DNA from: Cyanophora paradoxa CCMP329
Taxonomy: Eukaryota > Plantae > Glaucophyta
NCBI GenBank assembly: GCA_004431415.1
Contig: QPMI01000555.1
Location: 20,484-84,483 of the forward strand
Length of the DNA stretch: 64,000 nucleotides
Direction of reading: 5' to 3'
Made by a program: the position numbers and the translations under genes. A model generated the notes under the pieces. It did no database searches. It was not told where the DNA came from and saw only the letters and a list, made by a program, of their open reading frames with translations. Every line of letters starts with the position of its first letter. Position 1 is the stretch's first letter. Below, one piece after another: positions 1 to 64,000 of this stretch.

Positions 1-2965
1 GGCAATATTATATTAATGGTCGGCGCCCGGCCGGCACGGCCGCAAGTTGCAATTGGCATTTAATGTCTTACTGAGAACAGTAATTTAATACAGATCGTGA
101 TCATGATCATGACTCAGTGATCACGAGGAGCCCCGTGCGATGGAAAGCTTCAGTCGCGTCGATCGGGTACCCCAATTTATTTTCCATTTCGCGACGACTG
201 TAGCCCCCCAAATTACTTCCCCCGGGCCCCATGCCGGCGCCATGGCCATGGCGCCGGCCAAATTAAAGATGTAGATTTAGATCGACCTCGAGTCACCGAG
301 TTCGCACGCCGATTCTCTCCGATTCCGGGCCCCGCGGCCGGCCGCGGAGGCTGCGGAGCCCCCTAGGCCTCTAGATCTCGATCTAAGCTCCCAAAGCCTC
401 CCATATGCATATCTTCTGTGATGACGCGATCGAGCGCAGCAGGTCGTCGTGTCGACGTCTGCAGCGGCAGCTGCGCAGCTGGCGCCCGGCGCCCGGCGGC
501 CCATTTCGACTAAACTCTGCAATTGGGATCGTTCGTTCTCCCTGCTCGCTCTTATTTCCCAGCCCCGCTTCTGCTTATGCAGCACTTCCTTCATTGACGG
601 CGACGCATCGATTTCAGAGCCGCTGATCGCAGCGCCGACATCGCGCGCGCGCGTGATTGAGGTCGGGGATGAGCCGGCCGCGGCACGCCAGATCCATGGC
701 AGCGTCGGCGTCGGCCTCGCTTTTCTTCGGCGCTCCCGTGTCGCTGGAGGTCGCGGTCGCCCACATCCGCGCGGCGACGCGAGCTGCCGCGGCTGCGGCC
801 GACGAGAGCTCGCGCGACGCGACCCGCAACGCAAGCCGCGGATCCTCTGATGATTCCTTCGACGCATCGGACGCAGGAGAAGGTGCGCGCGCTCTCGCTT
901 ATCGATATCGTTAAGCTCGATCGGCCTCGGTCCGGCGCCGAGGGCGCGCGCTTGCCCCGGATCCGGATGTCTTTCGAGAACTGCATGCGACTGCTTCTTC
1001 CGCTTTAACTTGTCACGTTGCCGCCCGCGCGCAGGGGCGGGGGGCTGGCTCGCCCTCAACATGGACGAGGCGGAGGCCGTCCTCGCCGCCGCCGCCGCCG
1101 CCGCCGCCGTCCCCGCCTCCCTCGGGCCCCTCACCCTCTGGGAGGTGCGCCCGCGCGCACGAGCAGAAATAATGTTCTCCGCCTTGCCATTTCGATTTCT
1201 GGAGTTTCGCGGCTCGTTTATTTGATTTGTGGGATCCGGAAATGGGAGCTCGAACTCGCTGATTTTTCGATCTGTCAACGTTTCCTTTCTTTCTGGGTGC
1301 AGCCGCAGGGCATCCTTCTTCAATATGTTGCTGCCCTGTTCCTCGATCGTGTTGCCTTCCTGTGCCCAATTCTTCTCCTCTTTTCTCTTGACATCTGCCC
1401 GATTTATATGAGCCCGATGCGATCTCTTCTCTTCTCCCTCGATCAATCCGGATCCGTTCTTCCCGCGGCCGTGCTTTTTTGCAGCTGCCTCGAGCGATTT
1501 TTGGGCTGTCAGTACTATAGCTAGTCCTTTTCTCGTCCGACTAGTCCTTTTCTCGTCCGACAACTCTAGGTCTATTTCGTTTAGCTGCGCCGCTTCGAAC
1601 TTAAGCTCGGAATCCCTTCAATTTCCTTTCCTCTTTTCGAATTCTTTCAAATTTCCCATCGGACGATCGCGGTCGATGCTCAATCTGGTCGTCGACGGTT
1701 GCGGCCCCGCCCGCGGCCCACCCCGAGCCACGCCCCGCGGCCAGGCGCCGGCTCGAGCTGCGTGCAGCGTTTTTTCGGTTTCCTTTTCCTTTTTCTGAGG
1801 CCTCCGAGCCATTCCAGCATGCGTATACCTCGCGATCAGCGCCGCTGCTTCTAGATCTCGGTCCTCCTAAGAATTCGCATTTTCGAACAACTCGTACTTC
1901 CGCTTTTCGCGTCGTAGACCGAGCCTCGGAGCTCGAGAGCTACATTTATGCCTAGACGCGCTAGCTATACAGCTATATATATAGCGGTCGAGCTTCGGTT
2001 TCGACCGTCGGATGCCTTGGTGTGAGAGCGTTCGCTGAGTTGCCGTCGGCGTCGCGCAGGAATTCGAGGGCGGCGGCGGCGGCGGCGGCGGCGAGGACGA
2101 CGCCGAAGCCGACGGCAGCGCGGGCGGCGCGCCGCCCGATCGCGAGCCGGCGCCCGCACGGGCGCAGCCGCATCCACGGCCAGCTGCGGACGCTCGCGCC
2201 GGAACCGAAGGTGCGCGCGGATGCACGCCCCGCCCTCGGCTCGCGCTCGTGCCAGCGCTCGGCTCGGCCAACGTGCCCGGCGGTATCGCGCGCAGCGGCA
2301 GGCGGAGCGGGTGATGCGGCGCCGCGCTGTCGCGAAGGCGAGTGGGGCAGCTCCGGATCCTCGAGCTCGAGCCCCGCCCTGGTCAGTGCGATCGCAATCG
2401 GGGACGATTGCGAGATCTAAGAGTGGCCCCGGCGCCGGCGCCTCGCCTCGGATTCGAATTCGATCGCGAGCTACGAGCCGCCGCTGGTCACAGATCGGCG
2501 AGAAGCGGTGGCGCGTCGGCGTCCAATTAATTCACTTAACTTAGTAAGCTTAATAATTAGCTCCCGTAAGCTTGCACCCCGATCGAGCTGCGGCGCCGGC
2601 GCAATGCGACCGAGCGCCTCTGACGCCTCCACGCCTCTGCGCAGGCGTACGTGGCGTTCAAGCAGCACGCGGCCTTCCTCCTGGAGCCGGCCCCCGACCC
2701 GGCGCCCGCCCCCGCCGCCTCAGGCCCCGGCCGCGGCCGCGGCCGCATGGCCCACTGCCACGTCCCCGCCCCCGTCCTCAGGGTCCTCTCCCCGCTCCCG
2801 CTTTCTTTCCCACCGCATCGGCGCCTCGTGATCGCGTGCGGGGGCGGCAGATCGACGAGGCGGCGGCGCGGGCGGCCCTCGCCGGCGTCTGCCGCGCCCT
2901 CGTCATCCCCCTCGACCCGCCCTCCATCGGCTGGCACCTCCTCCTCCGCCGCTAGCCCGCCGGCC
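1..2965. repeat. Tandem segmental duplication, copy 1 (partner 4241-7258)
   Basis: ggcaatatta...cggccgcaagttgcaattggca at 1 recurs at 4241. The two copies align collinearly with indels up to ...ctagcccgccggcc (~2965 vs ~7258). Confidence 0.95.
696..2955 (+). CDS. Hypothetical spliced protein, copy 1 (exons ~696-882, 1035-1144, probably 2060-2210 and 2297-2381, 2645-2782, 2851-2955)
   Basis: GT-AG junctions join in phase: MAASASASLFFGAPVSLEVAVAHIRAA...WLALNMDEAEAVL...LTLWE...AYVAFKQHAAFLLEP...IDEAAARAALAGVCRALVIPLDPPSIGWHLLLRR*. The indels checked against the second copy in exons are in-frame, whereas introns carry many indels. No family recognised. Confidence 0.6.
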
Positions 2966-3328
2966 CCGCCCCGCCCCACACCCCTTCCGATCCGATCGTG
3001 ATCGTGATCATGGCCGCCGCCTCCGCCCAGCAGCCGCGACATAATGCGAGTTCCGTCGCCTGAATCAGAGTTGCCAGCTGACGTCGACTGTTATTTGATA
3101 TCGATTTCCATCAAAGTAGACCCCTATATTATAACGCAGTTGCTTTGAATTCTATAGCTACATCTTTCAAATTTGAAACTGACCTTGTTAGCTTTATACT
3201 GCCTTATTATTGCCGAGTCGTAGTGTGCGCACTTACGCGTCATCAAGCAGAACCGACTATGACAAGATCATGGTTCGAGCCCCGGCGGGGCGGTTTCTGG
3301 GCGCACGGCCCACCGTACCCCCATCCAG

Positions 3329-3927
3329 GTCGAGATGCTGCTCTGGATCGCCGTGAACGGCTGCCTCGGCGGCAAGTACGGCCTCCCCTGCGGTGCGCGC
3401 CGGCGTATCCCTACCCCCATGAAAACCTCCCGTACCCCCCGAGCGCCGGCGCAGGCGTCATCGCGCGGGAGCACCGCGAGGAGCTCGACGAGCTCACGAT
3501 GGAGCTCGCCGGTGAGGGGGATACGCCGTTCTCACTCCGCGCGCCGTACCCCCCCCCATCTCAAATGACGCCGTACCCCCAGGCGTGGCGGAGGAGGCGC
3601 TGAAGCTGAAGCTCGACCCGGGCCTCTGCCAGCGGCTGGGTACGCCCTCCAGCTAGCCAGCCAGAAGGCTCCGGGCCGCCCCGACGCTCACTCCCCCCCC
3701 TCCCCCCTGCATTCCCCTCCCCTCCCCCCTTCGCCCGCAGTGGACTACTCGGGCAGCGTCTCCCACTTCATGTGCTCCGTGAAGGTCCGTACCCCCCCCC
3801 TCCCCTACCCCTCCTCCCCCCCCATTTTTCGCCGCAGGAGTTCGAGTGGCGGAACGGCTGGTTCGTGAAGCAGGACACGAGCCCGCTGCACATGCAGTAC
3901 CTCCGCGCCCTCGGCTTCGTCAACTGA
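3329..3927 (+). pseudogene. 5'-truncated 3' half of a conserved algal ketopantoate-reductase-like / 6PGD C-terminal-like protein (exons 3329-3392, 3455-3511, 3583-3639, 3741-3784, 3838-3927)
   Basis: Five exons splice in phase to VEMLLWIAVNGCLGGKYGLPCGVIAREHREELDELTMELAGVAEEALKLKLDPGLCQRLVDYSGSVSHFMCSVKEFEWRNGWFVKQDTSPLHMQYLRALGFVN*. The KEFEWRNGWF motif is recalled from microalgal proteins. The fragment begins at an acceptor with no upstream exons visible. Confidence 0.65.
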
Positions 3928-4240
3928 GGGCGGGGGTGGCCATGGGCCGGCTCGCCCGCGGCCGGCTCGCTCAGCTCAGCGGCTCCTCGCGATCGCTTGA
4001 TCGCGACTTGTTTCTCTCTTTTCAATGAAACTCCCCATGTATGCACGGCCAATATCAATTGCATTGAATTTCGCAACCCGTCGCCGGGCCGTCGGCGCCG
4101 TCGCTAACATACCCGCGGCAGCCACGCGCGGGCCGCGGCCGGGCGCGAACCGCGCCGGGTCGCCGCCGGCCCGCACGCAGCGCAGCGCGCGCACGCGCAC
4201 TGCGCAGCGCGGCCGCAACTTGCAATTGCAAGTTGCAATC

Positions 4241-7200
4241 GGCAATATTAATGGTCGCGATCGGCGCCCGGCCGGCACGGCCGCAAGTTGCAATTGGCAA
4301 GTTGCAAGGGAAATTACAGAATCATGATTAGAACACTGAGAACAGTAATACAGATCGTGATCATGACTCAGTGATCACGAGGAGCCCCGTGCGATGGAAA
4401 GCTTCAGTCGCGTCGATCGGGTACCCCAATTTATTTTCCATTTCGCGACGACTGTAGCCCCCCGGCCCAAATTACTTCCCCCGGGGCCGGCGCCATGGCC
4501 ATGGCGCCGGCCAAATTAAAGATGTAGATTTAGATCGACCTCGAGTCACCGAGTTCGCACGCCGATTCTCTCCGATTCCGGGCCCCGCGGCCGGCCGCGG
4601 AGGCTGCGGAGCCCCCTAGGCCTCTAGATCTAGATCTCGATCTAAGCTCCCAAAGCCTCCCATATGCATATCTTCTGTGATGACGCGATCGAGCGCAGCA
4701 GGTCGACGTGAGCGCAGCACGTCGACGTGTCGACGTCTGCAGCTGCAGCTGCGCAGCTGGCGCCCGGCGCCCGGCGGCCCATTTCGACTAAACTCTGCAA
4801 TTGGGATCGTTCGTTCTCCCTGCTCGCTCTTATTTCCCGGCCCCGATTCTGCTTATGCAGCACTTCATTGACGGCGACGCATCGATTTCAGAGGCGCTGA
4901 TCGCAGCGCCGACATCGCGCGCGCGCGTGATTGAGGTCGGGGATGAGCCGGCCGCGGCACTCCAGATCCATGGCAGCGTCGGCGTCGGCCTCGCTTTTCT
5001 TCGGCGCTCCCGTGTCGCTGGAGGTCGCTGTCGCCCACATCCGCGCGGCGACGCGAGCTGCCGCGGCCGCGGCCGACGAGAACTCGCGCGACGCGACCCG
5101 CAACTCAAGCCGCGGATCCTCTGATGATTCCTTCGACGCATCGGACGCAGGAGAAGGTGCGCGCGCTCTCGCTTATCGATATCGTTAAGCTCGATCGGCC
5201 TCGGTCCGGCGCCGAGGGCGCGCGCTTGCCCCGGATCCGGATGTCTTTCGAGACCTGCATGCGACTGCTTCTTCCGCTTTAATTTGTCACGTTGCCGCCC
5301 GCGCGCAGGCGCGGGGGGCTGGCTCGCCCTCAACATGGACGAGGCAGAGGCCGTCCTCGCCGCCGCCGCCGCCGCCGCCGCCCTCCCCGCCTCCCTCGGG
5401 CCCCTCACCCTCTGGGAGGTGCGCCCGCATGAGCGGAAATAATGTTCTCCGCCCTGCTGTTTCGATTTCTGGAGTTTCGCAGCTCGTTTATTTGATTTGT
5501 GAGATCCGGAAATGGGAGCTCGAACTCGATGATTTTTTGATCTGTCAACTTTTCCTTCCTTTCTGGGTGCAGTCCGACGGATATCACGGATACGTATCCT
5601 TCTTCAAGCACTGTTTCCTCGACCGTGTTGCCTTCCTGTGCCCAATTCTTTTCCTCTTTTCTCTTGACATCTGCCCGATGTACATGAGCCCGATGCGATC
5701 TCTTCTCTTCTCCCTCGATCAATCCGGATCGATATCCATTCTTCCCGTGCTTTTTCTCAGCTGCCTCGAGCGATTTTCGGGCTGTCAGTACTAGTCCTTT
5801 TCTCGTCTCGTCTCGTCCGCGCCGGCCCCGCTTCGAACTTGAGCTCGGGATCCCTTCGATTTCCTTTCCTCTTTTCTTTCGAATTTCCCATCGGACGATC
5901 GCGGTCGATGCTCAGTCTGGCCGTCGACGGTTGCGGCCCCGCCCGCGGCCCACCCCGAGCCAGGTCAGGCGCCGGCTCGAGCTGCGTGCAGCGTTGTTTC
6001 GGCTTCCTCTTCCTTTTCTGCGGCCTCCAAGCCATTCCAGCATGCGTATACCTCGCGATCAGCACCGCTGCTTCTCGGTCCTCCTAAGAATTCTAATTTT
6101 CGAACATCTCACGATCGTACTTTTCGCGTCGTAGACCGAACTCGAGAGCTGTGTAGAAGGCCGTGGCTAGACGCGCTAGCGTTTGAGCTTCGGTTTCGAA
6201 CATCGGATGCCTTGGTGTGAGAGCATTCGCTGAGTTGCCGTCGGCGTCGCGCAGGAATTCGAGGGCGGCGGCGGCGGCGGTGGCGGCGAGGACGACGCCG
6301 AAGCCAACGGCAGCGCGGGCGGCGCGCCGCCCGATCGCGAGCCGGCGCCCGCGCAGCTGCAGCTGCAGGCGCAGCCGCACCCACGGCCAGCTGCGGACGC
6401 TCGCGCCGGAACCGAAGGTGCGCGCGGATGCACGCCCCGCCCTCGCCCTCGGCTCGCGATAGGGCCAGCGCTCGGCTCGACCAACGTGCCCGGCGGTACT
6501 ACGGTATCGCGCGCAGCGGCAGGCGCAGGGGGCGTTGCGGCGCCGCGCTGTCGCGAAGGAGAGTGGGGCAGCTCCGGATCATCGAGCTCCGCCCTGGTCA
6601 GTGCGATATCGATCGGCGTCCCGGGTCAAGCAAGCTTAAGCTTTAAGGGGACTACCGCGAGATCTAATTTATAAGAGTGGCGCCGGCGCCTCGGATTCGA
6701 ATTCGATCGCGAGCTACGAGCCGCCGCTGGTCGCGGATCGGCGAGAAGCGGTGGCGCGCCGACGTCCCCGCGGCCGCGCGTCCAATTAATTCACTTGAGC
6801 TTAATGATCAGCTCCCTTGCACCCCGGCCCGAGCTAGCGCTGCGGCGCCAGCTGCAGCCCAATGTGACCGATCTCGAGCGCCTCTGACGCCGACGGCCGC
6901 GGGGCGCGGGGGCCCCCTCTGCGCAGGTGTACGTGGCGTTTAAGCAGCACGCGGCCTTCCTCCTGGAGCCGGCGCCCGACCCGGCGCCCGCCCCCGCCGC
7001 CTCGAGCTCCGGCCGCGGCCGCGGCCGCATGGCCCACTGCCACGTCCCCGCCCCCGTCCTCAGGGTCCTCTCCCCGCTCGCGCTTTCTTCAAATTCCCGG
7101 CGCCTCGGCGCCTCGTGATCATGACCACGTGCGGGGGCGGCAGATCGACGAGGCGGCGGCGCGGGCGGCCCTCGCCGGCGTCTGCCGCGCCCTCGGCATC

Positions 7201-7258
7201 CCCCTCGACCCGCCCTCCATCGGCTGGCACCTCCTCCTCCGCCCCTAGTCCGCCGGCC
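4241..7258. repeat. Tandem segmental duplication, copy 2 (partner 1-2965)
   Basis: Collinear high-identity match to 1-2965. Confidence 0.95.
4970..7248 (+). CDS. Hypothetical spliced protein, copy 2 (paralogue of 696-2955)
   Basis: Same exon structure and splice sites. The frame is preserved and ends ...VCRALGIPLDPPSIGWHLLLRP*. Confidence 0.6.
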
Positions 7259-8073
7259 ACGCCTGTGGCCACAGCAAAAGTCAAAGCTATTGAAAGCCTG
7301 TGGCCCCCGCTCATGATCAACGGCTAGCACTTCGAATTCCGCCCCGGCCATGGCCAGCCTGCCGCGCCCGCGGCCCGGCCCGCCCCAGCCCTGGCCATGC
7401 ATATGGGCGCAACCTAGGCCTAGGCCTAGGCCTGCCGTCCCCGCGCCCGGCCCAGGCCAGCCTGCCGCGCCTGCGCCTCGCCAGCCGGCGGCCCCCGGCC
7501 GGCGCCGGCCCCGCCAGCAGTGCCCGGTGCCCAGCACCCGGCCGCGGACCCATGCATCCGCGGCCTATATATATAGCTGAAGCGCTAGCTATAGCTAGCG
7601 CTCGGGGGAGTGCTAGATCGATATTATAAATCATTTAATTAACAGTGCTTGAAGTTTTCGATTCGTCGCATGCATTCGAGAGAAAGCTGTAATTATCAAT
7701 GCTTGCAAGTTTTTCGATTCGATGCATTTGAGGGAAAACGTCATCAAAAAAAATGAGTGAAGGGCTACGTCATCGCGATCACCTCTTCTGCCTTCCCTTT
7801 AGCCCTTCAGCCCTTCAGCCCCGCCGCCGAGCGCGCACCCACTAGTACTCCGCCCTTCACCGCGCGCGCGCCAGCTATAGCTAGCTGCTCAACCCGCGCC
7901 CCCTCGCGATCGCTACTGTCGATCGCTCGACCCGCGCCCCCGCTCACTCCGGTCGACGAGCCGCTGAGCGCAGCAGCAGCAGCAGTAAGAGCAGCAGCAG
8001 CAGCGCGCCAGCTACCAGCGAGCACCGCAGACCAGAATCAGCGCCAGAGCACCGCACGCGCACGATCGATACC

Positions 8074-9818
8074 ATGGCTGCGCGCGGCTCTATGATCAAG
8101 CCCTATCTCGAGCCCGGGCGGATGGCGAAGACGGGGGCGCCAGACCCCGCCATCGTGGCGAAGTATCCCGCGAACTTCAAGTCCACGCACGAGAAGCTGA
8201 CGTGCGGCGATGCGCCCTGCCTGCTCTTCCTCGGCTCCATCAAGGCCAAGAGGTACTGCAACGTGTGCGGAATCGATCAGCTCGCCGGCTCGACGGTCTA
8301 CCTCTCCGACCACTGCTCCGGATCCATGGACGTCTGCATGAAGTGCTACGAGGAGGAGGTGCACGCCCCTCCCGGCGCCGCGATCCCTCGAGCTCCCTCG
8401 CGCCGCGTTTGCGCCCCGTACACATATTTACGACTCTCGCGCGCTTCCGCAGGCTCGCACTGGTCGCGCGACAACAGTAGAGGGCGCCAAGCCCCAGATT
8501 CATGCTCCGCCGGCTCCCAAGCCCGCGGCACCGGCGCCTCCTCCCGCCCCGGTTCTTGTCCCGGCTCCGGCTCCCGCGGCGCCCGCCTCCGCGCCTGCAA
8601 GCCACGACTACTCCACGGGCCTGTGCGACTGCCTCAGCGACACTGAGAGCTGTGCGCACGCATGCGCTCCTCTAAACTTCTCTCGAATTCGTCTCGCTGT
8701 TTCTCTATTCCTGACGCCCTCTGCGTTTAATTTGCAGGCCTGATCACATGCTTCGTCCCGTGCTTCCAAATTGGCTGGACCGGTGCGCTGCAGCTGCGAT
8801 CCTCGCATTCCGCATGCACATCCCTCCGCAGTCGCTGATTGTGATATCGATCCCCGCCCGCAGCTGAGAAAGTGCGTTGATTTGAAGAATTCGAAGGCCG
8901 CACGCGCGAAGGCCCTTCAACTTCGTTTGCTGACTCGCCGCGCCGCGGCAGCTCGACGGGAGCAGCTGCGTGGACGCCGCGTGCGCAAATCCCGCCCCCC
9001 CACGCGAGCTCGAGCCGCGAGCTCGCTCACCGACGCTCGCTGCGCCCGCCTCGTGCCCCGCAGGCTGAAGTCCTGCGTTGCGACGTGCCTCTGCGGCAAC
9101 GCCGGTCTCTTCGTGCGCCCCGCGAGCCTTAGCTTCCGAAAAATATTTCCATGGTCTCTGATTTACTCGCTTGCCCCGCGCCGCCGCAGTTCTGTGGGTG
9201 CGCCTCGGGAATTTGAAATCTCGCGGGCACCCGCTGCGATCGATAGATCGCTATCCCCTCTAAGCCTCCCGATCCGCTCCGGATGCGCAGCTTCGACTGG
9301 CGCCAGAAGATCCGCAAGACCTACAGCCTCGGCGTGCGCACGCGCGCGCCTCCTTCCCTTCGCTTCCGTATCGATACCCTGCGCGCGCAGGAGGACCGCA
9401 CAATGGACTGCCTGAAGATGTGGTGCTGCACCTGCTGCGCGTGCGCTGAATTGTTACTCACGTTCTCGGGCTCCGCTCGAGCTCGCTTAAATATTTATCA
9501 ATTTCCCCGCCCGCCCCGCAGCATCGCTCAGGACGCCCGCGAAGTGAAGTGCGCCCTGCCCCGGCCCGAGTGCAATATATACAATATACAATATACAAGT
9601 TCTAACCCGCCGCGTGCAGGAAGCGGACGACGCCGGTGGGGAAGAACCCGATGGCGGCCCCCGCGAGCCCGCCCGCCTTCAACAAGCCGCCCCCGGCCGC
9701 CTTCGGGGCGAGCCCCAGCGCCCACGGGGCCGGCGGGCATGGCCACTTCACGGCCATCGACGTCCACGTCGAGCACGACCAGCAGGCCGCCCCCGCCGGC
9801 AAGTTCAACCAGATGTGA
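8074..9818 (+). CDS. PLAC8 (Cys-rich, FW2.2/PCR-like) family protein with N-terminal ZZ-like Zn finger; 11 exons: 8074-8358, 8453-8651, 8738-8782, 8864-8871, 8952-8980, 9064-9112, 9190-9197, 9291-9333, 9391-9440, 9522-9548, 9620-9818
   Basis: All GT-AG junctions are in phase. The spliced product has YSTGLCDCLSDTESCLITCFVPCFQIG...RQKIRKTYSLGEDRTMDCLKMWCCTCCAIAQDAREVK, the classic PLAC8 motifs. The N-terminus has CNVC...HC...DVCMKC. Confidence 0.9.
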
Positions 9819-10224
9819 TCGTAATAGCCCCCGCCCCCGCCGGCAAGTATGGCTCTTGCTGTTCTCTTCGCGACCCCTTCGAGGAAATTTCTGCGATGCT
9901 CTTCATTTTCTCCTCCTGAATAAATCGGCATTTAATCCCTTTCCATATGCATGTCATTCGAAGAATTGTTATGCATTTCGATCATGATGTGAAAAGCTAA
10001 GTAGCTAGATATGTATAGCGCTAGTGCAATGTTGACTGTAAAGCAGGAAGAATTCCGGTACTAGATGTAGGTGTATTCTTTGTGAGATCAATTAACGTGT
10101 GCCAGAATGCTTCCGAAATTCGTGCCGCGCGTTTCAAGGCTTATCGCGAAAATTCAGAGCTGTCGGGCCGGCCCGGCGGCCCGGGGAAATATCTCAAGAC
10201 AAGAATTCCCAAATATGAGAGAGA

Positions 10225-11076
10225 TTAATCAATACGAGCGAGCGTCCGACGGTCAGCTCCCATAGAGGCACTCCCCACCCTGCGCCGTTCGCGCGAAATG
10301 ACCCCGGGGCAGAAGCCCCGCGCGGCCATCTCCGCCAGAACGCTTTCGTACAGCGCAACGGGCATCTGCCGCAGCGCGCGGGTAAATAAGAGGGCTCAGG
10401 AAGTGCATGTGCACACTATAATTAGTTATCGGGAGGAAATCCTCGCGCGGCGCGCGGCCACCGCGCGAAATTTGCGAAACGTGGTTCGCGCGCCTGCTGG
10501 TCGCGCGATAGGATCCAGATCCAGCGCCGGCTAGGCCCTGAGGCTCCGTCACCTGCGCACTCAGTGAACTGAATTCGAAGCTTCAATTCGAGCATCGGAA
10601 CCCCGCCGAACTACTAGGATACTTAGTACTCGTGCCATCGCGCACCACCGCCCAGTCATATTGCTGGACGGCGCCCGCTTTTAAATTCTGGCTCTGAGAT
10701 TGTCCAGCTCCGAGCATCGCGATCCAGTAGGGAACGCTGAACTCCAACGCGTTGCTCTCGCCGCCGCCTCCGGATCCGGCGGGCCCGGGGCCGCCTGCAG
10801 CTGATCCGAGGAGGCGACTAATTTTCGCGCATGCCGCAAAATTCGCGAACTGCCTTGACGGCCGCGGATTAATTTATTGGCAGTCTGAATAATGAACAAG
10901 GCAGTCTTGTCTAACTGCTGTATGCAGCGAGGTCGAGGGACGGGACAGTTACGGGCGGCTCCGACGACGACGTGCATTCGGCGCCCAGCGCGACTGCGAC
11001 AGCAGCGCACACTGCAATCGCGAGTGCGCGTACGTAGCGCAGAAGCTGCAGCTGACGATCTGGATCGGTAATTCAT
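10225..11076 (-). pseudogene. Lipocalin (Blc/ApoD/TIL-like) gene, disrupted
   Basis: Minus-strand exons give PVTVPSLDLAAYS, PYWIAMLG...QYDWAVVTEP, WIWILSRDQQ and MPVALYESVLAEMAARGF, which match lipocalin N-terminal, SCR2-region and SCR3 motifs. There is a frameshift at ~10530, and the GxW/central strand exons are not found. Confidence 0.75.
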
Positions 11077-11341
11077 GTCGGCAGTTGCAGCAACCGGTAC
11101 ATTGCAAGCTGTTCCTGGATGGGAGCTCGAGAGAACTCTGGAGAGAAAGCTCGTCGAGAGAGGAGCTCTCTATCGATTTATATCGCTCGCGGCCGGAGCG
11201 CGAGCTCGCGAGGTCCTCGATATAAATCGATCGATATCGATCTCGATATCTCAATCGAAATCTCCCCTCGCTTAATTAAGCTTCCGCGCCTCCTCTAAGA
11301 AGGAATTCAGCACCACGCTCTGGGCGCCGCGGCTGGCCCGG

Positions 11342-12136
11342 ATGTCCGCGATGCAGACACCAGCCGCGGGTTCGAACGCTTCCGTCTCCGACTTCGAAAT
11401 TCGCCAGGCACGCGAAAGCGATCGAGAGCAAGCGCTAGCGAACGGAGTGCCAGATCGCGAGCAAGTGGAAGTTCGTCCAGGTACGCGCGCGCGCTGTCGT
11501 CTTCGCTGTCAAATTCGCGCGTGGGGCGCGTGAATAGTTTTAATAACCAGCCGGCGCTGGCGGCCTGCGAAACCCCACCGCGAAAAATTTGCTCACCGGA
11601 GTTCTCACCGTCCAGGTCTCACGCGCGAGTTCTGGGAGCAGCAGGAGTATGGAATGAATCCTCGGGACGAGTCTCGCTATGAAGAGGTGCGCTGCTGGTC
11701 GTGGCGGCTAACGCTGTCTGCCCTACGTATATATACTAATTATAATTGCATAAACCACCGGTACCGCGATCGGCTCGCGCTCGAGCTCGCACTCACACCT
11801 GGGGCAGGACCAGGAATACACGCGGGCTTGCACGTGGAGCGCGCATCAGGACGCGTTCCCGCTTGACATAGACGCGACGTGGGTTCGTACGCGTGCGCGT
11901 GCCCGCGTGATTTCGAAGCGCGCGCAAGATCGAATCTGCGCATGCGCATGCATCTGACGCTCCACGTGCAGCTGCAGGAGCCGGGACCGGCGGCTGCGGC
12001 GGCTGCGGCGGCGAGCGAGCCGGTGCAGCACGCGCAGGAGCTGGCGCGCGCGATCTTCTCGAGGGACATGGACGCCCTCCTAGACCCCATCTTCGATTTC
12101 AACGCCCCAGAGCCCCCGGACGACAGATACGATTGA
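11342..12136 (+). CDS. Small hypothetical acidic protein (~4 exons)
   Basis: In-phase splicing gives MSAMQTPAAGSNASVSDFEIRQ...|GLTREFWEQQEYGMNPRDESRYEE|DQEYTRACTWSAHQDAFPLDIDATW|EPGP...MDALLDPIFDFNAPEPPDDRYD*. A decayed paralogue lies at ~21525-22075. Confidence 0.5.
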
Positions 12137-12299
12137 TCATGCATATGATTATAATTACATTCAAATTAAATCAATTCGATCTCGATCGTGCAGCGAACTA
12201 ATTATAAGGCATCGCAACCCTACTCGCACGCGTGCAACACGTTATTCGTAATTATAATAAATCGTTTAACCCCTGGCGGGGCCAACCGCGCGCGAGCCC

Positions 12300-15200
12300 T
12301 CACATGAGGGAGCAGGCGCCGCTCTTGCCGTGGTCCCTCTTGCGGGGCGGGGCGGCGGGGGCGGCCCCGGGGGGGTCCAGGGGCGGGGGCGCCGGCAGGG
12401 GCGGCGGGACGGCCTTCGAGCCCTTGCCCCTCTTCCCCCGCCGCGAGCCGCGGGCGGCGGCCGCCTCCAGCTCCGCGATCTCCCGCTCGAGCTGCGCACG
12501 ATCTCTCTCGCTTAGGGAGAGGGGGCGGGGCCCCGCGGCGGGGCCGGCGGGGGCGCGCTGGAGGGGTGGGGTGGGGGGGGGAGGGAGGAGAGGGGGTGGA
12601 GGGTGGGTGTGGGGAGGAGGGGAGCGGGGGGGTGGGGGTGGGGGTGGGGGGTGGGTGGGGGGGGTGGGGGGGTGGGGGCGTGCCTGCTCCAGCTCGCGGT
12701 CGCTGCCGGCGATCTCCGCCTGCAGCGCCCCCGCCCGCGCCTGCACTCATAATCATGATCCGCAACGGCCCCGCGTGAGCCCTGCGCGGCGGGTAGCGTC
12801 TGTGCGCACCGCGTCCGCGGCCGACGGGGCGGCGCCTCCTGCGGGCGCCGGCGTGGCGGGGGCGTGCAGCGCGGGCGGACCCTCCGGCTTCGCCTGCGCC
12901 GCGGCGGGGCGTCAGCTGCAGCGCGAGAGGCTTGTAGGGAGGGCGGGGCGGGGCTGGGGGCGGGCGGACCGGGGCGGCGGGGCCGGGTGCCCCCAGGGAC
13001 GAGAGCAGCGCGTCGAGGGACTGCCGGCGGGGTCGGAAGAAGATAAAGGGGGGGAAGGGGAGGAGGGAGGCGGGGGTACGGCACCGGGAAGAAGCCCTCG
13101 GGCTCCTCGGCGAAGAAAGGGAACTTGCGCGTTCGCGCCAGCGAGTACTCCAGCGACGCCGGCACCTGCCGCGCGGCCTCAAAAGGGGCGGGGCGGGGCG
13201 GGGGGCTCGCTCGCCTGGAGGCTGGAGAGGAGGAGGGGCCGGACGGGCCGCCCCGCCGCCCGCGCGCGCTGCGATGCGGGGGCGCCGTGAGGCGAGCGAA
13301 AGGCCGAGCGCAGGGGCGGGCGGGCCTGGAGGCGGTCGCGGAGGAGGGGGGAGGAGGCGGAGGCGGGCGAGAGGAGCGGCACGAAGGCCGCGCACGCCGC
13401 CAGCGCAGCGTCCGCCCCCGCCTCTCCCGTCGGGTCCGCGCCCTGCGCGGCTGTGAGGGAAGATGCGAGGGTGGGTGGGGGAGGACGGGGGGTGTGGGTA
13501 CAGGGCAGTGGAGCCAGCAGGGTACGCCGCGGAAGGCGAGGGCAGAGAGGAGGGAGGCGGCGTTGCGGGCGTCCTCGGGGAGGGCCCAGGCGAGCAGGAA
13601 GGGGGCCCGCCGGGGGTCGCAGCGCGCCTCGGGCCGCGCCAGCAGCGCCTGCGCACGGCTCAGAAATGAGGAGGGGAAGAGCGGGGAAGGTGAGGGGTGA
13701 GGGGCGGGCCCGGGCGGCGTCGGCGTCGGCGGCGTCGTCGGCGGCGGCGGCGGCCTCGAGGGCGCCCCGCACCTCCGCGAGGAAGGCGGGGAAGCCCGCC
13801 TCCAGCAGCGCCGGCCTGCGCCGGACCGGGGCGGCGCTCAGGCCGGGGAGGCTTGGATTGGGCCGGGCGGGGCGGGGGCACCGCGAGAGGTCGACGATGC
13901 GGCAGCCGCGGAGGAGGCCCTGCGGGGGGTACTGTGAGGAGGGGCGGCGGGGAGGGGGTACACGCGCACGGCGGGGCGGTCGTCGAGGGGGAAGGGCGCC
14001 TCGGCCCACACGGGGAAGATCGGTCGCCCCAGGTCTGGGGGCGCTGAGAGCGAAGAGGTCCAGGCCGCAGGGAGGGCGCACCGCGGGCGCGGGAGAGCTC
14101 GAGCATGCACCAGTCCGACGCGCACGAGTGCTGCGGGAGGGGGGCGCCGCGATCAGAAGCGGAAGAGGCGGGGGAGGGGGCGCGGCGCAGCGCCCGCCTT
14201 GGAGGCGACGAAGAGGACGGCGCGGGCCGCCTTGATCCCCGCCCCGATCTGCTCCCGCCACTGCGCGCGGCTTTCAGGGGCGCCTCAGAGGGCGTTGCGG
14301 AGGCGTAGGGGCGCGCGCCTCCGTTCCGGCCTCGATGCCTGCCGGCCGCGGGGCGGAGCGAACTCGAGGTCAGGGGCGAAGCCAACTGCGAATCGAATCG
14401 CGTACCCGTCGCCTTCATCTCGTCCATCTGGCGGCGGGCAGCGCGCGTCAGCCTCGGAACGAGGGCGGAGGAGGGAATGAAAACAAAGGCGCACCCAGCA
14501 CTGCGTGGGCGAGGGTCGTGGGAGGCGCGTGCGGGGCGGAGTGAGGCCGGAGCGGAAGCCGAAGCTAGAGAGACCAGGAGAGAAATGGGGGGTACAACGG
14601 ACCGAGACCTGCTCGGCCTGGAGGCGGTCCCTCAGCTGCGCCGTGAACCGCGCCACCTCCGGCGGGTGGTGCCCGTACCTGCGTGCGTGCAGCGCGGGCG
14701 GGGGCTCAGGAAGAGAAGGAAAAGCGAGGGGGGGAGGGGAAATGAGAGGGGGGTACGCACGAGATGAAGGCGTCGCGGACGGCGGCGGCGCGCTTCAGCT
14801 GCGCGCGGTACGCCGCGTCCCGCGTCCCGTCCAGCACAGCCCTGCCGGAGCCGTTGAGGAGGGAATTCTTGGGCTTGTTCCTAGCCGTAACGCACCGCTG
14901 CTTCCCGCCGTCGGCCCCGCCGACCTGCCGCCCGATGTCCGCCCCTGCGCAGCAGCAGCAGCGGAGGCGCTCAGATCCAGCGAAAGAAAGGCGATATCAA
15001 ATAATCTCAAGAGCGGGGCGGGCCCTTCTGGAGGAGGAGTGCGCAGACGTCGAAGAGGGCGGGCCCGAAGGCGACGGCCCGCGAGAGCGCCGTCTCCTCC
15101 GCCGCGTCCGCCGCGCTGCGCGGGGGGCCCAGCGAGGCAAAGTCAAACAAATCTAAGCCTAGCCTAGGTCCAGTCCAGTTAGCCTAGCCTCAGCTAGTTA

Positions 15201-18200
15201 GGCTGGTCTAAGTTAGTTAAGGCGAAGCTTAAGCTCAGTTAAGATAAGCGCTGCGAGAGAGGCTCAGTGCGGGCCAAGTTGGGCGAGAGGTTCAGTTAGT
15301 TAGACTAGCCTAAGCAACCTAAATCTCGCACTCGACGGTCTCCGGGGTGGCGGCGGCGGCGAGGCGGAGGGCGGTGAGGCGGAGGCCGACGCGGCAGGCG
15401 GCGTGCAGCGGCGTCTCCCGGTCCCGCGCGTCCGCCTCCGCGGGGTCCTCGCGCTCCGCCTCCTCCTCCTCCTCCTCCTGGCCCCTGCAGCCCCGCCCGC
15501 CCGGCACGGGGCCGCTCAGCACACGCCGGCAATGACAGGAACCAAATCTAAGGCGCACTTCGCTTTCTTCTTCGTCTTCTTGGGGTCCTCGGGCGGCTCG
15601 GGCTCGACGCGGCCCTCGAGCCGCAGCACGCGCGCCGCCGCCGCCACCAGCGGCCCCCGCGCGTCCCCGCCCGTCTCCTCCGGCTTCAGCGCGTGGATCT
15701 CGCTGCGGCGCCGTCAGCCAGCGGCACCCTCTAGCTTTCCTGCGCGCTCGCCTGAGGCGTATCGGGCCGCGGCAGCAGAGGAGGAGGTCGGCCCACTGGC
15801 GGGCGTCCTCGGCCGCCATCTCGGACCCGTCCCGCATCGCCTCCCCCAGCGCCGTCGAGTACCTGCCCGCCCCGAGCTTCAGAGGGGGCGGGGCCGAGGG
15901 GCCTGGGGTTGAAGGCGGGACCCTTTGGCGCGGCCGGAGAGGCTGCCGTCGGCGTCGCGGCGGACGGCGGGCCAGGCGAAGCCCTCCGCCGAGACCTCCT
16001 TCAGCTCGTCCTCCAGCAGGACCCTGGGGAAGGGTTTCAGGGGGCACGGGAGGGACGGGGGAAGAGCGGAGCGCCCACCCGAGGATGTCGCGGGTCTCGG
16101 GGCCGCGGCGGTACCGCCCGCCGCCGCCCGAGCCGCAGGCGGCGGCGACGATCTCGCCCTCGTGCGCGTGGCGCCCGGCCCCGCGGCCCATCAGCAGCCG
16201 CAGCAGCTCGAGGTCGGCGGCCGCCGCCGCGATCGCCGCGGCGCTCCGGCCCTCCGCGTCGCGCGCGCCGATGTCGGCGCCGGCGTCGAGCAGCGCCCGG
16301 ACCGTCTCGAGGCCATCCTCGCCCTTGCTCGCGGCGACGGCGACGGCGACGAGCAGCGGCGTCCGCCCGCGGGCCTCGCCCCGGCCGCGGCCGCGGCCCC
16401 TCCCCTCCTCGTCATTCTCCGCGTCCTTCGCCTCCAGCGCCGCGCCCCGCTCGATCAGGAAGCTGCGAGAGGGGCGTGAGGGGCGGATGCACGCAGAAGA
16501 ACCGACGGGCGCGACGCAAGGGAAGGGCGCACCGGACGGTCTCGGCCCCCGCCTCCGCGTTGCCCGCCGCAAGGTGCAGCGCTGCGGAGGCGGCGGCGTG
16601 CTCAAGCCGCGCAGAGGCGTGAGGGCGGGGCGCGCGCGCGTGCGCACGGGAGGAGCCCTCGCAGTACTCGTTGACGTCCGCCCCGTTGTCGAGGATGAGC
16701 CTGCAGGCGCAGCCGCCGGTCGACGTCGCCCAAGGCCCGGGCAGGCCAGGCCAGCGAGCGGGCCGGCCGGCGGGGCGCGCACCGGAGGCAGGCGTCGAAG
16801 TCCTCCGCGGACTCGCCGTGCTCGCGCCGGCCCATCAGGAGCTTGTGCAGGAGCGTCTCGCCCTGCCCCGCAGAATCTCAGAATCTCATCTAAAAGTGGG
16901 GAGGGGCCCGGGGCGCGCTCGGATGTGGGGCCCGCCGCGCTCCTCGTCAGAGAGGTACGCGGGGTTCGTGTCGACCTTTCGCTCCAGGAACCACCTGCGC
17001 GGAAGGCGTCGGAAGCTCAAGCGAGGCGAAGGCGGGGCTGGGGAGGGGTACGCGGACCTGGCGACGGAGTAGACGCCGCGCGCGAGTGCGAAGGCGAGCG
17101 CCTGAGCCACGGCGGGGTGCCGCGTCGGCAGCCGCAGCCCCGCCTCCTCCAGCGCCCTGGGTACGGTGATGCAGGCCTGGGTATGGCGCGAAAGGCAGGG
17201 GAGGGGGTGGGAGGGGGTACGGGTACGCACGCGAGGATGGTGAGGCGGTTTTTCGTGTACATGCCCGAGACCTGCGGCCGGGTGAGAACGAAGAGAAAGG
17301 GGCCCCGACGGGGCTCGAACCTGGTAGAGGAGGTTCTGCTCGATGGTGCACTTGTCCTGCCAGCCGTAGAAGGGGTCGGCCCCCGCCCGCAGAAGCTCCC
17401 TGCGAGGGCGGCGTGGGCCGAACGAACAAAGAGGAACGAGACTAACGATAACAAGAGGAGATCTAGACAAATCAAAGCACTGCAGGGTCTTGAGCATCAG
17501 AGGCTCCTTCTCGCGGGCGCTCGAGGCGAGCGGCCGCATAATGGGCGTCCGGTTCGACGCGTCCGCCTGGTTTATCGGCGCCCCCGCCTCCAGCAGCGCC
17601 CTTCTCTCTCGGGTCAGACGGCGGCTCGGACGCTCAGGCGGCAAAGACGGCTCGGACGGCGCACCGGACGGAGGGTATGTCGAAGTTGAATGCGGTGGCG
17701 TGCAGGGCGGGGCACCACGCCGAGTCCAGCACGCCGCTTGCTTTCAGGGCCTGCCGGGGTACCGGGCCGCGCGCGTCAGGGCGGTCTGCGCGCCGCCGAT
17801 CGCGAGGGGGGTACGTGTACGCGCCTTGGGGTTCGCGGGGTCGGCCCCGCACTGCAGGAGGGCCCGCACGGCCTCCAGGCGCCCCTCCTTCGCCGCGAGG
17901 CCTGCCCAGATCGGATGTTGGCGCCGATTCGAGGGCCGGGGGCGCAGGGGGCCGGGTACTGACCGAGGGCGCTGTTGAGGCCGGAGTCGGGGCGGTCGAC
18001 GGGCGCCCCGCGCGAGGCGAGGAGGCGGACCACCGCCACGTGGCCGCCCCGCGCCGCCCGCTCCAGCGCCGAGTAGCCCGCCAGCACGTACTCGGGCGGG
18101 GGCGGCCGCCCCTCCGCCTCGTCCTCCTCCTCCTGCTCCGGCGTGCGCCTGGGCGGGGGCACCCCCTCGACCTCGCCGGGGTCCGCCCCCCTCTCCAGCA

Positions 18201-18912
18201 GCTCCCGCACGCAGCCGAGGTGCCCGTTGCCCGCCGCCATCAGCAGCGGCGTGAGCCACGCGCTGTTCTCCTTCACGCGGCGTCGCGGGTCGGCGCCGGC
18301 GTCGAGGGCGACGCGGAGGCAGGCGGCCGAGCCCTCGCGCGCGGAGCCCGCCGCGATGCTCTCGACCACCTCCGCGGGGGGCGCCGCCCTCGCCACCAGC
18401 TCCCTGCGCGCCCGCCCGCCGCCCCTCAGAAAGACAGAGAGAGAGAGAGGCGGCCCGAAGACCTAGACCGCGGGGGAGGGGTGCACCGGAGGACTTCGAA
18501 GTGGCCGCCCAGCGCGGCCAGCTCGTAGGGCCCCGCCTTGTGCCCGTGCCGCGCCCCCGGCGAGGCGCCCCGCGCCAGCAGCTCCCTGGCCCCGCCCGCC
18601 GCCTGTCAGAAAGACAGGCGAGAAAGAGAGAGGGCGCGCGGGCCTCCTCAGAGAGAGATTGCGCACCGGACGAGCTCAAGGTCGCCGCGCTCGGCGGCGA
18701 GGGGCAGCGCCGCCTCAGGCGCCCTCGCCCCTTCCTCCTCCACAGCGTACGCCGCGTCGTCCACGGGGCAGCCGAGCTCCAGGAGCGCCCTGGCAGCAAG
18801 CGCGTAAAGGGACCAGCGGGCACCGGGGCGGGCGGAAGGGACGGCGCGCGCACACTGAGACTCCTCGCGGCCCAGGCCCCACTGGATGAGCGTCTAGCGG
18901 CGTCGCCGCCAT
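12300..18912 (-). CDS. Ankyrin-repeat - TIR - pseudo-TIR - coiled-coil - CaaX protein (complete copy, many short exons)
   Basis: ATG 18912. Ankyrin motifs include LPLAAERGDLELVRELLARGA, TPLLMAAGNGHLGCVRELLERGAD, SALERAARGGHVAVVRLL, GRTPLLVA and ETPLHAAC. TIR at ~14780-13760 splices to DAFISYGHHPPEVARFTAQLRDRLQAEQVSCWMDEMKATGIEAGTEWREQIGAGIKAARAVLFVASKHSCASDWCMLELSRARDLGRPIFPVW. A second TIR-like domain lies at ~13640-13090. The C-terminus reads LEREIAELE...RRGKRGK...GACSLM*. Confidence 0.85.
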
Positions 18913-20691
18913 GTCTAGCGGCGCGGGGCCCGGGTCCCGCGAGTGATCGGAACCGGCGATGTACCGCAATTGCAAGTTTGCGTCGGCGTGCGGCGCGTCG
19001 AGCAGCGCGCTGCAAGCGGAGAAAGATCGAAAGTCAGCGCCAGGCTCAAGCCCGAAGCTAAGAGGCGCGGCGCTGGGAGGCGTACCGTGCCGCATATGCA
19101 TGCGCAGCGCCTGGAGAAGCACGGCCTGGGCCGCCTCACGGATCGACGCCTGGCGTGCAATCCATTTGCATCATGGCATCGAGCCACGCGCGCGCGCCGC
19201 GGGGCGCGCGCCGTAAGCTGTAACTCGGCGGCGCCGCACGAGCTCGCAAGCACTGCGAGCCGCGACGGTTATTCAAGTGCAGAAAGACGACATAGAGAGA
19301 GCGCACCGGCAACCACCTCATGATCAGAGCGCATTGCGAAGCCCGAGGAGCGAAGCGAACGGGCGAGCGCGGTACCCCAAGCCGGCGCAAAAAAGATCGT
19401 GCGTGACAGCATCTCGCTCCACAGCGTGCGGGCGAGCAGCTGGACGGGAGAATGCGCTCATTCGCGGTTCCAGAGCACGATTGGCCTGTCTCGGAAGCGC
19501 CGCCCACGGCAATCCCGCCTCGCAAGCCGCCGCCTCGCACGCCGCCGCCTCGTGCCCCGCCTTGAGGAACCTTCGAGCACGTTGAGCTGCCTTCTTGGAT
19601 CGTCCGCAGCCGGCTGAACCGCGCGCGGTCTGCAAACAGCTAGGGCTGCATCGCAGCTAGGGCGGCATGAGCCGCCTGCAGCTGTCGATTCATTCGCGAT
19701 CCTGAGCGTGCTCTGGTCGGTCACCCCTGCACCCGTTCTCGGCGGCGCGCAGTATCTCACCCGTACGCGTGCACCCATCGCGCAGAGCTAGCGGGCCGCC
19801 CGGCATCCGGTGATGCGGATGTAGGTGCTCGTCGCACGCTGCTCTTGCTGGTGAGCGGATCCGAAGCCCGTGGCCGCGGCCGCGCGCGTCTCACCCGAAC
19901 CACGCAGCCTGTCATCCTTCGCGCGGGGCGGAGACTCGCAGCCTGAGGGCTGCGTGGTTCGGGTGAGAGACGCGCTTCCCTGGCGCCTGCTCGCAGCTGC
20001 GTGAGGAGGATTGGCGCTACTGATCCGCCGCGCGGCTCGCCGCCCCCGAGCCGCGGCCGCCATTCCACCGCGCCCCGCCCCGCCCCGCCGGCGCCGTCGC
20101 CCCGCTGTCCGGCGGCCCCAGCCCACTGCTCCGGCTCCAGTCGTCAGCTAGCGCCAGGCCAGCGCCTCTCTTTCTACGTTCAGTGCCTCCGCCCGCCGCT
20201 CCCAGCGGCACTGTGCCGCGGCCGGCTTCTAGCGCTAGCACGCTGCCCCAACGTTTACCACTATCGAGTTTCCGCGTGCTGTAGCCTATAGCTATGTCAC
20301 ATCATGTTCTGCAGGCTGCAGCTATGTGAAAAGCGGCTTTGTGTGAAAAGCGGACCCTGCGGGATCCGAGCTCGGTACCGAAAAAACCGGGACGCCATAG
20401 TAAAAAACCGGGACATGTCCCCGGTTTTTACTATGGCGGCGGCCGGATCAAGTTGCAAACTGGCCCATACAAAAAACCGGGACGGGAGTCGCCTCCTTTT
20501 CGCGGCGAAATGGAAGGCCCGAAACTGAGGCCGCGGGGGGCGAGCGCAAAACGTTAACGCGAGCGCAATCATGATCATGATCACTTGGGGCGCCGCCCAC
20601 AGCTGCAGGCCAGCTGGTCCCTAGCGCTAGCCTCAGCCTGGCAGGGCTTCAGCCTGGCGGCCCGCCGGGCCGGGCTTAGGGCTGGCCCGGG
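13033..20691. repeat. Segmental duplication copy 1 (partner 32686-38545 joined to 48506-50238)
   Basis: Collinear match including introns. The partner is interrupted by 9,960 bp. Confidence 0.95.
20393..20438. repeat. 46-bp near-perfect palindrome with flanking AAAAAACCGGGAC repeats (second copy 49943-49988); likely DNA-transposon subterminal remnant
   Basis: cgccatagtaaaaaaccgggacatgtccccggtttttactatggcg; the aaaaaaccgggac motif also occurs at 20381 and ~20472. Confidence 0.8.
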
Positions 20692-21070
20692 GCCGCACAG
20701 CTGCAGGGCTGGCCCGGGGCCGCACAGCTGCAGGGCTCGGCCTGGCGGACCGGGCTCAGAGGGCCCGCCGGGCGTTCTAGCTATAGATCTTGGCAGCAGG
20801 GCTGGCCCGGCAGAGGGCCCGGGGCAGCGCCCGCCGGCGCCCCTCTCCCGAGACCCCGAATTCTGTAGCTTCCCGCACGCGCCAAAAAGCCCGCATTTCT
20901 CAACTCATTTCTCTTATGCATTTCTCAATTGATTCTTCTTATGGCCGCCCCCAAAACACGGCCGGCGGTTCTTAGGGCCCTTGTGCATTTTTCAATTAAT
21001 TTTTCTTATGGCCGCCCCCCGGCCGCCCCCCCACGCCACCAAATATTTTAGTAAATCCTGTAACAGCGGC

Positions 21071-21393
21071 TCACATGAGGGAGCAGGCGCCGCTCTTGCC
21101 GTGGTCCCTCTTGCGGGGCGGGGCGGCGGGGGCGGCCCCGGGGGGGGTCCAGGGGCGGGGGCGCCGGCAGGGGCGGCGGGACGGCCCTCGAGCCCTTGCC
21201 CCTCTTCCCCCGCCGCGAGCCGCGGGCGGCGGCCGCCTCCAGCTCCGCAATCTCCCGCTCCAGCTGCGCGCGATCTCTCTCGCTCAGGAAGAGGGGCGGG
21301 GGCCCGCGGCGGGGCCGGCGGGCGCGCGCGCGCGCCTGCTCGAGCTCGCGGTCGCTGCCGGCGATCTCCGCCTGCAGCGCCCCCGCCCGCGCC
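21071..21393 (-). pseudogene. 3' fragment of ANK-TIR gene (coiled coil + CaaX exons)
   Basis: Matches 12300-12745 and ends GACSLM*. Confidence 0.85.
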
Positions 21394-21524
21394 TGCGCCG
21401 GACAACGGCCCCTTGTGAGCCCTTTCGGACAGGCGCGCGGCGGGCGGCGCTTGCGCCCACCGCGACTCCGGGAGTCCGGGTCCACCCCGAGTCCGGCCGG
21501 CCCGGCGGAGCAGCACTGCGCATG

Positions 21525-22075
21525 CGGCAGGAGTACAAGTACGGAATGAATCCTCGCGATCGGACCCGGGGACGAGTCTCGCGATCGTTATGAAGAGGTG
21601 GCAGAGGTGCGCTGCTGGTCGTGACTCGTGACCGCTAGCGCTGTCTGCCCGACTAATTAGTTATAATTGCGCATGCAAGAACCACCGCGATCGACTCGCG
21701 CTCGAGCTCGCGCTCACGCCTGGGGCCCGGCAGGCCCTGAGGACCAGGAATATATGCGGGCCGGGCTTGCGCGTGGAGCGCGCATCATGATCATGATCAG
21801 GACGCGTACGCGTTCCCGCTTGATGTAGATGCGACTTGTATTCGTGCGCGTGCACGTGCGCATGCCGCTGGAATTTGAAGCGCGTGAAAGCTAAGATCGA
21901 TATCGATATCGAATCCGCATCTGACGCACGTACAGCTGCAGGGGCCGGCCGGCCCAGCGGGAAGCTGTACATGTGGCGCCGGCGGCGAGCCAGTCGGTGC
22001 AGCATGCGCAAGAGCTGGCGGCGTTGGCGCGCGCGATATTGATGACGGTCACCTATCTTCGATTTCAACGCCTTG
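21525..22075 (+). pseudogene. Degenerate partial copy of the 11342-12136 gene
   Basis: Shares caggagta...ggaatgaatcctcg...tatgaagaggtg and downstream blocks, with many small insertions. Confidence 0.7.
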
Positions 22076-22255
22076 AGTGGGGCAGCCTCGTCAAACGCGG
22101 GGGGGCGTCGGCGGGGGCGTACGCGTGCCGAGCTGCAGCGTGGGTACGGCGCGGCCACATGTCACAGTGTGCACTAGAAGATAAATCAATATACGTATCC
22201 GTAATCACAATAAATCGTATAACAGTAGAACCCACGCCCGGGACAACCGGGAGCC

Positions 22256-23600
22256 TCACATGAGGGAGCAGGCGCCGCTCTTGCCGTGGTCCCTCTTGCG
22301 GGGCGGGGCGGCCGGGGCGGCCCCGGGGGGTCGACGTCCAGGGCGGGGGCGCCGGCAGGGCGGCGGGACGGTCTTCGAGCCCTTGCCCCTCTTCCCCCGC
22401 CGGAAAATCGCGGGGGTGGGGGTAGGCTCTTGTCGTCAGATCGACCCGACCCGAGGTTGATGTGCGGATTTCCGCTTTTTTGATCTGATCTTCTCGATTT
22501 TCGGTGCGGTTTTCGCATCGGCGGAGTCGAAAACCCTTCAAGGCTTATTAGTCACAGAAGGGACGGGCTTGCACTTTAATTTCCTCGGTGAAGGCGCGAA
22601 GCGCCTGGAAGGGAGGGCGCGAAGCGCCTGAAAGCTCGGCGCTTTTTCGCTTAGTTTAGGTCGTTTTTTGCTGTAGAATCACAGGTACCCCCTCCCACTG
22701 GCGCCACTGAGTGGGGTGCCAGTGGGGGGGGGCCACTGACTCAGTGGGGTCGGACCCCCACTACGCCCACCCCTAGCCGCGGGCGGCGGCCGCCTCCAGC
22801 TCCGCGATCTCCCGCTCCAGCTGCGCGCGATCTCTCTCGCTTAGGGAGAGGGGGCGGGCCCCGCGCGGGGCCGGCGGGGGGGCGCGCGCCTGCTCGAGCT
22901 CGCGGTCGCTGCCGGCGATCTCCGCCTGCAGCGCCCCCGCCCGCGCCTGCGCCGGACAACGGCCCCGCGTGAGGTCTTTGGGGCAGACGCGCCAGCGGCT
23001 GGACTCGCGCACCGCGTCCGGGGCCGACGGGGCGGCGCCTCCGGCGGGCGCCGACGTGGCGGGGGCGTGCAGCGCGGGCGGACCCTCCGGCTTCGCCTGC
23101 GCCGCGGCGGGGCGTCAGCTGCAGCGCGAGAGGCTTGTGAGGGAGGGCGGGGCGGGGCGGGCGGACCGGGGCGACGGGGGCCGGTGCCCCCAGGGACGAG
23201 AGCAGCGCGTCGAGGGACTGCCGGCGAGGTCGAAGGAAGAAGAAGCGGGGGGGGGAAGAAGGCGGGGGTACGGCACCGGGAAGAAGGCCTCGGGCTCGTC
23301 GGCGAAGAAGGGGAACTTGCGCGTGCGCGCCAGCGAGTACTCCAGCGACGCCGGCACCTGCCGCGCGGCCTCAAAAGGTGCGGGGCGGGGCGGGGTGCGC
23401 GCTCGCCTGGAGGCTGGAGAGGAGGATCGGGAGGGGCCGCGGCCGGACGGGCCGCCCCGCTGCCCGGGCGCGCTGCGGGGGCGCCGTGCCACGGTGAGCG
23501 AATTAAAGCAGAGCGGAGCGGAGCAAAGGGGCGGGCAGGCCTGCATGGAGGCGGTCGCGGAGCTTGAGGAGGCCTAGGGGGGAGGAGGCGGAGGCCGCGC
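22256..23600 (-). pseudogene. Longer 3' fragment of ANK-TIR gene (end of pseudo-TIR to CaaX), interrupted by insertion 22403-22774
   Basis: Matches 12300-13380 (VPASLEYSLARTRKFPFFADEPEAFFP; GACSLM*). Confidence 0.85.
22403..22774. mobile_element. ~370-bp inserted non-autonomous element fragment
   Basis: Absent at the homologous site (cttcccccgccg...gccgcggg) in copies at 12440 and 21215. Contains ggcgcgaagcgcc twice and cccact/agtggg repeats, and ends ...cccaccccta (hAT-like terminus). Confidence 0.55.
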
Positions 23601-24148
23601 CAGCGAGAGGAGCGCGCGGCACGCAGCCCAGTCGACGTCCCCCTCGAGCTCTGAGCCGGCTGAAAAGCTTCGAAATCGATAGGTGAGCAACGCGATATGC
23701 ACCGAACTGCGCTCCCCGCACTGCTAGAGCCTGCCCCTCCCCCCGGCGTGTCTGTAGCGCTGTACCCCCTCTTAGTAGGAAAAAAAAGAGTAACAGGAGT
23801 AGTAGGAGTAAGGTAAAAGTAAAGCGCCAGCCAGCCGCTGAGCCAGCCAGGCCTCGCGCTAGCGCTGGCCGGGGTCCGGGGCCGGCCGCGGCCTATAGGC
23901 CGGAGCTCGCGATCGAGGGCCGGGCCCAGCCGCGGCCTATAGCTACTGGCGGCCAGCCTCCAGCTAGGAGCCGATGACTTGGTCAGGCCAGCTGGCCAGC
24001 TCAAGCCGGGGGGCCGGGGCCGGCCGCGCGCGGTCCTATAGGCTATATATAGCTACTGGCGGCCAGCCTCCAGCTACCGTGTAACACTTATTTACTGCGC
24101 CACAAATTACTGCGTTCTAAAATAACACTGGCGGCCAGCCTCCAGCTA

Positions 24149-24372
24149 CCGTGTAACACTTATTTACTGCGCCAGAGTTTTTTTTCTGCGCCGGTAGGCG
24201 CTTTACTGCGCCACCAAATTACTGCGTTCCATCGGCCTCGGAAAATATTATACTGGGGTAATAGGCCAAGGGGGTATTACTGCGCTACCAAATTACTGCG
24301 TTCTTAAATTTTTGAGCGCAGTAATATGGTAGCGCAGTAGTTATGTCAGCGCGGTAATTAAGTATTACACGG
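24149..24372. mobile_element. Tc1/mariner-type MITE with ~24-bp TIRs flanked by TA
   Basis: TA-ccgtgtaacacttatttactgcgc ... gcgcggtaattaagtattacacgg-TA with internal ttactgcg repeats. An empty-site version (ccagctaggagccgatgac) lies at ~23960 and a partial duplicated left end at 24077-24127. Confidence 0.85.
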
Positions 24373-25303
24373 TATAAGCTAGGAGCCGATGACTTGGTCA
24401 GGCCAGCTGGCCAGCCGACCAGCCGCAATTAATTATACAGCAAATGAATTCGACGTTGTTAGATGAATTCGAAATCGGTGTCTTATAATCAGAAACACTT
24501 CGTGACTTTTAATTTACGACTATAGCTAGCTCCTACTAGGCTAGCCAGCCTAGCTAGCCAGCTGCAGCCCGAAATTCGGCTCGACTCGCGGAGAGCAGCT
24601 GTAGGCTGTAGCTAATTTAATTGGCCAATTGCAATGCCCCTGATCATGATCATGATCATGAGCTATAGCTAGCCCCAATTTTTGCCCCCAGTGCCCCCCC
24701 CCCCATCCCCCCCCCGGGCCCGTGCCCCGGTATACGTACGTATATACCGGCGCACGCGCGTGTGTGCGAAATAGCCAGCTAGGCTAGCTGCTATATATAG
24801 CTATTGCTAGCGGTGTGTGCCAGCTATAGCTATAGCGCTAGCTAGCGCTAGCTATAGCTAGCTGCAGCCTGCAGCTGCTGCGCATGCAGCTGCAGCTGCC
24901 GGCCGGCGGCGGGCTGCATATATATGCATGCGCATGCCATCATATATATGCATATGCATGGCATAATGCGCATGCGCGCGCGCGCAGGCGCCCGGCCGGC
25001 TAGCGCTATAGCTAGCGCTGCAGGCTCATGATCATGATCGATCATGATCAGCGGCTGCCGCGCGCAGTACTAGCTATACTGTGCATGCCGGCGCGCGCGC
25101 GCGGCTGCAGCCGCGCGCGCGCCTCATAATCGATATCATGATCAGCGGCCTGCCGCATGCATATGCATGCGCATGCGCATGCGCAGTGCACTGCAGCTCA
25201 GCGGCTGCCCTGCGCTGCAGTCTGCAGATCTAGATCTTCACGCCGATCGATATCTACTACCGCACCGCTAGCCTACCGGTAGGCCCTAGCTAGGCCTGAG
25301 GCT

Positions 25304-26115
25304 AGCGTTGCCGACCGTCGGACTCGGCGAGTTTACGCCGACTCGACGCCGAGTCGACGCCGACTTGACGCCGAGTCGGCGCCGACTTGACGCCGAGTCG
25401 GCGTCGATTCGGCGTCGATCGACGTCGACTCGGCGAGTTTTATCAATCAAATAATTTGGATGAATTCGAATTAGACACTTGAGAATACCAGTTTTTCACA
25501 CGACTCGTGTGACATGTACACGAGCCACCTGGCTGAAGCGACCGTCGGTCCCGGCGTCGCCGCGTCGGACATATGCATTGCTGCGACAGTGATGATGAGT
25601 GTCATTGAGTGTCATTGGTACGCCGGACCGTCGCCAGAACCTACTAGTAGGCTACTAGTATGCCTATTAGTAGTCCGCGCTTACTAGTCCGCCAAAATGG
25701 CCAACTTGCAAGTTGCAAGTCTTAAAACTTGAAAAATGCACTTCAAGTTTTAAAATCTACTAGGCTAGAGTTGCAAGTTGCAACTTGCAACTTCAAGGCT
25801 TGCAAGCCTTGAAGTTGCACGCTTAAGTTGGCCATTTGGGCTACTGTACAGTGTACTATGATATTCGCTGCATATATAATTCGCATATGCATCCGGGCCG
25901 CGGCCCGCGGGCCGTGATGATATCATAGTATCGATATGATCCGTCATTGACATCTATCCGGCGGATTCCGGCCCGTATACGTAATATTACGTATACGTAC
26001 GGGCCGGTACGGCCCCGAGGCAGTATATATCCGATGATCCGGCCCCGGCGGCCCGTACCTTACCGTACCGTACCGTACCGTATGCCCGTATACGTACCGT
26101 ATAAAACTGTACGTG
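25304..26115. repeat. Cluster of short-period subterminal-type repeats (11-bp gacgccgagtc array 25320-25440; ttgcaag array 25700-25830; ccgta array 25975-26115)
   Basis: Directly visible tandem and inverted motifs; possible hAT-like termini tagcgttgccgac and tagagttgcaag. Confidence 0.55.
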
Positions 26116-26562
26116 GAACCCTCCCTCATAATTATGCGAAACACTGGAGCCCGAATCGAAATTAGTGGATGTAAAATTTTCAGGCTTGTATTGGATGGTA
26201 ATTAAGGGGGGTATAGTATGAGGCGCCTCTCATCAGGGAATCGGTCCCAAATTTGTGGACTGAGTCAAGATTTCGGTGGACTGTGGACTAATACAAATTT
26301 AAACATAGAGCCCCATACAAACATACAAAACGCGAAGACGCGTTCTTTGGTTTCAAGTTTCCTGTTAGGTTTTCCCATGCAAACGCGAAGACGCGTTCTT
26401 TGCCAGCCATGCACTGGCATGCAGTGGCCCACTGGAACATGCTTGACATGTACAGCTCTTAAGCTTGAACATGCCATGGCCAGCCACCCTCATGCTTCAA
26501 TGATGCTTGAACATGTACAGCTTTTAAGTTAACACTTACTAAGTTAGCAGCACGGGCAGCCT

Positions 26563-29500
26563 GTGCAAAATGTGCACTTGTCCTCTTCCTGTGCCCTTGT
26601 CCTTCTCCTGTGCACGAGCCGTTCGGCATGCGCATCTGTACGTGTCAAAATGTGCAGCTGTTCGGTCCCGAGCCAAAATGTGCAACCATTCGGCATCTGT
26701 ACGTATACGTTTGCAATTGCAGCTGCAGGCGTATTGCTTCGCCATAGCTATGATTGTCACATCTACATGTACACTACGTATGCCTTTCGCGAACAGTGCT
26801 GGTGCGGCCGTACATACGTATACTATACATGGGAAATGACGCGCGCAGCTCATGATTAGCGCTCTCGTGTATATGCAGCTCTGGCCATGGAGCTCAGCGC
26901 CCAGACTCGATGCGCTTCCCTTGTCAAATCACCTTCTGACCAGACTTCTGAATGGCGTGCCTGCATATATCCCCGGGCCCCTTCCCTTGGATGCGCCAAC
27001 CAGAACTCTGAACTTCTGAACTTTGGAATTCTCTCCAGGATCATTCGCGCACGTGTACTATTTTGGAGTGATACACATCGAGCACTGTTTCAGCTTACTC
27101 AACTGTCCGCCAGTGCTGGGGAGTGTGTTCACGTGCGCACGCCGCACTTTGGCCATATATATATGTATTGTTTTTCAAACAATTACTGAGATCGCGTATA
27201 TATACGGGTGCTTCGCAGATCTACGATGGCACAAGCACGCTCAGCCCCAGACTCACCCCCCAGGGCGGGCTTTGCGGAACTCTGAGCTCCCTTCCCTCGG
27301 TCGACCACACATACATCAGCACTCCTACAGATAGCTATCGCGAATACGGAGGCACCCTCCTAATCACTTTGCAACGCAACGTTAACACGACGTCAACGTC
27401 AGCTACGACTTTCGGGGGAGTATATCGCGCAGGCAGTGCGTAAACAATTATATTTGTTTGCAAATCTGATCGATATCGTGCGCGTGATCATTAATTTGGC
27501 CACACCGCGGCTGGTAACAGCGTTTCGGTCGGTACCGTTCATAACGCTGACGACACCGACCGAAGTGGCTTCAATCGAGGGATCAACCGGATTCGAGAAC
27601 TACCTTGATGGAGATGAGTGGTGCGTATACGAACGCGCTCGCGATCGTGCGCTCCGGATCCAGTTTTCGAGTACTCCGGATCGCGATTGTGCCGGGTAAC
27701 GTTCTTCAAAATTCACGCAGGGTGATCACTGCTCCTGTGGGGAATGGAATTCAGTTGACGATTACGAGCCTCAACGTTCCGGACTCGGATTTCCAAGGGG
27801 TAAAAGTACGCAGCATGCACAGTGGCATGCATATGCACAGCTGTATGCAATTAAAAAGGTGGCAACAGGTATACGACGGCATCTGCTCTCTCGAAGATAG
27901 CCCTATTGGACGTGTGAAAGGACTCCTATCAGATATACCGACCAAAACATTTTACACGCTTTCGAATTTCGCCGTCATTCAAAGGTCGCCGTCCGTGTCA
28001 CGGGAGCCTGAGGGATTTGCCGCAGAATGCAAGGGTAAACTTATATATATAATTACGGTCGTAGTACATCAAATGTTAACGTTCTCTAGACTCGCATACA
28101 TACAACTCTAAATCTCAGACTTGCTCGCGCGCAGTTGATGTCCCCACGTCCACTCTGCAGCTTTATGGTAATCCAGACTTCGACCCGGGCTGCGCTGATT
28201 TCAATTACTATGGGTCTGGATCCGATACGGCAACTCATGATCATCAGCGTTGGTATACAGATACATATATCTTATTACGTACGCTTCGAAATAACGATTT
28301 TTCTTTTGATTGCTTGTACTCAAAATATAGGTTTATTTATTCGGCATCCGGATTTCGGGTACTGTTTCAGCTTGTCGAACTGTCCGCCAGTTATGGAGAG
28401 TGTGTTCACGTACGCACGCCGCCGAATGAATACTGAAGATTTACGCGTGACTGGAGATCATGTGTGCTTCGCAGATCTACGATGGCACAAACACGTCGAG
28501 TCTGGGTTCCAGACTCACACCCCAGAGCGGGCTTTGCGGAACCCTTACCTATGGAGAAAGTCTACCTTCCGGCGACCACACGTACATAAGCACAGGCAGC
28601 AGCATGTTCGTCACAATTCACCGCAGCACAGCAGTGAGCTTCTTGGCGCAATATCGAGTAATTGGTGTCCGGTTGCGACATCGATGATCATGGATATTAA
28701 TACGCCATATTTAATAGACGCTCAGGGCCGGTCCGCAAACTCACGGCATCGACCGAGCTCGCTTTTATCGATATCGCCGTCGATGCGAATAGCAGTACAC
28801 AGACAAGGCATTGGTGCAGATTTTGGATAGAATTAATCATTGAGCTCGAGTTTTTAACACTTCATGATTTCTGCAGGATGATTTCTGCACCCGTTCAAAA
28901 CATGGTAGAACTGAAATTCACGAGCCTGAACGCCAAGCCCACTCAAGATCTCGTTTCTGTGCGTGCACGTGGATACGTATACATTACGATACGTATACGT
29001 ATACAGAAGGCCCCAGGGTACAAATTTATTGCATGTATATCGGCTTACGAGCAAGTGCGTATATGCGCAGGCATATGATGGCGTGTGCGGACACACACCC
29101 TTTCGGAAAATCAGTGGATCTTTCAACGATATGCCCTCTGCAGCGCGTGTTGTCTGGACATTAAGCAATATTCTGCTGATAAAGGTCACTATTGATACAC
29201 ATATTAGCCGCTTTGAACCGATATTCAAAGCTGAATACAGAGGTAAAGCAAGATGCACCAGACAGACTTCGCGCTCGCAGCTTCGATATCGATATCGCTT
29301 TGCGCAGCTGCTCCGGCTCGCATCACGGACTTCGAAACTGACAACCACTGGTGTAACGAATTGCATTTCACACACGCACCCAAAAGTTCAGAAGAGTCCA
29401 CTCGCGCACAGCAGCACACGCGTCTATGGAATTTGCAAGCTTCCCAAAGGATCGGCCGAATTGTTTTCCATCTGGAAAGTTTCAACGCTGCGTCAGCTTG

Positions 29501-32343
29501 CGACTGCATCCATGTAATCACGTTCTTACCTTTCTGCAGGATATTGAATTATATTAATCATAAGATGCATTTATATAGGTTTTTGACGGAAAAGACGCCC
29601 ATGCGCCCCCTCTCACCCCGTCAGACGGGATCTGCGGAAGCGGTTCCGCGAGTTCTGCGGTCACGTTTACGTACATCAGCACACTTGATGCGCTCCACGT
29701 CGTATTCACGTATAGAGACTCCTCTTTTGGAGCCGGGTTCCGCGCCGTTTGCAGCAGCACTCAATCACGTGTGTATATATACATATATTGTGCAGCTGAG
29801 ACTCGATATATAATTCACTGATGGCCATGATCAGCCGATAACGTTGTAATTTTGTCGGCGGCGCCCACCACTCGATCATTGGCACACAAAGTTCAGCCAT
29901 GGGATCCTATACAAATGTGGTTAGCCCGCAGTCACTTCACTTTTGTCGCGCTTTTGCTAATCACGTCTTTGGGCAGGCTTATTCTCGCCCCACACGCGCA
30001 GAGTGGTGGTATTGAATTGACCTTCACAAGCTTTGATGCTGTGTCTGGAACAGGTTACGACGCTGTCTCGGCTCGTTGACGTTTCATTTCTCGTTCCGGA
30101 TCCATCTCGTTAGCATTTCTGATCCGAGTGCTACGCAGTTGTACGATGGCGCGGCAGTGACATGCCCCTATCAGTATGTGAGAAGTTACTACTTGCCAGA
30201 CGCAGCTCTAGCGAGACTGAACGGGCAAATGGCGTCCTTGAGCAGGACGTCTTTTGTCACTTCTCAGACGTCTAGCGCACTCCTCGTGGTTTTTTATACA
30301 TACGGCGTGGACCCGGGCAAAGGGTTCTCAGCGCAATACAGATTCAAAGGCGAAGGTGTTTAAATTGGATTCATGATGATCACATGTACAGCCTTATAAT
30401 AATTATGTAAATCTGCGATCGCAGTTTCGGCTATCGTTAGATCTCCTTCGCCCACATGCACAGTGTTTCCTACAGCTACTCCTTCACCTTCACCTTCCCC
30501 TTCACCGACAACCGCTGCATCGCCGTTTCCGACCGCATCGCCGACAGCAATTCCTTCGCCAACCGCTCGCCCTTCACCAACAGATCATGTTGTGTCGCCT
30601 TCACCCCCAGCAATCACACTTCGCCCCATTGCTACCCCGGGCCCTTCACCTGCGCACACGCCTACAGCTATAGCGAGACCAATCGGGCTCGGTGGATGCA
30701 AACGCTCGCAGAAATGGTGCTGGAATGGAACTGATGCTTGCGCGACCTCGGAGCCTGTATCTGGGACGATTCGACAACAGACAGGCACCGAGCTCATTCC
30801 TCGTGGTACTGCAGGTGCGCAAGCTTTTTTTTTTTAAGCACAGATCTAAATCTCGCATGCCTCCCAAGAGCCCAGTTAAAACATTCGCACAGGCTTCTGC
30901 GAGTGCTTGCTGGGAAGAATTCGAAAGGAATGTCTACCAGAGGATTGTCCCGCATTTACGTGTGAGAGTCTATGTCAGGATCCATTGAGAGCATACCCTG
31001 CATGCGTCGGCTACGAAGGCTTTCGCTTATCCTCGCAACTAGCCGTCATCACGAACTCTGCTCAGCCCAGCAGTGCTACTTACGTATACGGGCTTGTCGC
31101 TGCGAGCTACGGAAGACAAAAAAGATCGAAGGCTAAAATCCGATATTTCGTCGTGAAACTGCAGTCTTTGGAGCCGTGTGCTGAAGGCAATAGCGTGTCC
31201 ATATTTCCGGATACGGGCGTCGTTTCTGTTCGTGTCTCTTCTGCCTACGGCACCGACTCCAGATGCGCGTCAGCTCAGTACACGACAGCAACATTCATGG
31301 TTACAGCTCGAGACGATTCCACGGGGGCGACGGACAGTGCCTCTTTTGTCTTCACCGTCTTCATCCAGAGGACAGCCGAGTCCAGCCTCGAACTTGAAAA
31401 GGACCCAGGGACAGGCAAACGCGTTCGAGGGGTAAGCATGACGGCGGTTCTCGACATCGATTTCGCGGCATGGGACCAAGCGAAAACTTCGACCTTCACT
31501 GCCGGTCTTGAGAAGGCCATCGCACTCGACTACGGTACCAGCTCTGTCAAAGTGATGGTCACTAGGATGGAGGCAAGCTCAAGAAGCTCGAGGAATCGGC
31601 ATCGAACTGCGAAAGCCGCCATCGAAATCTTTCCAACTGCAGTGACATTCTCCCTGCTTCACAGCCCTGGCCTGGGAAGCACATCTGGTAAGCTTCGGAC
31701 TTCGCAATTGCAATTGTTTGTTACGCAGCACCATTCGCAACCTTACCGAAGCGTAGCACTGCGACCAACCGAAGCGGCGAAACTTTTGAAGAGTATGGAA
31801 ACGACCGGCATTCTTGTTCTAGCGGCCGAGCTCCCATGGGAAATCAAGAGTCTAGAACAAACCGCTCTCCTGTTCGAAAGTGAGCAATATTCATTTCAAT
31901 TGCATTTGATCGGCTCGCGCACGAAATTCGAATCATATGCATCGCTGAATTGATTGAACAAAGCAGGTGTACAGGAGACCATTGCAGGCAACGATGCGAG
32001 TTCTAGTGCCAGTACTTCATCCGTGACCGGTCAATCCGGATCAGTTTCTTTACCAGTCATCGCTGGCGGCGTAGCTGGTGGCGTCGGTGTTCTTGCCATT
32101 GTAGCTGGTGTTATCGTATACGTCCTTCGTCGCCGGCGCCGCAGCTGCAAAAGTGAAGCTGCAGCTGGTGCGCATGCCCGGACGGCAACTCTACCCAAGA
32201 GCGTCGACGTCGACGTCGACGGATATACATGCACATATGACATCAGCAATTTGGAGGAGCGAATGCGTCCGGCGGCTCCAGATGCAGCCCCCATCGGTGA
32301 GGGGGAGAGCAATCAAAACGATCATCGAACGATATTTATGTAA
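26563..32343 (+). CDS. Type I membrane protein: ~6 CUB domains - Pro/Ser/Thr stalk - Cys-rich - cadherin-like - SEA-like - TM - short tail (5' start uncertain)
   Basis: Spliced CUB motifs (W-x-I-x-A...L-x-F/I...V-x-(V/I)YDG...CG...TYIST; WVITAPVGNGIQLTITSLNV...VYDG; LLVVFYTYGVDPGKGFSAQY). PSPSPSPT stalk at 30470-30670. SIFPDTGVVSV...FMVTARD is cadherin-like. TM LPVIAGGVAGGVGVLAIVAGVIVYVL is followed by RRRRR; stop at 32343. Confidence 0.8.
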
Positions 32344-32685
32344 TTGTTCAACAAAGGCCGTTGATTTTTCGTTGATTTGCCTTTTCAACCGGGAAAGGAA
32401 AGAAATGAAAAGTGTGCGTGTGGGAGCGAAGACGTCACTATGCATATGAAAGGACTGGCGCATTTCATGTTCTGGAGGTGCGCATGCCTGGGCCGCCTCG
32501 TCGGTCGAGGCGTGCACTAACGCCGGCGGCGTCGGCGTGCGACTCCACGACGGGTCAGACGGCTGCGCATGCGGGGCTGGGGCATGCGCCGGGGCGCGGG
32601 GGCGGCGGGATGGCGGGTACAGGAGAGACAGAGTGGCCGGCCGCGAAGGGGGCACCGCCGGAGCGGGCACTGCCGCCAGAGGCAC

Positions 32686-35600
32686 TCGGAAGAAGATGAA
32701 GGGGGGGGGGAGGAGGAAGGCGGGGGTACGGCACCGGGAAGAAGCCCTCGGGCTCTTCGGCGAAGAAGGGGAACTTGCGCGTTCGCGCCAGCGAGTACTC
32801 GAGCGACGCCGGCACCTGTCCGGCGGGGCGGCCTAAGCTTCAGACGGGGCGGGGCGGGGGGCGCGCTCGCCTGGAGGCTGGAGAGGAGGAGGGGCCGGAC
32901 GGGCCGCCCCGCCGCCCGCGCGCGCTGCGAAGCGGGGGCACAGTGAGGCGACAGAAAGGTCGAGCGCAGGGGCGGGCGGGCCTGGAGGCGGTCGCGGAGG
33001 AGGGGGGAGGAGGCGGAGGCGGGCGAGAGGAGCGGCACGAAGGCCGCGCACGCCGCCAGCGCAGCGTCCGCCCCCGCCTCTCCCGTCGGGTCCGCGCCCT
33101 GCGCGGCTGTGAGGGAAGATGCGAGGGTGGGTGGGGGAGGACGGGGGGTGTGGGTACAGGGCAGTGGAGCCAACAGGGCACGCCGCGGAAGGCGAGGGCA
33201 GAGAGGAGGGAGGCGGCGTTGCGGGCGTCCTCGGGCAGGGCCCAGGCGAGCAGGAAGGGGGCCCGCCGGGGGTCGCAGCGCGCCTCGGGCCGCGCCAGCA
33301 GCGCCTGCGCACGGCTCAGAAATGAGGAGGGGAAGAGCGGGGAAGGTGAGGGGTGAGGGGCGGGCCCGGGCGGCGTCGGCGTCGGCGGCGTCGTCGGCGG
33401 CGGCGGCGGCCTCGAGGGCGCCCCGCACCTCCGCGAGGAAGGCGGGGAAGCCCGCCTCCAGCAGCGCCGGCCTGCGCCGGACCGGGGCGGCGCTCAGGCC
33501 GGGGAGGCTTGGATTGGGCCGGGCGGGGCGGGGGCACCGCGAGAGGTCGACGATGCGGCAGCCGCGGAGGAGGCCCTGCGGGGGTACTGTGAGGAGGGGC
33601 GGCGGGGAGGGGGTACACGCGCACGGCGGGGCGGTCGTCGAGGGGGAAGGGCGCCTCGGCCCACACGGGGAAGATCGGTCGCCCCAGGTCTGGGGGCGCT
33701 GAGAACGAAGAGGTCCAGGCCGCAGGGAGGGCGCACCGCGGGCGCGGGAGAGCTCGAGCATGCACCAGTCCGACGCGCACGAGTGCTGCGGGAGGAGGGC
33801 GCTGCGATCAGAAGCGGAAGAGGCGGGGGAGGGGGCGCGGCGCAGCGCCCGCCTTGGAGGCGACGAAGATGACGGCGCGGGCCGCTTTGATGCCCGCCCC
33901 GATCTGCTCCCGCCACTGCGCGCGGCTTTCAGGGGCGCCTCAGAGGGCGTTGCGGAGGCGTAGGGGCGCGCGCCTCCGTTCCGGCCTCGATGCCTGCCGG
34001 CCGCGGGGCGGAGCGAACTCGAGGTCAGGGGCGAAGCCAACTGCGAATCGCATCGCGTACCCGTCGCCTTCATTTCGTCCATCTGGCGGCGGGCAGCGCG
34101 CGTCAGCCTCGGAACGGGGGCGGAGGAGCGGATTGAAACAAAGGCGCACCCAGCACTGCGGGGGCGAGGGTCGCGGGGGGCGCGTGCGGGGCGGAGTGAG
34201 GCCGAGTCGAGTGGGGAGACGGGGCGAGGGGACGGCGGAAGAGAAAGCGGAAGGAGGACGGACCGAGACCTGCTCGGCCTGGAGGCGGTCCCTCAGCTGC
34301 GCCGTGAACCGCGCCACCTCCGGCGGGTGGTGCCCGTACCTGCGCGCGCGCAGCGCGGGCGGGGGCTCAGGAAGAGAAGGAAAAGCGGAGGGGGGAGGGG
34401 AAATGAGAGGGGGATACGCACGAGATGAAGGCGTCGCGGACGGCGGCGGCGCGCTTCAGCTGCGCGCGGTACGCCGCGTCCCGCGTCCCGTCCAGCACAG
34501 CCCTGCCGGAGCCGTTGAGGAGGGATTTCTTGGGCTCGTTCCTAGCAGTAGAGGTCTCGGGGCGCACCGCTGCTTCCCGCCGTCGGCCCCGCCGACCTGC
34601 CGCCCGATGTCCGCCCCTGCGCAGCAGCAGCGGAGCCGCTCAGATCCAGCGAAAGAAAGGCGATATCAAATAATTTCGAGAAGCGGGGCTCGCGCGCCCT
34701 TCTGGAGGAGGAGGGCGCAGACGTCGAAGAGGGCGGGCCCGAAGGCGACGGCCCGCGAGAGGGCCGTCTCCTCCGCCGCGTCCACCGCGCTGCGCGGGGG
34801 GCCCAGCGAGGCCAAGTTGGGCGAGAGGTCCGGTTGGCCTAGCCTAAGCTAGGTAGGCTGGTCTAAGTTGGGCGAGAGAGGTTCAGTTAGTTAGACTAGC
34901 CTGAGCTATACACATAGCGCACTCGACGGTCTCCGGGGTGGCGGCGGCGGCGAGGCGGAGGGCCGTGAGGCGGAGGCCGACGCGGCAGGCGGCGTGCAGC
35001 GGCGTCTCCCGGTCCCGCGCGTCCGCCTCGGCGGGGTCCTCCTGCTCCGCCTCCTCCTCCTCGTCCTCCTGGCCCCTGCAGCCCCGCCCGCCCGGCACGG
35101 GCCCGCTCAGCGTACGCCGGCAATGACAGGAACCGAAGCGAGGGCGCACTTTGCTTTCTTCTTCGTCTTCTTGGGGTCCTCGGGCGGCTCCGGCTCGACG
35201 CGGCCCTCGAGCCGCAGCACGCGCGTCGCCGCCGCCACGAGCGGCCCCCGCGCGTCCCCGCCCGTGTCCTCCGGCTTCAGCGCGTGGATCTCGCTGCGGC
35301 GCCGTCAGCCAGCGGCACCCTCTAGCTTTCCTGCGCGCTCGCCTGAGGCGTATCGGGCCGCGGCAGCAGAGGAGGAGGTCGGCCCACTGGCGGGCGTCCT
35401 CGGCCGCCATCTCGGACCCGTCCCGCATCGCCTCCCCCAGCGCCGTCGAGTACCTTCCCGCCGCGAGCTTCAGAGGGATCGGGGCCGAGGGGAGGGGCCT
35501 GGGGCTGAAGGCGGGACCCTTTGGCGCGGCCGGAGAGGCTGCCGTCGGCGTCGCGGCGGACGGCGGGCCAGGCGAAGCCCTCAACGGAAACCTCCTTCAG

Positions 35601-38498
35601 CTCGTCCTCCAGCAGGACTCTGGGGAAGGGTTTCAGAGGGGTACGGGACGGGATGAGAGCGGGGCGCCCACCCGAGGATGTCGCGGGTCTCGGGGCCGCG
35701 GCGGTACCGCCCGCCGCCGCCCGAGCCGCAGGCGGCAGCGACGATCTCGCCCTCGTGCGCGTGGCGCCCGGCCCCGCGGCCCATCAGCAGCCGCAGCAGC
35801 TCGAGGTCGGCGGCGGCCGCTGCGATCGCCGCGGCGCTCCGGCCCTCCGCGTCGCGCGCGCCGATGTCGGCGCCGGCGTCGAGCAGCGCCCGGACCGTCT
35901 CGAGGCCATCCTCGCCCTTGCTCGCGGCGACGGCGACGAGCAGCGGCGTCCGCCCGCGGGCCTCGCCCCGGCCGCGGCCCCTGCCCCTCCCCTCCTCCTC
36001 CTTCTCCGCATCCTTCGCCTCCAGCGCCGCGCCCCGCTCGATCAGGAAGCTGCGAGAGGGGCGTGAGGGGCGGATGCACGCAGAAGAACCGACGGGCGCG
36101 ACGCAAGGGAAGGGCGCACCGGACGGTCTCGGCCCCCGCCTCCGCGTTGCCCGCCGCAAGGTGCAGCGCTGCGGAGGCGGCGGCGTGCTCAAGCCGCGCA
36201 GAGGCGTGAGGGCGGGGCGCGCGCGCGTGCGCACGGGAGGAGCCCTCGCAGTACTCGTTGACGTCCGCCCCGTTGTCGAGGATCAGCCTGCAGGCGCAGG
36301 CGCCGGTCGACGTCGCCCAAGGCCCGGGCAGGCCAGGCCAGCGAGCGGGCCGGCCGGCGGGGCGCGCACCGGAGGCAGGCGTCGAAGTCCTCCGCGGACT
36401 CGCCGTGCTCGCGCCGGCCCATCAGGAGCTTGTGCAGGAGCGTCTCGCCCTGCCCCGCAGAATCTCAGAATCTCATCTAAAAGTGGGGAGGGGCCCGGGG
36501 CGCGCTCGGATGTGGGGCCCGCCGCGCTCCTCGTCAGAGAGGTACGCGAGGTTCGTGTCGACCTTTCGCTCCAGGAACCACCTGCGCGGAAGGCGTCGGA
36601 AGCTCAAGCGAGGCGAAGGCGGGGCTGGGGAGGGGTACGCGGACCTGGCGACGGAGTAGACGCCGCGCGCGAGTGCGAAGGCGAGCGCCTGAGCCACGGC
36701 GGGGTGCCGCGTCGGCAGCCGCAGCCCCGCCTCCTCCAGCGCCCTGGGTACGGTGATGCAGGCCTGGGTATGGCGCGAAAGGCAGGGGAGGGGGTGGGAG
36801 GGGGTACGGGTACGCACGCGAGGATGGTGAGGCGGTTTTTCGTGTACATGCCCGAGACCTGCGGCCGGGTGAGAACGAAGGAAAAAGGGCCCCGACGGGG
36901 CTCGAACCTGGTAGAGGAGGTTCTGCTCGATGGTGCACGTGTCCTGCCATCCGTAGAAGGGGTCGGCCCCCGCCCGCAGAAGCTCCCTGCGAGGGTGGCG
37001 TGGGCCGAACGAACAAAGAGGAGCGAGACTAACGATAACAAGAGGAGATCTAGACAAATCAAAGCACTGCAGGGTCTTGAGCATCAGAGGCGCCTTCTCG
37101 TGGGCGCTCGAGGCGAGCGGCCGCATGATGGGCGTCCGGTTCGACGCGTCCGCCTGGTTGACCGGCGCCCCCGCCTCCAGCAGCGCCCTTCTCTCTCGGG
37201 TCAGACGGCGGCTCGGACGCTCAGGCGGCAAAGACGGCTCGGACGGCGCACCGGACGGAGGGTATGTCGAAGTTGAACGCGGCGGCGTGCAGGGCGGGGC
37301 ACCACGCCGAGTCCAGCACGCCGCTCGCTTTCAGGGCCTGCCGGGGTACAGGTCCGCGCGCGTCAGGGCGGTCTGCACGCCGCCGATCGCGAGGGGGGTA
37401 CGTGTACGCGCATTGGGGTTCGCGGGATCGGCCCCGCACTGCAGGAGGGCCCGCACGGCCTCCAGGCGCCCCTCCTTCGCCGCGAGGCCTGCCCCGATTG
37501 GATGTTGGCGCCGATTCGAGGGCCGGGGGCGCAGGGGGCCGGGCACTGACCGAGGGCGCTGTTGAGGCCGGAGTCGGGGCGGTCGACGGGCGCCCCGCGC
37601 GAGGCGAGGAGGCGGACCACCGCCGCGTGGCCGCCCCGCGCCGCCCGCTCCAGCGCCGAGTAGCCCGCCAGCACGTACTCGGGCGGGGGCGGCCGCCCCT
37701 CCGCCTCGTCCTCCTCCTCCTGCTCCGGCGTGCGCCTGGGCGGGGGCACCCCCTCGACCTCGCCGGGGTCCGCCCCCCTCTCCAGCAGCTCCCGCACGCA
37801 GCCGAGGTGCCCGTTCCCCGCCGCCATCAGCAGCGGCGTGAGCCACGCGCTGTTCTCCTTCACGCGGCGTCGCGGGTCGGCGCCGGCGTCGAGGGCGACG
37901 CGGAGGCAGGCGGCCGAGCCCTCGCGCGCGGAGCCCGCCGCGATGCTCTCGACCACCTCCGCGGGGGCGCCGCCCTCGCCACCAGCTCCCTGCGCGCCCG
38001 CCCGCCGCCCCTCAGAAAGACAGAGAGAGAGAGAGAGGCGGCCCGAAGACCTAGACCGCGGGGAGGGGTGCACCGGAGGACTTCGAAGTGGCCGCCCAGC
38101 GCGGCCAGCTCGTAGGGCCCCGCCTTGTGCCCGTGCCGCGCCCCGGCGAGGCGCCCCGCGCCAGCAGCTCCCTGGCCCCGCCCGCCGCCTGTCAGAAAGA
38201 CAGGCGAGAAAGAGAGAGGGCGCGCGGGCCTCCTCAGAGAGAGATTGCGCACCGGACGAGCTCAAGGTCGCCGCGCTCGGCGGCGAGGGGCAGCGCCGCC
38301 TCAGGCGCCCTCGCCCCTTCCTCCTCCACAGCGTACGCCGCGTCGTCCACGGGGCAGCCGAGCTCCAGGAGCGCCCTGGCAGCAAGCGCGTAAAGGGACC
38401 AGCGGGCACCGGGGCGGGCGGAAGGGACGGCGCGCGCACACTGAGACTCCTCGCGGCCCAGGCCCCACTGGATGAGCGTCTAGCGGCGTCGCCGCCAT
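32686..38498 (-). pseudogene. Second ANK-TIR gene copy, lacking coiled-coil/CaaX end and separated from its upstream region
   Basis: Collinear with 13033-18912, with ATG at 38498 and SDWCMLEL kept. Homology stops at 32686. Two 1-bp homopolymer losses in exons (37963-37967, 38141-38144) could be sequencing error. Confidence 0.75.
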
Positions 38499-39480
38499 GT
38501 CTAGCGGCGCGGGGCCCGGGTCCCGCGAGTGATCGGAACCGGCGATCGGGATTTGCGCTCTCAATGCGTAAATCGAGTTTTGCGCCGACTGAATGCGAGT
38601 AAAGAAGACCGTAGCCGAGCGCCAGGCACGAAAGAGCCGAGCGACTCGCTAGCCGCGGAGCGGCGCGAGGCGAGCACGGGATGAGCAGCAGGCTGCAGCG
38701 AACGTCCCGCAGGGGACTAGCTGAACTAGCCGTTGGGCCGAGCCGGCGGGCTTGAAGCCGCCGAGCTCCGGGGGGTACGCTGATTCGGGGTTTCCCTTCA
38801 CGCCCAGCTTCGCTCGCGGCCGCTCCAGGCCACGAAGCGACCAGCGGCGAAGCGAAATCGCCACAGCCAGCACAGCAATCACTCCTAAACAGCCCTGTCG
38901 GACCGGTGGCCGCACATATCGGCCGTCCCTCCCATTGCACGGAGCCGACCCAACTCCGCAGCACCATGACTAGCTGCAGTGGAGCGCGATCCCGCGGCAG
39001 CGACTGTGAAGCAGTTCTGCCTCGTTGGCTGGCCGGAGCAAACCCTGTTCCCAGCGATCCTCCCGGAATCGGCCCCGGGCCCCGATTCACGCTTGAATCT
39101 GGTGCCTTACTGCCGTGCCGGTACGTGGATTCACGTCCGGGCCCGCCCGCCACGCTCGCATCCAGCGCGCGCTGGCTATCCCGGGGGCCCACCGTCAGTC
39201 CGCGGCCGCCGGCTTGCCTATACACTCTATAAGCGTGTATTGAGACCCGCCGCGCGATTCCGCCGGATCCCTGACCATTCCCTGCGCGCATGATCCGGGA
39301 GCTCCTCGGCGCTCGAGCCGGACGCCGCCGCCGCGCCACGCCGGCGGAGCTCGCGCAGGACCGCCCCGGCCTGCTGGCGCTCGCGCTGCAGGCCCACCGC
39401 GCCGTCGGGGCTTGGATCGTGCCTTACGCGTGATCCACCGACGGACGGTGCCCGGCCGCCCGCGCGGCTCGGGGTGGCGA

Positions 39481-40260
39481 CGGAGTACGGTTCTCGCTGG
39501 CGGAACCGCTGCGAGTCGGCCCGCTGGCGCTTGCCGCTGCGGGCCCCGTCCTCGGAGTTCCGGGGACCGCTGGCGCGGCGCGCCGCGGTCCCGGCCTGCC
39601 CCGCAGGCCCCGGCCGCGCCCGCGGCCGGCGAGCTCCACCCCGGAGTACGGCCTCGCTGGCGGAACCGCTGCGAGTCGGCCCGCTGGCGCTTGCCGCTGC
39701 GGGCCCCGTGCTCGGAGTTCCGGGGACCGCTGGCGCGGCGCGCCGCGGTCCCGGCCTGCCCCGCAGGCCCCGGCCGCGCCCGCGGCCGGCGAGCTCCACC
39801 CCGGAGTACGGCCTCGCTGGCGGATCCGCTGCGAGAGGGCCCGCTGGCGCGGCGCGCTGCGGGCCCCGTACTCGGAGTTCCGGGGACCGCTGGCGCGGCG
39901 CGCCGCGGTCCCGCCGGGCCGGCCTGCCCCGCAGGCCCCGGCCGCGCCCGCGGCCGGCGAGCTCCACCCCGGAGCACGGCCTCGCTGGCGGAACCGCTGC
40001 GAGATGGCCCGCTGGCGCTTGCCGCTGCGGGCCCCGTGCTCGGAGTTCCGGGGACCGCTGGCGCGGCGCGCCGCGGTCCCGGCCTGCCCCGCAGGCCCCG
40101 GCCGCGCCCGCGGCCGGCGAGCTCCACCCCGGAGTACGGCCTCGCTGGCGGAACCGCTGCGAGATGGCCCGCTGGCGCTTGGCACCGCTTGCCCGGCGCT
40201 GCGGGCCCCGTCCTCTGAGTTCCGGCCCGGGGACCGCTGGCGCGTCGCGCTGCGGGCCCC
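39481..40260. repeat. Tandem array, ~5 x 160 bp
   Basis: cggagtacgg/cggagcacgg unit starts at 39481, 39642, 39802, 39970 and 40130. Confidence 0.95.
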
Positions 40261-40326
40261 GCCGCCCCGAGGCCGCACTCCGTCGGAGTGCCCGCTGCGC
40301 ATGCCGGCCGCCTCGCGATCGATCGC

Positions 40327-40431
40327 GATCGCAGAGTGTTTTTGTTTTTTGTTTGTTTTCGGTCGATTTTAGTCAATTCAATGGTTGATTCGACCTAAAA
40401 CAAAACAAAACAAAAACAAAAAACAAAAAAC
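40327..40431. other. T-tract/A-tract imperfect palindrome (hinge); second copy 62270-62362
   Basis: (T4-6G)n-ggtcga...tcgacc-(A4-6C)n, preceded in both copies by gcctcgcgatcgatcgcgatcgcagagtg. Confidence 0.85.
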
Positions 40432-40939
40432 GCGAACCCGGCCGCCGCCGGCCCGCCGGCGCTGGACCGGCGGACCCGCGAACCCGCGGGCCGCGGCGGC
40501 CGGCCCGGGCCGGGGCGCCCCGCGGCCGCGCGCGCGGCGCGCGCGCGCGGCGCGCGGTCTCGCTGCCGCAGTGCCAGGCTGGCGCTTCGAATTCCGGGCG
40601 CTTCCGCTCAGAATCCGCTGCCGCAGTGCGCATCAGCAGCGCATCGATATCGCCACATGCCCGGCCGGCGGCCGGGCGGCCGCACGAAAACTAGCCGCCG
40701 TACTGCAGCCGCAGCCGCCGTGCGCGTGCGAGACACTGCGAGTCAGCCCGGACTCACTGAGTCAGCCGACGCCGCGGCGCCCGACACCGCAACTGCAGCT
40801 GCAGCTGCCTGGCTGGCGCTTCCGCTGCCGCAATGCTGTCGCTGGCACGTTACGCTGCGGACTACGGTCGACGTCCTCGCTGGCGCTCTAGATCTCGCTG
40901 CGAGTCGGCCCGCTGACGACCTTCCGCGCATCCGCGCCG

Positions 40940-43900
40940 CTCGGCTCGCCGCCACCGCCGGACCTGCTGGCGCAGGGCGGACCGACCGCTGGCTCGCCTG
41001 CGGCGCCCCCCGGCTGGAGCCCAGGGCCCCACCTCCGCCCCGAGGTCCGTCGCGGTCTCGCATGGCCTCGCACCGCCGCTCGACCCGCCGCCGCTGCATA
41101 ACCTGCTTACGCAGGGCGGGCCGGCAGCTGGCTCGCCTGCGTCGCTCTCCGGCTGGAGCCCAGGGCTCCACCTCCGCCCCGAGGTCCGTCGCGACCTCGC
41201 GCGGCCCCGCGCTGCTGCGCGACCCGCCGCCGCCGCGTAACCTGCTTACGCAGGGCGGGCAGGCCGCTGGCTCGTATGCGGCACTCTCCAGCTAGAGCCC
41301 AGGGTTCCACCGACGCCCCGAGGTCCGTCGCGGCCTCGCGCGGCCCCGCCGCGCCGCCGCTCGACCCGCCACCGCCGCATAACCTGCTTGCGCAGGGCGG
41401 GCCGCCCGTTGGCTCGCATGCAGCGCTCCCCGGCTGGAGCCCAGGGCCCCACCTCCGCCCCGCGGTCCGTCACGGCTTCGCGCGGCCCCGCGCTGCTGCT
41501 CGACATGCCACTGCCGCCTGACCTGCTTGCGCAGGGCGGGCCGCTGGTGCGCATGCAGCGCTCCCCGGCTGGAGCCCAGGGCCACACTTCCGCCCCGAGG
41601 TCCGTCACGGCCTCGCGCAGCCCCGCCGCCGCTCGACCCGCCACCGCCGCTTCAGACCCGCCGCCGCCGCATAACCTGCTTGCGCAGGGCGGGCCGACCG
41701 CTGGCTCGCATGCAGCGCTCCCCGGCTGGAGCCCAGGGCTCCACCTCTGCCCCGAGGTCCGTCACGGCTTCGCGCGGCCCCGCGCTGCCGCTCGACCCGC
41801 CGCCGCCGCATAACCTGCTTGCGCAGGGCGGGCCGGCCGCTGGCTCGCATGCAGCGCTCCCCGGCTGGAGCCCAGGGCTCCGCCTCCGCACCACGGTCCG
41901 TCACGGCCTCGCGCGGCCCCGCCGCCGCTCGACCCGCCACCGCCGCTTAACCTGCTTGCGCAGGGCGGGCCGGCCGCTGGCTCGCATGCAGCGCTCCCCG
42001 GCTGGAGCCCAGGGCTCCGCCTCCGCCCCGAGGTCCGTCACGGCCTCGCACGGCCCCGCGCTGCCGCTCGACCCGCCGCCGCCGCATAACCTGCTTGCGC
42101 AGGGCGGGCCGGCCGCTGGCTCGACCGCGGCGCTCTCCGGCTGGAGCCCAGGGCTCCACCTCCGCCCTGAGGTCCAAAAACGACCTCGCGCGGCCCCGCG
42201 CCCGCCGCTCGACCCGCCGCCGCCGCCTGCCCTGCTTGCACGGGACAGGCCGGCGGCTGGCTCGCATGCAGCGCTCCCCGGCTGGAGCCCAGGGCCCCAC
42301 CTCCGCCCCGAGGTCCGTCGCGGCCTCGCGCGGCCCCGCGCCGCCGCTCGACCCGCCGCCGCCGCCTGACCTGCTTGCACAGGGCGGGCCGGCCGCTGGC
42401 TCACCTGCCGCGCTCCCCGGCTGGAGCCCAGGGCTCCATCTCCGCCCCGAGGTCCATCACAGCCTCGCGTGGCACCGCACTGCTGCTCGGCCCGCCGCCG
42501 CCGCATCACCTGCTTGCGCAGGGCGGGCCGGCCGCTGGCTCGCATGCAGCACTCCCCGGCTGGAGCCCAGGGCTCCACCTCCGCCCCGAGGTCCGTCACG
42601 GCCTCGCGCGGCCCCGCGCTGCCGCTCGACCCGCCGCCGCCGCATAACCTGCCGCAGTGCTGGCGCGGGGCGGGCCAGCCGCTGGCTCGCAGGCAGCGCT
42701 CCCCGGCTCGAGCCCAGGGCCCCACCTCCACCCCGAGGTCCGTCACGGCCTCGCGCGGCCCCGCGCTGCCGCTCGACCCGCCGCCGCCGCATAACCTGCT
42801 TGCGCAGGGCGGGCTGGCCGCTGGCTCGCATGCAGCACTCCCCGGCTGGAGCCCAGGGCTCCACCTCCGCCCCGAGGTCCGTCACGGCCTCGCGCGGCCC
42901 CGCACTGCCGCTCGACCCGCCGCCGCCGAAAAACCTGCTTGCGCAGGGCGGGCCGGCCGCTGGTTCGCATGCAGCGCCCCCCGGCTGGAGTCCAGGGCTC
43001 CACCTCCGCTCCCGGGGTCCGTCACGGCTTCGCACGGCCCTGCGCTGCCGCTCGACCCTCCACCGCTGCATAACCTGCTTGCGCAGGGCGGGCCGCCCGT
43101 TGGCTCGCATGCAGCGCTCCCCGGCTGGAGCCCAGGGCCCCACCTCCGCCCCGAGGTCAATCACGGCCTCGCGCAGCCCCGCGCTGCTGCTCGACCCGCC
43201 GCCGCCGCATAACCTGCTTTCGCAGGGCGGGCCGGCCGCTGGCTCGCATGCAGCTCTCCACGGCTGGAGTCCAGGGCTCCACCTCCGCCCCGAGGTCCGT
43301 CACGGCCTCGCGCAGCCCCGCGCTGCCGCTCGACCCACCGCCGCCGCATAACCTGCTTGCACAGGGCGGGCCGGCCACTGGCTCGCATGCAGCGCTCCCC
43401 GGCTGGAGCTCAGGGCTCCACCGCTGCCCCGAGGTCCGTCACGGCCTCGCGCGGCCCCGCGCTGCAGCTCGGCGTACCGCCACTGCCTGACCTGCTGGCG
43501 CAGGGCGGGCCGGCCGCTGGCTCGCATGCAGCGCTCCCCGGCTGGAGCCCAGGGCTCCACCTTCACCCCGAGGCCTGTCACGGCGGCGCGCAGCCCCGCG
43601 CTACCGCTCGACCCGCCGCTGCCGCATAACATGCCTGCGCAGGGCCGGCCGCTGGCTCGCATGCAGCGCCCCCGGCTGGAGCCCAGGGCTCCACCTCCGC
43701 CCCGAGGTCCGTCACGGCTTCGCGCGACCCCGCGCTGCCGCTCGACCCGCCGCCGCCGCGTAACCTGCTTGCGCAGGGCGGGCCGGCCGCTGGCTCGCAT
43801 GCAGCGCCCCCGGCCGGAGTCCAGGGCTTCACCTCCGCCCGAGGTCCGTTCACGGCCTCGCGCGGCCCCGCGCCGCCACTCGACCCGCCACCGCCGCATA

Positions 43901-46900
43901 ACCTGCCTGCGCAGGGCGGGCCGGCAGCTGGCTCGACCGCGGCGCTCTCCGGCTGGAGCCCAGGGCCCCACCTCCGCCCCGCAGTCCGTCACGGCCTCGC
44001 GCAGCCCCGCCGCCGCTCGACCCGCCACCGCCGCTTAAGACCCGCCGCCGCCGCATAACCTGCTTGCGCAGGGCGGGCCAGCCGCTGACTCGCCCGCGGC
44101 GCCCTCCGGCTGGAGCCCAGGGCCCCACCTCCGCCCCGCGGTCCGTCGCGGCCTCGCGCGGCCCCGCGCTGCTGCCCGACCCGCCACCGTCGCTTAACCT
44201 GCTTGCGTAGGGCGGGCAGGCCGCTGGCTCGACCGCGGCGCTCTCCGGCTGGAGCCCAGGGCTCCACCTCCGCCCTGCGGTCCAAAAACGACCTCGCGCG
44301 GCCCCGCGCCCGCCTCTCGACCCGCCGCCGCCGCCTGCCCTGCTTGCACGGGACAGGTCGGCCGCTGTCTCGACCGCGGCGCTCTCCGGCTGGAGCCGAG
44401 GGCTCCGCCTCCGCCGCGAGGTCCGTCACGACCTCGCGCGGCCCCGCCACGCCGCCGCTCGACCCGCCACCGCCGCATAACCTGCTTGCGCAGGGCGGGC
44501 CAGCCGCTGACTCGCCCGCGGCGCCCTCCGGCTGGAGCCCAGGGCCCCACCTCCGCCCCGCGGTCCATCACGGCCTCGCACGGCCCCACGCTGCCGCTCG
44601 GCTCGCCGCCGCCGCATAACCTGCTTGCGCAGGACGGGCCGGCCGCTGGCTCGCATACAGCGCTCCCCGGCTGGAGCCCAGGGCTCCACCTCCGCCCCGA
44701 GGTCCGTCACGGCCTCGCGCAGCCCCGCGCTGCTGCTCGGCCCGCCGCCGCCGCATCACCTGCTTGCGCAGGGCGGGCCGGCCGCTGGCTCGCATGCAGC
44801 GCTCCCCGGCTGGAGCCCAGGGCTCCACCTCCACCCCGAGGTCCGTTCACGGCCTCGCACAGCCCCACGCCGCCACCCGGCTTGCCGCCGCCGCCTGACC
44901 TGCGGGTGCAGGGCGGGCCGGCCGCTGGCCCACCCACCGCGCTCTCCTGCTGGAGCTCAAGGCTCCACCACCTCCCCGAGGTCTGCAGCGACCTCGCGCG
45001 GCCCGGCGCCATCGCCCGGCTCGCTGCCTCCGCTTGACCGGCTGGCACAGGGCGGGCCGGCCCGTAGCCCGCCCGCGGCCGTCGGACGCTTCCTGGCTGG
45101 AGCTCAAGGCTCCGCCACCGCTCCAAGGTCTGCAGCAACCTCGCGCGATCCCGCGCCGCCGCGGAACTCGCCGCCGCCACCTGACCTGCTTGCGCAGGGC
45201 GGGCCGGCCGGTGGACCGCGCGCAGCGCCTCCTGCGGTAGCAAAAAGCTCCGCCGCCGCCCGAAGGTCCGTAGCGGCCTCGCGCGGTCCCGCGCCGCCGC
45301 TCGACCCGCTACCGCCGTCAGACCTACTCGCGAAGGGCAGGCCGGTCGCTGGCTCGCCAGCAGCGCTCTCCTGCTGGAACTCAAGCCTCCACCACCGCCC
45401 CGAGGTCTGCAGCGACCTCGCACGGCCCCGCGCCGCCGCTCGGCTCCCCGCCGCCACCTCGCCTGCTTGCGCAGGGCTGACCGGCCTCTGGCTCGCCCAC
45501 GTCACCCCCCTGCTGGAGCTCAAGGCTCCTTCGCGGCCCCGAGGTCCGTCACGGCCTCGCGCGGCCCCGCGCCGCTGCTCGACCCGCCGCCTCCGCCCGA
45601 CCTGCTTGCGCAGGGCGGGCCGGCCCCTGGCTCGCCCGCAAGGCCCCCTGGCTGAAGCTCCAGGCCCCGCTACTACACCGAGGTCTACTGCGACCTCGCG
45701 TGGCCCCGCGCCGCCGCTCGGCTCGCCGCCGCCGCCTGACCTGCTTGCGCAGGGCGGGCCGGCCGCTGGCTCGCCCGCAGCGCCTCCTACTGGAGCTCAA
45801 AGCTCCGCCGCCGCCCCAAGGTCCGTGGCGACCTCGCGTGGCCCCATGCCACAGCTCGGCTCGCCACCGCCGCCTGACCTGCGTACGCAAGGCGGGCCGG
45901 CCTTTGGCTTGCCCACGGCACTCCCCGGCTGGAGCTCGAGGCTCCACCACCTCCCCGAGGTCTGAAGCGACCTCGCGCGGCCCACACTACCGCTCGGCCC
46001 GCCGCCATCGCTCCCCCAGCTTGCGTAGGGCGGGCCGGTCTCTAGCTCGCCCGCGACGCTTCCTGGCTGGAGCGCGAGGCTCCACCCCCGCCCCGAGGTC
46101 GGCAGCGACCTCGCGCGTCCCCGCGCCGCCACTGAGCTCGCCGCCGCCGCATAACCTGCTTGCGCAGGGCGGGCCGGCCTCTGGCTCGCCAGCAGCGCTC
46201 TCCTGCTGAAGCTTATGGCCCCACCACCGCCCCGAGGTCCGCAACGACCTCGCGCGGCCCCCAGCCGCCGCCGCCTCGACTGCTAGCGCAGGGCGGGCCG
46301 ACCGCGGGCTCGCCCACGGAGCTCTCCTACTGAGCTCCAGGCCCCACCATCGCCCCGAGGTCGGTAGCGACCTCGCGCGACCCTGTGCCACCACAACGCG
46401 CGCCGCCGCCGTCTGACATGCTGGCACAGGGCGGGCCGGCCTCTGGCCCACCCGCGGCGTTCTCCTGCTGGAGCTCCAGGCTCCACCACGGCCCCGAGGC
46501 CCATCTCGACCTCGCGCGGCCCCGCACCGCCGCCGAGCTTGCCGCCGCCGCAAACCTGCTTGCGCAAGGTTGGCCGACCGCTGGCTCGCTCGTGGCGCTC
46601 CCCTGCTGGAGCGCAGCGCTCCGCTTCCGCCCCAAGGTCCGCAGCGACCTCGCGCGGCCCCTCGCCGCTGCGGAGCGCGCCACCACCGCCTAACCTGCTG
46701 GCGCAGGGCGGGGCGGCCGCTGTCTCGCCCGCGGCGCTCCCTTGCTGGAGCCCCAGGCTCCGCCTCCGCCCCGAGGCCCGTAGCAGCCTCGCGCGGCCCC
46801 GCGCCGCCGTTGAGCTCGCCGCCGCCTCCTCGCCTGCCTGCACAAAGACGTACCAGCCGTGGGGCTCGCCCGTGGCGCTCTCGTGCTGGAGCTCAAGGCT

Positions 46901-47520
46901 CCACCTCAGCCCCGAGGTCCGTTACAACCTTGCGTGGCCCCGAGCCGCCGCCCGGCTCACCGCCCCGACCGACCTGCTAGTGCAGGGCGGGCCGGCCGCT
47001 GGCTCGCCCGCAGCGCTCACGGGCTGGAGCTGAAGGCTCCGCCCCGCCCGAGGCCGGTACCGGCCTCGCGCGGCCCCGCACCGCCGCCAAGCTCGCCGCC
47101 GCCGCCTCGCCTGCTTGCACAAGGCAGACTGACCGCTGGCGTGCCCGCAGCCCCTGCTGCGGGAGCCCAGGCTCCACCGTCGCCCCAAGGTCCGTAGCCA
47201 CCTCGCGCGGCCCCGCGCTGCGGCTCGGCTAGCCGCCGCCGCCTGACCTGCTAGCTGCTGGCGCAGGGCAGGCCGGCCGCTGGCTCGCCCGCGGCACTCT
47301 CCGGCTGGAGCTCAGGCTCCGCCACCGCCCCGAGGTCTGTATACGTAGCGACCGCGCGCGGCCCCACGATCTTGCTCGTCCGCTGCCGCCGCCCCGCCTG
47401 CTGGCGCAGGGCGGGCCGTCGGTGGGCCTGCTGTCGATGCGCACCGGCTGGAGTGTTTTAACATTCCGCCGCGGCCCCGAGGTCCGTAACGGCCTCGCGC
47501 GACTTCACGCCGACGCGCAG
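40940..47520. repeat. Satellite array, ~47 x ~139 bp
   Basis: cctgcttgc unit starts at 41814, 41951, 42090, 42231, 42370, 42509 and onward. The period is not a multiple of 3. Confidence 0.97.
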
Positions 47521-48039
47521 TGCACGTGCGGCCACCTTGCCCGCCCCCCACCCGTAGCGCGCCCCTGGCCCGCACCGCCCAGCATGACTTGCCAATTGTT
47601 GGCGGCGGGATCTGGCGGCGCAACTATCAAGCGCCGCCCCAGTTAGTCGACTGTCCCATAGGGGCACGGCGAGAACCTCCCCAGCCTTCTGTGCCGGCTC
47701 GTTACCTCGGGCTTCTTGGCCCCCCGGCCCCATCATGGCATGTTGTTGTCCGAATTCACGCTCTCTGCCCGTTCCCCTACAGCACAGTGCGCTGGGGATG
47801 GGGCTCAGCGTCCGAAGACACGTTGAGGTGGCGGGGAGGAGAAAAGAGAGGGGGGGGGCAGGAGGAGGGTGGTGCAACCCTCGCCCTCTTGATCGCTCTT
47901 GTTCTTATGTATGCTATTCTGGCTGGCTGTGACCTGACTCTTGTTTGGTAGGGGTACTGCATTCGTGCTGCGTTCGCTACGCTCACCCCGCGGCCTCCGG
48001 CGGCGGTACCCGGCTTCGGATCCCCGAACCCGGAAGAAA

Positions 48040-48260
48040 CCGCGTACCCCTCCCCGGGGTACGCCGTTCGCCCCAACCGGCCCCACAAGGCGCGGCCCGA
48101 GGCCGAACGCGTACCCCGGAGAGGGGTACGGCGTCAGAGCGGCCCGATCAAGTGTACCCCCGAGCGGGTACCCCGATCGGCCCCGCGACGGCCCCGAGCG
48201 GAGTACCCCGAGCGGGGTACACCGCCTCGGTCCCGCAACGGCCCTCACCGGGGTACAGGC
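48040..48260. repeat. Cluster of gtacccc...ggggtac hairpins and a ~28-bp inverted repeat
   Basis: cgtacccctccccggggtacgccgttcg ... cgaacgcgtaccccggagaggggtacg; further gtaccccgagcggggtac units follow. Confidence 0.75.
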
Positions 48261-51200
48261 GCCTAGCGCGCTTACCCCGGAGAGTTCTTGTTCCGGAACT
48301 CGCAAGGGCGAGGCCGGAATGGCATACGGCGATCCGCCCTGGTCGATCGCCAACGTATTATGATACGTGGTTCCCGGGAAAGCAGCCTTGAGCTGCCGTA
48401 CCTCAGGGCCCAACCGATGCGCTATCCCGTGCATCTAGCTAAGTAGTGTCAGGCGTAAGATAGCTAGGTCTTCTGCATTCGAATGAAGCGAGGCGTAAAT
48501 GCATATGTACCGCAATTGCAAGTTCGCGTCGGCGTGCGGCGCGTCGAGCAGCGCGCTGCAAGCGGAGAAAGATCGAAAGTCAGCGCCAGGCTCAAGCCCG
48601 AAGCTAAGAGGCGCGGCGCTGGGAGGCGTACCGTGCCGCATATGCATATGCATGCGCAGCGCCTGGAGAAGCACGGCCTGGGCCGCCTCACGGATCGACG
48701 CCTGGCGTGCAATCCATTCGCATCATGGCATCGAGCCACGCGCGCGCGCCGCGGGGCGCGCGCCGTAAGCTGTAACTCGGCGGCGCCGCACGAGCTCGCA
48801 AGCACTGCGAGCCGCGACGGTTATTCAAGTGCAGAAAGACGACATAGAGAGAGCGCACCGGCAACCACCTCATGATCAGAGCGCATTGCGAAGCCGAGGA
48901 GCGAAGCGAACGGGCGAGCGCGGTACCCCAAGCCGGCGCAAAAAAGATCGTGCGTGACAGCATCTCGCTCCACAGCGTGCGGGCGAGCAGCTGGACGGGA
49001 GAATGCGCTCATTCGCGGTTCCAGAGCACGATTGGCCTGTCTCGGAAGCGCCGCCCACGGCAATCCCGCCTCGCAAGCCGCCGCCTCGCACGCCGCCGCC
49101 TCGTGCCCCGCCTTGAGGAACCTTCGAGCACGTTGAGCTGCCTTCTTGGATCGTCCGCAGCCGGCTGAACCGCGCGCGGTCTGCAAACAGCTAGGGCTGC
49201 ATCGCAGCTAGGGCGGCATGAGCCGCCTGCAGCTGTCGATTCATTCGCGATCCTGAGCGTGCTCTGGTCGGTCACCCCTGCACCCGTTCTCGGCGGCGCG
49301 CAGTATCTCACCCGTACGCGTGCACCCATCGCGCAGAGCTAGCGGGCCGCCCGGCATCCGGTGATGCGGATGTAGGTGCTCGTCGCACGCTGCTCTTGCT
49401 GGTGAGCGGATCCGAAGCCCGTGGCCGCGGCCGCGCGCGTCTCACCCGAACCACGCAGCCTGTCATCCTTCGCGCGGGCGGAGACTCGCAGCCTGAGGGC
49501 TGCGTGGTTCGGGTGAGAGACGCGCTTCCCTGGCGCCTGCTCGCAGCTGCGTGAGGAGGATTGGCGCTACTGATCCGCCGCGCGGCTCGCCGCCCCGGAG
49601 CCGCGGCCGCCATTCCACCGCGCCCCGCCCCGCCCCGCCGGCGCCGTCGCCCCGCTGTCCGGCGGCCCCAGCCCACTGCTCCGGCTCCAGTCGTCAGCTA
49701 GCACCAGGCCAGCGCCTCTCTTTCTACGTTCAGTGCCTCCGCCCGCCGCTCCCAGCGGCACTGTGCCGCGGCCGGCTTCTAGCGCTAGCACGCTGCCCCA
49801 ACGTTTACCACTATCGAGTTTCCGCGTGCTGTAGCCTATAGCTATGTCACATCATGTTCTGCAGGCTGCAGCTATGTGAAAAGCGGCTTTGTGTGAAAAG
49901 CGGACCCTGCGGGATCCGAGCTCGGTACCGAAAAAACCGGGACGCCATAGTAAAAAACCGGGACATGTCCCCGGTTTTTACTATGGCGGCGGCCGGATCA
50001 AGTTGCAAACTGGCCCATACAAAAAACCGGGACGGGAGTCGCCTGCTTTTCGCGGCGAAATGGAAGGCCCGAAACTGAGGCCGCGGGGGCGATCGCGAGC
50101 GCAAAACGTTAACGCGAGCGCAATCATGATCATGATCACTTGGGGCGCCGCCCACAGCTGCAGGCCAGCTGGTCCCTAGCGCTAGCCTCAGCCTGGCAGG
50201 GCTTCAGCCTGGCGGCCCGGGCTTAGGGCTGGCCCGGGTGTCGCTTGGCTCGATTCCCCGGCCTTGCGGTGACTTAGTGACTAGAGCTAGTTGGTGCCTG
50301 ACGTAACCTGAGTGGCTTAGCATAGTCTCTCTTCCTGTAGGCTTACCTCTCGGTAGCCTACGCTGGCCTGCCTCTACCTGTCTTAGGGGTACAGAGTCAG
50401 TAGTCTTCCGGGTACACAGTGAATACACCAGCCTGCATCTACAGCTGCTCCAGCACAGGGAGCCGGCCCCGCGCAGTACTGCGCGGGTGCCTAATCGGGT
50501 GGGAATCTTCCCATCCGACAGGCGCCACTGCTCACGGAACTGGGCCCGTGGGCAGCCTCCGACAGCATCAGCCCATCATCTTCGGCGACCAGCAGCGATG
50601 CGCACGCATCGCTAGTAGCTCTAGAAGATCTTCTCAGTGCCGAGCGGCGACCCCCGCGCACCGGCGGGCCCGGATCGGCGTGCGATCGATACGCACACAG
50701 CGATCAGCCTCAGCGAGCCGCCAGGCTCTCCGTCAGCGCACCGGAAACGTAGAACTAGCTCTGGAGAACCGATAAATGCGGTCGGACGCGCCCTCCCGTC
50801 GCCCTCGCCGACGGACGCCGCAGATCTTGTCCAGATCCCCGAGGGACAACCTCGACGCCCATGCCCGTACGCGCGCCCCGCCGCGCAGCGCCGCGCGTAC
50901 GGCCTCGAGCAGATAAAAGAAGACCTTTACGACGACCGGCGACTGGCGAACCTCGCCCTGGACCGAGGCGTGCATGAGTCTGGTCGATCGGCTGTGCTGG
51001 CTCTCGCTAGCCTTGCACTCCGAGCCCAGCGCTTCGCGCCGGAGTTCTCCACGGCCTGTGCTAGCGCAGCGCACGCGCACGGCCCTCGGGGTGCGCGCCT
51101 GGCCCTCGCCCTTGAGATTTGATCTGCTGGGGTCGGCAGATTTGATCCTGGCACTGGACGCGTACGGGCTCGGACCTCGCCTGCGCCGCGCGCGCCCCAC

Positions 51201-54200
51201 TAAGCGCGGGCGGTCGCGGGCCACCTATAGAGAGCCAGGCGAGCCGCTCGCCCGCAGATCCTTCAGCGGATCTGGAGGAGACGTGGGGGCAGCCGCGTGG
51301 CTTAGCCTGGCGCCCACGGCCGCGGGCTGAGGTTCTGGCTCAGCGCGGTTACGACGGCCAGAACTTAGTCCTGCGGAAGCCAGGCCCGCGCGCGAATACC
51401 CGAGGGTGCTATTCCCGGTCGGATTCGTCGACGCCGCCTGCGCGAGCTGCCGTGCGAGCCCGAGGGTGCTATTCCCGGTCGGTCGCCAGTCACTCGCCGC
51501 GACGCCAGCCCTCTACGGCTGCTGCGATCGTGCTGGACAAGCTCGAGTGGACCGGATTGAGAACTGAGGCCGCGCGCCCGAGTTCCTTCCGGGCGAGAGG
51601 AAGAGCGATCGGATCGATGGCTGAGGCGTGCGCGCCCGAGCTGTCTCCAGAATCGCCGCAGCCGAGCTTGCTCGCCGCTGCTGTGGACCACGACGGCCTT
51701 GGATCTCGAGTGAGGCACATTCTCTCACGGACTAGCGTGGCTTTACGCCGTCGCTTGACCTGAGAATGCCCTCAAGACCTGGAGCTCAAGTGGCCCGACT
51801 GCAGAGCGGACCCACCTGCTGCCTCGCGCGCAGGCAGGGCCCTCTTGCCCCGCCATGGCCAAGATCTCGAGCTTGAGAGCATTAGCCTTCCCTTGGCTGA
51901 TGCTTCCCTCGGCCTCAACTCTTGATCATGAGTGCCTGCCAGGCTGCGCGCTGGCCATGCATATATGCATATGGCCTCGGATCTGACGCATGCGCAACGC
52001 CGGCGCCGCGCGCGGTGACGGTGATGCACTCGGTGCTAGCGGCACAAACATCGAATATCTACGCAAGGCTCAAGCTTGATTCAATGATTAAGCTGCAGGC
52101 CTAGCTGCGAGACGTGGTCTCATGATCAGGCTCACTTCTAGAGCTTGCAAAATCGAGACGTAAAGCCCTAGCTATACGCTAGCTGTCTGCCTCGGAGCTT
52201 GACTCACAGTGAGCTCGCGGCACGTATACGTACGCACTACCGTACGCGTAGTACGTGACCTGCAGCTCAGTTGGCCCTGCAGCTGCACTAGTACTAGTAC
52301 TGCGGCAGCTGCAGCTGGCCGGCACCTGGCACACCGTGACACCTTCTATCGTGAAGCACCGAGGACGGTGCTAGCAAGAAGGGGAGTGATGCCATGATAT
52401 CGATCATGATCATGATGGCAAGCTGCGGCAGTACCGCATGCGTATGCACAGTACGCGAGCTGCTGACCATGATCATGCAAATGCAAGACCACGGGCTCGA
52501 GCTGCACAATCGAATTAAAACGCGCCCCGCGAGGCCTCCCCGCGAGCTCGCCAAGCTCGCCGTGTCTGCTGGGTTCGCGAAGGCCAAGGCTCCCGCCACG
52601 TGCAAGCGGGCGCGGCCGCGGGCCGCCCTGCGGCCAGAACGCTTTGCGCCGACGGCACCTGAGCCAGCCCTGCCGCCTCGAGCTCCGAAGCGACGAGAGC
52701 TGGGCCCGGCCCCTGCCGTTGAGGAGCGCTAAATTCCCTCTGACGAGGGGATGCCCGACGACCTCGGGGCGACTTGGGCGCCCCAGCCACGTGCACCCTG
52801 CTGGAGAGCGCTCCGAGCTCGAGGCTCACGCCAAAGCAGACGCTCCACGGCCGGGCGAGGCCGGCGACGAGTCGCCGCCTATAGCTAGTGGGCCCGCCCC
52901 ACCGGACGCCTGTGACACCAACGACTTTCCCCTCGCGCTTGCCGAGCTCGAGGAAGTCCCCAAGCGCTCGGAGACTGGACATCGTTGGTGGGGCGCTAGA
53001 GGGTTCGCCGAGCCACGGCCCTGCACCCCGACGAGATCTTCCCCCGCGGCCCCGGGGCCCTGCCGCAGTGCCCTGAGGTGGCCCAGTGGCAGCCCGGGGA
53101 CGAGTACAACACGCGCCACTGGCGCTCGCCGGTCAATCCCGAGGACCGGCTGACTCCCGATCCGCATCGGGTAGAAGCCGGAGTTCCGGGGTCTGCCAGG
53201 CCTCGGCCAGCCGGGCCTACGCATGACCGGCGAACCCCATCGCGATTGCGACTGCAAGCCTCGGAGCTGCTAGGCTGCTCGACTGCAGTCGCGATCGAGA
53301 GCCAGGCTGAGCGTTTGATTTCTGCAGCAAGCTCCTTCGGGGCCTTGACTGCGAAATTGGGAAATTTACCCCGCATGAAATTGGGAAATTTACCCCGCAC
53401 GAGCTTCAAGCTCGGATCAGGGCTGCCGGGCCTCGCAACCGGCCCCTCAGGGCCTAGGCCTGTCCGACGATCTTCCCGCAGCACTGCGTGCTGCATTCGA
53501 GAGCGCCGGTCGGCATCCTGAGGCCTTGATGCTCGAATTCGAGCCGCCCCCCGACCAGGCCTGGATCTCGAGGCCCGGCCTGCACTTCTGCCCGTCTGAG
53601 GCCCGCCGAGAGCGGCGCGTTCCACGCACAGCCGGCCCATGTGGCTCCCGAGCTCGAGGTTCACCTGGCTACCTAGCCTGTGCCCCGTGGTCTACGAGTT
53701 CGAGCCTAGCGCTAGCCCTGGCGGCGATGCGAACTGCGGATTCGAGCTGCGAGCACCGGCGCGAACCGTAATCACGAGCCCCAGGCTCGAGAGGGACCCG
53801 AGTTGCTGAGGCTCTAGATCTCTGCCTACAGCTGTCGCGAAAAGCGCAAGCCGCCCCGCAGCCGGGCCTGGCCCAAGATTGAAGGCGCCGCGCGGCGCAC
53901 CTCTAGCCAGCACCTGGCCTGGCCTGCTCAATGCAAGCTCTCAACTCCCGAAGTCCGGATCCCGAGACTCTCCGATCCGGACTGGAAGCTGTCAGGCCGA
54001 GATCCGGATCCGCCGGGCCGGACCCCGAAGCTCACGCTTGCTGTTCGAGCGAGACGTCGACGCTCTGGGCCCCGGTTGACTAAGCCTTGGAGCAATCGCA
54101 AGCCGCCACTGTGCCAGCTCGAACGCCCGGCGGCCCGCCCGGCGCGGCGCCTCGCGATCGAGCTCGAGCTCGCTTCCGAGCCCTGGATCCGGTTATGGGT

Positions 54201-55453
54201 CAATTTCGGCTCTCATGATCAGGACCTGCTGGCACTGCGAGTTCGGCCCCGCCGTTAACGTTGCCGCCGCGTGCACGTGCCAGCGGGTACAGCTTGAGCT
54301 CAGCCGCGAGTTGAGGGCCGGAAGTCACGTGCATGAGCACGTCCACCACGGCTCAGAGCTGCCCAGCTTCCAAGGCTCCGCGGCTGCTGAGCCCCAGGCC
54401 TGCGATCAGACCTGCGACTGGCAGTGCCAAGCCTCGCCAGGCACAAATTCGATGCCGTCACGGCGTTTCGGTCTCGGCCGCCGACACCTGCCGGTCCCGG
54501 TCTCGGCCGCCGGGCCTCGGGATTTGCGCTCTCAATGCGTAAATCGAGTTTTGCGCCGACAGAATGCGAACAAAGAAGACCGTAGCCGAGCGCCAGGCAC
54601 GAAAGAGCTGAGCGACTCGCTAGCCGCGGAAGCGGCGCGAGGCGAGCACGGGATTAGCAGCAGGCTGCTGCGAGCGCCCCGCAAGGGACTAGCTGAGCTA
54701 GCCGTTGGGCCGAGCCGGCGGGCTTGAAGCCGCCGAGCTCCGGGGGTACGCTGATTCGGGTTTTCCCTTCACGCCCAGCTTCGCTCGCGGCCGCCCAGGC
54801 CACGAAGCGACCAGCGGCGAAGCGAAATCGCCACAGCCAGCACTGCAGTCACTCCTAAACAGCCCTGTCGGACCGGCGGCCGCACTTCTCGGCCGTCCCT
54901 CCAATTGCACAGAGCTGACCAACTCTGCAGCACCACGGCTCGCCATAGCTGCAGTGGAGCGCGATCCCGCGGCAGCAACTGCGCATGCCTCGATGGCTGG
55001 CCGGCGCAAACCCTGTTCCCAGCGATCCTCCCGGAATCGGCCTCGGGCCCCGATTCACGCTTGAATCTGGTTCCTTACTGCCGTGCCGGTACGTGGATTC
55101 ACGTCCGGGCCCGCCCGCCACGCTCGCATCCCGCGCGCGCTGGCTATCCCGGGGCCCACCGTCAGTCCGCGGCCGCCGGCTTGCCTATACACTCTATATA
55201 AGCGTGTATTGAGACCCGCCGCGCGATTCCTCCGGTTCCCTGACCAATTCCTGCACGCATGCTCCGGAGCTCCTCGGCGCTCGCACCGGACGTCGACACC
55301 GCCGCTGTGCCACGCCGGCGGAGCTCGCGCAGGACTGCCCCGGCCTGCTGGCGCGCGCGCTGCAGACCCACCGCGAAGTCGGGGCTTGGATCGTGCCTTC
55401 CGCGTGATCCACCGACGGACGGTGCCCAGCCGCTCGCGCGGCTCGGGAGGCGA

Positions 55454-56007
55454 CGGAGTACGGCTCTCGCGTGCGCCTCGCGCTGTGGGACGGCCCGCGT
55501 GCGCCTCGCGCTGTGGTCCTGTACTCGGAGTTCGGAGGCCGCGCGCGACTCTCGCTGTGGCCCGATCCCCCGGCGGATTCCGGCCGCGACCGCGGCCGGC
55601 GAACTTCCACCAGGAGCACGGATCTCGCGAGCGCCTCGCTGTGAGATGGCCCGCGTGCGTTCGTCGCTGTGGGCCCCGTGCAAGGAGTTCCGGGCCGCGT
55701 GCGCCCCGCTGTGGCCCCAGACCGCTTCAGCGGCACCAGCCGCTCCCGCGGCCGGCGAACTCCCAACCTGGCCTTCGAATTCGACTCCCGCGTGCGCCTC
55801 GCGCTGCGGGACGGCCCGCGTGCGCCTCGCGCTGTGGGCCCCTACTCGGAGTTCGGAGGCCGCGCGCGACTCTCGCTGCGGCCCGCTCCGCCCCCGGCGG
55901 ACCCCGGCCGCGCCCGCGGCCGGCGAACTTCGACCAGGAGCACGGGTCTCGCGAGCGCCTCGCTGTGAGATGGGCCCGCGAGCGTTCGTCGCTGTGGGCC
56001 CCCGTGT
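55454..56007. repeat. Array of ~300-bp dimeric units related to the 160-bp monomer (continues 61453-62110)
   Basis: Shares cggagtacgg, tactcggagttc and cggccgcg-ccgcggccggcga motifs with 39481-40260. Confidence 0.85.
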
Positions 56008-56789
56008 AGGTTGCAGAAACCTTCTCCGGTGCAATCTGGTGCAATCTGTGTCGACCTGTGTCGACCTGTGTCCAGCTGTGCCCACCCGTGTCGACCTGTG
56101 CCCACCCGTGTCGGCCTGTGCCTACCCGTGTCCGCCTGTGCCTACCCGTGTCCGCCTGTGCCTACCGTGTCCGCCTGTGCCTACCCGTGCTCCCTGTGCC
56201 TACCCGTGTCGGCCTGTGTTTCGCCGTGCCACCCTGTGTGTTTGTGCAACCGGTACCGGTACCCTGTGTAAATCGGTACAAAACTCGATTTTAGTAATTA
56301 AAGTTAACTAAAAATTATCTCAACTTCGTGAAATTATAATTAATTGCGCATGCCGGCCAGCGCGGCCCGGACCATGGCCAGGCCGGGGCGCCGGCGCCGA
56401 CGCCGGCGCCGGCCGCGGCCCGGGGGCACTCTCCAGCTGGGGATGCACATGTGCAGGCCTAGGAAGCCCGGCAGGGCCGCTGCTCTCCAAAGCTCCACAA
56501 CTATATACAGAAAGCAGTCATACGTATACAGAAAACGCATTGCCAGCGAAAAATGCATGCGCGCGCAGGCAGCGCAGCCCTGTCAATAGCTAGCACCGAG
56601 AGAACGAATTGCAGCTGCTGCCCCTCCCTCTGAGCCATACTCCCGAAAACAGCGAGCTCCTGACCGCCGCCCGGCTAGCAGCACGATCGCTGGTCGCTGC
56701 GAGCACGCGAGTGTCAAAAACGAGCTGTGCGCCTCTGCAAGTGAAGGGAGCAGCGCTAGCAGACCGGATCAGACGTGAAGCGACGCAAC

Positions 56790-57100
56790 CCGCACAAGGT
56801 CATGCGGCACTCGCGGCGCTCGTTGCGCTGTGCGCAACGCGGTCACCGGACGTTCGAACAGAAAGAGATAACGTTGGCATGCGCGCGCGCGGCTGTGCAC
56901 CTCGGCAAAGAGAAGCGGCTGAAGGCGGAGTGACAGTGACAGCGGCGCCATCTCCGCCAGTAGCCGAGGGCGAGGACGAGGCGCTCGCTGCGCTCGGAGC
57001 GTCAAGCGAAAGAAGAGAAGAACGCGCGCCTGCGAAAAGACCGCACCCGTCCGAGCTCCCGCCGCAAGAAGTGCGAGATGCCAGCCGCGCGTGAACGGCA
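56790..57100. repeat. Inverted repeat arm (partner 60285-60592)
   Basis: gagggcgaggacgaggcgctcgctgcgctcggagcgtcaagcgaaag... occurs reverse-complemented at ~60375-60420, with matching flanks. Confidence 0.92.
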
Positions 57101-59399
57101 CCGCTGCGCTGCGCGCGTCCCCGGTGTCAGAACAAGATCAAGGCGAGAGTAGCGGATCGGAAACAAGAGCGAGCACCTGGCCTGCGGGAGAAGGAGCCAG
57201 GCGGGCTGCGAGTGATGGAAGAGACAGAACCCGGAACCGGGCGAAGCGCGCCGTGTTAGCGAGGCTCGTGCGTTAGCATCGTCCGCGAGGTTTCTTGACC
57301 AGCGGGACCGCTTCCCGCCCGGCGCCAAGAGTGCCAGCGAGCAAGTCGCGGCCGCCACTTGGCCGTGCTCGCGGGGCTCGGTCGTGCGTGTTCCCTGACA
57401 TGCAAGCGGGATGAGCGATCGAAGGAAACAGACGGAAACCAGAAACACCTTGCTTCGCATCGGCAGGGGCCTCGCCTTTCTGCGCGGGCCTGTCAAAGCA
57501 ACATAAGCTGACCGGCGGCGGCCGGGCAACGAGTAGAGATTAAGGGCGGAAGGAGGTCGAAAACGACGCGTTCGAGAGCGTTCGCGGCCGCGGCCGAACC
57601 CAGCAGCAGGGGCAGCGACAGTCTGCGTTTGAAATCAGACCCAGCACGAGCCGGGCGAGAGCCTTGAGGCGCAAGAGGTGCTTCAAGCATCGTTCGCTCT
57701 CAAAGCGGCCGCGTTCACTGCAGCAACAGCACCGCTGCTCGGCCTGTTCGCAGAGTCAGGGAGTCCGGCTGCGCGGCGAAGCCCAGAACCGACGCACCGA
57801 GCCGCCGTGCTGCCAGGAGTTGCAACTATCTGGCAAGGCCGTCTGCCGCCGCGAGGGCCAGCCGCCGCAGTCACCGTCACGGCGGTCAGCAAGTTTGGGG
57901 TACGACAACGAATTCCCTTGGAGCGCTAGGCCTAGGCCTAGGTCTGGTCATGTGCGTTCCTCGCTTCGATCCGCCTTCCAATGCATCAAACCCTCTCTAT
58001 AAGGAGCAGTTCATGACGTGGCACGCATTGCTGGTGTCGTGCAGCTTAATGAGTCACAGGCCCCCCTTGGCAAAAAAAGGTGCTAGCGCCTAATGGCTTT
58101 AGATCTAAACTCGGATTGTTTCAAAATCAGAGAGAGGACCCTCGAAAGCTTTGACGACTTCATTTTGACGGTAATCAGCAATTCCAGGAATGACTTCTTT
58201 CAGTACTGAAGAGAAGATGAGCTGTTCATCAAGTCACCAGACTGTGCTCATGATGTGCTCAGTGAGACACATGAAGGTGCACCGACGTTCCGGGAATCGG
58301 CAGACCGGACAAAAAATTTATTCCTGTAATCTGGAAGTTAAGGGCTTTCTAAAGAGGTATTTAGCGTGTCTTGAGTCGATGCTGGCAACCCGTGAGAGCA
58401 TGGCATGTTTCAACCATGGCCCCTGCAATATCTCAGCGAAAACTCGTATTGGGCCTTCCGAAAGCGGCTTCAAATCACTCTTATAATCAATACCTTACTT
58501 TAGGAGTGCTTGAGATCATATGGATGCGATCCTGCAGAGACTAATTTGGTCATTTTCACTTCTTTGCCCCCCCTGGATTTCAGCCACAAGAGAGTGCGTT
58601 CAGAGGGTCAAGAGTCACAGCTTAGTGCTGAAACAATTACTATGTGCATAAATACAACCAAACGAAGCATTCGCTTCACTGTTCGCACCTGTAGCAGCCC
58701 GAAATGCATTTTTCAAGGAAATTCGACGATAATGGCCGTCATTCCTCCCCCCCCCCCTTTTTTTACGGACGATACCCAGCGGTGCCAGCTGCAGCTGCTG
58801 CGCTTGCGCCCTTGGCCTCAAGTTCGCTCGGCTGGCTGCAGTGCAGAGTCTGCAGCTCCTCAGCTTCCCACTCCAGCTCCCTTCGTGCTCGGGCCAGATG
58901 CGCTTCGCACCTCGCAGACTTGGCGGCCGCTCGTGGCACGCAGCGCGCGGCTATTTCGCCAGCCAGATGGTGTTGCCGCAGGATGGCCTCCGCCTTGACT
59001 GCATCCGCGCGCCCGCGCGCTGACTTGCTTGTTCCCAACGCCCGTACTCGCCGTGCTCGCCAAGTTCTTCGCCTACCTGTCTGGATACTCTCCGTACGTC
59101 TCACTCACGCCCGCAGATCGCGTCTCTGACCCGCGGCCTGTTAGGAGCGTTCAACGCGTCGACGGTTGGGCGGCACGCTGGCCGCCGCTGACTTAGAGCT
59201 CTCGCACGCTTCCGTGCGCGAAGCGTTCCTCTAAGATGGGCCCGGCCCGCAGTGCATGTGGGTCTGGACTCGCCGGGCGCTGCGTGCGCGCGGAACGACG
59301 CCGAACTCCCGATTGGCGGTCGTCTCGGGTGCGCCTCCCAAGCATAGCTTGGGGCCAGCGGCGCGCGAATGCATAGCTGACGATGCGCAGGACGTAACC

Positions 59400-59935
59400 C
59401 GGCGCGGCCTTCGGCGGCGCGGCTCGCCGCACGGGGCAGCAGCGGACGGCGGCGGCACGGCTCGCGGGACGGGGCGGCGGCGCGGCGGGCGGCGGCGCGC
59501 TCGCGGGACGGAGCGGCGGCGCAGCGGGCAGCGGGGCGGCTCGCGGAACGGGGCGGTGGCCGGCAAGCCGCGTCGCCGCCCGCTGCGCCGCCGCCCAGCG
59601 AGCCGCCCCGCCGCCCGCCGCCGACACCCGCCGCGAAAGGATCCCGCGCCCGGCGGGGCGGGCGGAGCTGCGTGGCTTGGCCGGCCGGGGCGCCGGCCGG
59701 GCGCCGGCGCAGCGGGCGCCGGCGCCGGCGCGGCTCGCTGTACGGGGCGGAGGCCCGGCGGGCGGAGGCGCGGCTCGCTGGACGGGGCGGGGGCGCCGCG
59801 GTCGGCTCGCTGTACGGGGCGGAGGCGCGGCAGGCGGCGGCGCGGCTCGCCGGACGCGGCGAGGCGCAACTCGCCGTACAGGGCGCACTCAGGAGGCGCG
59901 GCGGGCGGCGGCGCGGCTCGCCGGACGGGGCGGAG
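59400..59935. repeat. GC-rich degenerate minisatellite (ggcggcgcggctcgc...acggggcgg)
   Basis: Motif recurs about a dozen times. Confidence 0.75.
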
Positions 59936-62749
59936 TGGAGCTCGGCATGTTGCGGCGTGGCTCGCGCCTTGCCAGGGCGGGTGGAGTCTCGCATTTGGCG
60001 GCAAGATAGGGCTAAGGCGGAATGCCGGCGGCCGCGGCGGCGGCGGAGCGTGCCCATTCTTCATATATACCACCGTGGCGGCGGAGCGTGCCCATTCTTC
60101 ATACGTGCCTTTAATTTATGTATATACTATGATAGCTAGATCTTGCTCAAGCTAGTTTGTTAGTTCGGCAGCGAATTCGAAGCAACAAGCATGCATATAT
60201 GTACATATGCATGGGCTGAGCTAAAAGAGAGCTTGGAAAATTTCCCGGCCCTGGCATGCAAACTAGCTTTAGCTAAAACAAGCTGCCCATTCACGCGCGG
60301 CCAGCATCTCGCACTTTTTGCTGCGGGAGCTCGGACGGGTGCGGTCTTTTCGCAGGCGCGCGTTCTTCTCCTCTTTCGCTTGACGCTCCGAGCGCAGCGA
60401 GCGCCTCGTCCTCGCCCTCGGCTACGGGCGGGGATGGTGCCGCTGTCACTCCGGATCCGTTCTTCTGCCACTTCTCTTTGCCGAGGTGCACAGCCGCGCG
60501 CGCGCATGCCAACCTTGTCTCTTTCTGTTCGAGCGTTCGCTGACCGCGACACAGCGCAACGAGCGCCGCGAGGTGTCGCGTGACTTGTGGCGGTCGCAGC
60601 AGTTCGAGGGCCCTGCTCGGCACTTAGAAGCCGTCGCCGCAGGCCCTGTGCTGCGGCACTCACTAGAGCTAGGCCGCATCCTAACGATAGCTATAGCTAT
60701 AGCTTTCTTGCTGGGGCCGCCCCCGTTTGTAGGATTGGTATATATTAGTGTATTAAGCTGCAGCCGGCCTTCTATGTTGCTTGGCGGCCGGCCGTTTATG
60801 ATGCTAGATGTGTGATTGGCAGGTAGGGAAGTCTTGGGAAGAGCATTTTTACTTTTTCAGAAAGGAGAGATTTGTTAGCGGGCTGCTGCCTATCAGACCT
60901 GCCAGGCTGCTACAATTTGTTAGCAAGCAGCTCGAGGCTCAGTGGAGATCGATATCAGCTGTAGGTTTTGCAGCCTCCCCGCCTGCATGCGCACTGCAAG
61001 GATGGGCGGCGTTGGGCGCTCGCCGAGTCGTGCTCGTGGCCGGCGCACCCGCCGCGCAAAATTATCTAGATTTATTAATATACATATAGGTTTTATGTAA
61101 AACTTATAGACTGTGGCCGCGGTAATTCACCAAAAACAAAAATATTTATAAATTATACTCCCGTGCAATTTGTGTTTACCCATGCAATTTGTGTTTACCC
61201 ATGTTCACCCGTGTTTACCCATGTTCCCTGTGCCTACCCATGTCGTCCTGTGCCTACCCATGCGAACCTGTGCCCTTCTTGTGCTTTTCTGTGCAACCTG
61301 TGCTTTCCTGTGCTTTGCGGCGCTTTCCTGTGCTTTGCGGTGTCAACCTGTGCTCTGCCGTGCTTTCCTGTGCTCTGCGGTGCTTTTCTGTGCGATTCTG
61401 TGTCAAATTTACACAGGAGAAGGTTTCTGCAAGGCACCCCAGAGCTTCACCCCGGAGTACGGCTCTCGCGTGCGCCTCGATCGCTGCGGGACGGCCCGCG
61501 AGCGTGCGCGCTGTGGGCCCTGTACATATATATATACTCGGAGTTCGGAGGCCGCGCGCGACTCTCGCTGTGGCCCGATCCGCCCCGGCGGACCCCGGCC
61601 GCACCCACGGCCGGCGAGCTTCCACCAGGAGCACGGATCTCGCGAGCACCTCGCTGTGAGATGGGCCCGCGAGCGTTCGTCGCTGTGGACCCCCGTGCGC
61701 GGAGCTCCGGGGCCGCGTGCGTCTCGCTGTGGCCCCAGATCTAGAGCTTCACCCCGGAGTACGGCTCTCGCGTGCGCCTCGCTCGCTGCGAGACGGCCCG
61801 CGAGCGTGCGCGCTGTGGGCCCTGTACTCGGGTTCGGAGGCCGCGCGCGACTCTCGCTGTGGCCCGATCCGCCCCGGCGGATTCCGGCCGCACCCGCGGC
61901 CGGCGAACTTCCACCAGGAGCACGGATCTCGCGAGCGCCTCGCTGTGAGATGGGCCCGCGAACGTTCGTCACTGTGGACCCCCGTGCGCGGAGTTCCGGG
62001 GCCGCGTGCGTCGCGCTGTGGCCCCAGAGCTTCACGCCGGAGTACGGACCTCGCGTGCGCCCCGCTGCGAGACGGCCCGCGAGCGTGCGCGCTGCGGGCC
62101 CCGGACTCGGAGTGCGTTACGCTGCGGACTATAGCTACGACTCTCGCTGGCGCGCACGCTGCGAGTATTAGTCGGCCCGCTGGCGCGTCTCGAGCTCGCT
62201 GCGGACTAGCCGCTAGCGCTAGCGCTGCTGGCGCGACCGCTACAGCCTCGCGATCGATCGCGATCGCAGAGTGTTTTGTTTGTTTTTGGTCAATTCTAGT
62301 CGATTCAAGGATTGACTCGACCTTAAAACAAAAACAAAAACAAAACAAACAAAAACAAACAACGGACGTACCCGTTGTACCGGCCGGACTCCGGACTCCG
62401 GAGCCGCCGGACCCGCGGTACCGGTCCCGCGCCGCGCGGTCTCACTGCCGCAGTGCCAGGCCGCTGAGGCGGGCACTTCCGGGGGATCCGCTGCCGCAGT
62501 GCCGCCGCTGCGGCGCCGCACGGCATGCGCAGTCTGCAGTGGCAGTACAGCCGCAGTGCCGCAGTGCGAGCTCGAGTCGGCCGGCGCCCGCAGCTGCAGT
62601 TGCCAGGCTGGCGCTTCCGCTACCGCAGTGCTGCCGCTGCCCCAGTGGCGCGTTACGCTGCGGACTACGGTCCCCGCTTGCGCTCTAGATCTCGCTGCGA
62701 GTCGGCCTGCTGGCGACCTTCCGCGCATCCGCGCCGCACCCTTGCGCAA

Positions 62750-64000
62750 CCCGGGCCCCGCACCGCAGCTCGGCTCGCCGCCGCCGCCGGACCTGCCTGC
62801 GCAGGGCGGGCCGGCCGCTGGCCCGCCTGCGGCACTCCCCGGCTGGAGCCCAGGGCTCCACCTCCGTCCCGAGGTCCGAAAACGACCTCGCGCGGCCCCG
62901 CACCGCCACGCCACCCGCCGCCGCCGCCTGACCTGCTTGCGCGGGGCGGGCCGGCCGCTGGCTCGCACGCAGCGCTCCCCGGCTGGAGCCGCTGAGCCCA
63001 GGGCTCCGCCTCCGTCCCGAGGTCCGTCACGGCCTCGCGCGGCACCCGCGCCGCCGCTCGACCCGCCGCCGCCGCCTGACCTGCTTACGCAGGGCGGGCC
63101 GGCCGCTGGCTCGCCTGCCGCGCTCTCCGGCTGGAGCCTTGGTCTCCACCTCCGCCCCGAGGTCCGTCACGGCCTCGCGCGGCCCCGTGCCGCCGCTCGA
63201 CCCGCCACCGTGGCACCGCCGCCTGACCTGCTTGCACAGGGCGGGCCGACCGCTGGCGCGCCTGCGACGCTCCCCGGCTGGAGCCCAGGGCTCCACCTCC
63301 GCCCCGAGGTCCGAAAACGACCTCGCACGGCCCCGCCCCCCGCGCCACCCGCCGCCGCCGCCTGACCTGCTTGCGCAGGGCGGGCCGACCGCTGGCTCGC
63401 CTGCGGCGCTCTCCGGCTGGAGCCCAGGGCTCCGCCTCCGCCCCGAGGTCCGTCACGGCCTCGCGCGGCCCCGCGCCGCCGCTCGACCCGCCGCCGCAGC
63501 CTGATCTGCTTGCGCAGGGCGGGCCGGCCGCTGGCTCGCCTGCCGCGCTCTCCGGCTGGAGCCCTTGGGCTCCACCTCCGCCCCGAGGCCCGTCACGGCC
63601 TCGCGCGGCCCCCGCACCGCCGCTCAACCCGCCACCGTGGCACCGCCGCCTGTCCTGCTTGCGCAGGGCGGGCCGGCCGCTGGCTCGCCTGCGGCGCTCC
63701 CCGGCTGGAGCCCCGGGCCCACCTCCGCCCCGAGGTCCGAAAACGACCTCGCGCGGCCCCACGCCCGCGCTCGACCCGCCGCCGCCGCATAACCTGCTTA
63801 CGTAGGGCGGGCCGGCCGCTGGTGCGCATGCAGCGCTCCCGGCTGGAGCCCAGGGCTCCACCTCCGCCCCGAGGTCCGTCACGGCCTCGCACGGCCCCGC
63901 GCGCCGCTCGACCCGCCGCCGCCGCCTGACCTGCTTGCGCAGGGCGGGCCGGCCCTGGCCCGCCTGCGGCGCTCTCCGGCTGGAGCCTTGGGCTTCACCT
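62750..64000. repeat. 139-bp satellite array, second locus (~9 units to window edge)
   Basis: Same monomer as 40940-47520. Confidence 0.95.

Follow-up and report, generated by a model that had tools for sequence, protein, structure and literature searches.

The locus examined here, in a 64,000-nt window of Cyanophora paradoxa CCMP329 (contig QPMI01000555.1, positions 20,484 to 84,483), raises the question of whether many small exons on the minus strand join ankyrin repeats, TIR domains and a C-terminal CaaX box in one protein, and what such a protein would do. TIR domains are the enzymatic core that bacteria, plants and animals share in their immune signalling. A sequence-only reading of the window had proposed this chain for a protist or alga; the host is an alga, the glaucophyte C. 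paradoxa, and the gene is nuclear, expressed and intron-rich. When the window was re-read, all of the quoted peptides lay at the minus-strand places given for them (Table 1). The same reading had called the gene hidden, which it was not, as it is already in the public protein set (EukProt EP00741, tig00021116_g18416.t1, here P0102) with Ank and TIR_2 Pfam matches. Between 18915 and 12303, P0102 ran colinear with the window, its exon peptides being 100% identical, and it spanned the 5' half of the gene without breaks; the 5' exon map was taken from this public model. Public models of the paralogues use the ATG at 18912 as their start, and these models, rather than reads, are the basis for its placement. 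P0102 kept introns that RNA splices out, and retained a 102-nt intron ahead of the Cys-Trp (CW) microexon.

Table 1. Features of the ankyrin-TIR locus, in positions of the window.
Feature	Position	Strand	Basis
Whole gene (copy 1); ATG 18912-18910, stop 12302-12300	12300..18912	-	public model tig00021116_g18416.t1 (P0102, 1386 aa)
Ankyrin-repeat array, ~870 aa with low-complexity inserts	15024..18912	-	Pfam Ank/Ank_2 and RNA contigs
Ankyrin exons in RNA (among others)	17963-18279+, 17480-17599, 16078-16462, 15752-15860, 15559-15702, 15332-15484, 15024-15115	-	
TIR1 and N-terminal helix, ten exons	13710..14841	-	exon table and RNA joints
TIR1 exons	14841-14761, 14678-14603, 14500-14495 (CW), 14427-14406, 14338-14319, 14260-14198, 14130-14082, 14034-13964, 13931-13882, 13815-13710	-	
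6-nt microexon TGCTGG (Cys-Trp), strand B of TIR1	14500-14495	-	AG/GT flanks; RNA contig joint
TIR1 peptides	WREQI 14260-14246; VLFVAS 14218-14201; WCMLE 14112-14098; PIFPV 14023-14009	-	
GAG codon, putative catalytic Glu of SDWCMLEL (W-x3-E)	14098..14100	-	alignment with AbTir
TIR2 (pseudo-TIR), exons 13648-13502, 13442-13326, 13268-13215, 13165-13085	13085..13648	-	predicted fold
Arg codon at the catalytic-Glu position of TIR2 (SSPLLRDRL)	13332..13334	-	alignment
Coiled coil, first half (ARAGALQAEIAGSDRELEQ)	12684..12740	-	exon table; kept in paralogues (A3)
Last exon: coiled coil remainder (LEREIAELEAAAARG), basic patch, Pro-rich linker, RKRDHGKSGA, CSLM, stop	12300..12557	-	exon table, RNA depth
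Basic patch SRRGKRGKGSK	12446-12414	-	
CaaX box CSLM, then TGA	12314-12303, stop to 12300	-	
Paralogue copy 2 (public models P0100, P0099)	32558..38498	-	sequence comparison
Two orphan 3' tails of the ANK-TIR family	22259-23600 and 21074-21590	-	each ends ...KRDHGKSGACSLM*

The proposed exon chain was compared with RNA contigs. Eleven displayed splice joints were present in contigs of runs X1, X4 and X7 and absent from DNA run X9, and introns at all joints seen in RNA resolved to GT-AG or GC-AG on the minus strand. Spliced at these junctions, the 22 exons between 15702 and 12300 followed a single reading phase that ended in CSLM*. Between 14428 and 14603 an RNA contig carried 5 letters matching the 6-nt CW microexon, and the 92-nt bridging exon at 15115-15024 was joined upstream to the ankyrin exon at 15332+ (X7 contig) and downstream, in an X1 contig, to the exons that run into strand A of the TIR. 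The claim that tiny exons splice in phase from the ankyrin repeats through a TIR and a TIR-like domain to a coiled coil and CSLM was thus borne out by the RNA joints, the microexon and the link between ankyrin and TIR exons among them. This RNA evidence consists of contigs and not of single reads, with no single displayed contig covering the entire gene, and contigs are not assignable among near-identical paralogues, some of them bearing copy-2 or third-copy letters. A contig of run X4 had copy-1 letters at 13118 and 13151, and transcription of copy 1 itself is likely. One 3' intron had two candidate acceptors, 12557 or 12491, both of which keep the frame, and the RNA evidence for the last exon consists of depth over it, outside the displayed joints.

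Several other routes to the exon map were set aside. A stop-free frame was rejected as proof of the chain, as a junk frame in this 73% GC DNA was also stop-free over 714 codons. An attempt to use splice rules and the lengths of contigs to derive the ankyrin exons not seen in RNA was abandoned because dozens of solutions fit, and comparison of copy 1 with copy 2 failed to delimit the 5' exons, that half being 99.6% identical, introns included. The 1780 nt of RNA contig lying 5' of 18279, considered as further copy-1 exons, fit best with the longer paralogue P0101 and its 544 additional N-terminal residues.

The long ankyrin array described from sequence was recovered by Pfam both in window ORFs (17779-18462, minus strand, Ank E 5e-13 and Ank_2 E 1.5e-09; 15322-17016, minus strand, Ank E 3e-06) and in P0102, where Ank_2 matched with E 4.6e-42 in 4 stretches. 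Among paralogues the ankyrin part varied in length from 298 to 1314 aa and in identity from undetectable to 52%, excluding the closest, P0101 (94%). A word-based search with one ankyrin exon returned generic ankyrin proteins only.

Domain evidence for the TIR region rests on the public models P0101 and P0102, and structure models of both TIRs were built from P0101 ranges. TIR_2 (PF13676) matched P0102 with 61.9 bits (E 1.1e-16; cut-off 28) and P0101, near-identical to the gene in its TIR exon peptides (ex04-ex17), with 75.9 bits (E 5.1e-21). The same profile was above its gathering score in all paralogues tested except P0099, an intron-retaining model (20.9 bits). Single TIR exons gave nothing in Pfam, or E 0.099 at best, because they encode only 6-49 aa. 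With the 364-aa stop-free ORF that covers the TIR region as query, an exhaustive HMMER search retrieved P0099 as its sole protein. The modelled TIR1 fold matched the SPARTA TIR with Z 16.2 (8ifl_A, rmsd 2.5, 130 aligned residues) and the SARM1 TIR with Z 15.8, and profile matches in the PDB were the AbTir NADase (E 2e-4) and PdTIR. The Glu of SDWCMLEL aligned with that of AbTir DWTNYEL (PDB 7uwg/8g83). Thus a TIR domain with a Glu in the WCxxEL helix, at the codon that the sequence-only reading had named, was found by profile, fold and alignment alike, and the Pfam and structure checks suggested there came out in favour of a TIR with P0101 and P0102 as proxies. The motifs [AV]FISY and S[DE]WC..E[LV] occurred in 12/12 paralogues, in all of which the W-x3-E Glu and the preceding Trp were invariant. 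A conserved Glu is required for TIR NADase activity and is insufficient alone. The ThsB_TIR profile of Thoeris was seen below cut-off in one paralogue, P0108 (19.2 vs 21.2 bits), and no ThsA-like gene lay within the window.

The second TIR-like domain claimed for this protein also proved to have a TIR fold, with Arg in place of Glu. Its model, from an identical P0101 stretch, reached pLDDT 83 and pTM 0.81, and in VIA the TIR2 fold matched the SPARTA TIR with Z 15.2 and the SARM1 TIR with Z 13.8, nearly all of the top 50 matches being TIR domains. The best Foldseek match was 5for, the "Cryptic TIR" of BCAP. The TIR2 profile alone was not significant against PDB sequences (best TIR match E 0.26). 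The Arg was invariant in the 8 aligned paralogues (alignment A1, R281). As modelled, TIR2 is a true TIR fold that is predicted to be catalytically disabled by this Arg, and the fixation of Arg here while the TIR1 Glu is kept in every paralogue suggests that the latter is under selection for chemistry. The TIR-TIR module, which comes directly after the ankyrin array, was 44-60% identical among paralogues (P0101 aside). A tandem model (pTM 0.46) left the mutual orientation of TIR1 and TIR2 undefined, and complex prediction of one against the other scored 0.00, which carries no weight either way.

The coiled coil, polybasic patch and terminal CSLM described for the tail were all present; the patch, however, lies ~35 residues N-terminal to the CaaX box, and the coil has only ~4 heptads, with a flexible linker between coil and box. 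Use of acceptor 12491 would yield an unbroken 4-heptad coil like those of paralogues P0101 and P0104. CSLM has its Cys at -4, an aliphatic a2 and an X from the set M/S/Q/A/C, and stands at the true C-terminus. A CaaX box ended 6 models whose tails were otherwise 27-60% identical (CSLM twice, CALM twice, CIVM and CSVS). The box is kept in the family whereas the basic patch is not, and in one paralogue the residues ahead of the box form an acidic stretch. Human FTase farnesylates CSIM, CAIM and similar CxxM boxes completely (PMC11152559).

The gene belongs to a family of at least 12 lineage-specific paralogues, and ten independent public models on different contigs combined ANK and TIR_2 in one protein. 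Copy 2 was 95-99.6% identical to copy 1 from the ATG to exon VPASLEYSLARTRKFPFF, beyond which it was unrelated, with neither coiled coil nor CaaX box. Divergence across the two copies was 1.7% in exons and 8.3% in introns, the latter with many indels in addition; the exon differences comprised 16 synonymous vs 7 non-synonymous changes (9 vs 1 in the TIR exons), a sign of purifying selection. Three tails in the window ended identically in ...KRDHGKSGACSLM*. Word-based searches found no relative of the TIR-TIR-tail module outside Cyanophora. A 10-kb satellite insertion was observed at the locus, Rfam matched nothing in the window, and Pfam matched nothing in ORFs of the low-GC block at 24000-32500. 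Paralogue model P0106 carries a fused P5CR gene.

The protein had been described as lacking an NB-ARC, LRR or transmembrane scaffold. In agreement with this, Pfam reported only Ank- and TIR-family matches in P0102 and 11 paralogues (the P5CR fusion of P0106 aside), and neither NB-ARC nor NACHT among them; SAM or ARM matches were also absent, so that only the TIR fold is common with SARM1. NADase TIRs (AbTir, PdTIR, SARM1, plant RUN1/RPV1 and SPARTA TIR-APAZ) share with this protein the TIR_2 match and the fold (Z 15-16, rmsd 2.3-2.8 over 125-141 residues), and with TIR1 a helix-C Glu four residues past the Trp. In contrast to them, the Cyanophora protein adds an ankyrin array, a dead second TIR and a CaaX tail, and is without the SAM/ARM of SARM1, the NB-ARC-LRR of plant TNLs or the Argonaute partner of SPARTA. 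Fold matches included the Arabidopsis RPS4/RRS1 TIRs (4c6r, 4c6s and 4c6t), where, as an analogy only, an active TIR is regulated by an inactive partner TIR; those TIRs sit on two NLR proteins, whereas in Cyanophora both are in one chain with a helix-linker between them. TIR adaptors can be held at a membrane without a transmembrane helix, by N-myristoylation in TRAM or by a PIP2-binding basic motif in MAL/TIRAP, although these anchors are N-terminal and the Cyanophora CaaX is C-terminal. The literature searched yielded neither a TIR protein with a CaaX at its C-terminus nor papers on Cyanophora TIR proteins.

The architecture had not been recognised as a characterised one; at the level of the ankyrin-TIR fusion it has precedents. 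The parts are of known kinds, and such fusions occur in bacteria, in oomycetes and, as BCAP, in vertebrates. Those of oomycetes are mentioned in a review as uncharacterised (PMC9153377), and these and the bacterial P0083 carry an ankyrin array and TIR_2 in one chain without an NTPase, like the Cyanophora protein; P0083 differs in its N-terminal TIR and in having no second TIR or CaaX. The vertebrate TIR-DBB-ankyrin proteins BCAP and BANK1 also combine TIR and ankyrin (PMC5241739), but in reversed order, with a DBB and without a tandem TIR or lipid anchor, and they are adaptors, not enzymes.

With somewhat more confidence than doubt, we read the locus as an expressed C. paradoxa ANK-TIR-pseudoTIR-CaaX gene for a putative farnesyl-anchored, ankyrin-gated TIR NADase in which TIR2 acts as partner or brake. 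The CaaX cysteine would be farnesylated, placing the protein on the cytosolic face of a membrane, where the coiled coil and TIR-TIR contacts could bring copies together and the ankyrin array, on binding a ligand or partner, could gate their assembly. Like AbTir, SARM1 and plant TIRs, TIR1 would then cleave NAD+, yielding ADP-ribose or a cyclic isomer of ADPR. The dead TIR2 may be a built-in partner or brake for TIR1, a cis version of what the RRS1 TIR does to the RPS4 TIR in trans, and defence or stress signalling is the likely context.

Chemistry and anchoring are where other explanations enter. Were the protein a scaffold or adaptor, its TIRs would serve homotypic assembly, as in MyD88, MAL and BCAP, and its ankyrins would recruit partners to the membrane with no NAD+ chemistry. 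The cryptic BCAP TIR at the top of the TIR2 Foldseek list would fit this, as would the Z values of MyD88, MAL, SIGIRR and IL-1R-family TIRs, which fall within about 1-2 units of those of NADase TIRs, and the clearly non-catalytic nature predicted for one of the two domains. We nevertheless consider it unlikely, given that Glu and Trp are invariant in TIR1 while the TIR2 position is fixed as Arg, and that the best sequence matches are the NADase TIRs AbTir and PdTIR. A soluble TIR enzyme or adaptor whose CSLM is not used for prenylation seems quite improbable: the conserved C-a-a-M/S ends of six paralogues with otherwise divergent tails and the identical ends of three window tails argue against it, and the models that lack the box (P0103, P0106 and P0110) are either truncated or merged with an adjacent gene, even though the patch lies far from the box and is not kept in the family and the tail is absent from copy 2 and several models.

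The integrity of copy 1 bears on the remaining two. Its setting, with a truncated copy, two orphan tails and the satellite insertion, could be that of a transcribed pseudogene that is decaying within a rearranging cluster of copies, beside paralogues that alone are functional, and the RNA contigs are not assignable to copy 1 with certainty. Against this, all 22 exons checked keep an intact frame up to the stop, P0102 covers the 5' half unbroken, conservation is 5 times higher in exons than in introns, synonymous changes are in excess, and the X4 contig bears copy-1 letters, so that we regard decay as very unlikely. That the ankyrin and TIR parts are separate genes and their chain an artefact is scarcely credible; it could draw on the use of contigs rather than reads and on the lack of one displayed contig spanning the whole gene, but exon 15115-15024 is spliced on both sides and ten independent public models unite ANK with TIR_2.

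The analysis corrects the TIR region of the public gene model, which had kept introns and missed microexons there, and delimits the family; the practical gain is modest for now. A broader proposal, which we put forward tentatively and consider rather doubtful, is that glaucophytes have an NLR-independent immune or stress system in which diversifying, farnesyl-anchored ankyrin sensors are coupled in cis to an active/dead TIR pair that would generate an NAD+-derived signal or deplete NAD+ at the membrane. If true, this would be a third wiring of TIR enzymes to sensors besides NLRs and transmembrane receptors, and the first that is prenyl-anchored. The family is a compact case on TIR-sensor wiring in early-branching Archaeplastida, with variable repeats and, all conserved, a catalytic-type TIR, a dead TIR in the same chain and a lipid-anchor signal; should activity and anchor both prove real, it would place TIR NADase signalling in a glaucophyte and offer a natural system for the role of a built-in pseudo-TIR.

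Our analysis demonstrated the architecture, conservation pattern and expression of an ankyrin-TIR gene type in Cyanophora paradoxa, represented by the gene at 12300-18912 on the minus strand (copy 1). All peptides quoted in the sequence-only reading were found at their coordinates, including the Glu codon of WCMLE (14100-14098, minus strand) and CSLM plus stop (12314-12300, minus strand). As the GC content was ~73% across the region, long stop-free frames are frequent and carry little meaning, and openness of the frame was given no weight because a wrong phase tried earlier was stop-free too. Briefly, RNA-type contigs (three runs) and DNA contigs (one run) were aligned to 12280-18279; splice joints were present in the RNA runs and absent from the DNA run, and 100% of the displayed local joints were GT-AG or GC-AG introns on the minus strand after shifts within their stated ambiguity. 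With the RNA-displayed junctions and four more deduced from splice signals and reading frame, 22 exons from 15702 to 12300 follow a single phase that ends in CSLM and a stop. One RNA contig had 5 letters between 14428 and 14603, which corresponds exactly to the suggested 6-nt microexon TGCTGG (14500-14495). GC-AG introns were unusually common in the 3' half (7/21 at 12300-15751, minus strand; 5 of these 7 directly in RNA contigs), the TIR domain contained microexons of 6, 20 and 22 nt, and the inferred intron at 13963-13932 was only 32 nt long.

Introns and C-terminal features of the copy 1 gene
Feature	Position	Strand	Evidence
Intron	12969-12894	minus	RNA contig joint
Intron	13084-13021	minus	RNA contig joint
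Intron	13214-13166	minus	RNA contig joint
Intron	13501-13443	minus	RNA contig joint
Intron	14081-14035	minus	RNA contig joint
Intron	14197-14131	minus	RNA contig joint
Intron	14318-14261	minus	RNA contig joint
Intron	14760-14679	minus	RNA contig joint
Intron	14895-14842	minus	RNA contig joint
Intron	15023-14945	minus	RNA contig joint
Intron	15331-15116	minus	RNA contig joint
Intron	15751-15703	minus	RNA contig joint
Short heptad stretch	3' of TIR2	minus	Unbroken 4-3 L/I spacing with 12491 acceptor
Basic patch SRRGKRGKGSK	3' of heptad stretch	minus	Exon sequence
Pro-rich linker	Between basic patch and C-terminal ending	minus	Exon sequence
C-terminal ending RKRDHGKSGACSLM	Protein end	minus	Exon sequence

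The ankyrin and TIR parts, read earlier as one protein, were indeed joined in spliced RNA by the 92-nt exon 15115-15024. A contig of RNA-type run X7, extending through 16462, spliced this exon to the upstream ankyrin exon 15332+ (short side 58 nt), and a single contig of run X1 (sides 49-51) carried it downstream via 14944-14896 and 14841-14761 into the exon opening TIR strand A. Another contig of ~870 nt ran across TIR2, connecting TIR1 exon 11 with the tail. Some RNA contigs bore letters of copy 2 (the paralogue at 32558-38498, minus strand) or of a third copy; since contigs of near-identical paralogues are not separable with certainty, the splicing pattern holds for the gene type, and transcription of copy 1 itself is likely rather than proven. 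Independent support for the exon chain came from the low exon and high intron divergence between the two copies: over 13033-15702, divergence was 1.7% in exons against 8.3% in introns, the latter with 117 indel positions in addition. Exon differences were 16 synonymous versus 7 non-synonymous overall, and 9 versus 1 in the TIR exons.

The stop-free ORF spanning the TIR region matched a single protein when searched exhaustively with HMMER, P0099 (EP00741_Cyanophora_paradoxa, tig00000171_g10958.t1), and word-based searches with P0099 and one paralogue returned 12 proteins, all from C. paradoxa. Precomputed Pfam annotation listed Ank and TIR_2 in all of these except P0099. The gene had been described as hidden; it is in fact in the public set as P0102 (tig00021116_g18416.t1, 1386 aa), whose exon peptides all match colinearly at 100% identity between 18915 and 12303, and copy 2 corresponds to models P0100 (g18418) and P0099. 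P0102 keeps two introns, one of 102 nt ahead of the CW microexon and a Pro-rich one of 126 nt in the tail; it also has a truncated exon 13 and differs from the RNA-supported chain in the splice between 15332 and 15115. The near-identical paralogue P0101 follows that chain over 14841-13085 except for 20 extra residues between the exon 13 and 14 peptides; 10 of the 12 exon peptides with sufficient length for comparison were 100% identical over their full length. For the spliced protein, P0101 and P0102 ranges served as proxies below.

Ankyrin repeats were detected directly from window ORFs (Ank, E 5e-13), and the TIR_2 profile confirmed TIR1: P0102 (61.9 bits), P0101 (75.9 bits) and the other tested paralogues (52-95 bits) exceeded the gathering score, except P0099, whose intron-retaining model scored 20.9 bits, under that threshold. 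Against PDB sequences, the family profile matched the AbTir NADase (E 2e-4) and PdTIR, with the Glu of SDWCMLEL paired with that of DWTNYEL. The tandem TIR1-TIR2 model reached pLDDT 74 overall (85-92 in the cores), and the predicted TIR1 fold matched SPARTA, SARM1, RPV1 and RUN1 TIRs at Z 15-16. Modelled separately (pLDDT 83, pTM 0.81), TIR2, noted earlier as TIR-like, was predicted to adopt a TIR fold (Z 13-15 to TIR domains, which made up nearly all of the best 50 rows), with the BCAP "cryptic TIR" as best Foldseek match. In the family alignment, the TIR1 motifs [AV]FISY and S[DE]WC..E[LV] occurred in 12/12 members, and the TIR2 residue equivalent to the TIR1 Glu was an invariant Arg.

The 12491 acceptor, which would give the heptad stretch its unbroken spacing, is the one used in the models of P0101 and P0104, another family member. 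Among six models the tails were 27-60% identical, yet all closed in CSLM, CALM, CIVM or CSVS; models lacking a CaaX box were either truncated or merged with an adjacent gene. Of the proposed polybasic patch and CaaX signal, the box is conserved in the family and the patch is not. The last 16 residues were identical in three tails within the window. Boxes of the CxxM type serve farnesyltransferase well as substrates (PMC11152559).

The locus is duplicated at 95-97% identity (13033-18960 versus 32686-38546). The upstream flank 18959-20664 matches 48505-50219, separated from copy 2 by a 10-kb satellite block inserted at 38546-48505, 47 nt upstream of the ATG (160-nt unit, 39423-40354; 139-nt unit, 40826-47500); its empty site is visible in copy 1 at 18959/18960, and the 139-nt satellite recurs at the window end (62754-64000). 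The copies are 99.6% identical, introns included, in the 5' half (16463-18960 versus 36050-38546) and ~95% identical in the 3' half (13033-16077 versus 32686-35660), a mosaic that suggests recent gene conversion. Copy 2 homology stops directly past exon VPASLEYSLARTRKFPFF (32686), next to a block of ~8 kb (24000-32686) with a GC content of just 48-53%; the plus-strand ORFs of this block (up to 348 aa) had no Pfam match, and it may be an insertion severing the CaaX tail of copy 2. Copy 2 lacks one base of a C-run in TIR exon 12 (33579, equivalent to 13924 in copy 1), owing to either a frameshift or a homopolymer error of long reads. Between the full copies lie two orphan 3' fragments on the minus strand (21074-21590 and 22259-23600), holding the end of TIR2, the coiled coil and the terminal KRDHGKSGACSLM with a stop; they are rearrangement relics or spare tails. 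Upstream of the copy 1 ATG, the frame is still ankyrin-like (18901-19050, minus strand; ALLDAPHADAN...RDPGPAPLDMAA), with 64% identity to residues 59-106 of the longer P0101, and copy 1 appears to have lost ~380 N-terminal residues through deletion. The window start carries a direct duplication of ~2.3 kb (20-2392 versus 4261-6607, 85-91% identity).

Uncharacterised ankyrin-TIR fusions are on record in oomycetes (PMC9153377). BCAP and BANK1 also combine TIR and ankyrin domains, but in an order reversed relative to the Cyanophora gene, and the bacterial TIR_2-ANK protein P0083 is a further precedent for both in one protein. Tandem TIR-like architectures (DUF4062/TIR) occur in bacteria in the ESM Atlas, and TRAM and MAL are membrane-tethered TIR adaptors. 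The architecture, earlier not recognised as a characterised one, is therefore known in its parts, and the gene is already annotated at gene-model level; a protein uniting a conserved cis pseudo-TIR and a conserved C-terminal CaaX box was not described in the literature searched, which also yielded no paper on TIR proteins of Cyanophora. We regard the significance of the gene as moderate and hinging on biochemistry.

In the proposed mechanism, the protein would be farnesylated and reside at the membrane, the ankyrin array would sense a ligand, TIR1 would cleave NAD+ in a Glu-dependent manner and TIR2 may act as partner or brake. Among paralogues other than the closest, P0101 (94% identical in the ankyrin part), the ankyrin part (298-1314 aa) ranged from undetectable similarity to 52% identity, whereas the TIR-TIR module retained 44-60%; this variable ankyrin part beside a conserved TIR-TIR module fits a putative sensing role of the ankyrins.
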